Positions 1-64,000 of a DNA stretch of 64,000 nt are shown here, piece by piece. How positions within the stretch are numbered: position 1 is the stretch's first letter; each line of letters opens with the position of its first letter. Both the position numbers and the translations under genes were made by a program. This DNA is from Clostridia bacterium (GTDB lineage: Bacteria > Bacillota > Clostridia > Oscillospirales > CAG-272): contig JAFTME010000069.1 of assembly GCA_017452545.1 (NCBI GenBank), positions 31,980 to 95,979 on the forward strand. Direction: 5' to 3'. The notes beneath the pieces are model-generated. The model was given only the letters and a program-made list of their open reading frames with translations. It was not told where the DNA came from and did not search any database.

Positions 1-1581
1 ACGACGACGGAGCTTCCTGTCGTGAATAGCATTCAAGCTGAAAACATTTCCAAGGAAATACAGCAAACGACCTCGGAACCCGAGCAGACCGAGCCTGTAC
101 GGCGTGCGGAGCTTGACGCAGGCTACGAATATATGTACGATTGCGTGATCGATCAAAAATCCTTGGTCTTTTCCAATTCGCGCGAGGAAACGGAATACCT
201 GACGGCAACCTTCCGTCAGATTGCCGAGCGCCGCGGCGACCGTGATATTTTTTTGATCCATCACGGAAATCTTTCCGCATCCATCAGGGAAGAGGCGGAA
301 ATGAAAATGAAGGATGAGGATTTCCACGCCGTGACCTGTGCCACCGTTACAATGGAGCTTGGCATTGATATCGGGCGATTGGAGCGCGTACTGCAAAGCC
401 AGTCGCCGCATTCGGTATCGTCCTTTTTACAGCGTCTCGGACGCTCCGGGCGCCGCGGACAGCCGCCCGAAATGATGATGGTCTTTCGCGAGGAGGATCC
501 GCTGCCCAACACTCCGCTGCCACAGCTGATGCCGTGGGAGCTGCTTCGCGCTATAGCCATTGTGCAGCTGTATATTGAGGAGCGTTTTATCGAGCCTCCG
601 CAGATCCGCAAAATGCCGATGAGCCTGCTGTTCCATCAAACCTTGAGCACGCTCGCCGCCTCGGGAGAGCTGACACCCAAGCGGCTGGCGGAGCGTATCC
701 TCTCCTTGCCGCCCTTTGCCGCGGTTGATAAAGAGGATTATCGCACGCTGATCATTTCCATGGTCAAGCAGGATTATCTTGAAATGACCGAAGAAAAGGG
801 ACTGATTGTAGGGCTGCGCGGCGAGCAGCTGATCAAAAGCTTTAAATTTTATGCTGTGTTCAAGGACTCCGAGGACTATACTGTGCGCTGCGGCTCGGAC
901 GAGATCGGTACAATCTCCGCGCCACCTCCCGTCGGTGACCGCTTTGCATTGGCAGGACGGGTCTGGGAGGTTGAGGAGCTGGATATCGCGCATAAGCTGA
1001 TTTACGTCCGCGGTGTTCAGGGGAAAATGGAGATCTCCTGGCCCGGTGATTACGGTGAGATCCATACCCGCATTCTGGAGCGCATGAAGCAGGTCCTGCA
1101 GGAGGATACCGTATATCCGTATCTGAAGGAGAATGCTCGTCTGCGTTTGGAAACGGCGCGCCATACTGCCCGTAATACGGGGATGCTGCAGCACTCGCTG
1201 GTGCATCTCGGCGGGTATTCGTGGTGCTTGTTTCCTTGGCTCGGTACGCGTTCCTTCAGAACCTGTCGCAAGCTGATCAAAAAGCACGCGGCGGAGCTTC
1301 GGATCTCCGGTATTGAATTTGAAGGCTGCTGCTATATTACCTTTAAAATGGAGCAGAGCAATGCTGCGCTCTTTGTCGAGCGCCTGGCAGAGATCGTTCG
1401 CAACGAAGGGATTGATCCCATGTCGTTGGTCGAGCACGGTGAGATCCCTGTTTTCGACAAATACGATGACTGTGTTCCGTTGGATCTCCTGCGTCGCGCG
1501 TATGCTATCGACCGTTTGAGAGCGGACGAACTTTCTGCACGAATCCTCTTGTGGGAACAGGAATTGTACGGCGGTTCGTGA
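1..1581 (+). CDS. ATP-dependent helicase, Lhr-like (C-terminal part; 5' end lies outside the window)
   Basis: The frame is open from base 1. Helicase C-domain motifs are present (HHGNLS, TVTMELGIDIG, motif VI QRLGRSGRRG), followed by a long DEAD/H-associated-type tail. Stop is TGA at 1579-1581, followed by a hairpin. Confidence 0.8.
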   Translation, partial: TTTELPVVNSIQAENISKEIQQTTSEPEQTEPVRRAELDAGYEYMYDCVIDQKSLVFSNSREETEYLTATFRQIAERRGDRDIFLIHHGNLSASIREEAEMKMKDEDFHAVTCATVTMELGIDIGRLERVLQSQSPHSVSSFLQRLGRSGRRGQPPEMMMVFREEDPLPNTPLPQLMPWELLRAIAIVQLYIEERFIEPPQIRKMPMSLLFHQTLSTLAASGELTPKRLAERILSLPPFAAVDKEDYRTLIISMVKQDYLEMTEEKGLIVGLRGEQLIKSFKFYAVFKDSEDYTVRCGSDEIGTISAPPPVGDRFALAGRVWEVEELDIAHKLIYVRGVQGKMEISWPGDYGEIHTRILERMKQVLQEDTVYPYLKENARLRLETARHTARNTGMLQHSLVHLGGYSWCLFPWLGTRSFRTCRKLIKKHAAELRISGIEFEGCCYITFKMEQSNAALFVERLAEIVRNEGIDPMSLVEHGEIPVFDKYDDCVPLDLLRRAYAIDRLRADELSARILLWEQELYGGS

Positions 1582-1604
1582 TCAGCACTTTGAATAGGCT
1601 TTAA

Positions 1605-1640
1605 CCAAGGGAAGGGCGATTGTCTTTCCCTTGGTTTTTT
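1605..1640. terminator. Intrinsic terminator hairpin between convergent genes
   Basis: CCAAGGGAA ... TTCCCTTGG is a 9-bp stem followed by TTTTTT (1635-1640). Confidence 0.6.
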
Positions 1641-1903
1641 CATTTATAATAACGCTCCAGCATCTCGTACAGTAAGCTTCCCATGAGCACCAGTACTAAG
1701 GACATTGCACTGTATTCAAGATACGGAGCGCAGATATATCGGACATAGTTCGGATCGATCCTGAGCATCTGCTGCATGACTATAGCAATGGCAAGCATAT
1801 GTAGGATGACCATCGGGATCCCGATGTGAAGGATCAACAGGGAAGAGGTACTGATTTTTTCGCTTGTATTACTTATATGCTTTCTTTTCCTTTGTTTGTG
1901 CAT
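1640..1903 (-). CDS. Hypothetical small membrane protein
   Basis: An ATG at 1903 with AAAGGA upstream is preferred over the GTG at 1954. Two hydrophobic segments (LLILHIGIPMVILHMLAIAIV, MSLVLVLMGSLLY). No recognisable family. Confidence 0.3.
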   Translation of the reverse strand: MHKQRKRKHISNTSEKISTSSLLILHIGIPMVILHMLAIAIVMQQMLRIDPNYVRYICAPYLEYSAMSLVLVLMGSLLYEMLERYYK

Positions 1904-2239
1904 TATACCATATCCTTTGTATACATTTACCTTAAAAAATTTTTTCTGCTCCACACCTTTCGCTATCGGCAGAAAAATAAATCAAAAATTGCTCTTACCT
2001 TACAATTATAGCACGAAATATCTCGGTTGTCTTTATAAAAAAGACGGAAAAAGAGGGAGCCACTTCCTTTGCTTTGATGTATACAATTCGGCGCGGCCCA
2101 ACTTTAAATGTAAACAATTATGGGTCAAATTGTTAACAAAATATATATGCAATGAATATTCAAGTTAAAATGCTGAATAAATCGTTTGATTCGTGAATAA
2201 CTATTCAATTCGAAAGGCATTGACTTTGTGCAAACTGCT

Positions 2240-2272
2240 GAACCGATTTGTAACTATTTTACAAATCGGTTC
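2240..2272. repeat. Perfect 14-bp inverted repeat (operator-like palindrome or RNA hairpin)
   Basis: GAACCGATTTGTAA (2240-2253), 5-nt spacer CTATT, TTACAAATCGGTTC (2259-2272). It lies about 35 nt upstream of a TGGTATAAT -10-like box and about 90 nt upstream of the 2362 start. Confidence 0.5.
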
Positions 2273-2361
2273 CTAACTGCTTTGAAATCGCACTTTTGCG
2301 TTGTGGTATAATAAATGCAGTGCAAAAAGGCACAGTATTTGTAACTTGTTAGGAGAAAGTC

Positions 2362-2685
2362 ATGAAAACCGAACGCTCGATTTACTATCCCACGCCTACC
2401 GCTAATGAAACGCACCAATTAAGCTATCGTCTGTTAAGAACAAAACGCTGCAGCACGCCGGAATACTATATCAGCGTTCGGCTGGAGCAGGAGCAAAAGC
2501 TTGCTTACGTCGGCACAGATCACGCACTGGCACTCTCGCTTTACGATATGATCGTACAAGGGGAAGTGACGCCGTGTACGCTGCAGGATATTGTTGAGGA
2601 TGCCTTGTTTGAGACCGTCCGTACCGATTTTGCATCAGCGTATCCCATGAAGTACGACGTAGATTGCGTAAATATGTCAAAATAA
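2362..2685 (+). CDS. Hypothetical protein (107 aa)
   Basis: Strong RBS (AGGAGAAAGTC-ATG). The ORF stands alone in an AT-rich intergenic context. I cannot name a family with confidence. Confidence 0.55.
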   Translation: MKTERSIYYPTPTANETHQLSYRLLRTKRCSTPEYYISVRLEQEQKLAYVGTDHALALSLYDMIVQGEVTPCTLQDIVEDALFETVRTDFASAYPMKYDVDCVNMSK

Positions 2686-2845
2686 ACCAACCGCTTTCGC
2701 AATTTTTTTCACTCCTGCTCACCATGATTTCTTAAATACCACTTTACTTTTTGAAATTTCTATGGTATACTATAGATAATTGAGATCGTATGCCATACGG
2801 TAAAGCGGTTCAAAGGAACGAAATTTGTAAAGACGAAAGGATATC

Positions 2846-3982
2846 ATGAACATGAGAGACGAAGGAATTGCAGAGCTTAGCGTCATAGGCATGAGGGGCT
2901 GTGAGCAGTTTGTTGCACAGGTTGACTACTATTTGAAGGACTGGCGCAGACACGCCGGTGAGGACACCTACCTGGTTGATGCGGATTGCCCCAGATTCGG
3001 TACGGGCGAGGGCAAGGGAATGCTGCATTCTTCCATGCGCGGTCACGACGTCTACATCTATTGCGATATTTTCAATTACGGTGTTACTTACAAAATGTAC
3101 GGTCAGACCGTACCCATGAGCCCCGATGACCATTATGCAGATCTCAAGCGTGTCATCGCTGCGATCGCAGGTAAGGCAAGAAGAATTACCGTCATTATGC
3201 CCATGCTTTACGAGGGCCGTCAACACAAGCGCTCCTCCCGTGAATCCTTGGACTGCGCACTGATGCTGCAGGAGCTAGTTCAGATGGGTGTTACCAACGT
3301 GCTGACGTTTGACGCTCATGACCCCAGAGTCTGCAACGCGATCCCGCTGCACGGCTTTGATAACGTTCTTCCGACCTATCAGATGATCAAGGCGCTCGTT
3401 CGTTCTTATCCCGACATCGAGCTTGAGAAGGAGCATTTGATGATGATCTCGCCTGATGAGGGTGCAATGCAGCGTTCGATGTATTATTCCTCCGTGCTTG
3501 GTCTGGATATCGGTATGTTCTATAAGCGCCGTAACTAGTCCGTCGTAGTCAACGGTCGTAACCCCATTGAGGCTCACGAATATCTTGGTAACGATCTGCG
3601 CGGTAAGGATGCCATCATTGTTGACGATATGATCGCCTCCGGTGATTCCTTGATCGATGTAGCACTTCAGCTTAAGGAAAAGGGCGCCAAGAGAATCTTC
3701 AACTTTGCCACCTTCGGTCTGTTCACCGAGGGCTGCGATAAGTTTGATAAGGCGTATGAGGAGGGTCTGATCGATAAGATCTTCACCACCAACCTGATCT
3801 ACCGCCGTCCCGAGCTGCTTACCAAGCCCTGGTACGGAGAGGTCAATATGTGCAAATACGTTGCATATCTGATTGATACGCTCAATCACGACACCACCAT
3901 CAGCGGTCTGCTGGATCCCGTTAAGCGTATCCATACGCTTGTGGACAAGCACAAGGCTGAGTTGGCAAACAAAAAGGCTTAA
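2846..3982 (+). pseudogene. prs: Ribose-phosphate pyrophosphokinase (PRPP synthetase)-like gene interrupted by one in-frame TAG (3536-3538)
   Basis: ORFs 2846..3538 and 3629..3982 share one frame. Codons read straight through: YKRRN-TAG-SVVVNGRNPIEAHEYLG...IIVDDMIASGDS (PRPP-binding loop). The N-terminal half carries VIMPMLYEGRQHKR and TFDAHDP. Confidence 0.8.
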
Positions 3983-4016
3983 ATCTTAAAAGAGTAAAGC
4001 AAAGGAGAAAGCGACA

Positions 4017-4127
4017 ATGCTGAACGTGACAATGGTTTATAGCAATCATCTGTACGTCTCTCGCGTCAATGCCGGTTATGCGGCATCGATACGGGCTTTG
4101 TCGTCGTTCTCAAAATTCATTCGATGA
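4017..4127 (+). CDS. Unannotated small ORF (36 aa), co-transcribed with the prs-like gene
   Basis: AAGGAG lies 7 nt upstream of the ATG at 4017. Translation is MLNVTMVYSNHLYVSRVNAGYAASIRALSSFSKFIR, ending TGA at 4125-4127. The ORF sits between the prs stop and the operon terminator. It is below the ORF-track size cutoff. Confidence 0.25.
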   Translation: MLNVTMVYSNHLYVSRVNAGYAASIRALSSFSKFIR

Positions 4128-4150
4128 ATGAATTGCTGATATAAAAGTAT

Positions 4151-4206
4151 CAAGAGCACGGTACAAGCCAACGTATAGAGGCTTGTATCGTGCTCTTGTT
4201 TTTTTG
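4151..4206 (+). terminator. Intrinsic terminator of the prs-like transcription unit
   Basis: 19-bp stem: CAAGAGCACGGTACAAGCC (4151-4169) pairs with GGCTTGTATCGTGCTCTTG (4180-4198) with one G-U pair. It is followed by a T8 run. Confidence 0.75.
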
Positions 4207-4227
4207 ATGTAAAAGGAGTGAAAATTG

Positions 4228-4761
4228 ATGAAAAATGAATTTATTTTAGTGCCGCCCTCAGAAGCGTACGCAAGCGAGATTGCCGCATATCGGCAGGAAT
4301 TTCTCGCGGCGGGAGATTCCATGGATGGATGCGGCTCGCTGCGCCGCATCGAGGATCCAATCGAATATATCGAGCGCAGCCAAGCAATGACGCGTAAAGA
4401 AACCGTACCGGAGGGGCTTGTGCAGGCGACGCAGTTTCTTTACGTTCGCTCATCGGACTGCCGTGTGGTAGGCATGATACAGGTGCGCCACTACTTTAAT
4501 GAATATCTGGAGAAATATGCAGGACATATCGGGTATTCCGTCCGTCCGAGTGAGCGCAGACAGGGCTACGCCAAAGCAATGCTGCGTGCGGCGTTACCGT
4601 TTTGCAAGGAAATCGGACTTGATCGTGTTCTGATCTCCTGTATCGATGGGAATATCGGCAGCGAAAAAACGATTCTGTCCTGTGGCGGTGTTTATGAGTC
4701 TACCGTGTACCTGGAGTCCGAAGACGTATATCTGAAGCGCTTTTGGATCACGCTGCAATAA
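4228..4761 (+). CDS. GNAT family N-acetyltransferase
   Basis: Acetyl-CoA-binding-type motif RRQGYAKAMLRAAL. Overall similarity to COG3981-type acetyltransferases. AAGGAG RBS. The ATG at 4228 is used; a TTG at 4225 is also possible. Confidence 0.85.
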   Translation: MKNEFILVPPSEAYASEIAAYRQEFLAAGDSMDGCGSLRRIEDPIEYIERSQAMTRKETVPEGLVQATQFLYVRSSDCRVVGMIQVRHYFNEYLEKYAGHIGYSVRPSERRQGYAKAMLRAALPFCKEIGLDRVLISCIDGNIGSEKTILSCGGVYESTVYLESEDVYLKRFWITLQ

Positions 4762-4768
4762 AGAAAAA

Positions 4769-4805
4769 GCCGATAAACACAGTTGGTGTGCTTATCGGCT
4801 TTTTG
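4769..4805. terminator. Bidirectional terminator hairpin
   Basis: GCCGATAAACAC ... GTGCTTATCGGC (one mismatch), flanked by an A-run upstream and TTTTT downstream. It lies between convergent genes. Confidence 0.6.
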
Positions 4806-4814
4806 AATTTTAAA

Positions 4815-5237
4815 TTACTGCAGGCTTTCGGTAACCTTCTGCACCCATGCCAGGATGGTGGCCTTCTCCTCTGGCTTTACCGATGCCAGGAAGGGAAGAC
4901 CAAGCTTTATGTACAGGACCTCGTCGATAACGTTGGTTCCGGCTTCCTTGAGGATCGCCTTCAGCTGATCTGCATATGCAGGTGTACCGTCGATCATCAG
5001 CGCTACGTTTGCCGCGCGAGCTTTGGTCAGCTCACGGCAGAACAGACGCAGATCATCCGGAACGTCGCCCTTACCGGTCAGAGCGAGAATGACGATACGC
5101 TCCTTGTCGCAAGAATATGCGGGCGGGATCTTGTCAACCGAGTTGATGCTCAGATCGTATTCAGCCTTGATCATGTTAGCGATGTTATACAGCTTCTTTT
5201 TTCCGGGGGTATGCAGAATTCGCATTTTGATAGCCAT
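4815..5237 (-). CDS. Hypothetical protein (about 140 aa; possible flavodoxin-like fold)
   Basis: AGGAGG RBS 8 nt upstream of the ATG at 5237 (MAIKMRILHTPGKKK...). The longer track ORF (to 5321) lacks an RBS. Function unknown. Confidence 0.55.
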   Translation of the reverse strand: MAIKMRILHTPGKKKLYNIANMIKAEYDLSINSVDKIPPAYSCDKERIVILALTGKGDVPDDLRLFCRELTKARAANVALMIDGTPAYADQLKAILKEAGTNVIDEVLYIKLGLPFLASVKPEEKATILAWVQKVTESLQ

Positions 5238-5718
5238 TTGGAAATTCCTCCTGAATTTTGTTTGTGTGCGTCCTCGACGCACAAATATCTCTACCATCAT
5301 ATTGTAGCATATTTTGATCAAAAAGGGAAGTGTTTTTTCAAACTTTTCAATCTTTGGAATATCCTACAATTTCTAACTTCCATTCTTGTGAATTCTGCCA
5401 ATAAATCGAATGATATTCCCGGTGATCACCGGACAAGCGTGTTCTTCGGAATTCTTTTTTTTGAATGTTGATATATTCGCTGCCGGCGCGCAACAGCCTT
5501 ATTGTAATTTATTTGACGATCATAGCAACCCGCCATAGTTCAAAAATTCAATCTCATGAAAAAGGGGAGGCCCGTTTATATACGCCAATTATGATACAAA
5601 ATGCAAATTTTGTATCAAATAGGGGACCAAAAAAAGAATTTTTGAGGCACTTTCGCACGTTTTCGTTTTTTTGCGAGCTTCACTATATTAAAATATAATT
5701 TGATCTTCTATATGTGTA

Positions 5719-6015
5719 TCAACAAATACATTCATTTACACCGCATGGGTGTTCTGCTTGTTTTTTATGTAAATATTTTTTCTTGGTTGCTTCACCGCCG
5801 CGCAGATGCCGTTCGATTTTGTTTTGATCCAAAATACGCTGTACCTCTTCGTATAACGGATAATTGATGCGCTTCAGCACCTCTGTAATGTCCTTATGTA
5901 CGGTGCTTTTGCTGATTCCGAATCGAATCGCTGTAGCACGAACCGTTGTCTTGTTTTCAACCAGATAATTGCCAAGCAACACACATCGCTCTTTGCCCGA
6001 AGAAATATACATCAT
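5719..6015 (-). CDS. spoIIID: Sporulation transcriptional regulator SpoIIID
   Basis: Typical SpoIIID sequence: ERCVLLGNYLVENKTTVRATAIRFGISKSTVHKDITE...RHLRGGEATKKKY (HTH plus basic tail). The start was chosen to give the usual length of about 95 aa. Confidence 0.85.
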   Translation of the reverse strand: MMYISSGKERCVLLGNYLVENKTTVRATAIRFGISKSTVHKDITEVLKRINYPLYEEVQRILDQNKIERHLRGGEATKKKYLHKKQAEHPCGVNECIC

Positions 6016-6187
6016 ATTCAATACCTCGTTCATAATATGGACTTGATTTTTTATTCGATTATTGTTATAATATACTATGTGTACGCAATCTTTTTTATAC
6101 CCTGTCTTTGGAGCTTTTTTGCGTACTTGAGCTATCATTCTCAAATTAGGCTTTTAACATGATTTTGTATCATTTTATGGTGAATTT

Positions 6188-6967
6188 ATGGAAAAAACTG
6201 TAATTTTTGAAGGCATGACCTCTATTTCTGCTATCTTTCACGGAATTGATCAAGGCATCAACGACAGACGTGTTCTGCGCGTGCTTTTTGACCGTGAAAA
6301 ATTAGCAAAAAAACAAAAAGAATATCGTTTTTTACAAGCCAAAGCTGCTGCGTACGGCTTCCCTGTTGATCTGACCGACGAAAAAACGCTGGATGAGCTG
6401 ACCACAGGAAAAACACACGGAGGCATCATCGCCTATTGCTCCGAGCGAACACTTCCCTCTCTTACTGAGGCGATGAGCGCCGCTGACGGTGTATTTTCCA
6501 AGAAGGACGGTTTTTTCTTTATGCTGGAAGGCATTGAGGATCCGTATAACTTCGGATATACGCTGCGCTCGTTGTATGCTGCAGGCGTGGATGGGATCAT
6601 TCTGACACCGAGAAACTGGATGGAGGTTGCCGGCATCGTATCCAAATCCTCGGCAGGCGCCTCGGAGCAGCTTCCCATGGCGATAGCCGATGCAGAACAA
6701 GCCGTTTGCTTGATGAAGAAAAACGGTGTCCGCATTGTCTGTGCCGGAATACGCGATTCTGTTTCCGTAACAGAGGCAGACCTGCGTGCCCCCCTACTGA
6801 TGATTGTCGGCGGTGAGAAGCGCGGCATTTCCTCCTCGGTGCTGCGTCTTGCCGATCAGATCGTAAGAATTGATTATGGCCGTGAATTCCGAGGCTCACT
6901 TTCCACGGCTTCCGCAGCAACGGTCCTGGCATTTGAGGTGCTGCGCAATCAAAATCAACAAAAATAA
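6188..6967 (+). CDS. TrmH/SpoU family RNA 2'-O-methyltransferase
   Basis: SpoU methylase C-terminal motifs (LMIVGGEKRGIS, SLSTASAATVLAFEV). Confidence 0.85.
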   Translation: MEKTVIFEGMTSISAIFHGIDQGINDRRVLRVLFDREKLAKKQKEYRFLQAKAAAYGFPVDLTDEKTLDELTTGKTHGGIIAYCSERTLPSLTEAMSAADGVFSKKDGFFFMLEGIEDPYNFGYTLRSLYAAGVDGIILTPRNWMEVAGIVSKSSAGASEQLPMAIADAEQAVCLMKKNGVRIVCAGIRDSVSVTEADLRAPLLMIVGGEKRGISSSVLRLADQIVRIDYGREFRGSLSTASAATVLAFEVLRNQNQQK

Positions 6968-7135
6968 GAATTCTGAAATTTGTGAATTTTTATGGCAAAA
7001 TCCTTGAATTCTTTATTTTTCTCTTGCATTTTTTGCTCAAATATGGTAACATAAATAAAGATGCTTTGGCGTAGGTCTACACATGGCAGTTCGCTCATAC
7101 ATTGTTTTTACTACAATGAAAAGCGAGGGCTGCCT

Positions 7136-7861
7136 ATGTCGCCACGTCGCACGCACGTACGAAAACAAACGAACCGCAGTATTCCGATCACGCCCGTCAT
7201 TTCTTTTTACATCCGTTTGATGATCAAAGGCTCTGTCGATTTCTTTTTGGGCGTTGCAGCTTGTTATATCGCTTCACGCATTCCGGATGCGCACATTCGT
7301 TTGCCCCCCAATGTACTTGCTGAGGCGATCTGCTATGAGCAAGTCTGCCCGTCTGTTTTTCGTGTTATAGTTATCTATTTTCCTGCTGTTCTGACTGCGG
7401 CCGCTTCCCTGTCGTTCCCCATTCTTTTTTTATATGTGCTGGGTGTTCGACGGTATGATTTTTTTCCATATTCCCGTATATGGAATTTCATATTTTGCGC
7501 CTCCTACGGAGCTGTATTTTATCAGATGCTTGACCGGCTTTACAGCAACGGATCGGAGTACGGCGGCGTATGGGTCGTGATGGCTGCAGCTTTGCCGATC
7601 ATCTGTTTTTTCGGTAGCTTTGCGTTCGAGCTTCAGTCTTTGTTGCAGTCCAACCGCATCGCTGCCCGAGGGCTTCCGATTCCGTGTATTCGAGGAAACG
7701 GTGCGATTCGATATGCATTTTATGAACAGCCAACAGCAAAGGGATTAAGGCAGGACATTCGGCGCTACACAAATGCTGCCCGGCGTTATATTGTGCAATC
7801 GTTTGTTACCAATTTGTTTTTGTTTTACAGTATTCTGATGCTTCAATATTTTACAGCATAA
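7136..7861 (+). CDS. Hypothetical polytopic membrane protein
   Basis: The ATG at 7136 is preceded by GAGGG. Several hydrophobic spans. A possible TTGCAT-17-TAACAT promoter lies upstream. No family recognised. Confidence 0.5.
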   Translation: MSPRRTHVRKQTNRSIPITPVISFYIRLMIKGSVDFFLGVAACYIASRIPDAHIRLPPNVLAEAICYEQVCPSVFRVIVIYFPAVLTAAASLSFPILFLYVLGVRRYDFFPYSRIWNFIFCASYGAVFYQMLDRLYSNGSEYGGVWVVMAAALPIICFFGSFAFELQSLLQSNRIAARGLPIPCIRGNGAIRYAFYEQPTAKGLRQDIRRYTNAARRYIVQSFVTNLFLFYSILMLQYFTA

Positions 7862-7895
7862 TGCTGATTTTCCTCTTCGCGAAAGGAGCTTTGTT

Positions 7896-8876
7896 TTGGA
7901 AAGCCAAAAGAAAAAGAAGTTTAAGCTTTTTGACATGAACCGCGACGGTAAAGGCGTTGAAAAGGGTGAGGATACTACCCCTACGCTGAAGTTCTATTTC
8001 AAGCTGTTCAAGCGCAGATTTTCTTCCTTATTGAGCTTGAATCTTTTGATGAATTTTCAGATCATCCCCATTATCGTTGCCATTCTGGCTTATTTTTTCA
8101 CACATATGACCACCTCGCAGACCTCTGCCGTTTTTGCGCCCGTCTATGGCGTATCCCTGATCGATCCCTCGATTACAACGGCAACGCTGCTCTCCGGTCA
8201 TGGAATTCAGCAGTTGATTCCGATCTTCAATAACCCTGCCTATATCGTAATCGCAATTTGCGCGCTGTTTCTTGTGCTGACGCTTGGCTGGCAAACGGTC
8301 GGAGCGACCTACGTGTTGCGTGGTATGGTGCGTCATGACCCTGTTTTTGTATTCTCCGATTTCTTTTACGGAATCAAAAAGAATTTCAAGGAAGGCTTTG
8401 TCTATGGCTTGATCGATGCCTTGATCATTATTGTCCTCGCCATTGATTTTATGTTCTTTTATGCAAGAACCGGCACATCAATGGGCAACAACCTGATGTT
8501 CTGGGCGATCACAGCATTGATCATTCTGTATCTTTTCATGCGTCCGTATATCTACATGATGCTGATTACCTTTAACATGAAGCTTTCGAAGATTCTCAAG
8601 AATGCACTGATCTTTTCCGCGCTCGGTATCAAGCGCAACATCATGGCAGTGCTTGGCATCGTTCTGGTTGCCGGATTGAATCTGGCGCTGGTCATGATCT
8701 CCCCCGCCGCCATTATGCAGGTCACGCTCATCCTTCCGCTTCTCTATTTCTGTGCATTTGCCGGGTTTACCGTCAATTATGCGGTATATCCCATCATCGA
8801 CCGCTATATGATCGAACCGTGCCGTGAGGAGCCTGAAGTACAGGATCCGCGAGATGATCTGTACGACGTAGAGTAA
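7896..8876 (+). CDS. Membrane protein, YesL/DUF624-like (tentative)
   Basis: TTG start at 7896 with an AAAGGAG RBS 7 nt upstream. About 6 TM segments. The N-terminal region (FKLFKRRFSSLLSLNLLMNFQIIPIIV) resembles DUF624 proteins, judged from memory only. Confidence 0.55.
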   Translation: MESQKKKKFKLFDMNRDGKGVEKGEDTTPTLKFYFKLFKRRFSSLLSLNLLMNFQIIPIIVAILAYFFTHMTTSQTSAVFAPVYGVSLIDPSITTATLLSGHGIQQLIPIFNNPAYIVIAICALFLVLTLGWQTVGATYVLRGMVRHDPVFVFSDFFYGIKKNFKEGFVYGLIDALIIIVLAIDFMFFYARTGTSMGNNLMFWAITALIILYLFMRPYIYMMLITFNMKLSKILKNALIFSALGIKRNIMAVLGIVLVAGLNLALVMISPAAIMQVTLILPLLYFCAFAGFTVNYAVYPIIDRYMIEPCREEPEVQDPRDDLYDVE

Positions 8877-8885
8877 ATTTAATTG

Positions 8886-8925
8886 AAAAATCCGCGAACG
8901 GAATACCTCCGCTCGCGGATTTTTT
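8886..8925. terminator. Bidirectional intrinsic terminator
   Basis: ATCCGCGAACGG (8890-8901) pairs with CCGCTCGCGGAT (8909-8920) with one mismatch. A5 upstream and T5 downstream. It lies between convergent genes. Confidence 0.75.
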
Positions 8926-9619
8926 ATACGGAGCCGATCAGCTCGCTGACGGTTACAAAATGAAAGCCACGCTCGATCAGCTGCGGTATCAGCGTACGCA
9001 ACGCCGTTAGCGTTGTGCAGCCGTTGCTGTGATAATCGTGCATCAGAATAATATCTCCGCTGCATATCCGCTCCAGCACGTGCGTACAGATCTCCTCTGA
9101 CGGCGTGTGCGCCCAATCCAGCGTATCGATATTCCATAAAATGATGTCATAATCCCGCTCTCTTGCCAGCGCATATACGTTGCTGTTCCAGTTTCCCTGC
9201 GGCGGTCGGAACAGCTTTGGACTTGTGTCTGTCACTCTTTGTATGATCTCCTCGCATTGCCGAAGCTCTCTGTCAAGATCCGCTCGATCCAGCTTATCCG
9301 GTCGCGCGTGTGAATAGGTGTGGTTTCCGATCTCGTGTCCCGCTTGCGCGACGGCACGTGCCGTATCAGCATAATACAACACGTTTTCTCCTACAAAAAA
9401 GAAGGTTGCACGAATGTCGTATTCCTGCAGAACGGATAAAATTTCCATCGTATAGCGTGGGTGTGGGCCGTCGTCAAAGGTCAAAGCAATCTTATTTCCT
9501 GCGTTTTCATGCGAGTGATAAACCCCAAGCGGCGATGCATGGACGTATGGCGTTGCCCCCTGTAAAATCAAGGTACAGGAAAAAAACAGAAGCCAAAAGC
9601 GAGGTCGGTGCTTATTCAT
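8924..9619 (-). CDS. Polysaccharide deacetylase (NodB-homology) with signal peptide
   Basis: NodB motifs TFDDGP and HEIGNHTYSH. N-terminal signal peptide (FWLLFFSCTLILQGATPYVHA). The ATG at 9619 overlaps the upstream stop as ATGA. Confidence 0.85.
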   Translation of the reverse strand: MNKHRPRFWLLFFSCTLILQGATPYVHASPLGVYHSHENAGNKIALTFDDGPHPRYTMEILSVLQEYDIRATFFFVGENVLYYADTARAVAQAGHEIGNHTYSHARPDKLDRADLDRELRQCEEIIQRVTDTSPKLFRPPQGNWNSNVYALARERDYDIILWNIDTLDWAHTPSEEICTHVLERICSGDIILMHDYHSNGCTTLTALRTLIPQLIERGFHFVTVSELIGSV

Positions 9620-10422
9620 TGCGTCGGACAACCTCCCGTTAAGGTATCCAACGTATCAAAGCGATACCCCATCGTCTTGCATTGCCGTATTACATCCTGT
9701 AAAATTGCTGCGTTGGTTGCTGACGTAGGATGGAGTAAAAGCACGGCACCGTTGTGAATGTTTTCCAAGATCTTGTGTGTTGCCGCTTGCGGGTCGGGCT
9801 GCTTACCGTTATCCCAATCTGCATACGCAAAGCTCCAAAAAATGGTTCGGAACCCCATTTTTTTTGCGCAGGAGAGGTTTTCTCGGCTGAAGCGCCCTTC
9901 CGGTGGTCTGTAATACTTTGCCATGCTGTACCCCGTTTTTTCAAGGCACAGGGATTCAAGCGAGATCACCTCTTTCTCGAATGCAACAGGATCGCTGATT
10001 TTTGACATATCCTTATGATGCGCAGTATGATTGCAAACCAGATGCCCTTCTTCAAACATTCTCAAAACCAGCGCCGTTTCTTTTTCCACGACGTGCTCAA
10101 GAACAAAAAATGCGGCAGGCACCTTTTCTTCCTGAAGAATGTCCAGGATTTTTGCTACGTTTCCGTTTTCATATCCCACGTCAAACGTCAGATACAGCAC
10201 CTTGTTTTCCTCACTCGCCTCATCGCTGCATTTCGGATCCATATAATATCCGTCATACTCCGAAACCCAGGATAAATCCGCTCCGATCGCGGGGCGCCTT
10301 TGATCCCTTGCGTGCACACAATACCAGCTGTATGAGGTGGCAGCGGCTGTTGGAAGAATGCCGAAAATGATTAAAGTTACAACAATGCAACGAAACGCTC
10401 TGCATATTGAATATTTATACAT
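9616..10422 (-). CDS. pdaA: Polysaccharide deacetylase, PdaA-like (delta-lactam-biosynthetic de-N-acetylase family)
   Basis: [13 protein letters not shown]..., [16 protein letters not shown] and LLLHPTS match the PdaA-type pattern. N-terminal TM/signal segment. Confidence 0.75.
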
Positions 10423-10538
10423 GAATTCACCCCTTTCATACTTATCATCCCCAAATCAAAGAAATATAACGATCAAAACTGTGACATATGGCATAGAAAA
10501 GCTTGGCTTTGATGGAATAAGTTTGTTACATTTACCGC

Positions 10539-10567
10539 TTGAAAAATGTATATTTATGCTATATAAT
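10539..10567 (+). promoter_or_regulatory. Sigma-A-type promoter of argG
   Basis: TTGAAA (10539-10544), 17-nt spacer, TATAAT (10562-10567), about 50 nt upstream of the argG start. Confidence 0.5.
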
Positions 10568-10618
10568 ATTACCGTTATATTTATTGAAATTCTGTTTGAT
10601 CAGAAAGGATATCTTATC

Positions 10619-11851
10619 ATGAAAAAGGAAATCAAAAAAATCGTTTTGGCATATTCCGGAGGTTTGGATACCTCTATTATCATTCCGTGGCTCAAGGAAA
10701 ACTACCCCGGATGTGAGGTCATTGCCGTTTCCGGCGATGTCGGTCAGGGTACCGAGCTTGACGGCCTGGAGGAAAAGGCGCTCAAGACCGGTGCTTCCAA
10801 GCTGTACATCGAGCACCTGCAGAAGGATTACGTTGAGAATTACATCTGGCCTTGCCTGAAGGCAGGTGCAAAGTATGAGGATTATCTGCTGGGCACCTCT
10901 CACGCACGTCCTTGCATCGCAAAAAGATTGGTTGAGATCGCTCTTGCAGAGGGGGCTGACGCCATCTGCCACGGCTGCACCGGTAAGGGTAACGACCAGG
11001 TTCGCTTCGAGCTGACCATCAAGGCGTTTGCTCCCAATATGACCATCATTGCTCCTTGGCGCGTATGGGATATCAAGTCCCGTGACGAGGAGATCGACTA
11101 CGCCGAGGCACACAACATTCCGCTTAAGATCAGCCGCGAGACCAACTATTCCAAAGATAAGAACATCTGGCATCTGTCTCATGAGGGTCTGGATCTCGAA
11201 AGCCCCGCCAATGAGCCCGATTATCAGAAGGAAGGTTTCCTTGAGCTTGGCGTTTCCCCCGAGCAGGCGCCCAATACGCCTACCTACGTCACCATCCACT
11301 TTGAAAAGGGTGTTCCTACCGCTCTCGACGGTAAGGAAATGGAATCTGTTGCACTGGTTGAAGAGCTCAACCGCATCGGTGGCGCCAACGGCGTCGGTAT
11401 TCTTGACATCGTTGAAAACAGACTGGTCGGTATGAAGAGCCGTGGCGTATACGAAACGCCCGCAGGCACCATTCTCTATCACGCACACGACGTTCTTGAG
11501 ACCATTACGCTGGATAAGGAAACCTCGCACTTCAAGGCAATCGTCGCACAAAAGATGGGCGAGCTTGTTTACAACGGACAGTGGTTCACGCCTCTGCGTG
11601 ATGCGATCTGCGCTTTCGTTGATCAGACGCAGGAAACCGTTACCGGTGACGTTCGTCTGAAGCTCTATAAGGGGAACATCATCAATGCCGGTGTGACCTC
11701 TCCCTATACGCTCTATGATGAGCAGACTGCTTCCTTCGGCGAGGACGAGGATTACAACCAGGCAGACAGCGCAGGCTTTATCAATCTGTACGGACTTCCC
11801 ATCAAGGTTCGCGCAAAGCTGGATGCTCAGAGAAAGAACGGCGCAAACTGA
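10619..11851 (+). CDS. argG: Argininosuccinate synthase
   Basis: The true start is [19 protein letters not shown] (N-type ATP-PPase motif). The 94-codon upstream extension in the ORF track is spurious. Confidence 0.95.
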
Positions 11852-11890
11852 TTCGCTTCTGACTGATAACCATAAGATGCTCCTCCCCGC

Positions 11891-11921
11891 CGGCCTTGGC
11901 TGCGGGGAGGATGCCTGTATC
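11891..11921 (+). other. GC-rich intercistronic stem-loop between argG and argH
   Basis: TCCTCCCCGC (11891-11900) pairs with GCGGGGAGGA (11912-11921), an 11-nt loop. No adjacent U-tract. Confidence 0.4.
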
Positions 11922-11952
11922 TAACTATTTTTGATATAAAGGAATTACCGTT

Positions 11953-13338
11953 ATGAAAATGTGGGAAGGACGCTTTTCTAAAGCGCTCAACAGCCGTGTC
12001 AACGATTTTAACTCCTCCATTCGCTTTGACTGCCGTATGTACCGCGAGGATATTACGGGCTCGATCGCGCATGCCACTATGCTTGGCAAATGCGGTATCA
12101 TCGAGCAGAGTGAGGCGGATCTGATCTGTAAAACCCTCGGAGAGATTCTTGCAGACATAGAGTCCGGCGTTCTGTCATTTGATCCCGAGGCTGAGGATAT
12201 TCATATGTTTGTGGAAAGCGTTCTGACCGAACGCATTGGCGATACCGGCAAGCGTTTGCACACCTCGCGCAGCCGTAACGATCAGGTCGCTCTTGACATT
12301 CATATGTATTTGAAGAGAGAGATCCTTGAGCTGCGTGCGCTGGTGCTCCGCCTGCTGCAGACCATCGCAGATAAAGCACAGCAGCATACTGACACCGTTA
12401 TGCCGGGATACACGCATTTGCAGCGTGCACAGCCGCTGACGTGGGGCCATTATCTGATGGCGTACGCCCAGATGTTTCGCCGCGATCTTGTTCGCCTCAA
12501 CGAGGTCTACGAGCATACGGATGTGATGCCGCTCGGATCCTGTGCGCTGGCCGGTACTACCTATCCCATCGACAGACGCATGGTTGCGGATCTGCTTGGC
12601 TTTGCGGAAATTACCGAAAACAGCATGGATGGTGTATCCGACCGTGATTTCGTTATCGAGCTTGCCTCCGCGCTCTCTCTGTGCATGATGCATCTGAGCC
12701 GCTTTTCCGAGGAAATGATCCTCTGGTGCTCCAGCGAATTCTCCTTTGTAGAGCTGGATGATGCATTCTCTACCGGCTCCTCGATCATGCCGCAAAAGAA
12801 AAACCCAGATATTGCCGAGCTGGTGCGTGGCAAAACGGGGCGCGTATACGGTGATCTGACGACGCTGCTTACTATGATGAAGGGGCTTCCTCTCGCTTAC
12901 AATAAGGATATGCAGGAGGATAAGGAAGCCATTTTTGATGCACTGGACAACACCAAAATGTGCCTTGAGCTGTTTGAAGCCATGCTGCGAACCTGCACCG
13001 CTCGTCCCGAGCAAATGCGCCGAGCAGCCGCTAAGGGCTTTATCAATGCCACCGACTGTGCCGATTATCTGGTTCGTCGCGGTCTTCCCTTCCGTACTGC
13101 TTATAAAATCGTAGGTCAGCTCGTTGCGTATTGTATAGCCAACGACAAAACGCTGGAGACGTTGACGCTGGATGAATATCACAGCATCAGCGATGCGTTT
13201 GAGCAAGGTGTTTATGCCGCGATCGATATGAACACCTGTGTCGCTAACCGCACGGTCTACGGTGGTCCCTGTGCCGCATCCGTGGAGCGCCAGATCCAAA
13301 GCATCCGCTCGTTTATTGAAGCGGAGCAGACGCGCTGA
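11953..13338 (+). CDS. argH: Argininosuccinate lyase
   Basis: Fumarate-lyase signature GSSIMPQKKNPD. N-terminus MKMWEGRF is typical of ArgH. Confidence 0.95.
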   Translation: MKMWEGRFSKALNSRVNDFNSSIRFDCRMYREDITGSIAHATMLGKCGIIEQSEADLICKTLGEILADIESGVLSFDPEAEDIHMFVESVLTERIGDTGKRLHTSRSRNDQVALDIHMYLKREILELRALVLRLLQTIADKAQQHTDTVMPGYTHLQRAQPLTWGHYLMAYAQMFRRDLVRLNEVYEHTDVMPLGSCALAGTTYPIDRRMVADLLGFAEITENSMDGVSDRDFVIELASALSLCMMHLSRFSEEMILWCSSEFSFVELDDAFSTGSSIMPQKKNPDIAELVRGKTGRVYGDLTTLLTMMKGLPLAYNKDMQEDKEAIFDALDNTKMCLELFEAMLRTCTARPEQMRRAAAKGFINATDCADYLVRRGLPFRTAYKIVGQLVAYCIANDKTLETLTLDEYHSISDAFEQGVYAAIDMNTCVANRTVYGGPCAASVERQIQSIRSFIEAEQTR

Positions 13339-13374
13339 TCTCGGTTTTCACACGTTTTCAAATTAAAAACAAAT

Positions 13375-13411
13375 AAGGATGGTATTCTCACGGGAACCAT
13401 CCTTATCTTTT
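13375..13411 (+). terminator. Intrinsic terminator after argH
   Basis: AAGGATGGT ... ACCATCCTT stem followed by ATCTTTT. Confidence 0.65.
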
Positions 13412-13511
13412 GCGCGAAATTCAAGTTTATTTCTATATTAGTCATACTTTGTTCAAAATTTCATCACAACCTATCGGTATAATAAAAGCGTTGCTGGAAG
13501 GAGGTGCCCTT

Positions 13512-14246
13512 TTGAAAGAGAATACCTTTTGCCGCAGGGAAAAGAAGTTGCTTGTTGACAGCCAACTGATCCCCGTGCTCAAGCAAGAGTTCCTTCGATA
13601 CATGAGACCCGACAAGCACAACAAGGATGGCTTACCCTACGTCATTTCTAATTTGTACTTTGACAACGATTGTGACGACTCCATCCGCCACTCCATATCC
13701 AAGCCCCCATTTAAGGAAAAGCTTCGCTTGCGCGTTTACGGTCTCTCTCCGACCAAGGATTCCGAGGCGTTTATTGAACTGAAGAAAAAGCTCAATCGCG
13801 TAGGCACCAAGCGACGCGCTGTTCTGACGCTTGGACAAGCTGAGGAGTATATTGCCACAGGGCGACACCCCGAAGGCTTATCCTATCTTGACGAACAGGT
13901 GCTGCGAGAGATCGACTATTATCTCAGCGTTACCAACGCCGCACCGAAGGTTTATATCAGCTACCAGCGCAATGCCTATTTCGGTATGGAGGATCCTTCC
14001 CTGCGCATTACCATCGATCAGGATATACTGACGAGAAGGGATAACCTCGTGCTCGATGGCGAACGCTATGGCACTCCCCTGCTCCCCGAGGGAAAAACAC
14101 TGCTTGAGATCAAATTCACGGGCGCACTTCCCCTTTGGATGGCAAATCTTATGAGTGAATATCATCTGACCTTCGGTTCGTTTTCGAAATATGGCACCGA
14201 ATATAAGCATTTTTTGTGGGATACCCATCAAATTCCCTATGTATGA
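13512..14246 (+). CDS. VTC-domain (polyphosphate polymerase-like, CYTH-like) protein
   Basis: TTG start with a GGAGGTG RBS 6 nt upstream. The sequence pattern (ISNLYFDN, KEKLRLRVYG, FIELKKK, RITIDQD) matches the bacterial VTC domain family, judged from memory. Confidence 0.75.
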   Translation: MKENTFCRREKKLLVDSQLIPVLKQEFLRYMRPDKHNKDGLPYVISNLYFDNDCDDSIRHSISKPPFKEKLRLRVYGLSPTKDSEAFIELKKKLNRVGTKRRAVLTLGQAEEYIATGRHPEGLSYLDEQVLREIDYYLSVTNAAPKVYISYQRNAYFGMEDPSLRITIDQDILTRRDNLVLDGERYGTPLLPEGKTLLEIKFTGALPLWMANLMSEYHLTFGSFSKYGTEYKHFLWDTHQIPYV

Positions 14247-14260
14247 AAGGATAACATGAC

Positions 14261-14941
14261 ATGAATACAGTATTGGACATTTTAGATTTGACCGAGCTTA
14301 CCGTGGGTGAAGCACTGCTACTGCTGCTCTCCTCGGTGGGACTCTCACTTCTGATTACGCTTGTTTATATGTTCACTCACCGCAAGTCGGTGATCAAGCC
14401 CGCAGTTCTTATGACGATTATTATTCTGGGTCCCATTGCCGGCGTTCTCTTCCTGGTCGTTGGTAACAACCTTGCCCGTGCTGTCAGTCTCGGTGGCGGT
14501 ATTGCATTGATCCGTTTCCGCTCCACACTGAATGACCCGCGTGATCTGGCATACTTGCTTCTCTCTATGGTCATCGGTATTACTTGCGGTTCCGGTCTGC
14601 TGACCTATGCAGTGCTTGTTACCGTTGTGGTTTCTCTTGTTCTTATTGTCGCACATCTCGTACATCTCGATGGTGCCCGCGGAAGACTGATGAAGCTCCG
14701 CATCATTATTCCCGAGAACATGGATTATTACGGTGTATTCGATCCTATTCTCAAGGAGCATTGCGCAAGCTTCCATCTGGAATCGGTACGCAGTACAGAA
14801 TACGGCACGCTGCTTGAGCTTCGCTTCCTGGTCAAGATCAATGATCCTGCCAAGCAAAAGGAGCTGATCGATGCCATTCGTTGCCGCAACGGTAACTTGA
14901 CCATCTCGCTCTCCGAGCGTGCTGCAGAGGATTACGTTTAA
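14261..14941 (+). CDS. DUF4956-domain membrane protein
   Basis: N-terminal TM segments plus a soluble C-terminal domain. This is the usual partner of bacterial VTC-domain genes. It starts 14 nt after the VTC stop. Confidence 0.75.
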   Translation: MNTVLDILDLTELTVGEALLLLLSSVGLSLLITLVYMFTHRKSVIKPAVLMTIIILGPIAGVLFLVVGNNLARAVSLGGGIALIRFRSTLNDPRDLAYLLLSMVIGITCGSGLLTYAVLVTVVVSLVLIVAHLVHLDGARGRLMKLRIIIPENMDYYGVFDPILKEHCASFHLESVRSTEYGTLLELRFLVKINDPAKQKELIDAIRCRNGNLTISLSERAAEDYV

Positions 14942-14963
14942 TTACAACCATAAACGCGAACGA

Positions 14964-14985
14964 CCACCACGAAAAATCGTGGTGG
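14964..14985. terminator. Hairpin between convergent DUF4956 gene and polC
   Basis: CCACCACGA-AAAA-TCGTGGTGG, followed by a T-rich stretch on the + strand. Confidence 0.55.
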
Positions 14986-15003
14986 CCGTTTTATATATAG
15001 AGA

Positions 15004-18000
15004 TTACAGGAAGCTGAACAGAGTCATCTGATCCGTTTCGTCGATGTTATCCAGTACGTTGTTACGGCGAAGAATTTCAATGACAGCCTTAGTCAGCTTG
15101 GCGCGGATCTGCAGATCCTCGACCGAGAAGAAGGGCTCCTCGGTGCGCGCCTTTTCAATGTTCTCTGCCGCCGTATCGCCAAGACCCGGCAAGGACGAGA
15201 ACGGCAGTCGGATGGCACGGTCACCCTCGGGACGATAACAATGTGCCTCGGATTTATTGATATCAATGGGAAGGAACTTAATGCCTCTTGCATATGCCTC
15301 CATGACCAACTGGAAGGTCGAGATCGAGCTTTGCTCCTTGGGAGAAGCCTCTTTTCCTCGCTTCTCAACGTCCTTGATATAATTCTCGACGTATTTCTTT
15401 CCGCGAAGAACAATCTCGGCGTCAAAACCGTTGGGAGCTACGGTAAACATGGCTGCATAGAAAACCGTAGGCATATAGATCTTATACCAGCCAAGACGAA
15501 TGGCAGACATAACATAAGCAGCTGCATGTGCCTTGGGGAACATATACTTGATCTTTTTACACGATCCGATGTACCATTCGGGTACGTCATGCGCGCGCAT
15601 TTCCGCCTCCCACTCGGGTGTCAGCCCCTTACCCTTTCGGACGCTTTCCATGATCTTGAAGGACATGGCATTATCAAGTCCGTAGCGGATCAAGTCAAGC
15701 ATGATACCGTCACGGCATCCGATAACCTTGGAAATATCACAAATACCTTCCTTGATCAGATCCTGTGCATTTCCGAGCCAAACGTCCGTGCCGTGTGTCA
15801 GACCGGAGATCTGAAGAAGGTCAGCGAAGTTTTTAGGCTTTGCATCAATCAGAACCTGCTGCAAAAAGCGAGTACCCATCTCGGGGATTCCCCAGGTACC
15901 AACCTGGCAGCCGCCAATATCATCAGGAGAAATACCGAGCGGAGCGGTCGACTGGAACAGCTCGTAAATAGAAGCATCGTTCATTTTAACGTCCATTACG
16001 CTCGTACCGGAGTAACGCTCCAGCCACTTGTATTTGGTTGGCATATCGTGTCCAAGCTCGTCCAGCTTAAGCAGCGTATCATGCAGATACTCAAAGGTAA
16101 AGTGCGTGGTGACGATGTCGGATTTTGGGTCGTCCGCAGGATGCTGTACAGGACAGAAATCATAGATTTCGTATTCTTTGGGAACAACGACGATACCGCC
16201 GGGATGCTGACCGGTGGTACGCTTGACGCCCACGCAGCAGGAAACCAGACGGTTCATTTCGGAGCGGCTGAGCGATACGCCCTTTTCCTCCAGGTACTTG
16301 AGGATAAAGCCGTACGCCGTTTTATCCGCAACCTCTCCGATGGTACCGGCACGGAAGACGTTTTCCGCACCGAACAGCTCCTCAGTGTATTTATGGACCT
16401 TTCCCTGTACCTCGCCCGAGAAGTTCAGGTCAATATCGGGAGATTTATCACCGTAAAAGCCGAGGAAGGTTTCAAACGGGATATCATGTCCGTCGCCGAC
16501 CAGCTTGGTGCCACACTTAGGGCAGTTCGCGTCGGGCAAATCGAAGCCGGAACCGACGCTGCCGTCGGTAAAGAACTCGGAATGCTTACAATTGGGGCAA
16601 TAATAATGCGGCGGAAGCGGATTGACCTCGGAAATTCCCGCGCACGAGGCGACAAAGGAAGAACCGACCGAGCCACGCGAGCCTACAAGATAGCCTTGAC
16701 TTTCGCTATACCAAACCAGCTTTTGCGCAATCATATAAAGAACGGCAAAGCCGTTTTTAATGATGGACGTCAGCTCCTTTTCCAGGCGCTTGCCGACAAT
16801 TTCGGGCAACGGCTTGCCGTATTGACCCTCGGCATGCTCGTAGCAGATGCGCTGCAGATCCTCCTCGGCACCGTCCATGTGCGGTGTGAAGGTTCCCTTG
16901 GGGAACGGACGAATATCGCTCTCGATCATATCCGCGATCATGTTGGTGTTGGTCACGACGACCTCGTAAGCCTTTTCCTCGCCAAGGTAGGAGAATTCCT
17001 CCAGCATTTCCTCGGTCGTGCGGAGATACAAGCCGATGTCTCTGTCCGCATCCTTGAATTTCATACCGGCAAGCAGAATCTTTCTGCCGACCTCATCCTC
17101 GCGGTTGAGAAAGTGTGCGTCGCAGGTGGCTACGACCGGCTTACCGTACCGCTCACCGAGTGCGACGATGCGGCGGTTGAGATCGCGCAGCCCCTCGTCA
17201 TCCGCAATTTTCCCCTCCGCAACCAAAAAACGGTTGTTGCAAATGGGTTGGATTTCAAGATAGTCATAGAAATTGACCAGATCCTCGATGACCGCCTCGG
17301 GCTTGTTGTCCAGAATGGCCTGTACCAGCTCGCCCGATTCACAGGCAGAGCCTATGATCAGACCCTCACGGTACTTCTCAAGCTCGGTTTTGGGTATTCT
17401 CGGCTGACGGTGATAGTAATTGAGATAACTGAAGGAGACCAGACGATAAAGATTTTTCAAGCCAACCTTGTTTTTTACCAGCAGAACCTGGTGATAGGTC
17501 TTGAGCTTAAGCGGATTGGCATTGGCGAGCATTTCGCGCTGGAGTGCCGCATAGTCATGCAGTTCGCTTTCCTTCATTTTGTTGACCATGCAGAAGAAGA
17601 TCTGTGCAAGCATGTCGGCGTCATCGCAGGCACGGTGGTGATTAAAATCGCCAAGACCGTAATATTTGGCAACAACGTCCAGCTTATGAGATTTCAGATC
17701 GGGATTGATAAAGCGGGACAGCGCGACGGTATCCAGATATGCGTTCGGGAACGGCAGCCCACACAGCTCGGCATTGTAACGGATAAATCCAACGTCGAAT
17801 TCGGCATTGTGTGCGATCAGAAGCTTAGGCTGCTTGCCCTCTTCGTTGCCGATAAACGCGAAAAATGCCTCCAGCGCCTGCTTGACCTTGGGTGCATCGG
17901 CTACCATTTCATCGGTAATAGAGGTCAGCTTTACGATATCCTCGGGGATCGGAACCTCGGGGTTGACAAAGGTGTTAAAGCTATCAATGACCGCACCGTT

Positions 18001-19473
18001 TTTGATACGAACCGCTCCGATCTCGGTAATTTTGCAGGTTCGGTTGGAAAGACCGGTGGTTTCGATGTCAAAAACGATGCATTCATCGTCAAAGGCGCCC
18101 TCGTATCTGCCAAACAGAGCGCTCGCCTTGTCATCGACGAAATACCCCTCCATACCGTAGATCACCTTCTGCCCCAGCTTTTCCGATGCCAGCATCGCCT
18201 TCTGATAAGCCTGTACGTTGCCGTGGTCGGTAATGGCGATAGCAGGCATTCCCCATGCATTGGCGGTCTTAACGACGGTATCCGGTGGGATCAGCGCGTC
18301 CATAGAGGACATCGTCGTATGAAGATGCAGCTCCACGCGCTTGACGGGAGCGTTATCGACGCGCTTGATCTTTTTGATTTTCATCGCAGCACTGTAGAAA
18401 AAGGAGAAGTCAAGATCAAGTCCATTTTTATGCGATTCTTTTTTTATGTAGCCGTAGAGCGCGACAGACATTCCGTCCTTGATCGTATCACCGAGCTCCT
18501 TTGCTTCCTCCGGTGTCAGTCCGTACTTTTTGACCTCAATGGAGGAATTTCCGTCAAACACAGAGAAAACAACGTTATACTTATCGCCGGAGCGCGTGGT
18601 ATCGGCGGTATAGCCGAACACGTCACCGACGATGACAAGTCCGCGCTGCGCCACATTGAAGGAGGCGATAACCGCAGGCGTGCCAATTTCAAAGGCGTCG
18701 CCGATCAGTACCTCGGGCTCCCGAAGATCAAATTTAGAAAAGCCAATGGTGCAAATTCCGTCCTCAACGACGGCTTGCGGCGGCGTTTCGGTATAAATGG
18801 AAGAGATACGAGGCAAGACCTGCTTGTCATCCCCTCCGCTCTCGCCGCCATCCCTTGCGTAATCCGGATTGGCGCGACGCGTTTCCATCATGCGGTTGTA
18901 TTCCACCTCGGCCTTGGCGATCTGCTGATCGATCGTTTCCAAGCGACGGTTGCGGCTTTCCTCTACGGTGTTGCGGTAGAGCTGCTGGCTGTGCTTGATC
19001 TCAACATGGCACTGCAGACCGAATTCGCTGAAAATAATCCTCTCAATGACCTGCGGTGTCTGTCCGTTTTCCATCAGACGAATACCGCCGTCCACCTCAA
19101 ATGGAACCTCGATCACCAGCGATCGCTCATTCAGCGTCGCTTTATACTGTGCAAAAAAGCCGCGCGCGACAATGCCGATGCGCTCGGTTTCTTTGAGAAT
19201 TTGCGGAATATACTCCTGCGTAAACAGAGTTTGCGGATAATGAGGCAGTATTTTGACATACTGCAGGTCGTACGCACGGCAGATCTCCTCCTCGATGGTG
19301 TAAAGATCGTCCTTATCTACAAGCGAAGGAAAGCTTGCACAAATTTCAAGGAGGCGCTTTTCCTTATCCGCACGCACGGAAAAATCGGTCACATTGCTCA
19401 AAATGCCGTCAGCATATGCGCTCGGCTGATATTTTTTCAGTATTTCAAATATAGATCTTTGGTTTTCTTGCAT
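15004..19473 (-). CDS. polC: DNA polymerase III alpha subunit, PolC type
   Basis: 1489 aa. PHP domain (VELHLHTTMSSMDA), inserted DEDDh exonuclease (FDIETTG, HNAEFD, HRACDDA), Zn finger (CPNC...CPKCG) and polymerase core. Confidence 0.97.
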   Translation of the reverse strand: MQENQRSIFEILKKYQPSAYADGILSNVTDFSVRADKEKRLLEICASFPSLVDKDDLYTIEEEICRAYDLQYVKILPHYPQTLFTQEYIPQILKETERIGIVARGFFAQYKATLNERSLVIEVPFEVDGGIRLMENGQTPQVIERIIFSEFGLQCHVEIKHSQQLYRNTVEESRNRRLETIDQQIAKAEVEYNRMMETRRANPDYARDGGESGGDDKQVLPRISSIYTETPPQAVVEDGICTIGFSKFDLREPEVLIGDAFEIGTPAVIASFNVAQRGLVIVGDVFGYTADTTRSGDKYNVVFSVFDGNSSIEVKKYGLTPEEAKELGDTIKDGMSVALYGYIKKESHKNGLDLDFSFFYSAAMKIKKIKRVDNAPVKRVELHLHTTMSSMDALIPPDTVVKTANAWGMPAIAITDHGNVQAYQKAMLASEKLGQKVIYGMEGYFVDDKASALFGRYEGAFDDECIVFDIETTGLSNRTCKITEIGAVRIKNGAVIDSFNTFVNPEVPIPEDIVKLTSITDEMVADAPKVKQALEAFFAFIGNEEGKQPKLLIAHNAEFDVGFIRYNAELCGLPFPNAYLDTVALSRFINPDLKSHKLDVVAKYYGLGDFNHHRACDDADMLAQIFFCMVNKMKESELHDYAALQREMLANANPLKLKTYHQVLLVKNKVGLKNLYRLVSFSYLNYYHRQPRIPKTELEKYREGLIIGSACESGELVQAILDNKPEAVIEDLVNFYDYLEIQPICNNRFLVAEGKIADDEGLRDLNRRIVALGERYGKPVVATCDAHFLNREDEVGRKILLAGMKFKDADRDIGLYLRTTEEMLEEFSYLGEEKAYEVVVTNTNMIADMIESDIRPFPKGTFTPHMDGAEEDLQRICYEHAEGQYGKPLPEIVGKRLEKELTSIIKNGFAVLYMIAQKLVWYSESQGYLVGSRGSVGSSFVASCAGISEVNPLPPHYYCPNCKHSEFFTDGSVGSGFDLPDANCPKCGTKLVGDGHDIPFETFLGFYGDKSPDIDLNFSGEVQGKVHKYTEELFGAENVFRAGTIGEVADKTAYGFILKYLEEKGVSLSRSEMNRLVSCCVGVKRTTGQHPGGIVVVPKEYEIYDFCPVQHPADDPKSDIVTTHFTFEYLHDTLLKLDELGHDMPTKYKWLERYSGTSVMDVKMNDASIYELFQSTAPLGISPDDIGGCQVGTWGIPEMGTRFLQQVLIDAKPKNFADLLQISGLTHGTDVWLGNAQDLIKEGICDISKVIGCRDGIMLDLIRYGLDNAMSFKIMESVRKGKGLTPEWEAEMRAHDVPEWYIGSCKKIKYMFPKAHAAAYVMSAIRLGWYKIYMPTVFYAAMFTVAPNGFDAEIVLRGKKYVENYIKDVEKRGKEASPKEQSSISTFQLVMEAYARGIKFLPIDINKSEAHCYRPEGDRAIRLPFSSLPGLGDTAAENIEKARTEEPFFSVEDLQIRAKLTKAVIEILRRNNVLDNIDETDQMTLFSFL

Positions 19474-19575
19474 TTTTACATCTCCATTCGTATGTTGACT
19501 TTACGTCATGCTTTGTATTAAAAAGCAGCGCAGGGAGTCAAGCATCGGTTTCAAAATTATTCTGTCGGTTGATTT

Positions 19576-20658
19576 TTATTGATACATTTCTTTAATCTCA
19601 CGGATGAGTCTTGGGATGAGCTCACATTCCGGGAGCTTTTCGATGATCCGTCCTTTTTTGAACAGCAGTCCCTCGCCGCGCCCGCCGGCAATACCAATGT
19701 CTGCCTCGCGCGCTTCACCGGGACCGTTGACGATACAGCCCATCAGCGCTACACGGATGGGTAAGCGATCCAACCCCTCTTCCTTTGCAGCATGCTTGAA
19801 CTGCTCGGATAGAGCGACCAGATCTATTTTTGTTCTGCCGCATGTCGGGCAGCTGACGATATCCATACCACTTTGTCCCTCAATGTGCAGCGAGTCGATA
19901 ATGTCGCGTGCAGCGTCGATCTCCTGCAGCGGATCGTCTGTCAGCGATACGCGCAGTGTGTCGCCAATGCCGTCGCAAAGCAGACTACCGATGCCGATCG
20001 CGCTCTTGATTCGTCCCGTGTTTCCGTTTCCTGCCTCCGTTACCCCGAGGTGGATCGGATACGGACATACGCTTGAGAGCAGGCGGTTGGCTGCAATCAT
20101 ATTGGAAACATCGGAGGATTTGATTGAAATTACAATATCCGTAAAGTCATACTTTTCGAGCAGAGCGGCATGCTGCAGCGCACTTTCGCAAAGAGCTTGC
20201 GGTGTAGGAGCGCCGTATTTTTGCACCAATTCCTTTTCGAGCGAACCGCTGTTGACACCGATCCGAATGGGAATTCGACGCTCGCGGCAAACCTCGGCCA
20301 CGCGGCGAACGTGCTCTTCTCCACCGATGTTACCGGGATTGATGCGTATTTTATCCACCCCAAGCTCTGCGCAGCGCAGAGCAATGCGATGATCAAAGTG
20401 GATATCCGCCACAACGGGAATGCGAATTCCCTGTCGTTTGATCTCCGGAATAGCCTCGGCTGCCTGCATATCGGGGACCGTGATGCGGACGATATCGCAG
20501 CCGCGCTCTTGCAGCTGTGCAATTTGCCTCACGGTTGATTTTATATCGTGTGGGTCGGTGTTGGTCATCGACTGAATAGCAATAGGATGCCCGGAGCCAA
20601 TCGGAACGCTCCCCACACAAACCGTTTTTACATTTCTTCTGATTTTTTGATAATTCAT
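19576..20658 (-). CDS. ispG: 4-hydroxy-3-methylbut-2-en-1-yl diphosphate synthase
   Basis: Full-length GcpE/IspG similarity, with C-terminal Fe-S cysteines (SCPTCGR ... GCIVNGPGE). Confidence 0.95.
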   Translation of the reverse strand: MNYQKIRRNVKTVCVGSVPIGSGHPIAIQSMTNTDPHDIKSTVRQIAQLQERGCDIVRITVPDMQAAEAIPEIKRQGIRIPVVADIHFDHRIALRCAELGVDKIRINPGNIGGEEHVRRVAEVCRERRIPIRIGVNSGSLEKELVQKYGAPTPQALCESALQHAALLEKYDFTDIVISIKSSDVSNMIAANRLLSSVCPYPIHLGVTEAGNGNTGRIKSAIGIGSLLCDGIGDTLRVSLTDDPLQEIDAARDIIDSLHIEGQSGMDIVSCPTCGRTKIDLVALSEQFKHAAKEEGLDRLPIRVALMGCIVNGPGEAREADIGIAGGRGEGLLFKKGRIIEKLPECELIPRLIREIKEMYQ

Positions 20659-20691
20659 TTTAAACCACCGGTTGATAAATACTCCTGCTAA

Positions 20692-21759
20692 TCAAAACAG
20701 ATTGACAATATCCTTACAAACCACAAAGAACATCAAAGCCATCAGCAGCATCATGCCGCCGAAATTGATTTTTGCTTCAATGTCTGCAGGAATACGCTTT
20801 TTGGTTACGGCTTCGATCAAAAGGAAAAACAAGCGCCCTCCGTCAAGCGCGGGAAACGGAATGAGATTAAAGACGCCCAAATTGATGGAAATTAACGAGG
20901 TAATATTCAGTGCATAATTCAGAATCTGCATGCCGTTCCAATTGCTGTTGGCAACTGTATCCGCCACGGCAGCCGTTACGCCAACAGGACCGGAAAGCTG
21001 TGCGACACCGTATTTCCCGACGATTAGATTATACAAGCTATCCCAAACCATCTTGATCAGTGATGTTGAACGCCAGAAGGAATGCTTGATCAGATCAAAA
21101 AATCCGGGATCCTTCAAGGCAAGCACGTAAAAATCATACGATCCAAAGGTGATGCCGCTGTCAACCGACGTCGGAAATTGCACCTGCTCCAAGACCTGCT
21201 TCTCTCCGTTTCGGATGACTGTCAGATCAATGGGCTTGTCACCTTGATTTGTAATTTCATAGGTCAACTCTTCGCCGGTATGAACCCGCACGTTGCCAAC
21301 CTTGATTACCGTATCGCCAAGCAGCAGACCGCCCTCCTGTGAGCTGGTAGCTCCCTCTTGGAAATCTGCAATCGTCGTCGTGGCGATCTTTCCGGAGGCA
21401 GCCGCGATACAAACGATCACAAAAACGATCACAAAGCCTATGATCAGATTCATGGTTGCTCCCGCAACAACGACGGCAATTCTCTGCCAAACGTTCTTTT
21501 TACCAAAGGAGCCTTCCTCATCAGACTCCTCCTGCTCACCGACCATGCTGACGTAACCGCCGATCGGAAGCGCTCGTAAAGAAAACAGCGTTCCCGTTTT
21601 TTGTGATTTTTTTCCATAGATTTTCGGTCCCATACCAATGGAAAACTCATCTATGGTAATTCCGCACCATCTGGCTACCGTGTAATGCCCAAATTCATGG
21701 ATCATAATCAAAAAGCCAAAGACAAGCACGGCGATAAGAATACTCCAAAAAACAGTCAT
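20692..21759 (-). CDS. rseP: RIP metalloprotease (site-2 protease) RseP/RasP
   Basis: HEFGHY zinc motif in TM1, a central PDZ domain, and C-terminal NLIPFPALDGG. Confidence 0.9.
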   Translation of the reverse strand: MTVFWSILIAVLVFGFLIMIHEFGHYTVARWCGITIDEFSIGMGPKIYGKKSQKTGTLFSLRALPIGGYVSMVGEQEESDEEGSFGKKNVWQRIAVVVAGATMNLIIGFVIVFVIVCIAAASGKIATTTIADFQEGATSSQEGGLLLGDTVIKVGNVRVHTGEELTYEITNQGDKPIDLTVIRNGEKQVLEQVQFPTSVDSGITFGSYDFYVLALKDPGFFDLIKHSFWRSTSLIKMVWDSLYNLIVGKYGVAQLSGPVGVTAAVADTVANSNWNGMQILNYALNITSLISINLGVFNLIPFPALDGGRLFFLLIEAVTKKRIPADIEAKINFGGMMLLMALMFFVVCKDIVNLF

Positions 21760-21813
21760 TTAAAATCTCCTTTTTCTCCTACCGGGTGTGAAAATAAACC
21801 GATAGTTTAAAAA

Positions 21814-22989
21814 TCAATCGAAGTGTTGCGCGATGTAGTCGCTTGCCGTTTGGCGTGCCATACCATCGTATGCAAGAATTTCGTCCAACGTTTTACCGCC
21901 CGAGGCATCGGTAAGAACGGAGAGCGTATGCTCTACCGTGTCCGCGATATCTCCAAAGCGGATCTTGTTACTCAAAAATGCTGATACTGCGATCTCGTTT
22001 GCCGCGTTTAACACTGCAGGAAGCGCACCGCCGGCGGCGATGCATTCGCGTGCACGGCGCAGAAGGACAAAGGTTTCATCATCCGGTGCATAGAAGCTCA
22101 GCTTCCCGATCGTAGGAAGATCCAAGGGCTTCAACTGCGATTGGAGACGGTACGGATGCGTGATCGCGTTTTGAATGCAAAGACGCATATCAGGCACTGC
22201 CAGTTGTGCAAGAATACTATGGTCAATATATTCGACCATAGAATGAATTATACTTTCACGGTGAACCACAACGTCGACTCGCTGCTCGGGAACCCCAAAC
22301 AAATGGCAAGCTTCAATGATTTCAAAGCCCTTGTTCATCATGGTGGCGCTGTCAACGGTGATTTTCGCCCCCATGCTCCATGTGGGATGCGCCAGAGCAT
22401 CCTCGGCACGCATATCCTTGATCTGCTCTCCCGTTTTACCGAAGAACGGACCTCCCGAAGCCGTCAAAATCAACTTTTGCACTTCGTCTGCGCGATGTCC
22501 CTGCAGGCACTGTGCGATCGCGCAGTGCTCGCTGTCCACAGGTCGGATGGTAATTCCAGCCTTCGTTGCCGCGGACATCACGATATCCCCCGCGACGACC
22601 AGAGACTCCTTGTTTGCCAGCGCAAGCTGCTTGCCGGCATCCAGTGCTGCCAAGGTTTGTGCAAGCCCTGCTTGACCAACGATGGCGTTCAAGACCAGCG
22701 GCGCCTTGGCTTGGCGGATCATTTCACTGATTCCTGCAGCGCCCGACAGTACCCTAATATCGGTATCACGCAGCTGCAGTTTCAGCTCTGCAGCTGCGTG
22801 CTCATCGCCCATAGCGCAAAATTTTACGCGGTGACGGCGTGCTTGCTGCGAGACGGTATCGACATCCTTCCCTGCACAAATCGCTTCTACAGGGATTTTA
22901 AGATGCTCTGCAACATCAAGCGCTTGCGTGCCGATCGAGCCGGTTGATCCGAGAACGATCAAGCCCTGCTGCATCATAGTGGATTGCAT
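21814..22989 (-). CDS. dxr: 1-deoxy-D-xylulose-5-phosphate reductoisomerase
   Basis: LGSTGSIG NADPH-binding motif with full-length similarity. GGAGGA RBS 8 nt upstream of the ATG at 22989. Confidence 0.95.
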   Translation of the reverse strand: MQSTMMQQGLIVLGSTGSIGTQALDVAEHLKIPVEAICAGKDVDTVSQQARRHRVKFCAMGDEHAAAELKLQLRDTDIRVLSGAAGISEMIRQAKAPLVLNAIVGQAGLAQTLAALDAGKQLALANKESLVVAGDIVMSAATKAGITIRPVDSEHCAIAQCLQGHRADEVQKLILTASGGPFFGKTGEQIKDMRAEDALAHPTWSMGAKITVDSATMMNKGFEIIEACHLFGVPEQRVDVVVHRESIIHSMVEYIDHSILAQLAVPDMRLCIQNAITHPYRLQSQLKPLDLPTIGKLSFYAPDDETFVLLRRARECIAAGGALPAVLNAANEIAVSAFLSNKIRFGDIADTVEHTLSVLTDASGGKTLDEILAYDGMARQTASDYIAQHFD

Positions 22990-23005
22990 CACTGTTCTCC
23001 TCCGC

Positions 23006-23842
23006 TCAAAGCACGGTAAACAGATCGGTCACCGAGGTGATCGCCGTCAGCACAACAGCAACTGCCATGACGGAATCAAAACGGTCAAGCATACCGCCGT
23101 GTCCGGGGAAAATCTTGCCGAAGTCCTTGATACCGTAGTGGCGCTTGACCGCAGACATCGTCAAGTCTCCAATCTGGGAGACAACAGAAACAAACAGACC
23201 GCTGATCGCAAGCACGAGGTAGTTAGCAGAGAGCGTGTCCTTGGCAATTCGGTTAATGATAAAACCAAAGAGCAGCATGGAAAGGATACAGAACACGATG
23301 CCGCCGATGCTTCCCTCCACCGTTTTCTTGGGGCTGACCTCGGGGATCAGCTTATGCTTGCCGAACAGACGTCCGGCAAAGTATGCGAAAATATCCGTGA
23401 TCCACGCACCGATAAAGCAGATCAGATAGACGTACTGACCGACGCTTTCAAGATAGCGCAAATATACGATGCAGGTAAATGCAGCGATAATATAGAAGCA
23501 AGTCAGGAATGCAATACAGACGTCCTGAAACTGGATTTTTCCATGTGAAAAGACAACGAGTGCAAACAGATACAGTGCCAGCACCAAAAGCGTAACCATT
23601 GCAGCAGGCAAAAGGGTTTGCGTTTCTCTCCAAAGCCAGCATAAGATCGGTGCAACGGAGAGCGCAATAAAAGGCACGGAAAGGCCACATTTGCGGAGCA
23701 ATCCGCAGCATTTGAGCATCTCAACGACAGCGATCAGTGTGCACAAAAAAGCGAAAAACGGAAAAACAAAGGTATCGGAAAAATAAATAACAGGCAATAA
23801 AATTGCAACGGCAACAATTGCGGTAATTATACGCTTTACCAT
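23006..23842 (-). CDS. cdsA: Phosphatidate cytidylyltransferase
   Basis: CDS signature SAVKRHYGIKDFGKIFPGHGGMLDRFDS. Polytopic membrane protein. Confidence 0.9.
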   Translation of the reverse strand: MVKRIITAIVAVAILLPVIYFSDTFVFPFFAFLCTLIAVVEMLKCCGLLRKCGLSVPFIALSVAPILCWLWRETQTLLPAAMVTLLVLALYLFALVVFSHGKIQFQDVCIAFLTCFYIIAAFTCIVYLRYLESVGQYVYLICFIGAWITDIFAYFAGRLFGKHKLIPEVSPKKTVEGSIGGIVFCILSMLLFGFIINRIAKDTLSANYLVLAISGLFVSVVSQIGDLTMSAVKRHYGIKDFGKIFPGHGGMLDRFDSVMAVAVVLTAITSVTDLFTVL

Positions 23843-23907
23843 AAATTCATCTCCAAACTACCGAAAACGGTGACTGAAATCAAAGGTGATCTTATATGAA
23901 ACGGTCA

Positions 23908-24633
23908 TTAAACGCCGCCATAGCGACGCGATCTTGAATAAAAGGCTTGAATTGCCTTCTCAACGTCCTGCTCGGTCAAATCGGGCCAAAGAACGTCGGT
24001 AAAATAAAGCTCTGCATACGCAGCCTGCCACAAAAGGAAATTCGAGATCCGATAATCTCCGCCCGTGCGGACGATCATATCGGGATCGGGACATCCCGCT
24101 GTATACAGCGCGTTGGAAATGTCCTCCTCTGTGACCTTGGTAACACCGCGGCCAATCAACTGCTCACACGCATGACATAGCTCCATTCGCGCACCGTAAT
24201 TGATGGCGATATTCAAAATCATATCGTTCCCTTCCGTCCGCTTTTGCAAAGCATTGATCTTTTGCTGAAGTGAGGGACGAAGGGCGGTAATATCACCGAT
24301 CACGCGCACGGAAATACTGTATTCCTTCAGCGCCTTTTCGCTTTCATTGAGATATTGCTCCAAAAGATCCATGATGGCATCGATCTCTTCCTTGGGGCGT
24401 TTCCAGTTTTCCGTGGAAAAGGCATAGACCGTCATCGCACGAAGCCCGCGATCTGCGCAATATTTAGCGATTTTTTGAAAGGTTTTTGCGCCTGCACGGT
24501 GTCCTGCCGTTCGGGGCATGCCGCGATTTTTGGCCCAGCGTCCGTTTCCATCCATAATAAACGCGATATGACGCAGACGCTCGTCCAGCTTTGCCATGTT
24601 TTCAAAGGAGGCTTGATTGCTCATGATGGTCAA
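23908..24633 (-). CDS. uppS: Isoprenyl transferase (undecaprenyl-diphosphate synthase)
   Basis: HIAFIMDGNGRWA and the cis-IPPS C-terminal motifs. The start is ambiguous (TTG at 24633 or ATG at 24624). Confidence 0.92.
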   Translation of the reverse strand: MTIMSNQASFENMAKLDERLRHIAFIMDGNGRWAKNRGMPRTAGHRAGAKTFQKIAKYCADRGLRAMTVYAFSTENWKRPKEEIDAIMDLLEQYLNESEKALKEYSISVRVIGDITALRPSLQQKINALQKRTEGNDMILNIAINYGARMELCHACEQLIGRGVTKVTEEDISNALYTAGCPDPDMIVRTGGDYRISNFLLWQAAYAELYFTDVLWPDLTEQDVEKAIQAFYSRSRRYGGV

Positions 24634-24659
24634 TGATCCTTTCCGAATATAGAATCATA

Positions 24660-24685
24660 GGGCGAAATACTGTGATATTTCGCCC
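24660..24685 (-). other. 10-bp stem-loop between frr and uppS (no U-tract)
   Basis: GGGCGAAATA (24660-24669), 6-nt loop, TATTTCGCCC (24676-24685). Confidence 0.35.
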
Positions 24686-24747
24686 CAAGAATCTCTCTTA
24701 TGGGATTTTCACAGAGTGCTTACAAAAGCAAATTGCTTGCTTTTATA

Positions 24748-25302
24748 TCAGATTTCCATGATATCCTTTTCCTTCTTTGCAGTCATCTCTTCGATGCGCT
24801 TGATATACTTATCGGTCATATCCTGGATTGCCTTTTCTGCAGCCTTGAGCTCGTCCTCGGTCAGAACGCCATCCTTCTTCTGCTTCTTGGCATCCTCGTT
24901 GGCGTCGCGGCGGTTGTTACGGATAACGACCTTTGCCTCCTCGGAATACTTCAGTACCTGCTTGCGGATCTCCTTGCGGCGCTCTTCCGTCAGCTGAGGG
25001 AAGACAAGTCGGATCACCTTACCATCGTTTGCAGGGGTAATGCCGATATCGGACATCAGAATTGCCTTCTCCATCGCCTTGAGCGTGGAAGCATCGTAGG
25101 GGGAGATGGTCAGCGTTCTTGCATCTGCAACGCGAACGTCTGCCATGGTGGTCAGCAGCGTAGCAGAGCCGTAGTATTCAAACGTGATGCGGGAGAGAAC
25201 AGCTGCGTTGGCCTGTGCGGCGCGAACCGAGCCGAGTGTGCCCTCGAAGTTGGCAATGACCTTTTCATTCTTGGCTTCCAGTGCTTTGGTATCGTACTTC
25301 AT
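24748..25302 (-). CDS. frr: Ribosome recycling factor
   Basis: Full-length RRF similarity (184 aa; ...LTEERRKEIRKQV...). Confidence 0.95.
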   Translation of the reverse strand: MKYDTKALEAKNEKVIANFEGTLGSVRAAQANAAVLSRITFEYYGSATLLTTMADVRVADARTLTISPYDASTLKAMEKAILMSDIGITPANDGKVIRLVFPQLTEERRKEIRKQVLKYSEEAKVVIRNNRRDANEDAKKQKKDGVLTEDELKAAEKAIQDMTDKYIKRIEEMTAKKEKDIMEI

Positions 25303-25469
25303 GATGTAAAACCGTTGTCAGGAGAGTGTCCTGACTTTCCTTTCTTGTGTTGATTGTATTATTATTTTTTAATTAAAAATCTACGCTTAATATCTGCCAA
25401 GCTCACGGGCGAGCTTGATGATCTCGGTCATATTCTCAAAAAAACAGAGCATAGTAGCACTCGGAATGT

Positions 25470-26186
25470 TCAGTTGTGAATTTCCGTACCGATTTTTTCT
25501 CCCATAACAACACGGTAAATGTTGTTCGGATCAGCCAGTGCGAAGGAGTAGCACTTAATGTGATTTTCCATGCAGAAGGACATGGCAGTCGTATCGATGG
25601 CACGCAAGCCCTTCTCCAGGATTTCCATATATGTGATCTCTTCGTATCTTGTAGCGTTGGGGTCTACTTTGGGATCTGCACTGTAGACTGCGTCAACGTT
25701 TTTCGCCATCAGGATAACGTCTGCCTCAATCTCTGCAGCTCGCAGAGCGGCTGCGGTATCGGTCGAGAAGAAGGGCAAGCCGGAGCCGCCGCCGAATATA
25801 ACGACCTTCCCCGCATTCAGGGCAGCAACTGCATCGCGGGAGGTATAATGATCTGCAAAGGTATCCATTTCTACGGCACTCATGACCGTGCAGTCGATGC
25901 CTGCTTGCTCAAAGCTGTCCTGCAGAGCCAGTGCGTTGATGGTCGTAGCCAGCATACCCATATGGTCCGCACGGCAGCGATTCATTTTCCCGCCCTGTCT
26001 GCCTCTCCAAATATTACCGGCGCCACACAAAACGCCGACCTGAACACCCGCCTCGGTACATTTCTTTACGACCTCTGCGACCTGTCCGATAAAATCAAAA
26101 TTCAAGATGCCGTCAGCGCCTGCAGCAAGTGCCTCACCGGATAACTTGAGCAGCACCCGACGGTATTTCGGTTCGTTATTCTCCAT
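25470..26186 (-). CDS. pyrH: UMP kinase
   Basis: RVLLKLSGEAL amino-acid-kinase motif. 238 aa. Confidence 0.95.
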   Translation of the reverse strand: MENNEPKYRRVLLKLSGEALAAGADGILNFDFIGQVAEVVKKCTEAGVQVGVLCGAGNIWRGRQGGKMNRCRADHMGMLATTINALALQDSFEQAGIDCTVMSAVEMDTFADHYTSRDAVAALNAGKVVIFGGGSGLPFFSTDTAAALRAAEIEADVILMAKNVDAVYSADPKVDPNATRYEEITYMEILEKGLRAIDTTAMSFCMENHIKCYSFALADPNNIYRVVMGEKIGTEIHN

Positions 26187-26300
26187 GGTAAAGATCAGTT
26201 TCCTTCCTAAAAATTGACATAAGTATTTACTCTAATATTTTACTACAAAATCCGCTTTTTGTAAACAGGAATTTTGTAAATAAATCAAAGATTTTTTCAA

Positions 26301-26339
26301 AAAAGCAAAAAAGAGTCGCCGCGCAATGCGCGGCGACTC
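26301..26339 (-). terminator. Intrinsic terminator after tsf
   Basis: 12-bp GC-rich stem: GAGTCGCCGCGC-AAT-GCGCGGCGACTC (26313-26339). A U-run follows on the minus strand (26301-26312). Confidence 0.8.
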
Positions 26340-26365
26340 GGAAATGCTGTGAATACAAGACGAGA

Positions 26366-27292
26366 TTACTTACCTGCGGTCATCTTTGCGATTTCCTCAG
26401 CAAAGTTCTCTTCTCTCTTCTGGATGCCCTCGCCCTTCTCATAGCGGACGAACTCGACGATTGCGATCTTACCGCCAAGCTCCTTAGCGACGGTCTCAAC
26501 GTACTTGGAAACCTTCATGTCCTCGTCCTTAACGTAGGTCATGTCAACCAGGCAGTTGTTGTCGTAGAACTTGTTGATACGACCCTGAACCATCTTTTCC
26601 TTGATAGCATCGGGCTTCTTTGCGTTGGCGGGATCGTTGGCGATCTGAGCCAGCAAAATGTTCTTCTCCTCCTCGATAACGGAAGCAGGAACCTGCGTTC
26701 TGTCGAGGTAAGGAGTGGGATATGCACCGATCTGCAGAGCGATGTTCTTTGCGAATGAATCGAAGCCATCCTTGCCTGCAACGTCGGTATCAAACTTAAC
26801 GATAACACCGATGGAGCCGTTACCGTGAACGTAGGTAGCAACAGCGTCACCCTCGATGATGGAGAAACGACGGATGGTCAGCTTCTCACCGATGATAGCG
26901 ATCTTCTCAACGAGCGTAGCCTCAACGGTAGCAGAGGTGCCCTCATAGGTCAGCTTCATCAGAGCGTCCAGATCAGCGGGCTTGTTTGCCAGAATGGTAG
27001 CAAGAACACCGTCAACGAACTCCTGGAAGGATGCGTTCTTTGCAACGAAGTCGGTCTCGGAGTTAACCTCGATGATCGCATACAGGTTGCCCTTGTTGGC
27101 AATCTTAACGATACCGTCAGCAGCAATTCTGCTCTCCTTCTTTGCAGCAGTAGCCAGACCCTTTTCTCTCAGGATCTTAACAGCGGTTTCCATATCACCG
27201 TCAGCCTCAACCAGTGCCTTCTTGCAGTCCATCATACCAAGACCGGTCTTTGCACGAAGCGTAGCGACGTCTTTTGCAGTAATATTTGCCAT
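26366..27292 (-). CDS. tsf: Translation elongation factor Ts
   Basis: N-terminal UBA-like motif LRAKTGLGMMDCKKAL. 308 aa. Confidence 0.95.
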   Translation of the reverse strand: MANITAKDVATLRAKTGLGMMDCKKALVEADGDMETAVKILREKGLATAAKKESRIAADGIVKIANKGNLYAIIEVNSETDFVAKNASFQEFVDGVLATILANKPADLDALMKLTYEGTSATVEATLVEKIAIIGEKLTIRRFSIIEGDAVATYVHGNGSIGVIVKFDTDVAGKDGFDSFAKNIALQIGAYPTPYLDRTQVPASVIEEEKNILLAQIANDPANAKKPDAIKEKMVQGRINKFYDNNCLVDMTYVKDEDMKVSKYVETVAKELGGKIAIVEFVRYEKGEGIQKREENFAEEIAKMTAGK

Positions 27293-27340
27293 AATAGACC
27301 TCTTTTCCGTATTTTTATACGATTTATTTTTTAAGAAAAC

Positions 27341-28075
27341 TTATGCCTCTGCCTCGTCAGCAGCCTCTTCGGTTGCCTCGGGAGCATCCTGCTCGCCCTG
27401 CTTGCCCTCGATGATAGCGTCAGCCAGAACGGAGGAGATCAGCTTGATAGCGCGGATTGCGTCATCGTTACCGGGAATGATATAGTCAGCGTCGTCGGGA
27501 TCGCAGTTGGTATCGACGATAGCGATAACCGGAATACCCAGTTTCTTAGCCTCGAGAACTGCGTTCTTCTCCTTGTGGGGGTCAATGATGAAAATAGCAG
27601 AGGGGAGAGTATCCATGGTCTTGATACCGCCAAGGTTCTTCTCCAGGTCGAACATTTCCTTCTGCAGACCTGCGACTTCCTTCTTGGGAAGCAGGTTGAA
27701 GGTGCCGTCCTCCTGCATCTTGGTCAGGTTGTTCAGACGAGCCAGAGACTTCTTGATGGTCTTGAAGTTGGTCATCATGCCACCGGGCCAACGGTTGTTG
27801 ACGTAGTACATGCCGCAGCGAGTAGCCTCTTCCTTGATAGCCTCTGCTGCCTGCTTCTTGGTTCCGACGAACAGAAGCGTGCCGCCCTGTGCGGAAAGCT
27901 CACGAACGAACATGTAAGCCTCCTCGAACTTCTTAACGGTCTTCTGCAGGTCGATGATATAGATGCCGTTTCTTTCAGTGAAGATGTACTCCTGCATCTT
28001 GGGGTTCCATCTTCTGGTGTGGTGTCCGAAATGAACACCTGCTTCAAGCAGCTGCTTGATGGTAATGATAGACAT
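27341..28075 (-). CDS. rpsB: 30S ribosomal protein S2
   Basis: The true start is [27 protein letters not shown] (GGAGGA RBS). The acidic C-terminal tail is typical of Clostridia. Confidence 0.95.
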
Positions 28076-28223
28076 TTTCAATGTCCTCCTTCGGTTTTTT
28101 CCACCACATGAGTCTTGTGCTGTCACCCGATTCCGGGCACCGATCACACCCATTCATGTGTGTGTATTTTTATTTTCCGTGCGTTTAGGGCATAGATATC
28201 CCTTTGCCCGCACAGATATAGTG

Positions 28224-28252
28224 ATTATATCACAATCACATCTTAATTGCAA
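28224..28252 (-). promoter_or_regulatory. Sigma-A-type promoter of rpsB-tsf
   Basis: On the minus strand: TTGCAA, 17-nt spacer, TATAAT. It lies about 150 nt upstream of rpsB. Confidence 0.55.
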
Positions 28253-28275
28253 TACCGGATCTCGTAATTTACAAT

Positions 28276-28581
28276 TTATTTACAATTATCTCGTTTTTCT
28301 TCCCGTTCTCCGGGATCCGGCATAACCATGCTGCATATCTCCTGCTCGGTCAACCGCACCAAAATGGTGTCGTCACCAAAGCATTCGATCTTGCACCACG
28401 GAATGAAGAGATATTCCGTTCTTCCAAAGGCAAGAAATCCCTTACTCTGCGGAATCATCAGGGACAGCACCGTTGCACATTTGGGGTCAAAAGAGATCTC
28501 CGTTGCAAATCCCAGCCGTCGTCCGTCGCACAAATTGATAATTTCCTTTTTGCAAAGAGAAGCCGTCGTCATTTGTCGCAT
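28276..28581 (-). CDS. ylmC: YlmC/YmxH family sporulation protein (PRC-barrel)
   Basis: KEIINLCDGRRLGF...DTILV pattern, typical of YlmC/YmxH. Confidence 0.8.
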   Translation of the reverse strand: MRQMTTASLCKKEIINLCDGRRLGFATEISFDPKCATVLSLMIPQSKGFLAFGRTEYLFIPWCKIECFGDDTILVRLTEQEICSMVMPDPGEREEKRDNCK

Positions 28582-28639
28582 GATATTCCCTCCCGAATTT
28601 ACAGTTGGTATATTTTATGCAGCACATGACGCCTTATTC

Positions 28640-31471
28640 TCATATGTCCTCACGGAAGAGTTTTTCCTTTAAAAACGTGTGAATCCATCCCTTGATCCTC
28701 GGGCAAACGAGGCGGGAAAGCAGCAAGCTCCCGATAAAGAACGGAATGCTCAGTAAGGAAAATAGTAAGATTTTCCATGAGAATCCGAGACAGCCAAACA
28801 AGGCCGCCGGACCGGGGAGCGCAGAGACAACAAGCACCAAGCCAAGAACCAAAAACAGCACTGTGCCTACGGTAATGCGGGAAAATCTGGAGCTTGATGC
28901 AGGCGAGGAGGATTGCAGGAAGAACAAGATCACCATGGTTTGCGTAATGGCAAGCGACAGAAAGACGAAGACCTCGTAGCCGGCGCCCGAGGATGCCACG
29001 CCGCAGCTTCGCAGAATAGCGCCCAGCACCGTGATCAAAACGCCGGTAGCGATGGATGCACAGATCCAAGCCGGTCTTTTTTTGATCGGTGAGTGAAAAT
29101 ACCCACGGTCCTGTTGTACCGTTTGCAGCTCGGCAGCATCGTATCTGTGAAAAGCAAGGATCAGAATATAACCGAGATCAATGATCAGACCGCCGAACAC
29201 AAGCAGCGCTGCCGATTGCGCCGCAACACCGAACAGAAGCGGCAACAATACGGCAGTCATGCGCAAAAACTGTGTAAATATCAAATACTGCAGCACCAGC
29301 ACCATGTTTTTACGAATGGCACGAGCGGTGTACAGCGCATTGATCACACCGTCCAGCGTTCCGCCCGATTCCGTGCAACGGCGAACCAGAACGTCCGCCT
29401 CTCTCAGCGCAGCCGTATCGCCGCTGCGGTTGCGACGCTGTGAGTCATTTTCAAGTGGCGTTGGCTTACGCTCGGTCACTACGTCCGATTGGAAGATGTG
29501 ATCATCGCAGCAAATGTGGAGGTCTGCCCGATGCTCCTGTGCATCTCTCCAACGTAAGGAAAGTGCGGCAACCGTTCGTTTTTTATGGTGACAATAGCCG
29601 ATCAACGACTCCACTTCCCTGTCCGTCAGTCCGGCGATCACGCGTGAGTGTTCAAAGACCTCCGTAAGCGATTCTCCGTTTTGTCTGATTTTTGAAGCAT
29701 AGCTGACCTCGCTCGTCTTGCGGATCCATCCGCTGTTCAGCAGCTGCTGCACGTCATAGGCATCCTCACTTGACAAAAACAAGGTCGTGCGAACACCGCT
29801 GCTTTGCAGCTGCTCCAGGTTTTCGATCAGATCCGGATCATACGCCTGCTTGAATACGATCATTCCCTCAAAAACGACTGTTTCGTTTTGCACAGAAGCA
29901 AACAGCAGCGTGCGGCTTCCCTGCACGTGAAATTTACGATAAATCCCTTGCAGCATAGCTTTGGCATTCTCGTCCAGCGCGACTGTCTCACCGCCGACCG
30001 TCTTTGCCTCACAGCGCTCCAGCAAAAGATCGTCGGTACCGCAAAGAATACACCGCTGCTCCTGTACGTTGTCACGGGAGCGAAGAGCGACCTCGACACC
30101 GCCCGTATACTTGTCCGAAGGAGCCAGTGAAAGCGTACGGATATCAAGCGCCACAGGATCAAAGGCGATATTCTCCTGCAGCTCCTTTATTCCCTGCATC
30201 ATAGCAGTCAGGGGAGAGCCCTCCCCACTCGCCAAAGCAGAGCCTGCTTGCATACGCATCGCCTTTTCATACAGATAGACCGTAGTAAAAAAGTGCGTGA
30301 TGGCCTCGCTGCTCCAACGACCGCTGTGATAAATATCATCTGACGTATAAATCGCATGTGGGTGCATCTTTGCATCGGTAGCCGCGATCGTATCATAGAC
30401 AAACAGCTCCGACATATGACCGAGCTGCTCAAGCGAGGCGTAATTTTTAATAATCGCCGCCTTTTCCTGCGGTTGCTTGAGTGCCGCACGAACCAATCCG
30501 CAGGCGGCAACAATGCGCCCCATGACCATCAGCTGCTCACTCATCGAGGCAACTCCGAGAGACAGCGCCAAAAAGAATACGTCAAAGATCTGCAGCTCGC
30601 CGCCTCCGGACAGAAGACCGATCAGCGTAATGGGAAGCAGCAGAGCGCACATACCGAGACTGTAGCGGCTGACGTAGCGCTTCATTTTGACCACGCTCGG
30701 CACCTCTCCTACCTCACAGGATAGCGCGTGCGGACCGAGGAAGGCGGCAAGATAGGTATCCTCTCCCGTTGCTACGGCAAAGGCTACCGCTCTTCCACCA
30801 AGAATCACCGAGCCCGCCGTTAACATGTTCTCTCTCAGCGACGGAAGCGTGCCATCGTCTACGGGATCGAGCGTGCAAGCACGCTTGCCCATAGCTGTAT
30901 ATTGCAGTGCGTGATCTGTTCCATAATACAACGCCTTGACGAAAAGATCCGTCGCGCTGACAATACGTGCATCACAAGGGATAACGTCACCCTCACGAAG
31001 GATAAGCAGATCGCCGGGAACGATAGAGGTCGACTCGGCAAGCAGGTGCTGCCCCGCACGGATAATATGAACACGCGGCGCAGAAAGTCCGGCCATCGCC
31101 TCTCTGATCTGCTGTGTTTTTTGGTATGCGATAACGGTAACCGTTGTGCTGGCACAAAGCACGATCAGCACGGCAATGACGGCATTCCAGCGGGAGAAGC
31201 ACAGCGCGATCACACAAATCAGCAGCAACAGCAACAGTGACGTATCGGAGAAGATCGTTTTGATGCAGGCGCCTGTACTGACGGGCTCGGGATGAAACAG
31301 CTCGTTTCTTCCCAACCGTTCCAGGCGGGATCGACTGATCTTGAGTCCGAGCCCCCGACTGCGATCCGTCTTCAGACGCCGCTCCAGTTCTTCAATTTCC
31401 ATGGCGTGCCACGGTGTGGTTGCGTATTTGCTCAAACGGATCGCCTCCTTTCCATACATGAAATCGAACAC
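28640..31471 (-). CDS. P-type ATPase homologue with degenerate catalytic motifs
   Basis: Cation_ATPase_N-like start, A-domain PGDLLILREGDVIPCDARIV and multi-TM N- and C-terminal blocks. No DKTGT, TGES, PEGLP or GDGxND motif is present (see finding). Confidence 0.8.
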   Translation of the reverse strand: MFDFMYGKEAIRLSKYATTPWHAMEIEELERRLKTDRSRGLGLKISRSRLERLGRNELFHPEPVSTGACIKTIFSDTSLLLLLLICVIALCFSRWNAVIAVLIVLCASTTVTVIAYQKTQQIREAMAGLSAPRVHIIRAGQHLLAESTSIVPGDLLILREGDVIPCDARIVSATDLFVKALYYGTDHALQYTAMGKRACTLDPVDDGTLPSLRENMLTAGSVILGGRAVAFAVATGEDTYLAAFLGPHALSCEVGEVPSVVKMKRYVSRYSLGMCALLLPITLIGLLSGGGELQIFDVFFLALSLGVASMSEQLMVMGRIVAACGLVRAALKQPQEKAAIIKNYASLEQLGHMSELFVYDTIAATDAKMHPHAIYTSDDIYHSGRWSSEAITHFFTTVYLYEKAMRMQAGSALASGEGSPLTAMMQGIKELQENIAFDPVALDIRTLSLAPSDKYTGGVEVALRSRDNVQEQRCILCGTDDLLLERCEAKTVGGETVALDENAKAMLQGIYRKFHVQGSRTLLFASVQNETVVFEGMIVFKQAYDPDLIENLEQLQSSGVRTTLFLSSEDAYDVQQLLNSGWIRKTSEVSYASKIRQNGESLTEVFEHSRVIAGLTDREVESLIGYCHHKKRTVAALSLRWRDAQEHRADLHICCDDHIFQSDVVTERKPTPLENDSQRRNRSGDTAALREADVLVRRCTESGGTLDGVINALYTARAIRKNMVLVLQYLIFTQFLRMTAVLLPLLFGVAAQSAALLVFGGLIIDLGYILILAFHRYDAAELQTVQQDRGYFHSPIKKRPAWICASIATGVLITVLGAILRSCGVASSGAGYEVFVFLSLAITQTMVILFFLQSSSPASSSRFSRITVGTVLFLVLGLVLVVSALPGPAALFGCLGFSWKILLFSLLSIPFFIGSLLLSRLVCPRIKGWIHTFLKEKLFREDI

Positions 31472-31513
31472 AGGGTGAAAGTCAAATCCACACTCTCACC
31501 CCGTGTCCTACGG

Positions 31514-33895
31514 TTACATACAATCAATGGCAAGCTCGCCGTCACGAACGGACAGACGCACCTGCGTGATCGCCAGCATACTGCTTGCGATGATACGCTC
31601 AGCGAGCGGATCCTCCACGCTTCGCTGGATATAACGGCGCATATTGCGGGCACCGTATTTATGCGAGAAGGAATTCTTTGCGATCAGCAGAACCGCCTCC
31701 TCGGTATACGTGAAGGTCATATCCTTTTCGGCAAGCGCCGTCGTCAGATCTCCCAGCATAATGCGGGCGATTCTGACAAAATCCTGCTCGTCGAGCGAGC
31801 GGAAGGTAATGATCTCGTCGATACGATTCAAAAACTCGGGGCGCAGGAATGCCGACAGTGCCTTTTCCGTCTTTTGCTCTTCTCTGCTTTGCTCACTTCC
31901 GGAGAATCCTACCGTGCCGGACGAATGCGTTGAGCCCGCGTTGGTCGTCATGATCAGGACGGTATTTTCAAAATTGACCGTTCTTCCTCCCGCATCGGTA
32001 ATGCGACCGTCGTCAAGGATCTGCAAGAGAATGTTCATAACGTCGGGGTGTGCTTTCTCGATCTCGTCAAACAAAACGACGCTGTAAGGACGTCTGCGGA
32101 TCTTTTCGGTCAGCTGCCCTGCCTCGTCATAGCCGACGTATCCGGGAGGCGCTCCGATGATGCGGGATACGGAATGCTTTTCCATAAATTCTGACATATC
32201 GAGTCGGATAAGCGTCTCGGGGGAGTTGAACAGCTGTGCTGCCAGCGTTTTGACAAGCTCGGTCTTACCAACACCCGTAGGTCCTGCGAATATAAAGGAA
32301 ACCGGCTTGCGCTTATAGGAAATGCCCGCGCGATTGCGCTTGATGGCTCTGACGACCGCGCTGACCGCCTCATCCTGACCGATGATGCGGGAGCGAATCT
32401 GATCCTCCAGCTGATTGAGGCGCACGTACTCGTTTTCGCTGACCGTGCTTGCGGGAACTCCCGTCCAGACCTCGATGACCTGCGCCAGATCCTTAACACC
32501 GAGTGCGACCTTGGCGCACTCGGGCTCAATTTCATGCAAGCGTTCGGAAAGCGACAGCTCCTGCGCTCGGATGCGTGCCAGCTGCTCGTATCTTTGCTGA
32601 GAAAGCGCATCGTCTGCCGCCGTTTCGCCCTCCAATGCCTCACGCTCTGCCTTCAGACGCAGCAGCTTATCGCGGATCTCATAGGATTCGTTGATCAGCG
32701 CCGTGTTGAGCGAAAGATAGGATGCGGCCTCGTCCAAAAGGTCGATCGCCTTGTCCGGCAGATAGCGATCGGTAATATAGCGCTCGGAGAGCGTTACCGT
32801 GCGAAGCAGCAGCTCCTCGGGAATGATAACTCCGTGGAAATCTTCATAATAGTGCTTGATGCCGCGCAGCATATCGACGGTATCCTCGACCGAAGGCTCC
32901 TCGACGATTACAGGCTGAAAACGGCGCTCCAGAGCCGCGTCCTTTTCGATAAACTTGCGATATTCGGTCAGCGTCGTTGCGCCGATGACCTGAATCTCAC
33001 CGCGAGAGAGTGCGGGCTTCATGATATTGGCGGCATTCATGCTGCCCTCGCTGTTGCCCGTTCCGACCAGATTGTGCACCTCATCAATGACGAGAATGAT
33101 ATTTCCCGCCTCCTTGACCTCGTTGATCAAGCCTTGAATACGCGCCTCAAACTGACCGCGGAACTGCGTACCCGCGACAAGCGAGGTCAGATCAAGCAGG
33201 TAGATCTGCTTGTTTTTCAACTTGAAGGGAACGTCACCCTTGGCAATGCGAATGGCGAGCGCCTCCGCGATGGCGGTTTTACCGACACCCGGCTCACCGA
33301 TCAGACAAGGATTGTTTTTCTGACGGCGGCAAAGCACCTGGATCACACGCGCAAGCTCACGCTCACGACCGACGATATTGTCGATCTTTCCCTGTGCCGC
33401 GCTGCGGGTCAGATTGTGACAATGCGCACTTAAAAACTTAAACTTCTTTTCGTTATTCTTTTCTTTCTTATCGGCCTTTTCTCCGCTCGACTGAGGAGGA
33501 CGCTGCTGCGGTGCCGGCTTTGCATCGTTGCCGTCGCCCGAGGCAACCAGTCCTGCCTGCTCAAACAGCTTGCGGAAATCAAACGTAGGAACGGTGTTTT
33601 CGCTGCTGCGCTGGGTGTTTTGCGCATCACCGGATCCCTCCTCGTCGTCGGTATCCGTCTCTGCATCCTCGATCTCCTCGGGCGACATCATAGCACCGAG
33701 CTCGCTTTCCATCCCGGCAAGCTGATCGGGCGTAAGCCCCATCTTGCTCAGCGCATCACCCATCATATTTTCAATGGGGAGTCCCAGCTCGCGAGCGCAC
33801 TGAATGCACAGTCCCTCGCTCTTTTTTTCGCCGTTTTCCACCTTGGTTACAAAAATGATTGCCATTCTTTTACGGCATCTGCTGCATTTGATCAT
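31514..33895 (-). CDS. Clp/Hsp100 AAA+ ATPase, ClpE-like (N-terminal zinc ribbon)
   Basis: N-terminal CSRC...CIQC. Two AAA+ modules ([16 protein letters not shown]). ClpP-docking-type tripeptide VGF (SGTVGFSG). No Clp_N repeat. Confidence 0.88.
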
Positions 33896-33964
33896 AGTAG
33901 TATCGTCAAGTCGTGCTCCTTTGAGAGCAGTCGTTCCTTTCTTGCTAAAAACTGAGGTTAAAGG

Positions 33965-34684
33965 TTAAAATCCGAATATGATACGGAAAATATTATAGTC
34001 GTACAACGGACGGAAGATATACGTTTGTTCAAAGCCCTGCGTGAACGGAACCGTTCCGTATGCGGCCTCCAGCCAGCTCAGCAGCGCGTATACGACCACA
34101 ACGTACAAGGCAGAGTAAAATGCCGCGCCGATGATACCGAGCACAAGTCCCAAAAAGCGGTCACAGCGCTTGATCAGCGGCAGATCGGCGATGCGCGAGA
34201 GTCCCCATGCGACAATGCTGAGTACCAGCGAAGCAGCCGCAAAGGTCAGCGTATATCCGATTGCACTTGCCAAAAATGAAGCTACGGGGGTAGAGATCGA
34301 GGAGGCAAGCTCCATCAGCTCCTCATTGCCCGCATTCCCCATAGCGCCGTATTTTTCAATCAGCGCATCGACGTCCACGTGGAAGTTGTTGAGAAGAATT
34401 TTGATGGACTCCGGAATTTTTTGCAGCGCAAGCGCAAGATCAAAGCTCTCCGTTCCTTCCTCAAACATGGCAACCAGACGCGTGCAAACAAAATCATGAA
34501 CTCTGTCGCTAAAGAGCCGATCGAGCAAATACGTCGAAACGTGCGGCGCGATCATGTAGGTGAGGATGGCAGCAAGCACCGTTTTCAGCGCACCGAAGAT
34601 GGAGCGGATCAAGCCACGATGCCAGCAGGTAATTACGGTAGCAAGAATAATCACAGCAAGTGATAGGTCAAGAAAATATTTCAT
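33965..34684 (-). CDS. CvpA-family-like integral membrane protein
   Basis: Four to five TM segments. The N-terminal region resembles CvpA (colicin V production) family proteins, judged from memory. Confidence 0.6.
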   Translation of the reverse strand: MKYFLDLSLAVIILATVITCWHRGLIRSIFGALKTVLAAILTYMIAPHVSTYLLDRLFSDRVHDFVCTRLVAMFEEGTESFDLALALQKIPESIKILLNNFHVDVDALIEKYGAMGNAGNEELMELASSISTPVASFLASAIGYTLTFAAASLVLSIVAWGLSRIADLPLIKRCDRFLGLVLGIIGAAFYSALYVVVVYALLSWLEAAYGTVPFTQGFEQTYIFRPLYDYNIFRIIFGF

Positions 34685-34703
34685 GGGGCAACCTTCCTTT
34701 CCG

Positions 34704-35954
34704 TTATGGTAAATCGACGGTTACGCAAATGGCACGCGCCTGTCCGCAAAGCAGCACCTCATCGTCGCTGTACGGCAGCACGGTAAGATAGCTTCCTTCG
34801 ATCGGCGCGGCAGAGATCGGAAATACAGACGCCTGCTCATAAATACTCAAGGCGTTCTGAAAGCGTAGGCAAAGGGTATCTCCCAGTAAAACGGCATCGA
34901 GCACGCGCTCGTCCGTTACCATATTATAGCTCATATCTCCGTTTTTGTCAAATACCGTTACGTTGGTACCTGCGTTATAATTATTGGAACGCGAAAGCAT
35001 CGTACATCCGTCTGCATTCAGCGTCACGGTATCGACCGTATCCGGATCGACGGGATAAAAGGCAAGCTCTGTTCCCTTTTCATCAAGACAATACAGACCG
35101 AGCGTTGTATACAGCATCAGAATATCCTCACTCGTATACGACAGCGCGATCGGATAGCAATCCTGCAGAGTTACCGTTTGGTATTGCTGCTCCCCGGGCG
35201 TGCACAGCGCAAGCTCGGTTGCAAGCTGACCTACGTTTGAGCTGACGCTTGCGACAGCCATCTGCCTGCCGCTTGGACGGATCGCCGCGCAAACGGCGTA
35301 CTCCTTGAGATATAGCGTATTCACCGGTCGGAACATATCGTCATACAAAACGATTTCGGATGCGTAGGTGGTTCCGTCCGTAATGATGCAATAATAACCC
35401 GCATCGGAAATGGCAGCCGAGCGGATCGGCGTTGTCGTTTTTTTCTCGTGAATGGAGGAAAAGGAATTGTACAGCGCGTACTCGTCACCGCCGAGATCGT
35501 ATGCCAGAAGATAGCGTCCCGAGGGCAGCAGCCGCGGCGTGTGGTAGGTAACGGAGTCGGTGTAGCTTTCTCGCCCCGTCGCCGTAAACACCGTCAGATT
35601 TTCTCTGCCAAGCACCGCCAAGCCTCCGCGGTAAAGCGCGTAATCGTTGTTCTCATCGGAGGCGTAGGTTAGTGATTCCGATGCCCCGGCCTCACCAACG
35701 ATGACCGAGGTGTTGAGGTCCTTGATAAAATACGTCATGTTCTCAATCGAGAGACGGTCGGTTCCCGTCAGCAGCGTGACCGCAAGAAAGACACCGAGCA
35801 TCATATAAATGACAAACTGTGCCGAGGCAAAGCGAAGCGACATCTCACGGTAATACGGTGTTTCCGCCACCTCACCGGTGATCGGCTGTGTGAGAGTAGC
35901 GTGGGGCGTCGTTCCCCGAAGCAATCGGAAAAAACGGTCCTTAAGACTCATCAT
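34704..35954 (-). CDS. Hypothetical single-pass membrane protein (DUF5711-like, tentative)
   Basis: One TM (FVIYMMLGVFLAVTLL) followed by about 340 aa of beta-rich sequence with repeated blade-like segments. The family assignment is from memory only. Confidence 0.55.
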   Translation of the reverse strand: MMSLKDRFFRLLRGTTPHATLTQPITGEVAETPYYREMSLRFASAQFVIYMMLGVFLAVTLLTGTDRLSIENMTYFIKDLNTSVIVGEAGASESLTYASDENNDYALYRGGLAVLGRENLTVFTATGRESYTDSVTYHTPRLLPSGRYLLAYDLGGDEYALYNSFSSIHEKKTTTPIRSAAISDAGYYCIITDGTTYASEIVLYDDMFRPVNTLYLKEYAVCAAIRPSGRQMAVASVSSNVGQLATELALCTPGEQQYQTVTLQDCYPIALSYTSEDILMLYTTLGLYCLDEKGTELAFYPVDPDTVDTVTLNADGCTMLSRSNNYNAGTNVTVFDKNGDMSYNMVTDERVLDAVLLGDTLCLRFQNALSIYEQASVFPISAAPIEGSYLTVLPYSDDEVLLCGQARAICVTVDLP

Positions 35955-36003
35955 TACACCTCCTTACCGAAAAATAGCGTGAGAACATGAGAAAAACAGT
36001 GAA

Positions 36004-36786
36004 TTACATGATATCAAAGGATCCGGGCTGATATTCAACAGAGTCTAAATATAAGCCGACCGCAGGCGCCGTTCTGCCCGCCCTGACACGATCCCCGGAT
36101 TGAATGATCGCAGGAATATCCTCCGGTTGCATTTTTCCAAGTGCAACCTCAAGCAGCGTGCCTGCCATGATGCGCACCATATTGTACAGAAATCCGTCGG
36201 CGCGGACGCGGAAGGAAAGAAACGCTCCGTCCGCACGCACGGAAGCGGAAAACACGGTGCGCGTCGTTTCAACGATCTGCGAGCCCTGTGCCATAAAAGC
36301 GGCAAAATCATGCGTACCGCAAAAGTATTGTGCTGCACGGTTCATTCTCTCCACCGCATCGGGCAGCAGCGGCAGCGGAACGTGCCAGCTACGCTTGCCC
36401 TGGAAGGGGTCGCGGATCTGCTGCGGATAATAGCGATACTCATATTCCTTAGAGCGAACGCAGTAGCGCGGATGGAAATCATCACGCACCCAAAGGGCGT
36501 CGTACACGCTGATATCCTCCGGCAGATACGCACACATCGCGCGTGGGATCTTGTCAACGGGAATGGTCACAGGCAGATCGCACTCTCCCTTTTTGGAGAT
36601 CGCAGCGCAAAACATACGCGCATGAACGCCCGCATCCGTTCTGCTGCAGCCCATAACGTCACACTCAAAGCCGAAAAGCTGACGTGCAGCCTCGTTCAGC
36701 ATGCGCTGAACGGTCGGAAGTGTTCCCTGTACCTGATAGCCGTGGTATGCCGTTCCGTCAAACGCAAAGCGAATAAACAGTTTCAT
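36004..36786 (-). CDS. truA: tRNA pseudouridine(38-40) synthase
   Basis: FAFDGTAYHGYQ and RTDAGVHA (catalytic Asp) motifs. Confidence 0.93.
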   Translation of the reverse strand: MKLFIRFAFDGTAYHGYQVQGTLPTVQRMLNEAARQLFGFECDVMGCSRTDAGVHARMFCAAISKKGECDLPVTIPVDKIPRAMCAYLPEDISVYDALWVRDDFHPRYCVRSKEYEYRYYPQQIRDPFQGKRSWHVPLPLLPDAVERMNRAAQYFCGTHDFAAFMAQGSQIVETTRTVFSASVRADGAFLSFRVRADGFLYNMVRIMAGTLLEVALGKMQPEDIPAIIQSGDRVRAGRTAPAVGLYLDSVEYQPGSFDIM

Positions 36787-36797
36787 ATTCCGTCACC

Positions 36798-37616
36798 TCA
36801 AAGCGTATAGCCGATGCCGAAATAGTTGCATCCGACCGCAAAGGCACAGAACAACAAAGCACCGAGCAGCCAAACGAAATCTCCGGCGCGGTAGCGCAGC
36901 GCGGTCATGCGGGTGCGCCCCTCGCCGCCGTGATAGCAGCGACATTCCATCGCCGTCGCCAGCTCCTCCGCACGGCGGAAGGCAGAGGCGAACAGCGGAA
37001 CGAGAATGGGGATCAATGCCTTCGCGCGAGAGATCAGACTGCCGCTTGTAAAGTCAGCACCGCGTGCCTTTTGTGCCGCCATGATCTTTTCCGTTTCCTC
37101 GACCAGCGTCGGAATAAAGCGAAGTGCGATGGTCATCATCATGGCAAATTCGTGCACCGGCACGTGCAGCACCTTGAGCGGTGCGAGCAGACGCTCGATG
37201 GCATCGGTCAGCATGATCGGCGTCGTCGTGTAGGTCATCAGCATGCTCATGCCGATGATCAGCACAAAAATGCGAATCATCATAAATACCGCGTTGTAGA
37301 TGCCCTCTGCATAAATATGAACAAATCTCCACTCTACAAGTACAGTATCTCCACGCGTCAGAAAAATATTGATGATCATGGTAAAGAGCATGATCAAAAG
37401 AACGGGGCGAATGCTGCGAAGCACGGTTCCGAGCGGAATTCTCGAAATCAATATCAAGGCGATGGCCGATATCAAAAGCAGCGCAAAGCCTAAAACGTTT
37501 TTACAAATAAACGAGCAGATCACATACAGCAAAGCGATGATGATCTTCGCCCGCGGATCCAGACGGTGCAGGATGGAGCCCGTCGGATAATATTGCCCAA
37601 AGGCGATAGCTTTCAT
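36798..37616 (-). CDS. ecfT: ECF transporter transmembrane (T) component
   Basis: CbiQ/EcfT family, including the ARG-containing coupling helices (AQKARGADF). Operon position is after two EcfA genes. Confidence 0.9.
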   Translation of the reverse strand: MKAIAFGQYYPTGSILHRLDPRAKIIIALLYVICSFICKNVLGFALLLISAIALILISRIPLGTVLRSIRPVLLIMLFTMIINIFLTRGDTVLVEWRFVHIYAEGIYNAVFMMIRIFVLIIGMSMLMTYTTTPIMLTDAIERLLAPLKVLHVPVHEFAMMMTIALRFIPTLVEETEKIMAAQKARGADFTSGSLISRAKALIPILVPLFASAFRRAEELATAMECRCYHGGEGRTRMTALRYRAGDFVWLLGALLFCAFAVGCNYFGIGYTL

Positions 37617-37634
37617 ATAATCGGATGCTCCTTC

Positions 37635-38504
37635 TCAGCCCTTGCTTTTTTCTTTTTCAGCAAACAGATCCGTCAGCGATCTGATTGCCTCCTCAACGGT
37701 AAAAATTCCCTCGCCAACCTCGATGCCCTGTGCGCGCAAACGGCTGCAAACGGAAGAGATTTCGGGAATATCCAGCCCGACGGCAGCAAGCTCGTCGGAG
37801 CGGGAAAAGACCTCCTTGCAGCTTCCCTGCATCACCACACGGGAATGAGCCATGACAATGATATCGTCGCAAAAGCGAGCCATATCCTCCATGCTGTGGC
37901 TGACGATGATGACCGTCGCGCCACTCTTTTCTCTGTATTCGCGCATACCGCGCAAAATAGCATCGCGGCCTCTGGGATCAAGCCCGGCGGCAGGTTCGTC
38001 GAGAACCAGCACCTCCGGACGCATTGCCATAATACCGGCGATCGCCGCACGGCGCTTCTGTCCGCCCGACAGATCAAAGGGAGACTCGTCTAAAAGCGCG
38101 GGATCAAGCCCGGCAAAGGCTGCTGCCTCCAGTACGCGCTCTTCGATCTCCTGCGCCGAGAGTCCCATATTTTTTGGACCGTAAGCAATATCTGCCCGAA
38201 CGGTTTCCTCAAACAGCTGATACTCGGGATACTGCATAACAAGCCCCACACGAAAGCGGATGCTCCTCATGTCCTTGGGGCGGCTCCAGATGTCCTCGCC
38301 GTCAAGAAGGACTGTACCGGCACTCGGACGGCTTAACCCGTTGAGCAGCTGTACCATGGTGGACTTTCCCGAGCCGGTATGCCCGATGATACCCGTGACC
38401 GTTCCTTCCCGAACACACAGAGAAACGTCATCCAGCGCGCGAACCTCAAAGGGCGTTCCCTCGCCGTAGATATAATTTACGTGTTGTAGTTCTATTTTAG
38501 CCAT
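37635..38504 (-). CDS. ecfA2: ECF transporter ATPase EcfA2
   Basis: Walker A GHTGSGKST, signature LSGGQKRR, Walker B VLVLDEP. Confidence 0.9.
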   Translation of the reverse strand: MAKIELQHVNYIYGEGTPFEVRALDDVSLCVREGTVTGIIGHTGSGKSTMVQLLNGLSRPSAGTVLLDGEDIWSRPKDMRSIRFRVGLVMQYPEYQLFEETVRADIAYGPKNMGLSAQEIEERVLEAAAFAGLDPALLDESPFDLSGGQKRRAAIAGIMAMRPEVLVLDEPAAGLDPRGRDAILRGMREYREKSGATVIIVSHSMEDMARFCDDIIVMAHSRVVMQGSCKEVFSRSDELAAVGLDIPEISSVCSRLRAQGIEVGEGIFTVEEAIRSLTDLFAEKEKSKG

Positions 38505-38545
38505 TGTTTACTCTTTTTCCTTACTTGTTTTGGCGCATCGTCGTA

Positions 38546-39418
38546 TCATACGGACGTATAAGCCCGTACGATGGTTGCAATGCATTCCTCGACGCTGCCT
38601 ACACACCCGGGCAGATCAATTCCCTGCTTGCGCAACCCGTGAACGAGCGCGGCAGATTGCGGAACGTCAAGCCCGGCTGCGAGCAGCACGTCGGGCTGAG
38701 AGAAAACCTGCTCCGGTGTGCCGTCCATCAGCACGCGCCCATCGTCAATGACAACGATGCGATCCGCACGTGCTGCTTCATTCATATGGTGCGTGATGGT
38801 TAATACGGTGATCCCCTTTTCACGGTGCAGCATTTCAATGGTGTCAACCACCTCGCGGCGACCGAGCGGATCCAACATGGCCGTGGATTCATCAAAGATC
38901 ATGCATTCGGGCATCATAGCGATAATGCCGGCAATGGCAACACGCTGCTTCTGACCGCCGGAGAGCCGATGCGGCTCATGACGGGCATATTCGCGCATAC
39001 CAACCATATCCAGCGCCATATCCACGCGAGTGCGGATTTCCTCAGCGGGAATACCGAGATTTTCCGGACCGAAGGCAACGTCCTCCTCAACCACCGTAGC
39101 AACCAGCTGGTTGTCCGGATTCTGAAAAACCATGCCGACCTTGCGGCGCAGATCAAAAACGTCCTGCTCGGTCATAGCCTCCGCCGTAATATCCCGCCCG
39201 TCAATATAGATCTTTCCGCTTGTCGGCTCCAGGATCAGATTCAAAAGCTTGGCAAAGGTTGATTTTCCCGAGCCGTTGTGCCCGAGGATCGCAACGTATT
39301 CTCCGCGCTCGATCGTCAGATCGACACCGCGAAGCACGGGCTGCATCTCACCCCGCCCCGGCTCCTGATCATTATATGAATACCATAAATTTTCCGTTTT
39401 GATCATTGGCTCAGCCAT
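38546..39418 (-). CDS. ecfA1: ECF transporter ATPase EcfA1
   Basis: Walker A GHNGSGKST, signature LSGGQKQR, Walker B CMIFDEST. Confidence 0.9.
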   Translation of the reverse strand: MAEPMIKTENLWYSYNDQEPGRGEMQPVLRGVDLTIERGEYVAILGHNGSGKSTFAKLLNLILEPTSGKIYIDGRDITAEAMTEQDVFDLRRKVGMVFQNPDNQLVATVVEEDVAFGPENLGIPAEEIRTRVDMALDMVGMREYARHEPHRLSGGQKQRVAIAGIIAMMPECMIFDESTAMLDPLGRREVVDTIEMLHREKGITVLTITHHMNEAARADRIVVIDDGRVLMDGTPEQVFSQPDVLLAAGLDVPQSAALVHGLRKQGIDLPGCVGSVEECIATIVRAYTSV

Positions 39419-39449
39419 AATGACCTCCTATCTGTGATCCATCGTCACA

Positions 39450-40310
39450 TCAAACCGTCCAGCGCGAGCTTGCGCCGCAGGGTAAATAGCCTCCCGTCTG
39501 TGTCACGCGAAGCCCCAGCTCACCCGACTCGATCTTGCCGCCGTATCTTGCTCTCACCTTGAGATCCAGCAGATAGTGCATGGTCATGGGAGACAGTCCG
39601 GTGGTGTAAGAGTTGACCAAGAAGAACAGCGGATCGTCCGAAAGCAATCCCGCCGTCAGTCCAAGCAGCTCGTCAATGCTGTCCTCCAGGCGCCAAACCT
39701 CGCCGCCGGGTCCTCTTCCGTAAGAGGGCGGGTCCATAATAATACCCTCGTATTTATTTCCGCGGCGAAGCTCACGCTCCACAAACTTCTTGCAATCGTC
39801 CACGATATAGCGGATGGGCGCATCCGCCAGCCCGGAGAGTGCTGCGTTCTCCTTTGCCTGTGCGACGATCCCCTTTGCAGCATCCACATGTACAACGGCT
39901 GCACCTGCTTTGGCGGCAGCAACGGTCGCACCACCCGTGTAAGCGAACAAATTCAATACTTTGATCGGGCGGTCAGCCTTGCGGATCAAGCCGGAGAACC
40001 AATCCCAGTTGGCAGCCTGCTCGGGGAAAAGCCCCGTGTGCTTAAAGCCCATGGGGCGCAGCACAAATCCCAGCTCGCCGTAGCGAATATTCCAGTGATC
40101 GGGAAGGTTATTCTTCACCCACGCTCCGCCTCCGGAGGAGGAACGGCGATAGATACCGTCCGCACGCTTCCACGCCGGATGCTTTGCCGTGTTCTTCCAG
40201 ATGACCTGCGGGTCGGGACGAATGAGGATCAGATCGCCCCAGCGCTCCAGACGCTCGCCGTTGGCGGTGTCCAGCAGCTCGTAATCCTTCCAGTTTTCTG
40301 CACTCCACAT
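39450..40310 (-). CDS. Class I SAM-dependent methyltransferase (RlmI/YwbD-like catalytic domain)
   Basis: SAM-binding motif VLNLFAYTGGATVAAA and DPPSYGRG motif IV. Confidence 0.8.
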   Translation of the reverse strand: MWSAENWKDYELLDTANGERLERWGDLILIRPDPQVIWKNTAKHPAWKRADGIYRRSSSGGGAWVKNNLPDHWNIRYGELGFVLRPMGFKHTGLFPEQAANWDWFSGLIRKADRPIKVLNLFAYTGGATVAAAKAGAAVVHVDAAKGIVAQAKENAALSGLADAPIRYIVDDCKKFVERELRRGNKYEGIIMDPPSYGRGPGGEVWRLEDSIDELLGLTAGLLSDDPLFFLVNSYTTGLSPMTMHYLLDLKVRARYGGKIESGELGLRVTQTGGYLPCGASSRWTV

Positions 40311-40334
40311 ATGATATACCGTCCTTTCGATGGT

Positions 40335-40835
40335 TTAAACCTGATTGTAATAGGATGCCAGACGCGAGGTGCCGCTGTGCGCGTGCGTAACCGCAACTGC
40401 GAGCGCATCCGCCGTATCGTCGGGCTTGGGCGGCTTTTCCAGCCCCAGCATCATGGTGACCATGGTAATGACCTGCTTTTTCTCTGCCCGTCCGTAACCT
40501 ACGACCGACTGCTTAACCTGCAGCGGCGTATATTCCGCGATGCTCAAGCCGCAGCGCTGAGCGGCAAGCAGGATGACGCCGCGCGCCTCGGCAACGCGGA
40601 TCGCCGTCGTTTGGTTGGTGTTGAAGAACAGCTCTTCCACCGCCATCGCCACCGGCTTGTATTTCTGAATGATTGCCGTCAGCTCCTCAAAAATGGTATT
40701 GAGTCGCTGCTGCGTCGTATGCTCCTTCGGCGTTTGGATCGAACCGTAAGCCAAGGTCTTGAATTTGAAGCCGTTATATTCTATAACCCCCCAGCCGACA
40801 ATGGCAATTCCGGGGTCAATTCCCAAAATAATCAA
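40335..40835 (-). CDS. ruvC: Crossover junction endodeoxyribonuclease RuvC
   Basis: (L)IILGIDPGIAIVGWG catalytic start. TTG at 40835 with a GAGGTG RBS gives the typical length of about 166 aa; the track ORF begins at 40868. Confidence 0.9.
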   Translation of the reverse strand: MIILGIDPGIAIVGWGVIEYNGFKFKTLAYGSIQTPKEHTTQQRLNTIFEELTAIIQKYKPVAMAVEELFFNTNQTTAIRVAEARGVILLAAQRCGLSIAEYTPLQVKQSVVGYGRAEKKQVITMVTMMLGLEKPPKPDDTADALAVAVTHAHSGTSRLASYYNQV

Positions 40836-41027
40836 GTAAGACACCTCGCTCCGCTTCATTTTTCGCAAAAATATCCATGATACCTATATCTTGACATTAT
40901 ATCATACCACAAAATCAGGAATAAGTCAAATATATATTGAAAACTTTCATAAAAAATTCACCAATAACACAAATTTTTCCAAAGACCTGCTCCGATAAAA
41001 AATTTAAGTAAAAAATTAAGTAAACGC

Positions 41028-41056
41028 TTGCTTTTTCCTATCAATTCATGTATAAT
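41028..41056 (+). promoter_or_regulatory. Sigma-A-type promoter of the large lipoprotein gene
   Basis: TTGCTT (41028-41033), 17-nt spacer, TATAAT (41051-41056). Confidence 0.5.
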
Positions 41057-41108
41057 GATAGAAAGGATTGCCCATGGGCAATTTTTATTTCAGGAAGGAG
41101 TGTTCCCT

Positions 41109-44100
41109 ATGAAAAAAATGTTTCGAACGGTCGTCCTTCTGGTGCTGTGCCTCTCACTTGTGATGAGTGCATTTGTAGGCTGCAAAACACCGGAAGAAGA
41201 CGATCCCCCTGCAAAGGAAATGCTTACTATCATTGACGGAGCAACCGATTATAAGGTGATCCGCAGTGATTTGAGCACCAAGGATGTCACCATGGCAGCA
41301 GTCGATCTGCGTAAGGCTCTGATTGCCGCAACCGGTGTCGAAATCGCCATTGAATCCGACTATGTAGAGCGTGGTAAGGAGATCCCCGCCGACACGCTTG
41401 AAATCCTGGTAGGCGCTACCAACCGCGCCGAAAGCGAGCAGGTGCTTGCAACGCTTGGTGAAAACGAATACAGCATCAGCGTCGTCGGCAACCGCGTCGT
41501 TATCGTCGGCTCGACGGACGAAGCGACCATCGCCGCAGTCGATGCGTTCATTTCTCAGATCCTCGGCTACAACAAAGAAACCGAAACCTATGCAGTCAAT
41601 AAGCTGCAGATGGAAAAGGATTATTCCAAGAAGGCAACCTTTGTTCCTGCCCCTGTTGAGGATGATCCCTATACTCCTCCCGTGTTTACTCCCGTAGAGG
41701 GCGAGCAGAACAAGCCCACCTTCTCCCCCGCCAAGTATATCGTTCCTACATATTCCATTGAAAACGGCCTGTACGTTCAGAATTACAAAGCGTTTGATCT
41801 GCAGGGTGTCAGAACCACCTTCCAGACGGGCGCATCCTACGCGGACAGCCGTGCGATCAACTCCGACTCCATCATGGTCTATTCGACCTCTGCCGGAACC
41901 TTCAAGAGCTGGTACGACTCCGAGGATTTCGTCATCGATATGATGATCGCGATCAACCGTGCCAACCAGAACTACCTTAATCTGGATCCCGACAACAAGA
42001 ACGATATCCAGACCGACTCTGCCGGCAACTATCTCGAGCACTCTACCGGTGGCTCCTGGTATATGGTTCCCTCTGAGAACTGGATCGAGTACGTTTGGTC
42101 CACCATGCTGCTGCCCATGATCGAGCAGTATCACCCTCAGACCATCGCGCTGGAGGAGCCCGAGATGTGGATCCGCTCCGGCTATTCTCAGACTTTCAAG
42201 GACGAATGGGAAGCGTTTTACGGTGAGGAATGGGAAGCTCCCAACTCCTCCGCAGCGGCCAACCTGAAGGCAAACCTGCTCAAGACTTATTTGTTTGAGC
42301 GTATCCTTGAGGAGCTGTGTGCCCGCATTGAAGAGGTCTCCCCCAATACGCAGGTCTACATTGCAACGCACAGTACCGTCAACTACGCAGCCTGGTCGAT
42401 CACAGCAGGTCTGAATACCTATCTGGCACTGGATTGCCTGGACGGCGTTATCGGTCAGACCTGGGCAGATACGCATAATTCCAAGTTCCCCTACAATGGC
42501 TCTTCCATTAACGATAACTTCACCAATGCTTTCATTGAGTATTCCTCCTACGTAGACTCTGTAGAGGGCACCAATTTCTATGCACTGGCTGACCCGATGA
42601 TGGATAACACCAGCAGAACCGAAGAGGGCTGCCAGTATATGTACCGTCAGTCTATCGCAGCGCAGCTCATGCAGCCCGAGATCCATCGCTTTGAGATCCT
42701 TCCCTGGGTCGACCGCGCATTTGAAAACGTTTCCGGCGCGTACCGCACGGTACAGTCCTCCATCTTTGCGATGCTCAACGATCTGGGCGGCGAGGAGGTC
42801 ACGCTGAGAGCAGGTACTCCCGGCATCGCATATCTCGCATCCGATTCTCTGTCCTGGATGAACACCGGCGCCGGCTGGGCTTACAACCCCACCGACGGTA
42901 TGTACGGTCTTTGCGCACCGCTGGTTCGTGATGGCATTCCCGTCAAGATGAAGGCGATGGAGCAGATCTACACCGCAGAGGATCTCAGTGGCGTCACGCT
43001 GCTGCTGGCAAGCTTTGATACCTCTGTTCCGCTGACCGAAGAGGTCAATGTGGCAATCGCAGATTGGGTCAAGGCAGGCGGTACGCTGCTCTACGTTTCC
43101 GGTTATAACCAATATTGGGATATCGACGATTATTTCTTCTGGGCGGATGACATTACGCCGCTGTATAACCTCTTGCGTCACCTCGGTCTTGAGAACATCA
43201 AAGTCAAGACGACCGATAACGGCGTTCAATCCAACTCCCGCCTCTCCGCTGTGGATGACTACCTTGAAATCTTCAACGGTCACACACTTACCTCCTACGC
43301 TGCCGGCGCGATCACCTTTGAGGGCGCCGAGACGCCTCTGCTTAAGGCAGGCGATAAGACGATCGCGTTTGAAGAAAGCGTCGGCAAGGGTCAGATCGTC
43401 GTATGCGGTATTCCCACCGCTGCATTTGCCGTCTATAAGGGCGGTGCCCCCATGCTCCGTACGCTGGTCGAGTATGCACTGGATTACACCGACATGAACT
43501 ATGTCTCCTCCGATATGATGGTCGTTAAGCGCGGCAAGTACGTTATCGCACACGCGTTTGATACCGCAGAGGAGCTGGAAGGCACGTACATCAATCTCTT
43601 CGACCCTTACCTTTGTGTCATGGAGGATCCCACCGTTCCCAAGGAGGACAGCCTTGTTCTCGTTGACATCACCGACATTGATCTCTCCGTTCCTCGCCTC
43701 GGATTTACCTCCGGTGAGCTGAAGGGTGAGGTTGAGGAGACTGCAAACACCACGACCTACGTTGTCACCGGCGCCGGCAACTCTATTGTTGCAAACCGCC
43801 TGCTGGCTCCCAAGGGCAAGTATCCGCAGAAGGTCACCATCACCAACGAGGACGGCAAGGAGCAGGTCATGCTCTCCTTCGTATGGGACGATGACTCCAA
43901 CTCCGTCCGCTTTACCTTCGACGCGGCCGTCAAGCCCTTGACCGTTACCGTAACCTGGGGCACCGAGAAAACGCTGCTTTCCTCTGCCGGCTATGTATAT
44001 GAAGAGGTCATGATCCTGGCAAACAATCAAAACCTTGATGCAGATTATCTGATCACAAACACCGCACAGGCAAACAACGGCCTGCGCTACTGCGACCTTG

Positions 44101-44972
44101 CAGGACAGCTTGTTTATAAGTTTGATACCACCGAATATGATTCTCCCGTCTACCACTTCTCTACCTCTCAGAACTACATCTTTGAGGTTTCCGGCGACGG
44201 TAAGAACTGGACTATGATCGCCGATTATTCCAAGGGTGGCACAGTTCCGCATATCCGTGATGCAAGCAACGCTACCACCATCGTTATCGATCCCATCGAT
44301 TATGAGGACGTGGACGACTCCGGTACCCTTTACGTTCGCGTACGCAACAGCAATACCTCGATGGGCTGGGGCGGTACCGTATCCAGAATCGTTATCCGTC
44401 ATAAGGTAGAGGCTGAGGCTACTACCGGTGAGACCGGCGAGTGGCTGGTCGGCATTAACCCGACCTCCGCAATCGACGACAAGGGCATTTCTACTCCTGC
44501 TGCACAGGCAGACGAAAAGAAGTATCTGGTTAAGTCCGCAAACGGTATCAACACCTACCACCGTAAGGTCATGACCAACGCAAGCAACCTCGACCTTGAT
44601 TTCATTGTCCTCAATACGGCTGCATCCAACCCCAGCATTCGCTTCTGCGACAATGTCGGCCAGGTTGTTTACAAGTTCGATCTGAGCGATATGAAATCCT
44701 TCGATCTCTCGCTCCGCATTTATCAGAACTATCTGCTCGAGGTCAGCACCGACAACAAGAACTGGGAGGTCGTAGCCGACTATTCCCAGGGCGGCACGAT
44801 ACCGCATTTGACCACCGGTGGTAATGACGTAACCATCGAAATCGACGTATTCGAGTATGCAGACAAGGGTACTCCCTATTTCTACGTGCGCCTGTCCAAT
44901 ACCAATACCGCTATGGGTTGGGGTGGCTCGATCCGCTATTTTGAAATGGATTACACCAAGCCTGCGAAATAA
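41109..44972 (+). CDS. Large secreted lipoprotein of unknown function (1287 aa), glycoside-hydrolase-like architecture suspected
   Basis: GGAAGGAG RBS. Signal peptide plus lipobox (LSLVMSAFVG-C). N-terminal alpha/beta domain reminiscent of GH N-terminal domains, a central region, and two C-terminal repeat modules. Confidence 0.85.
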   Translation: MKKMFRTVVLLVLCLSLVMSAFVGCKTPEEDDPPAKEMLTIIDGATDYKVIRSDLSTKDVTMAAVDLRKALIAATGVEIAIESDYVERGKEIPADTLEILVGATNRAESEQVLATLGENEYSISVVGNRVVIVGSTDEATIAAVDAFISQILGYNKETETYAVNKLQMEKDYSKKATFVPAPVEDDPYTPPVFTPVEGEQNKPTFSPAKYIVPTYSIENGLYVQNYKAFDLQGVRTTFQTGASYADSRAINSDSIMVYSTSAGTFKSWYDSEDFVIDMMIAINRANQNYLNLDPDNKNDIQTDSAGNYLEHSTGGSWYMVPSENWIEYVWSTMLLPMIEQYHPQTIALEEPEMWIRSGYSQTFKDEWEAFYGEEWEAPNSSAAANLKANLLKTYLFERILEELCARIEEVSPNTQVYIATHSTVNYAAWSITAGLNTYLALDCLDGVIGQTWADTHNSKFPYNGSSINDNFTNAFIEYSSYVDSVEGTNFYALADPMMDNTSRTEEGCQYMYRQSIAAQLMQPEIHRFEILPWVDRAFENVSGAYRTVQSSIFAMLNDLGGEEVTLRAGTPGIAYLASDSLSWMNTGAGWAYNPTDGMYGLCAPLVRDGIPVKMKAMEQIYTAEDLSGVTLLLASFDTSVPLTEEVNVAIADWVKAGGTLLYVSGYNQYWDIDDYFFWADDITPLYNLLRHLGLENIKVKTTDNGVQSNSRLSAVDDYLEIFNGHTLTSYAAGAITFEGAETPLLKAGDKTIAFEESVGKGQIVVCGIPTAAFAVYKGGAPMLRTLVEYALDYTDMNYVSSDMMVVKRGKYVIAHAFDTAEELEGTYINLFDPYLCVMEDPTVPKEDSLVLVDITDIDLSVPRLGFTSGELKGEVEETANTTTYVVTGAGNSIVANRLLAPKGKYPQKVTITNEDGKEQVMLSFVWDDDSNSVRFTFDAAVKPLTVTVTWGTEKTLLSSAGYVYEEVMILANNQNLDADYLITNTAQANNGLRYCDLAGQLVYKFDTTEYDSPVYHFSTSQNYIFEVSGDGKNWTMIADYSKGGTVPHIRDASNATTIVIDPIDYEDVDDSGTLYVRVRNSNTSMGWGGTVSRIVIRHKVEAEATTGETGEWLVGINPTSAIDDKGISTPAAQADEKKYLVKSANGINTYHRKVMTNASNLDLDFIVLNTAASNPSIRFCDNVGQVVYKFDLSDMKSFDLSLRIYQNYLLEVSTDNKNWEVVADYSQGGTIPHLTTGGNDVTIEIDVFEYADKGTPYFYVRLSNTNTAMGWGGSIRYFEMDYTKPAK
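44022..44405 (+). repeat. C-terminal module copy 1 (about 128 aa) of the lipoprotein
   Basis: NLDADYLITNTAQ..RYCDLAGQLVYKFD..QNYIFEVSGDGKNWTMIADYSKGGTVPH..YVRVRNSNTSMGWGG. By eye it aligns with copy 2 at roughly 40-45% identity. Confidence 0.8.
44577..44954 (+). repeat. C-terminal module copy 2 (about 126 aa) of the lipoprotein
   Basis: NLDLDFIVLNTAA..RFCDNVGQVVYKFD..QNYLLEVSTDNKNWEVVADYSQGGTIPH..YVRLSNTNTAMGWGG. Confidence 0.8.
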
Positions 44973-44984
44973 AACAGCATAAAA

Positions 44985-45030
44985 GCCTTGTGGCTGCCTC
45001 GCAAATGCGAGGCAGCCACAAGGCTCTTTT
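44985..45030. terminator. Strong bidirectional terminator
   Basis: 18-bp perfect stem: GCCTTGTGGCTGCCTCGC-AAAT-GCGAGGCAGCCACAAGGC. A-run upstream and T-run downstream. Confidence 0.85.
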
Positions 45031-45039
45031 ATTGAGTAA

Positions 45040-45963
45040 TTACTTCAAAAATCCGTTGACGATCTGCTCCTCAGCCTCAGCCTCAGTCAAGCCAAGCGTC
45101 ATCAGCTTGGTCAACTGCTCGCCTGCGATCTTACCGATGGCAGCCTCGTGGATGAGCGAGGCCTCCACATGGTTTGCCACGACCTCAGGGATGGCGCTGA
45201 CACTGGCGCTGTCCATGATAATGGCATCACATTCCGAATGTCCCATGCAGCGATTGTTTCCGCGAATGTTGGAAATAAATATCTGTCTGGAGTTTTCCTT
45301 GGCGACCGAGCGCGATACCAGATTACAAGCGCAGCCCTCGCCGTTCATATCGACCGTAAAATCGGTTTTTGCCAGCTGCGAGCCGTGCGTCATGATCTTC
45401 TCACGAATGGTCAGTGAAGCGCCTGCGGCAAGCGTTGCCGTCGTTTTTCTCTCGGTGGAATCGACACCCTTGATCTGCGTCGTTTCCATCTCCATGGTGG
45501 AATCCTCCGCCATCTCAATGACCGTGTGCGGGTTCATGATGCGCTGTCCGTTTCCATCGCCGTCACCATAGTGCTTTTCGACGTAGCGAACCTTTGCACC
45601 CTTGCCGACGAAAAAGGAATGAATGCCGTCGTGGCGGGATTCTTGATTGCCGCAGTTATGAATACCGCAGCCCGCAATAATGGTCACATCGGCGTCCTCG
45701 CCGATAATAAAATCGTTATAGACCATCTCCGTAAGACCGCTCTGGCTCAGAATGACGGGAATATGAACGCTTTCATTTTTTGTTCCGGGGCGAATGATAA
45801 TATCAATGCCCTGCTTGTCCGTTTTGGTTACAATATCGATATTGGCAGTGGTGGAACGAGCCACGCTGCTGCCATCCGAACGAATATTATACGCTCCCTC
45901 GGGAACGCCGTGCAGGTCTGCGACCTCGCGCAAAAGCTGCTTTTGAATTGCATCAAGTGCCAT
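45040..45963 (-). CDS. sufB: SufB/SufD family Fe-S cluster assembly protein
   Basis: SufBD beta-helix domain similarity (…IIAGCGIHNCGNQESRHDGIHSF…). It lies immediately downstream of sufC. Confidence 0.85.
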   Translation of the reverse strand: MALDAIQKQLLREVADLHGVPEGAYNIRSDGSSVARSTTANIDIVTKTDKQGIDIIIRPGTKNESVHIPVILSQSGLTEMVYNDFIIGEDADVTIIAGCGIHNCGNQESRHDGIHSFFVGKGAKVRYVEKHYGDGDGNGQRIMNPHTVIEMAEDSTMEMETTQIKGVDSTERKTTATLAAGASLTIREKIMTHGSQLAKTDFTVDMNGEGCACNLVSRSVAKENSRQIFISNIRGNNRCMGHSECDAIIMDSASVSAIPEVVANHVEASLIHEAAIGKIAGEQLTKLMTLGLTEAEAEEQIVNGFLK

Positions 45964-45977
45964 TTATTTGTCCTCCT

Positions 45978-46712
45978 TTACGAAAGCTTGTCCAGAAGCG
46001 TAGGACATGCGGCGGAGGAACGCAGCAGCTCGGGCAGAACCTCCTCGCGGTCTCCGACCGCACGCAGCTTACCGTCCGCGACGACAATGATCTTGTCCGC
46101 GATATTCAAAATACGCTCCTGATGCGAAATGATCAGAATAGAGCCGTTGATCTTGCTGTGCATTTTCTCGAAGACGGTGATCAGATTACCAAAGCTCCAA
46201 AGGTCAATGCCCGCCTCGGGCTCATCGAATACAGACAGCTTGGTGCCGCGCGCCAGAACGGTTGCGATCTCAATTCTCTTGAGCTCACCGCCCGAAAGGC
46301 TGGCGTCTACCTCACGGTTGATATAATCTCTGGCACACAGGCCAACCTCGCTCAGATAAGAGCAGGCCTCGGTGATGGTAAGCTTGCGACCTGCAGCAAG
46401 GTTGATCAGATCGTTGACGGTGATCCCTTTAAAACGCACCGGCTGCTGGAAGGCGAAGCTGATGCCAAGCTTTGCGCGCTCGGTAATACCAAGATCGGTC
46501 ACATCCTCTCCGTCGAGCAAAATCTGTCCCGATGTCGGCTTGACAATGCCGGCAATGATCTTTGCCAGCGTGGATTTTCCGCCGCCGTTCGGACCCGTGA
46601 TCGCAACAAAACGCTCACTGATGGTAAAACTGACGTCCTGTAATATTTCTTTATCTCCGCTCTCGCCGTTTTCCAGCGGAACGCGATAGCTTACGTTTTT
46701 TAACTCTAACAT
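45978..46712 (-). CDS. sufC: Fe-S cluster assembly ATPase SufC
   Basis: Walker A GPNGGGKST, signature LSGGELKR, Walker B LSVFDEPEAGID. Confidence 0.9.
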   Translation of the reverse strand: MLELKNVSYRVPLENGESGDKEILQDVSFTISERFVAITGPNGGGKSTLAKIIAGIVKPTSGQILLDGEDVTDLGITERAKLGISFAFQQPVRFKGITVNDLINLAAGRKLTITEACSYLSEVGLCARDYINREVDASLSGGELKRIEIATVLARGTKLSVFDEPEAGIDLWSFGNLITVFEKMHSKINGSILIISHQERILNIADKIIVVADGKLRAVGDREEVLPELLRSSAACPTLLDKLS

Positions 46713-46901
46713 AGTCTATTCAATCCTCTCTGCCGCATCCTGTCAGTCTGCGGCGTATGTAGCTTCAATCATTGGCAGTGCCCATCGCACCCCAGCATAT
46801 TCTACCACAAATTCCCGCAATTTACAACACCTTTTGAAAATTTCAGCGAGAATTTATGCCGAATATCGCCACCGGCAATTTCATTATCATGTCAATTACG
46901 G

Positions 46902-46936
46902 CAAAAACAGCGGTGGAGCGTATACTCCACCGCTGT
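46902..46936 (-). terminator. Intrinsic terminator after recR
   Basis: ACAGCGGTGGAG (46907-46918) pairs with CTCCACCGCTGT (46925-46936). A U-run follows on the minus strand (46902-46906). Confidence 0.75.
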
Positions 46937-46938
46937 TT

Positions 46939-47571
46939 TTATAAGGATGCATCGGACGAAGAACCGTCCCCAACGTCACGTCGCCCCGCAAGTGCGCGGT
47001 ACAGCGTGACCTCGTCCGCATATTCAAGATCGGCACCAACGGGAATTCCGTAAGCCAGCCGCGTAACCTTAATGCCGAGCGGGCTGATCAGACGGGAGAT
47101 GTACATCGCCGTTGCCTCGCCTTCAATATCGGCATTGGTCGCCACGATGATCTCCTTGATACGCTCGTCCTCGCCAATACGGGCAAGCAGCTCCTTGAGC
47201 TTGATCTGGTCAGGTGTTACACCGCTCATTGGCGAGATCAAGCCGTGCAGCACGTGATACGTGCCGCGGTATTCCCTTACCTTTTCCATCGCCATGACCG
47301 TTCTCGGATCCTCAACAACACAAACGATCGACGGATCGCGCGCCTCGTCGCGACAAACGGCACAAAGCTCTCGGTCGGTCAGATTCTGACAAACCGGGCA
47401 AAGATGGATCTTTTCCTTTGCGGTCAGAATGGCATCGGCAAACGCCTGCGCCTCCTCCATCGTCATATCAAGCACCGAATACGCCAAGCGCATTGCGGTT
47501 TTTCTGCCAACTCCCTCCAGCCGTCCGAACTGCTCGGAAAGGTGCTGGAGAGACTCCATGTATTCAGCCAT
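46939..47571 (-). CDS. recR: Recombination protein RecR
   Basis: HhH motif, C4 zinc finger (CPVCQNL...CAVC) and Toprim domain. Confidence 0.95.
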   Translation of the reverse strand: MAEYMESLQHLSEQFGRLEGVGRKTAMRLAYSVLDMTMEEAQAFADAILTAKEKIHLCPVCQNLTDRELCAVCRDEARDPSIVCVVEDPRTVMAMEKVREYRGTYHVLHGLISPMSGVTPDQIKLKELLARIGEDERIKEIIVATNADIEGEATAMYISRLISPLGIKVTRLAYGIPVGADLEYADEVTLYRALAGRRDVGDGSSSDASL

Positions 47572-47575
47572 GAAA

Positions 47576-47923
47576 TCAGAACAAGCCGGGCATATTCATA
47601 CCGCCCGTTACCTTTTCCATTGCCTCGTTGTTGGTCGTATCCACGTGACGGATCGCCTGATTTACAGCTGCGACCAGAATATCGGACAGTGTTTCAATAT
47701 CGTCGGGATCAACGATCTCAGGCTTGATATCGATGGAGAGGATCTCCTTCTTACCGGTGATCTTGACGGTAACCATACCGCCGCCTGCGGAAATATCGTA
47801 TTCCTTTTCGTCCAGCTCTGCCTGAAGATTCTGCATATCCTCCTGCATCTTCTGCGCCTGGCGGATCATTGCCTGCATATTCTGGGGACCGCCGCCCATG
47901 CCCTTAGGTAAATTTGCTCTCAT
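47576..47923 (-). CDS. ybaB: Nucleoid-associated protein YbaB/EbfC
   Basis: Typical YbaB sequence ([19 protein letters not shown]...[11 protein letters not shown]). Conserved dnaX-ybaB-recR order. Confidence 0.9.
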
Positions 47924-47954
47924 GTGTTTCGTCTCCTTTTTATATTATCAAATA

Positions 47955-49595
47955 TTAATTCTCTTCCAGTGCCTCGATGATCTCATCGATCGCACATCCT
48001 GTCGGTGTCTTGGGAATCACTTCAGTAATCAGCTCACGCTCCTTGACCTCACGTTGCAAGCAAACCGACAGCGCACCGCGCAAATGATCCTTGGTGTCAT
48101 CGCGATCGATCATCATCAACGAAAAATCATTGTCAAAGCGTAAAATGATCTTGCCGTCCTCGCTGTGGTACGCGCGTGCATTCTTCACAAAGGAGCCCGA
48201 CATGGGATCCTGTGCAGATACACGCTGTACGACCTCTGCCCAGCATTTCACAGGGCGAAGAACGCGCTTGCCGGTCGTATCGACGGGCGAAGCAGCAGTA
48301 GGCTTGGGTTCAGCTGCTTCCACCTGCGGTGCTATATCAGGCGCAGATACTTCAGCAGGTATTTCCTCCGGTGTCTGCTCGGCGGTATTCATCGCCGCCG
48401 GCGCTTCGATCGGAGCGATCTCCGGCGCCGCAGCGCGTCGCCAGCCGCCCGTGATCATTTGCTCCTCCAGCCTTGCGATGCGGGAAAGCAACGCCTCGTT
48501 GCTCGTATTGAGCGCCTCGTCACACATACGGGTCAGCGTGATCTCCGCCGTCACCCGCTTGAGCGCATTGGCGCCCTGCATCGTAATAAACGCCTGATCA
48601 AGCAATCTTTGGTGATACAGAATGGTTTCCTTGGTAAAGAGCGCGCTGACCTCCTTGAGCTGCCGCGATTCCTCGTCGGTCAGATCCAGGTAGGTTGCAT
48701 AGTTTTTGGTCGTTTTCACGACCATGATATCGCGGTAGAGCGCAATCAGATCCTGCCAGAAAACACCAAGATCCTTGGCCGATTGCACGACCTCGTCCAC
48801 CTGTGCATACAAGGCATCGTAGTCGCGTGCGGAAATGGCGCGAACGACACGCAGCATGGTGTCCCGCCCCGTCAAGCCCACTGTATCGTTGACAAGCGCA
48901 GGGGTGATCCTTTGTCTTGCACCGGCGCAAAGCTCAAGCAATGAGATGGCGTCACGCATACCGCCCTGTGCCAGCTTGGCAAGCAGCAGCGCCGCATCGG
49001 GCTCGATCTCAATTCCCTCCTGCTCGGCAATATATAAGAGCCTGTCGCGCAGCACGGGAGTTGCGATCCGTCGGAATTCAAATCGCTGACAACGAGAAAC
49101 AATGGTTGCGGGCAGCTTGTGCATTTCCGTTGTTGCAAGGATAAATACAACGTAAGAGGGCGGCTCCTCCAACGTCTTGAGCAACGCATTAAAGGCGCTG
49201 CCGGACAGCATATGAACCTCGTCGATGATATACACGCGATACTTGAGCATACTGGGCGCGTAAACGACCTCATCACGAATATCGCGAATATTGTCAACGC
49301 CATTGTTAGAGGCAGCGTCCATCTCCAGAACGTCCGTTGCAGCCCCCGCATCGATCGCACGGCAAGAGGCGCAAACGCCGCAGGGCGAGCCGTTTACGGG
49401 CGTCTCACAGTTGACCGCCTTTGCTAAAATTTTGGCACAGGTCGTCTTTCCGGTTCCTCTGGAGCCACAGAAGAGGTATGCGTGACAAAACGCATTATGC
49501 TCTGCTTCATATTTTAAAATGGAGGTAATGTGCTCCTGACCGCGTACGTCGTCAAAGGTCTGCGGTCTCCATTTTCTGTAGAGTGCCTGATGCAT
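47955..49595 (-). CDS. dnaX: DNA polymerase III subunits gamma/tau
   Basis: Walker A GSRGTGKTT, zinc module CGVCASC, SRC motif. Confidence 0.93.
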   Translation of the reverse strand: MHQALYRKWRPQTFDDVRGQEHITSILKYEAEHNAFCHAYLFCGSRGTGKTTCAKILAKAVNCETPVNGSPCGVCASCRAIDAGAATDVLEMDAASNNGVDNIRDIRDEVVYAPSMLKYRVYIIDEVHMLSGSAFNALLKTLEEPPSYVVFILATTEMHKLPATIVSRCQRFEFRRIATPVLRDRLLYIAEQEGIEIEPDAALLLAKLAQGGMRDAISLLELCAGARQRITPALVNDTVGLTGRDTMLRVVRAISARDYDALYAQVDEVVQSAKDLGVFWQDLIALYRDIMVVKTTKNYATYLDLTDEESRQLKEVSALFTKETILYHQRLLDQAFITMQGANALKRVTAEITLTRMCDEALNTSNEALLSRIARLEEQMITGGWRRAAAPEIAPIEAPAAMNTAEQTPEEIPAEVSAPDIAPQVEAAEPKPTAASPVDTTGKRVLRPVKCWAEVVQRVSAQDPMSGSFVKNARAYHSEDGKIILRFDNDFSLMMIDRDDTKDHLRGALSVCLQREVKERELITEVIPKTPTGCAIDEIIEALEEN

Positions 49596-49641
49596 AACGT
49601 CAGCATCCTTTCTGAAAAATCAAACCAAAGTAAATATCTCC

Positions 49642-50481
49642 TTACGCCTCAACCAAAGCGCGCAGATAGCGACCGCCGGCATCCAGCGCAGGAAGATTGT
49701 CCTCCATGCCCTCAAACTCAAGCGAGAGCGTCGCATCATATCCGCTCTTGCGCAAGTAATCCACACAAGCGGCAACCGGCACCGCGCCGTGACCGACAAC
49801 AGTACCGCGAAGGTAGTTTCCGTTACGTGTTCCGAAGAAATTGGTAGGCGGAACAGCGTCGGATTTCATTTTATAAAGGAAGTCCTTGGCGTGAACGTGA
49901 ATGGCATAGGGAGCGGCAACCATGACCGCCTGCAGCGGATCCTCATCAACGCAAAGGAAGTTGCCGATATCGACCAGCCAACGATAATTCTCGTCATCCA
50001 CACGGTCGATCAGCGTTTTTACGCGAATGCTGTCCTGGAAAATATATCCGTGGTTTTCCGAGCAGGTACGAATGCCCTTTTCCTTGGCGTATGCGGTGAT
50101 CTCACGGATACGCGGAACCATAATCTCGACCGCCTCTGTCCAGTCCATCCCCTCGGGCAAGGAATAGCAAACGTCGTGACGAAGCAGCGGCGCACCGAGA
50201 GCCTCGGCTACGTCAATGCAGAAAAACAGATTGGCGCGCGTCTGCTCGAAATCGGCACGGAGAAGATCGGCACCGACGGTGTAGGCAGAGATCTCCAGCC
50301 CCAGCGCTGCACATTCCTCACGAATGGCATGCGCCTCGGCAATCGGGTCCTCAGCATCCAGATTGATAAATTCAATGGCATCAAAGCCCATGTCCTTTGC
50401 CATGCGACACATTTCTATGTAGGTGCAGCCGCTTTGTCTGCGGTGCTTATTGAAGCTATAGCTGCTGACTCCGATCTTCAT
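49642..50481 (-). CDS. Sugar phosphate isomerase/epimerase (xylose-isomerase-like TIM barrel)
   Basis: The true start is MKIGVSSYSF, with a GGAGGA RBS 8 nt upstream of the ATG at 50481. AP-endonuclease-2/TIM-barrel pattern. The upstream 46 codons of the track ORF overlap the SRP RNA. Confidence 0.85.
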   Translation of the reverse strand: MKIGVSSYSFNKHRRQSGCTYIEMCRMAKDMGFDAIEFINLDAEDPIAEAHAIREECAALGLEISAYTVGADLLRADFEQTRANLFFCIDVAEALGAPLLRHDVCYSLPEGMDWTEAVEIMVPRIREITAYAKEKGIRTCSENHGYIFQDSIRVKTLIDRVDDENYRWLVDIGNFLCVDEDPLQAVMVAAPYAIHVHAKDFLYKMKSDAVPPTNFFGTRNGNYLRGTVVGHGAVPVAACVDYLRKSGYDATLSLEFEGMEDNLPALDAGGRYLRALVEA

Positions 50482-50512
50482 ACCGTGGATCCTCCGTACA
50501 GTCATATTCATG

Positions 50513-50837
50513 AAAAAAAGCACGCCGTGCTGCAAAACGAGACCATACACCTCAAAATCGAACGTCACCCCCACGCGATACCGCAACCTCTGCTCAAAGC
50601 AGGCTGCCTTGCGGCACACCGGATCAACTGCTTAATGCTGCTTGGTTCCCCACCTGACATGGTTCACAGCCTCCGATTGCGCAAGACCCGCTTCTCAACA
50701 CAGCGGTTAACGGCTCGTCCGTAAAGGATCGGCCCTCAGAAGAGGAATCACCCCCTGCTGTAGCGGATTTCAGGTACAGGGCTCCGCTGCTTCCCCGGCT
50801 GGTATGGCCTCGTTTCGCAGCACGACGCTGCTCACAA
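50513..50837 (-). ncRNA. ffs: Signal recognition particle RNA, long Bacillus type with Alu domain (precursor-length transcript)
   Basis: On the minus strand, helix-8 motif GUCAGGUGGGGAACCAAGCAGC (50647-50668) plus GGUGUGCCG. The Alu-domain stretch AGCCGGGGAAGCAGCGGAGCCCUGUACCUGAAAUCCGCUACAGCAGGGGG (50751-50800) closely resembles B. subtilis scRNA. The 5' (50801-50823) and 3' (50527-50551) ends pair. A U7 run follows. Confidence 0.85.
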
Positions 50838-50842
50838 GGTAT

Positions 50843-50871
50843 ATTATAACAGATTTAAACGACTTTTGCAA
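50843..50871 (-). promoter_or_regulatory. Sigma-A promoter of the SRP RNA gene
   Basis: On the minus strand: TTGCAA (50871-50866), 17-nt spacer, TATAAT (50848-50843). Confidence 0.7.
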
Positions 50872-50923
50872 GTCTTTTTTCAAATTTATTTTTATAGGAT
50901 AAGAATTCCCAAATCATCGGATT

Positions 50924-53320
50924 TTATTCCCGATCCTCTTCTTGATGCGCCGCCCGGATCAAAAGTACGCTCGGCTCATCAGCGGCTACAATCAACGTCG
51001 CACCATCAAGTGCTGCGGCGGTCTCGGCATTGTAGGTCAAGGCAGCCGCAACCTCCGTTTTTGAAATCAAGAGATATTGCAGCTCCTCCGACCACGCCGT
51101 CAGCACAAGCGGCTGCTTGATCAGCGGACCGTGTCCGCCTAAAATGACCGCTTGACTCTGCCGCAGCATATCATCAAAGCGAAGAGCAATTTGCTCGGTT
51201 TCGTGCGTCGAGGCGCCAAAATAGGTCACGCACCGAGGCTGCTCACTTCCCTTTGGTATACAATACCAGGACAGCGCAAGCGCAGGATGCTCCGAGCGAT
51301 CGATCATCTCATAGTGAAGCGCTCTCAGACAGATCCGATCAAACGCCACCGTTTCCTCCGGTGAGAAAAACTCCACGTTGACTCTGTTTTCCCCGGCGAT
51401 CTCCACCAGCACGCGTGCAATCCCCTCGTCGCGCACCGCCTTCTCCTGTTCACAATACGGCATAGTCAACGGCAAATACAGCGTACGAACCTTGGTGGCG
51501 GCAAACAGCTTTTCCATGCTTGAAATATGCTTGTTGTGATAATGCGTCAGCACCACGGCATCCAACTCCGTATGCTGCTTTGATATTCCGTCGGCAAGCA
51601 ATAAAGAATAGGCGCTGTAGCTGCCGTCGCTGATATCACACAGTACGGCAGTGCTCCCATGCGTAAGCAACAGCAGTTCGCTGTTCCCTTTTGCTGCGTG
51701 CTCTGTCATCAGCATATCATCTCCACGCCCGAGCGTCGTGCCGTAAAGCAGACAAAACGCAAGCAAAAATGTACAAGGAATGACACCCAGCAACCGTTTC
51801 CGCTTGACCTTGATCAGTAAGAAAACGGCAAAAACAACGGCAAACAGCGGAAGCAGCCATCGGCAAAAATCAAAGCGCAAGGAAACGACCGTATCGCCAA
51901 GATCAGAAAAATTCGCCGCAAGGCGCAGCATCAGCGTGGCGGTCGCCTGCATGGCGTGCGCAATCCAACCGCACCAAAATTCCGCCACTATCCATCCGCC
52001 GAGTAAGGACAGCGGGAGCAACAGCAAGCCAAGAATAAGCAAAAGCGCCGTGAGCGGTGTCAGCAAAAGCGTGGAAAGCGGCGACAGCAGCGCAATCTCC
52101 CCAAAAATCAGCCACATCGGTACGATCAGCACCGCCATGATCAAAAGCGACGCTCCAAGCGATGTCAGTACCCGATGAGACAACGTCCGAGGCTTCTTCT
52201 GCTCGGCTTTCTCTCCAAAAGACGGAATGACACCGACCAATACAAACGCCGCAAGCGAGGACAGCCACAACGCCGCATCGTACAGCATGTAGGGCTCAAC
52301 GGCGATACAACCGGCAAAAAACAAGGAGAGCGAAGTCAATGAGTCAGACGGTCGTCCGCACCGATGCGCCAAATTGAGATAAAGCAGCATGACCGTAGCG
52401 CGCAGCGTCGATACCGAACAGCCGGTCAAAAACAGATAAAATACTGCAAACAGCGAAACCAGCGCGATCCGAACGCCGTACGGAACACGCGTTTTCAACA
52501 AAAGCCAAGAAAACAAGCCGACGATAATGCTCAAATGTAAACCACTGAGCGCCAGCAAATGTGAAGCGCCGCTGCGACGGAAATCCAGCGTCGTCAAGCC
52601 GTCCAGCTGCGACTTATCCCCAAGCAACAGCGCAGCACTCAAGGCACCTGCCTGCCCGTCCACGCGCTCCGTGATCTCAAGCGACAAGCGCTGCTGAAGC
52701 ACAGCTGCAGCAAGCCTGATCGACGGCAGCAGCCGCGTACCTTTGCCATCGCTTGTGATACTGAGACAATCCTGCGCGCTCACCATCGTTGCAAGAAAAC
52801 GGCAGCCGTCCGAAAGCCGCGCCCGCTTGATCGTTGGCTCCTCATCAACCTCCCGCAGATCCTGCAGCAGCACCTGCGCGGTAAAGCGATCACCGATTTG
52901 AAGAGAGGAAAGAAATTCGCACGCAAGATAAGCCTTTTGACTGCAGCTTTGCTCACCAATGCGGTCGATATGAACGGTAAATCCGGTTCGATAATTGCTG
53001 CCATACTCCCGCGTGAGCACAGTGCCGTGAATGATTTCCGTTTGCTCTGCATATACTTCTACCGATCGCTGCAGCGCCCTCTCACGTAAAAGCATCGCAC
53101 CAGAGGCAAGCAGCACGGATAAGCAAAGAAAAGAGGCAAACAACGCCTTTATGCGACGTCGCTTTACAACGCCAAGCGCGAGAAGCAGCAGAGCAAGCAA
53201 AGCGGCAGCCAAAGCCACGATCCAAGCATACGAACGAAGTGTATCGCGTAAACAAAGCGCCGTCGTCAAAATAAACAGCCAGCAAAAGCAGCATAAAGGT
53301 ATCCGTATGCCGATGCCCAT
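50924..53320 (-). CDS. comEC: DNA internalization competence protein ComEC/Rec2
   Basis: 798 aa. Polytopic competence domain plus a C-terminal metallo-beta-lactamase-like domain (VVLTHYHNKH). Confidence 0.9.
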   Translation of the reverse strand: MGIGIRIPLCCFCWLFILTTALCLRDTLRSYAWIVALAAALLALLLLALGVVKRRRIKALFASFLCLSVLLASGAMLLRERALQRSVEVYAEQTEIIHGTVLTREYGSNYRTGFTVHIDRIGEQSCSQKAYLACEFLSSLQIGDRFTAQVLLQDLREVDEEPTIKRARLSDGCRFLATMVSAQDCLSITSDGKGTRLLPSIRLAAAVLQQRLSLEITERVDGQAGALSAALLLGDKSQLDGLTTLDFRRSGASHLLALSGLHLSIIVGLFSWLLLKTRVPYGVRIALVSLFAVFYLFLTGCSVSTLRATVMLLYLNLAHRCGRPSDSLTSLSLFFAGCIAVEPYMLYDAALWLSSLAAFVLVGVIPSFGEKAEQKKPRTLSHRVLTSLGASLLIMAVLIVPMWLIFGEIALLSPLSTLLLTPLTALLLILGLLLLPLSLLGGWIVAEFWCGWIAHAMQATATLMLRLAANFSDLGDTVVSLRFDFCRWLLPLFAVVFAVFLLIKVKRKRLLGVIPCTFLLAFCLLYGTTLGRGDDMLMTEHAAKGNSELLLLTHGSTAVLCDISDGSYSAYSLLLADGISKQHTELDAVVLTHYHNKHISSMEKLFAATKVRTLYLPLTMPYCEQEKAVRDEGIARVLVEIAGENRVNVEFFSPEETVAFDRICLRALHYEMIDRSEHPALALSWYCIPKGSEQPRCVTYFGASTHETEQIALRFDDMLRQSQAVILGGHGPLIKQPLVLTAWSEELQYLLISKTEVAAALTYNAETAAALDGATLIVAADEPSVLLIRAAHQEEDRE

Positions 53321-53443
53321 GCTCTCGCCTCCTTCCGTATCCTTTTGCGCATAATCTGCTTACACTTTATCACAAATTCAGAAAAAAATCAACACAATCG
53401 GCAAAAAAACGATCAAATTCTTACGCATATTGGAAAAATACTC

Positions 53444-53472
53444 TTGACAAACCCTGCCAAATACGCTATAAT
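53444..53472 (+). promoter_or_regulatory. Consensus sigma-A promoter upstream of the orphan ACP gene
   Basis: TTGACA (53444-53449), exactly 17 nt of spacer, TATAAT (53467-53472). Confidence 0.7.
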
Positions 53473-53550
53473 GTACAAGGCTCATTGAGGCTATCGCTGA
53501 TAACCTCGGATTGATTATCTATTCGTAACAAATTTTTGGAGGATACAAAA

Positions 53551-53775
53551 ATGTTTGAAACTTTTAAGAATCTGCTCGTCGAAGAGCTGCAGCTGGATGA
53601 GGATGCGATCACCATGGAGGCCGAGCTGAAGGGCGATCTCGGTATCAACTCGATCGAGCAGTACGAGCTCGCTATGATGTGCGAGGATAAGTTTGGCGTT
53701 GAGATCGACGACGAGGAGTTCCATAAGTTCGTTACCATCGGTGACGTCGTTAACTATCTCGAGGCTCACAAGTAA
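53551..53775 (+). CDS. Acyl carrier protein (stand-alone)
   Basis: 74 aa. GGAGG RBS. Four-helix ACP pattern with the phosphopantetheine Ser in GDLGINSIEQYEL. Acidic. Confidence 0.8.
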   Translation: MFETFKNLLVEELQLDEDAITMEAELKGDLGINSIEQYELAMMCEDKFGVEIDDEEFHKFVTIGDVVNYLEAHK

Positions 53776-53790
53776 TTCAAAACATAGAAA

Positions 53791-53818
53791 AGAACTGCCA
53801 TCCGGCAGTTCTTTTTTT
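53791..53818 (+). terminator. Intrinsic terminator after the ACP gene
   Basis: AGAACTGCC-ATCC-GGCAGTTCT followed by T7. Confidence 0.8.
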
Positions 53819-53828
53819 CACAAAATGC

Positions 53829-53866
53829 AAAAAGAGTGCACGCGCCGCAGCGCGTGCACTCTTTTT
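53829..53866. terminator. Bidirectional terminator (serves guaB on the minus strand)
   Basis: GAGTGCACGCGC-CGCA-GCGCGTGCACTC, flanked by A5 and T5. Confidence 0.8.
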
Positions 53867-53871
53867 GCTTA

Positions 53872-56305
<2,434 letters not shown>

Positions 56306-56367
56306 TTTTTTAATGGTTTTGTGATACAATGGTAGTACCTGATCAAGCAAGAGAAAGGTGATACAGA

Positions 56368-57759
56368 ATGAAAGGTACCAAAACCATTTACATATGCTCC
56401 GAGTGCGAGCAAAAAAGCCCCAAATGGATGGGAAAATGTCCCTCCTGCGGAGCTTGGAACAGCTTTGTCGAGGACGTCATCGCAGTAAAGCCCACTGCGA
56501 CCGAGAGCGCAGCCCGTCGCACCTCCATGCAGCTGTCCTCCGAAAGCGTCGCGCGCCCCTACAACGAAGTCGATATTCCCACCTATATGCGCTGCCCGAC
56601 CGGCATGAACGAGCTTGACCGCGTGCTTGGCGGCGGGGGCTTAGTCACAGGCTCCGTCATTTTACTCTCGGGTGAGCCCGGCATCGGTAAGTCCACGCTG
56701 CTTATGCAGATCTGTGATGCGCTGGGCGAGGGGCATCGCGTGCTCTACGTTTCGGGCGAGGAATCCACGGGACAGTTGAAAATGCGTGCCAAGCGCCTTG
56801 GCGTCAAGGGCAACAATCTCTTCATCCTGACCGAAACACACCTGGAGCGCATCCTCTCCGAGGCTGACAAGGTCAAGCCTGACGTGATGATCGTCGACTC
56901 TGTGCAGACGATATATTCCGATTCCTCTAACTCCACCGCAGGCAGCGTCACGCAGGTACGCGAGTGCACGCTTTCCTTTATCTGTAAAGCGAAAAACGAG
57001 GGCATTTCCGTCATTCTCGTCGGTCACGTCAATAAGGAAGGCGGCATCGCAGGTCCTAAGGTGCTGGAGCATATGGTCGACGCCGTCCTGTATTTCGAGG
57101 GTGAACGGCAGCAGTCCTACCGTATCATCCGTGCCATGAAAAACCGTTACGGCTCCACCAATGAGATCGGCGTATTTGAAATGACCGACACGGGGCTGTG
57201 CGAGGTGGCAAACCCCTCGGAGATGCTGTTGGCAGGTCGCCCGACTAACATCTCGGGCAACTGTGCCGTCTGTACCATGGAGGGCACCCGCCCGCTCATC
57301 GCAGAGGTGCAAGCGCTGGTCACCCCCACCGTTTTTCCCGCGCCCCGTCGCACCAATAACGGTATCGACTATAACCGCGTCTGTCTCATCCTCGCCGTCC
57401 TGGAAAAGCGACTCGGTCAACGCTTCTCGCAAAACGACGTCTATCTCAACGTCATCGGCGGTCTGCATATCGACGAGCCCGCCTCGGATACCGCCGTTGC
57501 GCTTGCGCTGATCTCCTCGCTGACCGACCGTGTCATTCCCGATGACCTGGTCGCCATTGGCGAGCTTGGGCTTGCAGGTGAGTGTCGCGCCGTCTCCAAT
57601 CTGGAGCTGCGCGTCAAGGAGGCTGCGCGACTTGGCTTCCGCCGCGCCATCATTCCCTACCGTAACATTGAAAAGCGTAAATTTGAATGCGAGGGCATCG
57701 AGCTGATCCCCATCCGTACCATTTTCGAAACGCTCAGCATTCTCAAGGATCATTCATAA
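56368..57759 (+). CDS. radA: DNA repair protein RadA/Sms
   Basis: Zn finger CSECEQ...CPSCGAWNSF, Walker A GEPGIGKST, KNRYG motif, Lon-like C-terminal domain. Confidence 0.95.
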   Translation: MKGTKTIYICSECEQKSPKWMGKCPSCGAWNSFVEDVIAVKPTATESAARRTSMQLSSESVARPYNEVDIPTYMRCPTGMNELDRVLGGGGLVTGSVILLSGEPGIGKSTLLMQICDALGEGHRVLYVSGEESTGQLKMRAKRLGVKGNNLFILTETHLERILSEADKVKPDVMIVDSVQTIYSDSSNSTAGSVTQVRECTLSFICKAKNEGISVILVGHVNKEGGIAGPKVLEHMVDAVLYFEGERQQSYRIIRAMKNRYGSTNEIGVFEMTDTGLCEVANPSEMLLAGRPTNISGNCAVCTMEGTRPLIAEVQALVTPTVFPAPRRTNNGIDYNRVCLILAVLEKRLGQRFSQNDVYLNVIGGLHIDEPASDTAVALALISSLTDRVIPDDLVAIGELGLAGECRAVSNLELRVKEAARLGFRRAIIPYRNIEKRKFECEGIELIPIRTIFETLSILKDHS

Positions 57760-57773
57760 AGGATTTTAACATC

Positions 57774-58532
57774 ATGGACGTAACAAAACCGCTATATCTT
57801 TTTTTCGACCTTGACGGTACCGTGCTCGTCAACGCCAAGCTGCCGCAGGAGCACCTGGACGCCATGAAATGGGCGCAATCCAAGGGGCATAAGCTGATCC
57901 TGAATACCGGTCGCTCGCGCGGCGGCTATAAGCGCGTACCGCAAGCCGAGGCCGTTCCGTGGGACGGCAGATGCTTCAGCGCTGCCGAGATCTCCTTCGA
58001 GGATCGCCTGATCAGCCTGAAAACGGTCAGCGAGCAGGATTTTCGCATTTGGCTGGAATATTGCCTTGAGCATCGCTTCCGCCTGGCATACTGTGGCCGC
58101 GAGTGGCTGGAGTTTTTGGACTACGATCAATACAAGCAACCTCTGACCGAAGAACAAAAACACCTTCTTCGTAAGGAGGCCATGACACTTTTCCGCGAAA
58201 ATCCGCTGACGAACGTATCCATCCATACCATGCTCGATCCATCCACCTTTCCCGAAAGCGGACTTGTTCCCATTCAGCTGCCGGGCTATGCCGATCTGTT
58301 CCCCGACGGCTGCAGTAAGGGCAACGTCATTCTGGATTTCTGCCGCGAGCTCAACGTTCCCATTGAACAGTGCGTCTGCTTTGGTGACAGCCCCAACGAC
58401 ATCGATATGTTCCGCGTTTGCCCCACCGGCATCTGCATGAAATGGGCACCGCCCGAGCTTTCCTCCATCGCTACCTATCACGCCAAAACCGAATTCGGCG
58501 TAGCGGAGGGGATCCATTATCTGTTAGATTGA
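57774..58532 (+). CDS. HAD-superfamily hydrolase, Cof-like
   Basis: Motif I FFDLDGTV and motif IV GDSPNDIDMF. The start was chosen at MDVTKPLY (the track ORF begins inside radA). Confidence 0.85.
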   Translation: MDVTKPLYLFFDLDGTVLVNAKLPQEHLDAMKWAQSKGHKLILNTGRSRGGYKRVPQAEAVPWDGRCFSAAEISFEDRLISLKTVSEQDFRIWLEYCLEHRFRLAYCGREWLEFLDYDQYKQPLTEEQKHLLRKEAMTLFRENPLTNVSIHTMLDPSTFPESGLVPIQLPGYADLFPDGCSKGNVILDFCRELNVPIEQCVCFGDSPNDIDMFRVCPTGICMKWAPPELSSIATYHAKTEFGVAEGIHYLLD

Positions 58533-58540
58533 ATCAAGCA

Positions 58541-58580
58541 AAAAGATCCGTGAGGACTCCCTGTTCCTCACGGATCTTTT
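58541..58580. terminator. Bidirectional terminator
   Basis: GATCCGTGAGGA (58545-58556), 8-nt loop, TCCTCACGGATC (58565-58576). Flanked by A4 and T4. Confidence 0.8.
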
Positions 58581-59083
58581 TATACTGCGGAAAAATACTT
58601 TTTTAAGGCACAAACGTGCATGAAAAAGAAGCTTTCCGGGTGCTGTTGCAGCAGCTCGCACACCGTCTGCCGCGGTACCCAGCCGATGTCCCGCGTTTCC
58701 TCTGTGCAAGGCAGCGGCTCTCCCTCGGCACGGCATACAAAGGTATGCAAAACAATGGAATAAGCGCCGCACAGATTTTGTGTCGTGCAAAAAGAGGAAA
58801 AAGCAACGGTCCTCACGCCTTCAACGTCAATCTCCACCGCCTGTGCTTCTCCGTCGATCTCGGTCACACGCAAGCCCGTTTCCTCCCATACCTCGCGGCG
58901 CAGCGCATCATACACCCCTTCGTATTCACGCAGCTTTCCTGCGGGCAGCTCAAGCTTACCGTTGGTGTCTCCGCCGCCCGGCTTATCCCGGGTTTGCAGC
59001 AGTATACAGGGTACGCCATCGACCTCTCTTTCAATAATTGCCCCCACGCAAGGGATGGCAAAGCGTTCCGTCATCGTTTCCAT
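58580..59083 (-). CDS. NUDIX hydrolase
   Basis: Nudix box GKLREYEGVYDALRREVWEETGL. The ATG at 59083 overlaps the polA stop (TGATG). Confidence 0.85.
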   Translation of the reverse strand: METMTERFAIPCVGAIIEREVDGVPCILLQTRDKPGGGDTNGKLELPAGKLREYEGVYDALRREVWEETGLRVTEIDGEAQAVEIDVEGVRTVAFSSFCTTQNLCGAYSIVLHTFVCRAEGEPLPCTEETRDIGWVPRQTVCELLQQHPESFFFMHVCALKKYFSAV

Positions 59084-61707
59084 CACTTTGCCTCATACCA
59101 GTTATCTCCGATGGCAGCCTCAACGTCCAGCGGAACAGACAGCGCCGCCGCGCCCCTCATTTCGGTGCAAAGGATATCCAACGCCACCTGTGCCACGTCA
59201 CGGTGCGCCTCAATGATCAGCTCGTCGTGAACCTGCAGGATCAGCTTGGCGTCAATTCCCGCCTCCTTTAGCTTGCGGTCCACGGCGATCATCGCGATCT
59301 TCATCACGTCTGCCGCCGTACCTTGAATGGGGCTGTTCATCGCCACACGCTCGCCAAACGCCCGCAGCATTTTATTGCTCGCAGACAGCTCCGGAATGTA
59401 ACGCCGTCTGCCGAAGAGCGTGGTCACGTAGCCGTCCTCGTGCGCTTGTACCTTGATATCCTTGAGATATTTATCAATGCGGGGGTAGCTTGCAAGATAG
59501 CTGTCGATATACTCCTTGGCCTCCACACGGGAAATATGGAGATCCTCCGCAAGAGAGAATTCACCCATACCGTAAACGATACCGAAATTGACCGCCTTGG
59601 CACGCTTACGCAGCTCCAACGTCACCTGCTCGGGAGCAACGCCAAATACCGTCGCCGCCGTCGAGGTGTGAATGTCCTGTCCGCTGCAAAATGCCTCGCG
59701 CATATTGTCGTCGCCCGAAATTGCGGCAAGCAAGCGCAGCTCGATCTGCGAATAGTCGGCGTCGATCAAAACGTAATCGCTGCTCTTGGGAATGAAATAG
59801 CGTCGCAGCTGACGTCCGAGCTCGGTACGAATGGGGATGTTCTGCAAATTCGGCTCTGCAGAGGAAAGACGCCCCGTTGCCGTACCCGTTTGCTTGAAAT
59901 GCGTATGCACGCGACCGTCTTCCGCTACCACCTTGAGCAAGCCGTCAACGTAGGTGCTCTTGAGCTTGGTCACCTGGCGATATTCCAGAATATCCGCGAT
60001 GATGGGATGATATGCTCGCAGCTTTTCCAGTACCTCTGCGCCGGTGGAGTAGCCCGTCTTGGTCTTTTTGGGACCGGGCAACGACAGCTCCTCAAACAAG
60101 ATCACACCCAGCTGCTTGGGCGAGTTGATATTGAAATCGTGTCCGACGTAGCCGTAGATACGCTCTTCCAGTTCCCTTGCGACCGCATCCAGCTGTACGC
60201 CGTAAGCATCAATCCCCTCACAGTCCACCCGTGAGCCCTCGCGTTCCATATCGGTAAGCACGGCGGACAGCGGCATTTCAATGGAAAAAAGCAAAGATTC
60301 CTGACCGCTCTCACGTACCTTGTCAAGGAGCACGGGATACAGGCGATAAATCACGTCGACCGCAGGCGCATCCTCCTCCATCAGCTGCTGCAGGTAGGAC
60401 AGTGCAAGTCTGTCAAGCTCGTACGAGCCCTCGCCCGCATTGACCACGTAAGCCGCCAGCATCACGTCACAATAGCAGCCTCTGAAGTGAATACCGTAGC
60501 GCTCCAACGTATGATAAAGTGTCTTGCAGTCATGGCAGATGATCCGACTGTGTCCCGTCAGAAACGCCTCAAGTGCGGCTTTGGCATCGGCAGCTGTCAA
60601 AGCGTCCGCCGACAGCCGCATCATCCGCTTTCCGTCGTATGCAAGCATACAATCCTGCTGTATGCTGATCGACAGAAGCTCGTCCCCCGGCAGCGCACAA
60701 AGCTCCGCTACACCAACCGTCACGATCTCTTCCTCCGACAGAGCCGCACTCCTCTCAGGAGGCGGCGCCAGAGCTTCATCCAGCGACATCTGCCCCACAG
60801 CACCGTCATCCGCCGCTGCAGGCTTTGCCTCCTGCTGCGATGCAAGTCCGAAGCGCTTGATCATCGCCGCAAATTCCATGCGGGTAAAAAAGTCCAGCGC
60901 AGCAGAGGAGTCCATGCCCTGCGTTGCAAAATCATCAAGAGAAAGCGAGAGCGGAACCTCGCGGAAAATGCGCGCCAGCTTTTGTGACAGATAGGCACTC
61001 TCCCGCCCCTCGGTCAGCTTTTTGAGTACGGAGGGCGTGTGCTTTGCCGTCTCCAGCGTCGCATAAACGCCGTCGAGCGAGCCGTGCTCCGCAATCAGCT
61101 TGAGCGCCGTTTTTTCACCGATACCGGGAACACCGGGGATGTTGTCCGAGCTGTCACCCATCAACGCCTTGACGTCTACAAACTGCGAGGACGCCACGCC
61201 GTATTTTTCAAAAAATGTCTGCTCGTCAAAATCCAGTGTCTCGGTATTGGTTGCCAACAGCACGTGCACGCGGGGGGAGATCAGCTGCAGCGCATCTCTG
61301 TCACCGGTCAGAATATAGCATTCGGCACCGTTCTCCTCCGCCATGCGTGCAACCGTACCGAGAATATCGTCTGCCTCATATCCCTTACGCTCCAACACGT
61401 GAAAGCCCAGCACACCGGCACATTCCTTAGCCAGCGGAAACTGTGCGATCAGCTCGGGCGGCGCAGGGCGACGCCCTGCCTTGTATTCCGTATACATCTC
61501 GTGGCGGAAGGTCGGCGCCTTGAGATCAAACGCCATGACTGCAAAATCAGGGCGAACGACTTCCCACTGCTTGGTTATGATATTGATCATTCCGTAGATT
61601 GCATTGGTCGGCGTACCGTCCCGCGTCGTCAGTGCGCGAATTCCGTAAAACGCACGGTTGACAATGCTGTTTCCGTCCACGGCAAGAATTTTTTTCACGT
61701 TGCTCAT
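59083..61707 (-). CDS. polA: DNA polymerase I
   Basis: The true start is MSNVKKILAVDGNS (5'-nuclease domain). Pol motif A DYSQIELR, motif B RKRAKAVNFGIVYG, motif C LQVHDEL. Confidence 0.95.
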   Translation of the reverse strand: MSNVKKILAVDGNSIVNRAFYGIRALTTRDGTPTNAIYGMINIITKQWEVVRPDFAVMAFDLKAPTFRHEMYTEYKAGRRPAPPELIAQFPLAKECAGVLGFHVLERKGYEADDILGTVARMAEENGAECYILTGDRDALQLISPRVHVLLATNTETLDFDEQTFFEKYGVASSQFVDVKALMGDSSDNIPGVPGIGEKTALKLIAEHGSLDGVYATLETAKHTPSVLKKLTEGRESAYLSQKLARIFREVPLSLSLDDFATQGMDSSAALDFFTRMEFAAMIKRFGLASQQEAKPAAADDGAVGQMSLDEALAPPPERSAALSEEEIVTVGVAELCALPGDELLSISIQQDCMLAYDGKRMMRLSADALTAADAKAALEAFLTGHSRIICHDCKTLYHTLERYGIHFRGCYCDVMLAAYVVNAGEGSYELDRLALSYLQQLMEEDAPAVDVIYRLYPVLLDKVRESGQESLLFSIEMPLSAVLTDMEREGSRVDCEGIDAYGVQLDAVARELEERIYGYVGHDFNINSPKQLGVILFEELSLPGPKKTKTGYSTGAEVLEKLRAYHPIIADILEYRQVTKLKSTYVDGLLKVVAEDGRVHTHFKQTGTATGRLSSAEPNLQNIPIRTELGRQLRRYFIPKSSDYVLIDADYSQIELRLLAAISGDDNMREAFCSGQDIHTSTAATVFGVAPEQVTLELRKRAKAVNFGIVYGMGEFSLAEDLHISRVEAKEYIDSYLASYPRIDKYLKDIKVQAHEDGYVTTLFGRRRYIPELSASNKMLRAFGERVAMNSPIQGTAADVMKIAMIAVDRKLKEAGIDAKLILQVHDELIIEAHRDVAQVALDILCTEMRGAAALSVPLDVEAAIGDNWYEAK

Positions 61708-61744
61708 CAGAGAAGTACCCCTCTTCCGAATTTTGTCTATGTAT

Positions 61745-61774
61745 AGTATAACACCCACAGCGCGCTCTTGTCAA
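61745..61774 (-). promoter_or_regulatory. Candidate promoter of polA
   Basis: On the minus strand: TTGACA (61774-61769), 18-nt spacer, TATACT (61750-61745). Confidence 0.45.
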
Positions 61775-61784
61775 GCAAGATTTT

Positions 61785-61855
61785 CCGAAAATACAAAAGC
61801 ACGCCAAGCGGCGCGCACAAGCGTGCAAACCGACAGCGTGCTTTTGTATTTTCGG
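61785..61855. repeat. Perfect 20-bp inverted repeat with 31-nt loop (long hairpin)
   Basis: CCGAAAATACAAAAGCACGC (61785-61804) pairs with GCGTGCTTTTGTATTTTCGG (61836-61855). The loop contains a second GCGTGC. TTTTGTTTT follows on the + strand. Confidence 0.9.
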
Positions 61856-61867
61856 TTTTGTTTTAGA

Positions 61868-62068
61868 TCAGATCGCATCCAGATCGTCGGGATCGGAGGA
61901 GGAAGAGTCTGACACAACTTCAAAATCGTCCTTGCCGGCACCGCAAAGGGGGCAAGTCCAATCAGCAGGCAGGTCTTCAAAATCAGTTCCTTCATCGATT
62001 CCGTTGTCCGGATCTCCTACCTTAGGGTCGTATTCATAACCGCACAGTTCACAAACATATTTTTTCAT
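61868..62068 (-). CDS. Rubredoxin with acidic Ser/Asp-rich C-terminal tail
   Basis: [13 protein letters not shown]...[13 protein letters not shown] (two CxxCG knuckles), followed by [16 protein letters not shown]. Confidence 0.9.
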
Positions 62069-62288
62069 TGTCAGATGTAACTCCTCGTTTTTCAGTATTG
62101 TCATATTTATAATACAGCACACGTACCGCTTTGTCAACAGATAAACGCAAGGATATGCATCTAATCTTTTTTGAAATTCTCGCTTTGATTTTGTGCATTA
62201 TGCACAATATAAGCGTTTTGGTTCTAATGCAAGCCCGATTTTCGTATACATAAAAGGTAAAAACAAGGAGAAAAGGAAGGGATTTTTT

Positions 62289-63881
62289 GTGAAGCACTCT
62301 CGTCAATTTATGCTGCAAGCGCTCCTGCTCGGTGCTGTTTCGATCCTGCTGCGCGCGATCGGTGTATGCTTCCAGGTATATGTCGTTTCCACCGTCGGTG
62401 CGCAGACGATCGGCGTCTCCGCCCTGATTGGCAGCGTGTTCGGCTTTGCGGTCACGCTGGCGCTCTCCGGCATTCAGCTCGGCTGCACTCGCCTGGTTGC
62501 CGAACGCCTCGGCGTAAAGGACGGTGGCGGCATTTCCCGTACGCTCGTCTGTTGTATTTTTTACGCACTTTTTTTCGGCTGCCTGTCCGCAGGGCTGCTT
62601 TTTATTCTCTCGGGACCGATCGCCCTGCTGTGTCTGAAGCAGGAGACGGTACTTCTTCCGCTGCGCATCATGGCGGTCTCACTTCCCGCCATGGCACTCT
62701 CCTCTTGCATCTCCGGTTATTTTATCGCCGTCCGTCGCGTCTATAAAAGCGCGACCGTGCAGATTTTCGAGCAACTGCTCCGCATTCTTCTGACCGTTCG
62801 TCTGTTTGCCTCGCTCTCCCATCCAAATATGCAAAGCTCGCTTTGCACGCTCGCCACCGCCGACACACTTGCCTGCCTGTGCGCCACGGCAGGTATGCTG
62901 GTGCTCCTCCTTCATGATCGCAAAAAGCACGCAGCCGACCTTCCCCGCCTTTCCCATACGGCAACGCCTTCTTACGCAAACGTAGCACGCCATCTGCTGG
63001 CAGTCACACTGCCGGTTGCCGTCTCTGCCTATGCCAGGTCAGGACTGATCTCGCTGGAGCATCTACTCATTCCGATTGGTCTTGATCGCTTCGGGCAAGC
63101 GAAGGAGCTCGCTCTCGCCTCCTACGGCGCTCTGCAGAGCATGGCCCTGCCCGTCGTGCTATTCCCCGCCGCCCTGCCAGCCGCCTTTGCCAATCTGCTT
63201 GTACCGGAGGTCACCGAAAGCCACGTGCGCGGAGAAATAAAACGCATCCGTTATATCATTCAGCGTGTGCTATCGCTTGCGCTGCTGTTTGCCATCGGCG
63301 TGGCGGGAATTATGCTTTGCTTTTCCAATGCGCTCGGAAATACCCTCTACCCGAACTCCGAAGCGGCAAAATTTATCCGCCTGCTTGCCCCCCTCATTCC
63401 CGTCATGTACCTCGACAGTGCCGTCGATGCCATGCTCAAGGGGCTGGGACAGCAGGTCAGCTCCATGGGTATCAATATCATTGACGCCTCCCTCTCGGTC
63501 ATCCTTGTTTGGCTGCTCGTTCCCATGCTTGGAATCTACGGATACCTTGTCACCATCTATGTCACCGAGATCGTCAACGCTACGCTCAGCATCGTTCGTC
63601 TTCTGCGCGTCAGCGGCGTCAAGGTATTTCCCGGGAAATGGCTGCTCAAGCCCATGGCAAGTATTCTGCTCGCCGCGCTGTTGACCCATCTGCTGGTCTG
63701 CATCTCCGCCGGCATTCCGTTTGCGTTTACTCTCCCCGCCGAGGCATCTCTCGTGCTGCAGATTTTGCTCACGGTTGCCCTGTACCTTATACTCGCGCGC
63801 CTCTTTGGTGCCCTTCGGCAGCAGGAGCTTGCGTGGTTGATCGGGCTTTTCGGCAAACCCAAATGCAGTACCTGCAAATAA
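62289..63881 (+). CDS. spoVB: MOP-superfamily flippase, SpoVB/MurJ-like
   Basis: GTG at 62289 preceded by AAGGAAGGG. About 14 TM segments. Polysaccharide-biosynthesis/SpoVB family similarity. Confidence 0.75.
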   Translation: MKHSRQFMLQALLLGAVSILLRAIGVCFQVYVVSTVGAQTIGVSALIGSVFGFAVTLALSGIQLGCTRLVAERLGVKDGGGISRTLVCCIFYALFFGCLSAGLLFILSGPIALLCLKQETVLLPLRIMAVSLPAMALSSCISGYFIAVRRVYKSATVQIFEQLLRILLTVRLFASLSHPNMQSSLCTLATADTLACLCATAGMLVLLLHDRKKHAADLPRLSHTATPSYANVARHLLAVTLPVAVSAYARSGLISLEHLLIPIGLDRFGQAKELALASYGALQSMALPVVLFPAALPAAFANLLVPEVTESHVRGEIKRIRYIIQRVLSLALLFAIGVAGIMLCFSNALGNTLYPNSEAAKFIRLLAPLIPVMYLDSAVDAMLKGLGQQVSSMGINIIDASLSVILVWLLVPMLGIYGYLVTIYVTEIVNATLSIVRLLRVSGVKVFPGKWLLKPMASILLAALLTHLLVCISAGIPFAFTLPAEASLVLQILLTVALYLILARLFGALRQQELAWLIGLFGKPKCSTCK

Positions 63882-64000
63882 CGCAATCGCCGACGGATAT
63901 TTTTTGATCGTTCCTTGGAATAATAGGAAAGAAACGTTTGTCTGAATTTTGTGTCGGAATTGAAAATTTTTTAAAATAAGCACCATAAAATCGATTTTCC

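Follow-up and report, generated by a model that had tools for sequence, protein, structure and literature searches.

A probable pseudoenzyme branch of the P2A-type ATPases encoded beside a ClpE-like unfoldase gene in uncultured gut and rumen Clostridia

Aspartyl-phosphate chemistry is the defining trait of the P-type ATPase superfamily. In the P5A-ATPases (Spf1/ATP13A1), which act as transmembrane-helix dislocases, the P-type fold serves membrane-protein quality control instead of ion transport, and YloB of B. subtilis is expressed during sporulation. Like the P2A Ca2+-ATPases (LMCA1 of Listeria, SPCA1/PMR1, SERCA and the YloB-like pumps of Bacillota), the protein described here has an N-terminal/A/P/N/10-TM architecture and a similar length. 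It was encoded within a window of 64,000 nucleotides (contig JAFTME010000069.1, assembly GCA_017452545.1), to which all positions below refer; all features given lie on the reverse strand. The database entry for the protein, MBQ7319303.1, is labelled 'cation-transporting P-type ATPase', and its relatives are publicly labelled 'cation-transporting' or 'magnesium-transporting P-type ATPase'. We consider it probable (roughly 85%) that it is instead a conserved, non-catalytic P2A-type (SERCA/PMR1/LMCA1/YloB-like) pseudo-pump belonging to a large monophyletic family.

The longest open reading frame at this locus (28640 to 31471) encodes 943 aa when counted from GTG, as in the ORF list of the window, and had been described as an intact gene of that length. 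The frame is indeed open, but the length did not stand, as translation almost certainly begins at a TTG (31435-31433) rather than at the GTG at 31471. The TTG is preferred because an AAGGAGG ribosome-binding site (31450-31444) precedes it with an 8-nt spacer (31433 to 31450, read directly from the sequence), the database entry has 931 aa and the 'MSKYA...' N-termini of homologues agree. The pseudo-P2-type ATPase gene, delimited from the ORF, start codon, Pfam, AlphaFold, Foldseek and database identity, thus occupies positions 28640 to 31435, and residue numbers follow the 931-aa protein.

Homology of the pseudo-pump to P-type ATPases is far above chance, since it matched the Pfam profiles E1-E2_ATPase (PF00122, E = 1.7e-18, 67.2 bits, cutoff 28.1) and Cation_ATPase_N (PF00690, E = 7e-8, 32.4 bits, cutoff 20.4) as well as the LMCA1 sequence (E = 1.9e-20). 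The Cation_ATPase_N-like domain spanned residues 9-76 (31208 to 31411) and the E1-E2_ATPase region, comprising the actuator domain and M3-M4, residues 117-318 (30482 to 31087). In the latter, neither of the scaffold motifs PGD and GDxxPxDxR varies, and the A-domain scaffold motifs are identical to those of P2A Ca2+-ATPases. PF00122 matched 36 of 36 diverse family members and PF00690 matched 31. The AlphaFold (AF2) model (pLDDT 88.4, pTM 0.88) contained ten TM helices and folded A, P and N domains, and Foldseek aligned it over its full length with SPCA1, SERCA, LMCA1 and MgtA (E of about 1e-36; 9e-37 for 7yai), with full-length TM-scores reaching 0.75 (SERCA) and 0.72 (SPCA1). An N-domain-like fold was apparent from AF2 secondary structure and pLDDT at residues of about 361-535 (29831 to 30355), where column statistics revealed neither the KGAPE Lys nor the adenine-stacking Phe. 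Helices M7-M10 occupied residues 783-926 of the model (28658 to 29089). A family-specific P-domain insertion of about 26-30 aa, evident in the alignment at residues of about 645-670 (29426 to 29503), was predicted to be disordered (pLDDT about 50). The whole architecture of a P2-type pump was kept: N-terminal domain, actuator, P/N headpiece and ten membrane helices. The preliminary description, made by eye, had proposed both an end-to-end likeness to type-II cation pumps and a Cation_ATPase_N-like start, and had suggested a structural comparison with SERCA/LMCA1; the profile matches and the model comparison run here agree with it on both points.

HMMER and MAFFT alignments also reproduced the four motif substitutions (of TGES, PEGLP, DKTGTLT and GDGxNDAP) that had been read by eye. 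In the degenerate phosphorylation loop LFVYDTIAATDAK (residues 344-356; 30368 to 30406), (C/S)DKTGTLT is replaced by VYDTIAAT, with Tyr347 occupying the phospho-Asp column; Asp was found in this column in 0 of 142 aligned family members. Residues 353-355 carry a family-specific [ST]-D-G motif, T-D-A in this protein, and column 354 is D in 108/142 members. Column statistics identified GTDHALQYTA as the loop replacing TGES (residues 172-181; 30893 to 30922); T, G, E and S were found there in 12/12, 12/12, 12/12 and 11/12 canonical pumps, respectively, and the family has varying residues or gaps in these columns. They likewise placed a remnant of the GDGxNDAP hinge, AALSLRWRDAQ, at residues 623-633 (29537 to 29569), with SLRWRDAQ for GDGxNDAP. 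TGD reads LSS in this protein and DPPR is non-canonical across the family, where the KGAPE Lys column holds F, R or V, the adenine-stacking Phe column holds A, S or a gap, and the conserved P-domain Lys column holds mostly other residues (I 70, L 19, K 19 and V 18 of 142). The HAD profile (PF00702) had no match in the pseudo-pump even at E ≤ 1 and matched 0/36 diverse members, PF13246 matched 1/36, and TIGR01494 (HAD-IC P-type ATPase) scored 30.4 bits, under its cutoff of 62.3. Neither DKTG, GDGxND nor the HAD profile was found anywhere in the protein. Judged from these alignments, every class of residue required to bind ATP, to form the aspartyl-phosphate and to remove it again is replaced family-wide.

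The ion site presented a different picture. Alignments showed SMSEQL in place of PEGLP in M4 (residues 297-302; 30530 to 30547), with the Pro gone and Glu300 kept in this subclade; across the family, the M4 Glu occurs in 53/142 members and the helix-breaking Pro is mostly gone. Column statistics for the M5 helix (residues 693-734; 29234 to 29359) gave Gln722 and Arg725 for the canonical Asn and Glu (Q in 106 and R in 116 of 142 family members, compared to N in 9 and E in 10 of 12 canonical pumps). The M6 helix (residues 742-761; 29153 to 29212) has Gly749 for Asn (G in 106/142) and keeps the acidic Asp753 (131/142 acidic, comprising 100 D and 31 E); the M6 Thr is Ile752 in this protein. Compared to the Ca2+-site ligands, Glu300 and Asp753 were retained, whereas the M5 Asn, M5 Glu, M6 Asn and M6 Thr were changed. 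The original claim that the ion-site motifs were lost therefore holds for PEGLP, the M5 Asn/Glu and the M6 Asn, but not for the retained Glu300 and Asp753, and the M5 Glu has become R725. The ion site is thus conservatively remodelled instead of simply lost, and some binding of ions or protons may still be possible at the M4 Glu and M6 Asp that this protein keeps.

The catalytic loss is common to at least 149 clusters at 50% identity: among the 150 best 50%-identity representatives, 149 were without DKTG and all 150 without GDGxND. DKTG was also missing from 14 GTDB species representatives, 11 of them with full-length ORFs. A neighbour-joining (NJ) split set 60 family members apart from 70 canonical pumps, indicating a monophyletic family, with a mean distance of 0.84 within the family versus 0.64 within canonical pumps; the nearest canonical relatives were 'SERCA-type' Ca2+-ATPases of Bacillota. 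So far, family members are known only from a single clade of uncultured Clostridia of gut and rumen, whose MAGs carry the labels Oscillospiraceae, Ruminococcaceae or Clostridia, and all members come from uncultured MAGs or metagenomes. Against a relative at 91% identity, dN/dS was 0.10 overall, 0.13 in the A domain, 0.13 in P/N (residues 336-690), 0.02 in M3-M4 and 0.03 in M5-M10 (residues 691-931). Purifying selection acts on the gene, most intensely in its membrane helices, and R725, Q722, G749, [ST]DG and GGG are conserved residues specific to the family. The preliminary description had read the gene as a conserved non-catalytic derivative and proposed surveying orthologues for degenerate motifs and a dN/dS below 1; family-wide motif loss, intact orthologues and the observed ratio support that reading. 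Homology and fold are kept, catalytic residues are lost across orthologues and selection is purifying, in line with operational criteria for a pseudoenzyme.

Both neighbours named at the outset, a YlmC/YmxH gene and a ClpE-like ATPase gene, were confirmed. The latter (31514 to 33895), immediately upstream, encodes a class-I AAA+ unfoldase in which domain searches found an N-terminal zinc ribbon followed by a pair of AAA+ modules with ClpB_D2-small; CxxC...CxxC falls at residues 4-7 and 30-33, an McsA-N-like match covers residues 3-38, and Clp_N was absent among the 25 Pfam families listed of 35 matches. By synteny, the conserved upstream block also includes genes for a CvpA-family membrane protein (PF02674; 33965 to 34684) and a DUF5711 protein (PF18975; 34704 to 35954). 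The YlmC/YmxH-family gene (28276 to 28581; TIGR02888, 53 bits, cutoff 44.2) lies immediately downstream, 58 bp from the pseudo-pump, and the wider region is a housekeeping block (ecfA-ecfT-truA ... rpsB-tsf-pyrH-frr). Downstream YlmC/YmxH synteny was found in loci L001-L003, L083 and L088, that is, in the close subclade only (members 26-40% identical to the pseudo-pump, plus the 91% relative L083), outside which the downstream flank is unconserved. A clpE gene was located upstream of the pseudo-pump in 13 family loci, and in 12/14 related loci the two genes either overlapped, by as much as 4 nt, or lay up to about 60 bp apart; they are probably co-transcribed. All pump-bearing loci fell into one clade of the ClpE tree, which indicates a single origin followed by vertical retention. 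Since only 2/37 ClpE-type relatives with downstream sequence had a pseudo-pump there, and family loci L001 and L004 were without clpE upstream, ClpE does not need the pseudo-pump, and the adjacency could be a stable ancestral operon without physical interaction. One relative occupying this genomic slot (L086) was without N-terminal and actuator domains and kept the TM and P/N parts, so the headpiece is not wholly indispensable.

With its catalytic residues replaced, the pseudo-pump would be unable to pump because the E1/E2 phosphoenzyme cycle could not run. In the former cation pocket, the M5 Arg would face the retained M6 Asp/Glu as a built-in charge pair, with Gln and Gly in place of two Asn ligands; for this protein, a contact between Arg725 and Asp753 is suggested by homology to the SERCA site-I ligands. 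With the pocket neutralised by this Arg-acid pair, the membrane bundle would stay locked in the absence of an ion, and the pseudo-pump would be a static membrane scaffold or regulator with its cytoplasmic headpiece as a possible binding surface. Because co-transcription with the ClpE-like unfoldase is near-certain, we consider membrane-proximal ClpE(-ClpP) proteostasis the likeliest process, in which the pseudo-pump may act as a tether, adaptor or regulator, though a specific role as a ClpE partner is put forward tentatively. The pseudo-pump could even supply the membrane half of a two-part quality-control machine for membrane proteins, in which the TM bundle and headpiece dock the unfoldase, a lateral cleft or handover site receives membrane-protein substrates, and ATP work is outsourced from the dead P-type motor to the AAA+ motor; we regard this version as quite improbable.

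Alternatively, the protein might still be an active ATP-driven pump with shifted or non-canonical catalytic residues, given that the fold is intact, that D348 lies one residue after the canonical position and that the conserved D354 has counterparts in most members. Such shifted motifs had been named early on as a possible refutation; we searched for them and they were absent. The column of D348 is unconserved (G 83, D 33 and K 18 of 142), the DKTGT Thr/Gly, TGD, Lys, GDGxND Asp/Asn, TGES, KGAPE Lys and adenine-stacking Phe are lost together, and 36/36 members were without a HAD profile match, leaving an active pump a very slim prospect. A decaying pseudogene that is still open by chance would fit the missing catalytic motifs and an internal divergence above that of canonical pumps. 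We rejected this explanation, whose probability is negligible in view of the dN/dS of 0.10, the intact, full-length cluster representatives (at least 149) and species-representative ORFs (11), the strong RBS, the confident fold model and the conserved family-specific residues; decaying orthologues, another possible refutation, were not seen among these.

If the protein is a conserved non-catalytic derivative, its function may reside in the membrane domain alone, as a cation/proton sensor or a passive (channel- or uniporter-like) path via the M4 Glu and M6 Asp that is independent of ClpE, with the clpE adjacency reflecting inherited gene order. The membrane segments are the most constrained (dN/dS 0.02-0.03 compared to 0.13 for A and P/N), the M6 acid is nearly universal, this subclade still has the M4 Glu, clpE mostly occurs without a pseudo-pump, and L086 dispenses with the actuator domain. 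However, the M4 Glu is present in a minority of the family and the PEGLP Pro is mostly gone, the M5 Arg probably neutralises the M6 acid, an entire, confidently folded headpiece under purifying selection would be unneeded for a purely membrane function, and the tight, sometimes overlapping clpE junction persists though the other flank is rearranged; we therefore hold a membrane-only role to be possible but doubtful. A sporulation- or envelope-specific protein derived from a YloB-type Ca2+ pump of Bacillota, acting with YlmC/YmxH in, for example, the forespore or spore membrane, would agree with the gene 58 bp downstream and its conservation there in the close subclade, and with the nearest canonical relatives being Bacillota pumps. 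That adjacency is absent from other family loci, though, and the surroundings are otherwise of a housekeeping nature, which makes such a role unlikely.

As a statement of function, the label 'cation-/magnesium-transporting' is almost certainly wrong, and the mislabel will spread as the metabolism and transport of gut Clostridia are reconstructed. The operon-like link to clpE offers a concrete lead on function in abundant, uncultured gut and rumen bacteria. The family may also serve as a natural experiment: a pump scaffold without catalysis, its ion site apparently sealed by a built-in Arg-Asp pair.

Unlike P2A Ca2+-ATPases, the pseudo-pump is without the phospho-Asp, TGES, KGAPE Lys, DPPR, TGD, conserved Lys and GDGxND, has Gln and Arg where M5 of those pumps offers Asn and Glu as ligands, Gly for the M6 Asn and a hydrophobic residue for the M6 Thr, and carries a P-domain insertion of roughly 30 aa. 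The clpE context is special to the pseudo-pump family, occurring in 0/66 canonical-pump loci. The best NCBIfam model, TIGR01522, scored 124.7 bits, below its cutoff of 798.3, and TIGR01116 scored 63.8 bits against 703.4. In AHA2, the P3A plasma-membrane H+-ATPase, Arg655 of M5 faces the conserved Asp684 of M6 instead of a metal-ion site (PMC10654040). The pseudo-pump family similarly carries an M5 Arg and an M6 Asp/Glu, its Arg being placed at the SERCA E771-equivalent by simple motif alignment and not necessarily at the position of that in AHA2. A P3A relationship was rejected (TIGR01647, just 59.7 bits). AHA2 is fully active and has every catalytic motif, and in it the Arg tunes the release of protons, whereas the pair in the pseudo-pump would form a permanent plug. 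Like pseudokinases, pseudophosphatases and inactive AAA+ subunits, the pseudo-pump has lost catalytic residues and kept its fold under purifying selection; unlike them, it is of a membrane-transporter type, with about 930 aa and four domains kept. No prior description of a P-type ATPase pseudoenzyme was found in the searchable literature; within that reach, the family would be the first pseudoenzyme branch described for the superfamily. No sequence affinity to P5A was found (TIGR01657, 28.9 bits), and P5A enzymes, unlike the pseudo-pump, are catalytically active and eukaryotic; the analogy is a conceptual one, drawn from the link of the pseudo-pump to a protein-unfolding machine. If the two-part quality-control machine were real, bacteria would have their own counterpart to the P5A dislocase concept, with a pseudoenzyme as its building material.

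The pseudo-pump gene lies on the minus strand of the window at 28640-31435. A preliminary description from sequence alone had reported an intact 943-aa reading frame, and the frame is indeed free of stop codons over 28640-31471 (943 aa counted from a GTG), but the start was misplaced. Reading the sequence revealed a ribosome-binding site (AAGGAGG, 31450-31444) followed by an 8-nt spacer and a TTG codon at 31435-31433, a start with which the 'MSKYA...' N-termini of homologues agree. Translation from this TTG yields 931 aa, corresponding to MBQ7319303.1 ('MAG: cation-transporting P-type ATPase [Clostridia bacterium]'). Residues are numbered here on the 931-aa form, with the numbering used earlier being higher by 12.

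The resemblance to type II cation P-type ATPases suggested previously was borne out by both profile and structure searches. Pfam matches comprised E1-E2_ATPase (1.7e-18) and Cation_ATPase_N (7e-8), and the closest solved relative was Listeria LMCA1 (1.9e-20), followed by SPCA1, Na,K-ATPase, MgtA and SERCA; significant alignment to LMCA1 and SPCA1 reached only to around residue 376 in the 943-aa ORF. Pfam models of the HAD/hydrolase, N-domain and C-terminal regions did not match even at E <= 1, HAD/hydrolase models were likewise without a match in a permissive E-value search of Pfam and NCBIfam, and the top NCBIfam model, a PMR1-type Ca2+-ATPase, reached 124.7 bits where the curated cutoff is 798. 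An AlphaFold2 model built on a 73-sequence alignment (pLDDT 88.4, pTM 0.88) showed ten long helices, an N-terminal domain, an actuator domain rich in beta strands, and a P-domain of Rossmann-like fold into which the N-domain is inserted; confidence was low only at residues 400-404, at 651-655 (an insertion specific to the family) and at the C-terminus. Full-length Foldseek matches in the PDB were exclusively P2/P3B-type pumps (7yai, SPCA1, E 9e-37), with TM-scores of up to 0.75 to SERCA E1-sarcolipin, 0.73 to SERCA-phospholamban and 0.72 to SPCA1 CaE1. By descent the pseudo-pump is a P2A-branch member of the P-type ATPase superfamily, and the canonical sequences nearest to it are Bacillota 'SERCA-type' Ca2+-ATPases. 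Since it falls below every curated profile cutoff except those of the A-domain and N-terminal domain models, and every chemistry-based defining feature is missing, the label 'cation-transporting ATPase' should not be used; operationally, the protein is a pseudoenzyme.

A word-indexed search recovered 13 full-length relatives (24-91 % identity), none of which has the HAD Pfam domains present in every canonical match. The best 150 matches listed from an exhaustive profile search over 1.84 billion cluster representatives all scored at least 399 bits and were nearly all full length; among these, 149 lacked DKTG and 150 lacked GDGxND. Catalytic motifs were compared in three concordant alignments: HMMER against LMCA1, a 17-sequence MAFFT alignment including four canonical pumps, and a 154-sequence alignment of 142 family members and 12 canonical pumps. 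All three reproduced the replacement of TGES, PEGLP, DKTGTLT and GDGxNDxP read by eye in the preliminary description. (C/S)DKTGTLT is VYDTIAAT in the pseudo-pump, with Tyr347 in the phospho-Asp column, where the 142 family members mostly carry Leu (48), Pro (22), Ile (18), Val (15), Met (13) or Phe (11), and none has Asp. The column of the next residue, D348, holds Gly in 83, Asp in 33 and Lys in 18 of 142 and is therefore not conserved, so that a one-residue shift does not rescue DKTGT. TGES is replaced by a GTDHALQY-type loop (variable or gapped across the 142), the Lys of KGAPE by Cys465 (Phe, Arg or Val in the family), DPPR by QAYD (Glu in the Asp column of 100 of 142; Gln, Leu or Asp in the Arg column), TGD by LSS (non-canonical family-wide), the conserved P-domain Lys by Val608 (Ile 70, Leu 19, Lys 19, Val 18 of 142), GDGxNDAP by SLRWRDAQ (first Gly in 83 of 142, the rest variable) and the adenine-stacking Phe by Ser440 (Ala, Ser or a gap). 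F425-D426 had appeared to be a conserved adenine-stacking 'PFD' in the 13- and 73-sequence alignments and was rejected when the 154-sequence alignment placed the canonical Phe in the Ser440 column. Shifted copies of the motifs, which the eye might have missed, did not emerge: regular-expression and profile searches across the family for DKTG, TGES, GDGxND and PEGL returned nothing relevant, and the sole DKTG string among the best 150 representatives (P0166) sits close to the DDNF region, in a column unrelated to the motif. HAD models matched 0 of 36 diverse members, whereas E1-E2_ATPase matched 36 of 36. A TGES-like string occurs somewhere in 24 of the best 150 members, and the representative P0243 retains TGES at its A-domain position, without DKTG.

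The P-type cycle needs an Asp nucleophile, Mg2+- and phosphate-binding motifs, and TGES. As these are absent, there can be no E1P/E2P cycle and no active transport, and a working pump is effectively excluded for all the preservation of the fold. The A-domain scaffold is nearly invariant across the family (P120, R126, G141-D142, G149-D150, P153, D155, R157, K184, N203, G214 and G224), and the family has acquired features of its own, namely an [ST]-D-G motif just past the old phosphorylation strand (Asp in 108 of 142) and a 7-residue insertion with Arg686 and GGG replacing DDNF. Motif loss of this extent might also mark a pseudogene, a reading that can be set aside with greater confidence still. 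Decaying orthologues were not seen: of 14 DKTG-less loci among GTDB species representatives, 11 had intact ORFs (895-1183 aa) and the other 3 were truncated at contig ends. Against one 91 %-identical relative, Nei-Gojobori dN/dS was 0.10 for the whole gene (dS 0.43), 0.13 for both the degenerate P/N region and the A-domain, 0.02 for M3-M4 and 0.03 for M5-M10, which makes the membrane helices the part under the strongest purifying selection. A single neighbor-joining split separated 60 of 60 sampled family members from 70 of 70 canonical pumps, with a divergence of 0.84 within the family versus 0.64 within canonical pumps. The gene is thus no pseudogene but part of a pseudoenzyme family that is being maintained, and the conserved non-catalytic derivative proposed earlier is supported by family-wide motif loss, intact fold and purifying selection. 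Some members (L022, L032, P0180) carry long C-terminal extensions (1102-1286 aa).

All window genes between about 15000 and 40300 are on the minus strand, in the order methyltransferase, ecfA, ecfA', ecfT, truA, DUF5711, cvpA, clpE-like (31514-33895), pseudo-pump, ylmC/ymxH, rpsB, tsf, pyrH, frr, uppS, cdsA, dxr, rseP and on to a 1489-aa ORF (15004-19473), unscanned genes being named from the Pfam tables for L001, L002 and L084, which are syntenic. On either side of the housekeeping block stand two very long minus-strand ORFs: the 1489-aa frame, probably polC from its place after the rseP and ispG positions, and a second one at 41154-44807 (1217 aa). In the ClpE-like protein, a CxxC...CxxC zinc ribbon (McsA-N-like match) at the N-terminus is followed by an acidic Pro/Ser-rich linker of about 100 residues and then by the first AAA+ module. 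When window neighbours were searched against family loci by tblastn, a ClpE-like gene (56-75 % identical) was directly upstream in 13, usually preceded by cvpA and DUF5711, and the distance from clpE stop to pseudo-pump start ranged from a 4-nt overlap to about 60 bp in 12 of 14 loci. Of the 66 canonical-pump loci from the same scan, 0 had any of these neighbours, leaving no canonical pump adjoining clpE as an evolutionary intermediate. Downstream, ylmC-rpsB-tsf is kept only in the close subclade (members 26-40 % identical, plus the 91 % relative) and the flank otherwise varies by locus; ylmC is the only recurrent downstream partner, and only there. In L084 (8001-10772, P0243), a 236-aa ORF without a Pfam match overlaps the pseudo-pump stop by 11 nt.

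The linkage is not obligate in both directions, as a family member came next in only 2 of 37 metagenomic ClpE-type relatives with downstream sequence, and in one further locus where the contig ends within the clp gene, and the DUF5711-(cvpA)-clpE block is far more widespread than the pseudo-pump. In a ClpE tree, 15 of 15 pump-bearing loci fell in one clade together with two loci without the pump, one of which has just 538 bp of downstream sequence, and the sister clade had the pump in 0 of 31. Most simply, the pseudo-pump would have arisen once downstream of clpE, when a P2A pump gene either inserted there or was inactivated in place, and would then have been retained vertically in an operon-like position, with later occasional relocation (L001, L004) or loss (L087). 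In L001 (GCA_017456145.1, JAFTJZ010000026.1, 8001-10814), a 39 % identical relative keeps the pseudo-pump-ylmC-rpsB-tsf block intact with sugar-metabolism genes (UxuA, GFO_IDH_MocA, pectate-lyase-like) in the place of clpE, so the clpE junction can be broken without loss of the pseudo-pump. In L086, a 753-aa ORF (6338-8599, plus strand) with about nine TM-like segments takes the pseudo-pump's usual slot, with clpE (61 % identical) on one side and rpsB-tsf on the other. Its match to the family profile, at 70 bits, covers only M3-M4 and P/N (profile 252-579) and M5-M10 (683-899); the ORF lacks the N-terminal domain, actuator domain and M5 Arg, and looks like a further-reduced derivative. L005 (JAGHTD010000169.1) is titled 'Candidatus Colimorpha enterica' (NCBI taxonomy Bacteroidales incertae sedis), yet has a Clostridia-type DUF5711 ... 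clpE (56 % identical) ... pseudo-pump arrangement, which suggests that the record is misplaced taxonomically or was wrongly binned.

Within the DUF5711 gene, towards its 3' end, lies a perfect sigma-70 consensus (TTGACA, 17 nt, TATAAT; 12/12) at 34923-34951 (minus strand). It precedes the cvpA start by about 240 bp and could drive internal transcription of cvpA, clpE and the pseudo-pump. Between ylmC and rpsB, an extended -10 promoter-like site (TTGCAA, 17 nt, TG, TATAAT; 10/12) at 28224-28252 (minus strand) probably drives rpsB-tsf, and the upstream transcription unit would end there. No intrinsic terminators were found between clpE, pseudo-pump and ylmC, weak evidence given that scan counts overall did not differ from those in shuffled sequence. 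No CtsR operator was present upstream of clpE or the operon, and matches elsewhere were at chance level.

The operon-like link makes a role as membrane tether, adaptor or regulator of the ClpE-like unfoldase the most specific hypothesis, to which we assign a probability of about one in four. Comparably plausible, and as tentative, is a sensor or leak role centred on the membrane and not involving ClpE, which sits well with the strong constraint on the membrane segments. A sporulation or envelope role with YlmC draws on the adjacent gene and, with that adjacency confined to the close subclade, seems less plausible than either the ClpE or the sensor/leak reading.

Literature searches on FUPA families and on P-type ATPases described as pseudo, dead or inactive, including a 2023 open-questions review, found no description of a catalytically dead family, although this is not absolute and a mention in the 2010 superfamily survey (Chan et al.) is possible. 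Pseudoenzymes exist in many families, and the function of this one is so far only inferred. The family is nevertheless a large pseudoenzyme branch of a well-known superfamily, and directs attention to a pump scaffold's connection with a Clp unfoldase, which is unexplored.

Ion-site columns were read from the 154-sequence alignment, and we take them to be equivalent to SERCA N768, E771, N796, T799 and D800. On M5, the Asn (N768; 9 of 12 canonical) is Gln722 in the pseudo-pump and Gln in 106 of 142 family members, and the Glu (E771; 10 of 12) is Arg725, with Arg in 116 and Lys in 5 of 142. On M6, the Asn (N796; 11 of 12) is Gly749 (Gly in 106 of 142), the Thr (T799; 10 of 12) is Ile752 (hydrophobic in the family) and the Asp (D800; 8 of 12) persists as Asp753 (Asp in 100, Glu in 31 of 142). 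The M4 Glu is present in the pseudo-pump's subclade ('SMSEQL'), but in only 53 of 142 family-wide. The ion-site loss claimed initially is not total, M4 Glu and Asp753 being kept in what is a conserved remodelling. The Arg at the site-I Glu position on M5 and the retained M6 acid may form an intramembrane ion pair replacing the bound cation, for which the Asn-to-Gly and Asn-to-Gln changes would make space. The transmembrane bundle would then be permanently 'occupied' and locked, and the protein would work as a static membrane scaffold or regulator. An Arg655/Asp684 pair has been described in the plant H+-ATPase (PMC10654040), and the Arg/acid pair proposed for the pseudo-pump resembles it.

Follow-up and report, generated by a model that had tools for sequence, protein, structure and literature searches.

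Gene X and its surroundings

The gene described here lies in a 64,000-nucleotide stretch of DNA (the window) from an uncultured gut Clostridia bacterium. Its product, with the working name X, has the GenBank record MBQ7319313.1, 'DUF4350 domain-containing protein'. The reading frame proposed in an earlier note on this DNA is real, and every peptide string quoted there was found in the translation. The mechanically called open reading frame begins further upstream, at an in-frame TTG (41028). The following features were located at the gene:

41028..41033, + strand: -35-like hexamer TTGCTT, 3/6 matches to TTGACA (read directly)
41051..41056, + strand: -10 hexamer TATAAT with TG directly 5' (read directly)
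41063..41086, + strand: 5'-UTR hairpin AAGGATTGCC-CATG-GGCAATTTTT, core palindrome 41067-41082
41093..41100, + strand: ribosome-binding site GGAAGGAG, 8 nt 5' of the ATG (read directly)
41109..44972, + strand: coding sequence of X, ATG start, 1287 aa plus stop
44984..45025, both strands: hairpin terminator common to X and the convergent sufBD, 19-bp stem with 13 G-C pairs, 4-nt loop, T-rich tail

The two promoter hexamers and their 17-nt spacer are as the earlier note had claimed, but TTGCTT was not listed by a consensus promoter scan, because it matches TTGACA at just half of the positions. At the orthologous loci, TTGACA, TTGACT or TTGCTT stands at equal spacing to the -10 element. All eight loci examined have TATAAT at the corresponding site, and TG directly precedes it in five of them. 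The leader of X folds with an energy of -13 kcal/mol (z -2.0), and a hairpin of differing sequence occupies the same site in 7 of 9 orthologous leaders. The hairpin of X matched no Rfam family; it may act as an mRNA stabiliser or as an operator. The predicted strong terminator is present, with a stem one base pair longer than the 18 bp given before. Its hairpin is readable on both strands and therefore probably serves sufBD as well.

As noted earlier, X is transcribed divergently from ruvC (40335..40868, - strand) and is the only large non-housekeeping gene of the window, the remaining large genes being polC, a P-type ATPase, a Clp ATPase, comEC and polA. It is convergent with sufBD/sufC, and its orientation opposes that of all neighbouring genes. 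Both in the window and at the orthologous loci it stands alone among housekeeping genes, outside any sugar-utilisation operon. The description of X as inserted between ruvC and the suf genes did not hold up in the comparison of related genomes. The ruvC-X adjacency is kept in 9 related loci from MAGs, where X is 53-71% identical; five of these have the full ruvC-X-sufBD-sufC order, and a sixth ends after sufBD. The GC and GC3 values of X equal those of its neighbours. Since the ruvC-X-sufBD-sufC order recurs in MAGs of relatives at 53-57% identity, X is not a recent or mobile insertion.

Domain architecture of X

An AlphaFold (AF2) model of residues 36-960 had a pLDDT of 94.5 and a pTM of 0.84. 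The protein consists of an N-terminal alpha/beta domain, a (beta/alpha)8 barrel, a GATase-like domain, a beta-sandwich and two discoidin-like repeats; the repeats lie outside the model and were recognised by sequence only. The parts are encoded as follows:

41109..41183, + strand: lipoprotein signal peptide (residues 1-24) and lipidated Cys25, by lipobox pattern match
41220..41648, + strand: N-terminal alpha/beta domain, residues 38-180 (AF2 pLDDT 95.1, Foldseek)
41649..41744, + strand: Pro-rich, poorly conserved linker, residues 181-212, with the lowest pLDDT
41745..42794, + strand: (beta/alpha)8 barrel, residues 213-562, putative catalytic domain (DSSP, Foldseek, conservation)
42795..43493, + strand: domain II, residues 563-795, GATase-like alpha/beta, with homology to domain II of GlmA and to the trimerisation domain of GH42
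43494..43973, + strand: domain III, residues 796-955, beta-sandwich, all-beta in DSSP, aligned to GlmA domain III (hhalign)
43992..44402, + strand: C-terminal repeat 1, residues 962-1098, discoidin / F5-8 type C-like
44556..44957, + strand: C-terminal repeat 2, residues 1150-1283, discoidin / F5-8 type C-like (self-comparison, repeat profile)

The N-terminus, MKKMFRTVVLLVLCLSLVMSAFVG-C25-KTPEEDD, matches the Gram-positive lipobox pattern, which agrees with the lipoprotein signal proposed before. Judged by eye, most of the Clostridia homologues listed have [AG]-C at the corresponding site, and secretion signals were found across the X family.

For residues 38-180, the expected resemblance to domains that precede glycoside hydrolase catalytic modules was borne out. 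Foldseek matched them to the N-terminal domains of GH20, GH84, GH115 and GH67 enzymes in the PDB (8PXU, 3GH4, 4H04, 6PWI, 2CBI, 7PXQ, 5BY3, 1L8N) with E values of 3e-6 to 1e-3 and a TM score on the query of up to 0.66; Pfam Glyco_hydro_20b scored below cut-off (E 0.022). Unlike these enzymes, X has a 32-residue Pro-rich linker (10-residue block mean pLDDT 59-82, the minimum of the model) between the domain and the barrel, and the barrel is GH42/GH35-like rather than of the GH20/GH84 type. The N-terminal domain is optional in the family and missing from many homologues.

The amidotransferase-like stretch that had been compared with the GH42 trimerisation domain (residues 629-665) falls within domain II, in agreement with the homology of this domain. 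Pfam DUF4350 gave 21.7 bits there against a cut-off of 30.4, and domain III had no Pfam match. In a search of the PDB, the family profile found 6jow (E 2.9e-5) via domains II-III. Alignment of these two domains with GlmA by hhalign gave 96.6% probability and an E value of 6.9e-10 over 312 columns.

Both C-terminal repeat modules are real, being 47% identical over 125 aa (E 6e-42). The repeat profile matches the neuropilin b1/b2 domains (E 0.0015). Pfam F5_F8_type_C stayed below cut-off for repeat 1 (E 0.034) and reached 22.6 bits against a cut-off of 28.2 for repeat 2 in the whole protein (E 0.01 for the repeat alone). Homologues carry 0, 1 or 2 copies of the repeat.

The barrel and its closest relatives

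A catalytic-domain-like fold is present in the model: the DSSP string contains the eight strand/helix units of a (beta/alpha)8 barrel. This region (residues ~213-562), which the earlier note did not recognise, lies between the domains noted there. Seven of the eight strands (beta1, 2, 4, 5, 6, 7 and 8) bear near-invariant polar or aromatic residues at their C-terminal ends. E349, E350, H421, Q450, W452, D495, D499, W533 and R536 are each kept in 110-113 of 113 family representatives, which are merely 23-42% identical to X. The barrel is probably the catalytic domain, and two sites in it carry the putative catalytic residues:

42153..42158, + strand: E349-E350 (motif EEPE) at the end of beta4, kept in 112/113 and 111/113
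42591..42605, + strand: D495-P-M-M-D499 directly after beta7, D495 in 112/113 and D499 in 113/113

Enzymes of clan GH-A have Asn-Glu at the end of beta4 and a Glu nucleophile after beta7. E349-E350 occupies the position of this Asn-Glu acid/base motif, and D495-P-M-M-D499 that of the nucleophile. Since Asn-Glu is replaced by Glu-Glu and the beta7 Glu by Asp, the classical clan GH-A mechanism is not simply transferable to X.

The closest fold to the X core is that of the archaeal exo-beta-glucosaminidase GlmA of GH35 (8oug, 6jow, 5gsl and 5gsm, Foldseek E 9.5e-24 to 6e-21), and the likeness covers the barrel, domain II and domain III. In GlmA, an acidic residue likewise directly precedes the catalytic Glu at beta4, where Asp178-Glu179 corresponds to Glu349-Glu350 of X (PMC6566704). 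At beta7, X has Asp495 in place of the GlmA nucleophile Glu347. The two proteins are 11-13% identical and their barrels could not be aligned by profile methods (hhalign of the X barrel with the GlmA/GH35 barrel, 4% probability). As far as sequence comparison detects it, homology to GlmA within the core is limited to domains II-III. In contrast to GlmA, X is secreted and lipid-anchored, and it is extended by a further domain at the N-terminus and by two lectin-like modules at the C-terminus.

The GH42 beta-galactosidases (3TTS, 5E9A, 4UZS, 4OIF, 5XB7) share the three-domain order of X, including the GATase-like 'trimerisation' domain, and match its core with E values of about 1e-17 to 1e-15. 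Both their Asn-Glu and their nucleophile Glu are changed in X, which is extracellular and modular; GH42 enzymes and GlmA act intracellularly. The GH164 beta-mannosidase Bs164 (6T5O) and the Ignavibacterium GH35 beta-1,2-glucosyltransferase (7VKW) also resemble X in their architecture as a whole, with E values of about 1e-17 to 1e-16 and TM scores on the target of 0.52-0.60. Taken together, 3tts, 5e9a, 4uzs, 4oif, 6t5o and 7vkw span Foldseek E values of 2e-17 to 1e-15. Their identity to X is 10-12%, with no relation detected at the sequence level, and their catalytic residues are Glu/Glu.

As the earlier note had it, no characterised family claims X in Pfam, NCBIfam and PDB profile searches. 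There was no match to Pfam GLMA_2nd, GLMA_C, GH35 or GH42 (PF02449, PF08532, PF01301), the barrel had none in Pfam or NCBIfam, and its family profile found 0 PDB sequences at E<=10. The suggested likeness to DUF4838 families was not confirmed. GH163/GH185 proteins (DUF4838, PF16126) are surface enzymes with a barrel, as proposed for X, and GH163 has a C-terminal F5/8 type C module (PMC10570127), but PF16126 gave no match at E<=1 and no such structure is among the fold matches listed.

Clustered at 50% identity, the family that the barrel of X defines comprises at least 770 clusters; related MAGs have 3-4 paralogues each. The relatives carry accessory modules (dockerin, CBM9, SLH, F5/8 type C) of the kind usually found on extracellular carbohydrate-active enzymes. 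The homologues of Paenibacillus nasutitermitis, P. mendelii and Cohnella nanjingensis adjoin a binding-protein/GH38/GH2 cluster, which in C. nanjingensis includes ABC permease genes; the P. spongiae homologue adjoins sugar ABC transporter genes. A homologue from Fimbriimonadales is flanked by a UDP-glucose-dehydrogenase-like gene on one side and a PMT_2 glycosyltransferase gene on the other.

Proposed function and alternative explanations

The cell-surface glycan-processing role that had been suggested has the best support. We consider X to be a lipid-anchored surface enzyme active on carbohydrates, and most likely a glycoside hydrolase, of a large uncharacterised GH42/GH35/GH164-like family, with a probability of about 0.6.

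As an unlikely alternative, X could work by substrate assistance, as a hexosaminidase or an endo-N-acetylglucosaminidase-like enzyme. One residue of the E349-E350 pair would then orient the 2-acetamido group of the substrate as the nucleophile and the other would be the acid/base, leaving D495 and D499 to bind sugar hydroxyls only. Adjacent catalytic carboxylates, like those of X at beta4, are found as Asp-Glu in GH20 and Asp-Asp in GH84. The N-terminal domain and its weak Glyco_hydro_20b score fit this idea, but the domain is missing in many members and occurs in the non-hexosaminidases GH67 and GH115. The C-terminal modules resemble that of GH163 (PMC10570127), and the GH38 and GH2 genes beside the Paenibacillaceae homologues could fit N-glycan core breakdown. 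Against this, the best folds for the core are GH35, GH42 and GH164, with GH20, GH84, GH18 and GH85 absent from the top 50; domains II-III are homologous to GlmA; Pfam matches to GH20, GH84 or DUF4838 were not found; and a near-invariant Asp stands exactly at the beta7 nucleophile position.

It is rather improbable that the barrel is no glycosidase but an envelope-glycan transglycosylase, or a hydrolase or isomerase with E349, E350, H421, D495 and D499 as metal ligands, which kept the GH42-type accessory domains. The conserved carboxylates and the single His could bind metal, the gene has a conserved place among housekeeping genes and its own promoter, and both the Fimbriimonadales context and the transglycosylase 7vkw among the closest folds are consistent with such a role. 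However, the top fold matches are all glycoside hydrolase family members, the accessory modules serve carbohydrate binding or belong to cellulosomes, the Paenibacillaceae homologues lie within sugar-uptake and GH clusters, and several paralogues per genome fit nutrient acquisition. That X is a surface adhesin or glycan-binding protein which uses an inactive glycosidase scaffold and has no catalytic function, as its surface location, the missing canonical Asn-Glu and Glu and the two lectin-like modules might suggest, is very unlikely in view of the ~10 catalytic-face residues conserved across the distant representatives, apparently cytoplasmic forms included. The idea that X is just an ordinary, diverged member of the GH42 or GH35 beta-galactosidases, or that the gene arrived recently by horizontal transfer and insertion, is close to refuted: the three-domain architecture and the orientation opposite to all neighbours speak for it, but PF02449 and PF01301 do not match, both catalytic positions differ, X is extracellular, its base composition is that of its neighbours, and its place beside ruvC is conserved.

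The analysis shows the fold, where the key residues lie and how well they are conserved, the homology of domains II-III, the secretion signal and the conservation of gene order. From there we infer the following mechanism for the glycoside hydrolase. X would be exported and lipidated at Cys25, with the acidic linker keeping the protein outside the membrane. The two discoidin-like modules, and perhaps the N-terminal domain, would bind glycan. Domain II would mediate oligomerisation, as in GH42 and GlmA, and help to form the active site. The glycosidic bond would be cut at the C-terminal face of the barrel, with E350 (beta4) as general acid/base and D495 (beta7) as second catalytic carboxylate. 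E349 would stand where GH42/GH35 enzymes have the Asn, and GlmA the Asp, that reads the sugar C2 substituent. The context of the relatives (dockerin, CBM9/SLH, neighbouring GH38, GH2 and ABC transporter genes, hosts from herbivore guts) suggests that the substrate is a glycan from plants or one that contains mannose.

Its GH42/GH35-type three-domain core, together with differing predicted catalytic residues and no family assignment, makes X a good candidate to represent a new glycoside hydrolase family.

Gene structure and genomic neighbourhood of X

The gene for X, a predicted lipoprotein encoded between ruvC and the sufBD-sufC pair, lies in an open frame at 41028-44972 on the + strand, and its first ATG at 41109 gives a product of 1287 aa. 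An identical protein is deposited as GenBank MBQ7319313.1 under the name 'MAG: DUF4350 domain-containing protein [Clostridia bacterium]', and its relatives are listed in databases as hypothetical, sugar-binding or SLH-domain proteins. As the earlier note stated, X is the only large non-housekeeping gene of the window; the other large ones are polC, a P-type ATPase, a Clp ATPase, comEC and polA. The following signals flank the gene.

Signals flanking the X gene
41028-41033 and 41051-41056, + strand: promoter hexamers TTGCTT and TATAAT with a 17-nt spacer, read in the sequence
41063-41086, + strand: leader hairpin AAGGATTGCC-CATG-GGCAATTTTT, between the -10 box and the RBS
ending 8 nt 5' of ATG 41109, + strand: RBS GGAAGGAG
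44984-45025, both strands: hairpin of the terminator 3' of X, 19-bp stem with 13 G-C pairs

The hexamers and spacer of the promoter are those proposed earlier, but only 3 of the 6 bases of its TTGCTT -35 box agree with the consensus, and the promoter was for this reason missing from the list of the consensus scan. The proposed terminator is also present, but its stem has 19 bp, not 18 bp. Since it forms a hairpin on both strands, transcription of the convergent sufBD probably also ends there. At the equivalent leader position, a hairpin was found in seven of nine orthologous loci, with unrelated sequences (leaders of L001, L003, L013, L018, L028 and L033). No known RNA family of Rfam was found in the leader of X, and the hairpin may be a 5' stem-loop that stabilises the mRNA, or else an operator. 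A conserved terminator or attenuator was rejected, as the U-run that follows the hairpin in the window was absent, by eye, from the leaders of L003, L018 and L033.

Long antisense frames are open inside X (41154..44807, - strand, 1217 aa) and inside polC (15241..19521, + strand, 1426 aa). The codons TTA, CTA and TCA, whose reverse complements are stop codons, occur 0, 0 and 1 times in X and not at all in polC, and these frames are open because the three codons are nearly absent. A real antisense gene within X was thus dismissed, the 1217-aa ORF being accounted for by codon usage.

On the 5' side of X, the - strand carries ruvC, a SAM methyltransferase gene and ecfA/ecfA'/ecfT; on the 3' side, the same strand carries sufBD, sufC, recR, ybaB and dnaX. 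The GC content of X (0.53) and its GC3 (0.66) are the same as those of the neighbouring genes. In a relative whose X is 67% identical, the gene is also divergent from ruvC, and in an Oscillospiraceae MAG with a 52%-identical X, the order ruvC-X-sufBD-sufC-recR-ybaB-dnaX is entire. A synteny survey was performed by tblastn on loci from the scan of one genome per species. It placed ruvC 5' of X in nine distinct loci (L001, L009, L011, L012, which is the same as L003, L013, L014, L018, L028 and L033), together with the methyltransferase gene and ecfA where the locus extends far enough. The sufBD-sufC pair follows X in five of them (L011, L012, L014, L018 and L033), and in L013 sufBD is followed by the contig end. 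The comparison with related genomes proposed in the earlier note therefore revealed a conserved ruvC-X-sufBD-sufC arrangement, and its description of X as inserted between ruvC and sufCB does not hold: the neighbour-like composition and the gene order kept in relatives rule out a recent insertion. Across the surveyed loci, identity to the window is mostly 70-88% for the neighbours (66% for the partial ruvC of L011) and 53-71% for X, which is therefore a long-standing, faster-evolving resident of the interval.

According to a mechanical ORF list, X is seemingly the sole + strand gene in a long - strand run at about 19.5-55.5 kb, and the GC skew of the + strand is negative across the whole window. 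Transcription of X is probably head-on to replication, and this orientation may be related to its faster divergence. The SUF genes at 45040..46712 (- strand) look like a two-gene unit, in which a SufBD-core protein of only 307 aa is paired with sufC; the pair is kept beside X in five related MAGs. The block conserved 5' of X in related MAGs includes genes for a DUF5711 protein (34704..35954, - strand, 416 aa) and a CvpA-like protein. The only match in the window at the Rfam gathering threshold was the bacterial large SRP RNA at 50543-50807 on the - strand (RF01854, 170 bits).

Domain organization and fold relations of X

The structure of X residues 36-960 was modelled with AlphaFold2 using 79 family sequences as input (mean pLDDT 94.5, pTM 0.84). 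The protein is divided as follows.

Domains of X (residue numbers of the protein)
1-25: predicted signal peptide and lipidated Cys
38-180: alpha/beta domain
181-212: Pro-rich linker, low model confidence
~213-562: (beta/alpha)8 barrel
563-795: alpha/beta domain II
796-955: beta-sandwich domain III
962-1098 and 1150-1283: two C-terminal repeats, mutually 47% identical

The N-terminus, MKKMFRTVVLLVLCLSLVMSAFVG-C25-KTPEEDD, matches the Gram-positive lipobox pattern, in agreement with the lipoprotein signal noted before. The pattern matches 65 of 120 family proteins. By eye, the lipobox [AG]-C is seen in most of the Clostridia members listed; other members that are secreted carry ordinary signal peptides. 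In the wider family, 37 of 112 members (about a third) lack an N-terminal extension and are probably cytoplasmic.

The barrel and domains II and III are constant across the family, the N-terminal domain is optional, and the C-terminal repeats number 0, 1 or 2. More distant members carry CBM9, SLH or dockerin modules in place of the repeats. Modelled alone (pLDDT 95.1), the N-terminal domain has the fold of the N-terminal domains of GH20, GH84, GH115 and GH67 enzymes (Foldseek, E 3e-6 to 1e-3), which bears out the likeness to domains preceding glycoside-hydrolase catalytic modules; the Glyco_hydro_20b match of this domain is below the cut-off (E 0.022). The comparison with DUF4838-like families was not upheld, as PF16126 (DUF4838, GH163/GH185) gave no match to X at E<=1. 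The two C-terminal repeats described earlier are indeed present. They are probable discoidin/CBM32-like modules on the strength of profile matches, and this is the least secure of the domain assignments: F5/8 type C scored 22.6 bits on whole X against a Pfam cut-off of 28.2, single repeats gave E 0.01-0.03, the repeat profile matched the neuropilin b1/b2 discoidin domains at E 0.0015, and several homologues have precomputed PF00754 or PF22633 matches.

The best Foldseek match of the core (barrel, domain II and domain III) was GlmA, the archaeal exo-beta-glucosaminidase of GH35 (6jow, 5gsm). It was followed by GH42 beta-galactosidases, a GH164 beta-mannosidase and the Ignavibacterium GH35 beta-1,2-glucosyltransferase (E 2e-17 to 1e-15), and the identity of the core to its fold matches was 10-14%. 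The model has the three-domain build of GH42, with a barrel, a GATase-like trimerisation domain and a beta-sandwich (Foldseek 3tts, 5e9a, 4uzs, 4oif and 5xb7). The family profile matched domain II of 6jow at E 2.9e-5, and hhalign of the family against a GlmA-type alignment gave 96.6% probability (E 6.9e-10) over domains II and III, spanning 562-922 of the alignment's first sequence (protein 597-957) and GlmA 470-786. The 'amidotransferase-like' stretch, which had been called reminiscent of the GH42 trimerisation domain, falls inside this aligned region. Domains II-III of X are homologous to those of GlmA on profile evidence, and sequence methods recover only that part.

The barrel itself gave no Pfam or NCBIfam match, even at E<=5, and the barrel-only family profile gave 0 matches to PDB sequences at E<=10. 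PF02449 (Glyco_hydro_42) did not match whole X at E<=1 or the barrel alone at E<=5, and among the other Pfam models, PF01301 (GH35 barrel), GLMA_2nd and GLMA_C gave no match in X. With X as a single sequence, only sub-threshold matches were obtained in Pfam, NCBIfam and PDB. The hhalign comparison of the X barrel with the GlmA/GH35 barrel reached 4-4.5% probability and was mis-registered, with both the family and the wider 113-member alignments, in local and global mode. For this comparison, the GlmA barrel sequence was obtained via a split Thermococcus indicus gene; a search with the 6jow fragment had yielded three truncated proteins only, and hhalign against a single GlmA sequence was uninformative. 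The T. indicus GlmA (L004 2613-4966) is called as two overlapping ORFs, of 463 aa (barrel) and 321 aa (domains II-III), which is a frameshift, a pseudogene or an assembly error. DUF4350 (PF14258), the database name of X, scored below its gathering cut-off of 30.4 bits, with 17.9 for whole X and 21.7 for the isolated domain II, and it reached E<=1e-3 in only 4 of 48 wider-family representatives.

Distribution and genomic context of the family

The scan of one genome per species revealed 78 loci with the X family, mostly in MAGs of uncultured Clostridia, Eubacteriales and Oscillospiraceae from the guts of ruminants, horses, rabbits and humans. The family is also present in Victivallales, Paenibacillus, Armatimonadota and a few archaeal MAG fragments. 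It is expanded in uncultured gut Clostridia: a MAG often has 3-4 paralogues (L009, L017, L042 and L043; L014, L020 and L048; L023, L030, L031 and L041; L060, L061, L064 and L069), and in one case two lie on the same contig.

A dockerin-bearing paralogue (L069 7623-12573) is followed by a second dockerin protein of 739 aa, and the gene of the homologue P0110 (L091 5265-14905) is divergent from that of a 1500-aa DUF5722 protein; both partners are probably carbohydrate-active. In Paenibacillus nasutitermitis (L062 5-7339), P. mendelii (L066 528-7750) and Cohnella nanjingensis (L006 15353-25271), a CBM9/SLH-bearing homologue adjoins a conserved cluster for a putative binding protein of ~540-560 aa, a GH38 alpha-mannosidase and a GH2 enzyme. 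The Cohnella cluster also has ABC permeases, as well as a regulator that combines GntR with periplasmic-binding-protein domains, and in P. spongiae the homologue adjoins sugar ABC transporter genes. In a complete Fimbriimonadales genome (L074 5398-11741), the homologue lies between genes for a UDP-glucose/GDP-mannose dehydrogenase-family protein and a PMT_2-type membrane glycosyltransferase, a setting suggestive of a connection with envelope glycan metabolism in this lineage. A consistent sugar-utilisation signal was not found around the homologues P0117 and P0073, the Victivallales locus or the Armatimonadota loci. A literature search on DUF4350/PF14258, family protein accessions and new GH42/GH35-like families returned nothing on the X family.

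Putative active-site residues, proposed function and placement

An exhaustive HMM search with the barrel-only profile (E<=1e-3, clustering at 50% identity) gave at least 770 clusters, 325 of them at E<=1e-30. Conservation was counted over 113 representatives, 23-42% identical to X. Together with the model, it shows that seven of the eight barrel strands have near-invariant residues at or just past their C-terminal ends.

Near-invariant residues of the X barrel (representatives keeping the residue)
beta1: Q239
beta2: Y258
beta4: E349-E350 (E349 112/113, E350 111/113)
beta5: H421 (112/113)
beta6: Q450, W452 (111/113 each)
beta7: D495 (112/113), then D499 (113/113)
beta8: W533 (110/113), R536 (111/113)

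In clan GH-A, the acid/base Glu follows an Asn at the end of beta4, and the nucleophile Glu is at the end of beta7. In X, strand positions and conservation place Glu349-Glu350 at beta4 and Asp495 after beta7 instead of these residues. To our knowledge, the beta7 nucleophile is Glu in every related family; X differs from GlmA, GH42 and the others in having Asp495 at this position. In GlmA, Glu179 is the acid/base and Glu347 the nucleophile, and Asp178, in the Asn position, binds the protonated C2 amine of glucosamine (PMC6566704). Like this Asp178-Glu179 pair, Glu349-Glu350 is a carboxylate pair in the analogous position of the acid/base site. The Glu-Glu pair together with Asp495 is a family signature and not a local oddity.

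We propose that X, after secretion and lipidation, would be tethered to the cell surface, bind a glycan via its C-terminal modules and, by analogy with GH42 and GlmA, oligomerise through domain II. The glycosidic bond would be cleaved with E350 as the acid/base and D495 as the second carboxylate, and E349 would read the C2 substituent of the substrate. The putative catalytic roles were derived from strand positions and conservation; the proposal is based on the secretion and lipidation signal, the GH42/GH35-type fold, the homology of domains II-III, the polar cluster and the carbohydrate-related accessory modules. The dockerin, CBM9 and herbivore-gut distribution suggest a plant-derived glycan as the substrate, and the GH38/GH2 neighbours of homologues, which are a lead to the substrate, suggest a mannose-containing one. 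A cationic (amino) sugar would also fit the acidic residue that precedes the acid/base Glu.

A rival explanation is that the E349-E350 pair serves a substrate-assisted mechanism, as in GH20 and GH84. The GH20 catalytic motif is H-x-G-G-D-E, and that of X reads I-A-L-E-E-P-E; the GH20 and GH84 catalytic domains gave no Pfam match in X, and the 50 best fold matches of the core included no entry of either family. Another rival is a non-hydrolytic or metal-dependent activity. A non-catalytic lectin is unlikely, as the conservation pattern of the barrel residues speaks against it.

X would work most like the GH35-GlmA/GH42/GH164 group, to which it is partly homologous, and it falls outside that group at the catalytic domain, where no family HMM matches and both catalytic positions differ. 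With the barrel unmatched and DUF4350 below its cut-off, X was not assigned to a characterised family by comparison with Pfam, NCBIfam and PDB, and the earlier note could not assign it either. It is a candidate for a new family of glycoside hydrolases built on a scaffold that is already known. A further-reaching reading, to which we tentatively assign a probability of about 0.4, is that X and its relatives form a new family from the GH35/GH42 three-domain lineage, in which Asn-Glu has been replaced by Glu-Glu and the nucleophile Glu by Asp, and with a so far unrecognised glycan-degrading activity in uncultured herbivore-gut Clostridia that carry several paralogues per genome. Since the catalytic residues would be re-tooled, the specificity or the mechanism of the family may be new.

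The X family is not a categorically new kind of system; glycoside hydrolase families that are new but have a known fold turn up regularly. Current pipelines label its members as 'hypothetical', 'DUF4350' or 'sugar-binding'. Should the family be catalytically active, it would be a sizeable blind spot of CAZyme annotation in rumen and hindgut Clostridia, Victivallales, Paenibacillaceae and Armatimonadota, for which the dockerin, CBM9 and GH38/GH2 neighbours offer substrate leads. On a scaffold of the GH42/GH35 type, the combination of Asp at the nucleophile position with Glu-Glu at beta4 would be an instructive natural variant of the clan GH-A mechanism.
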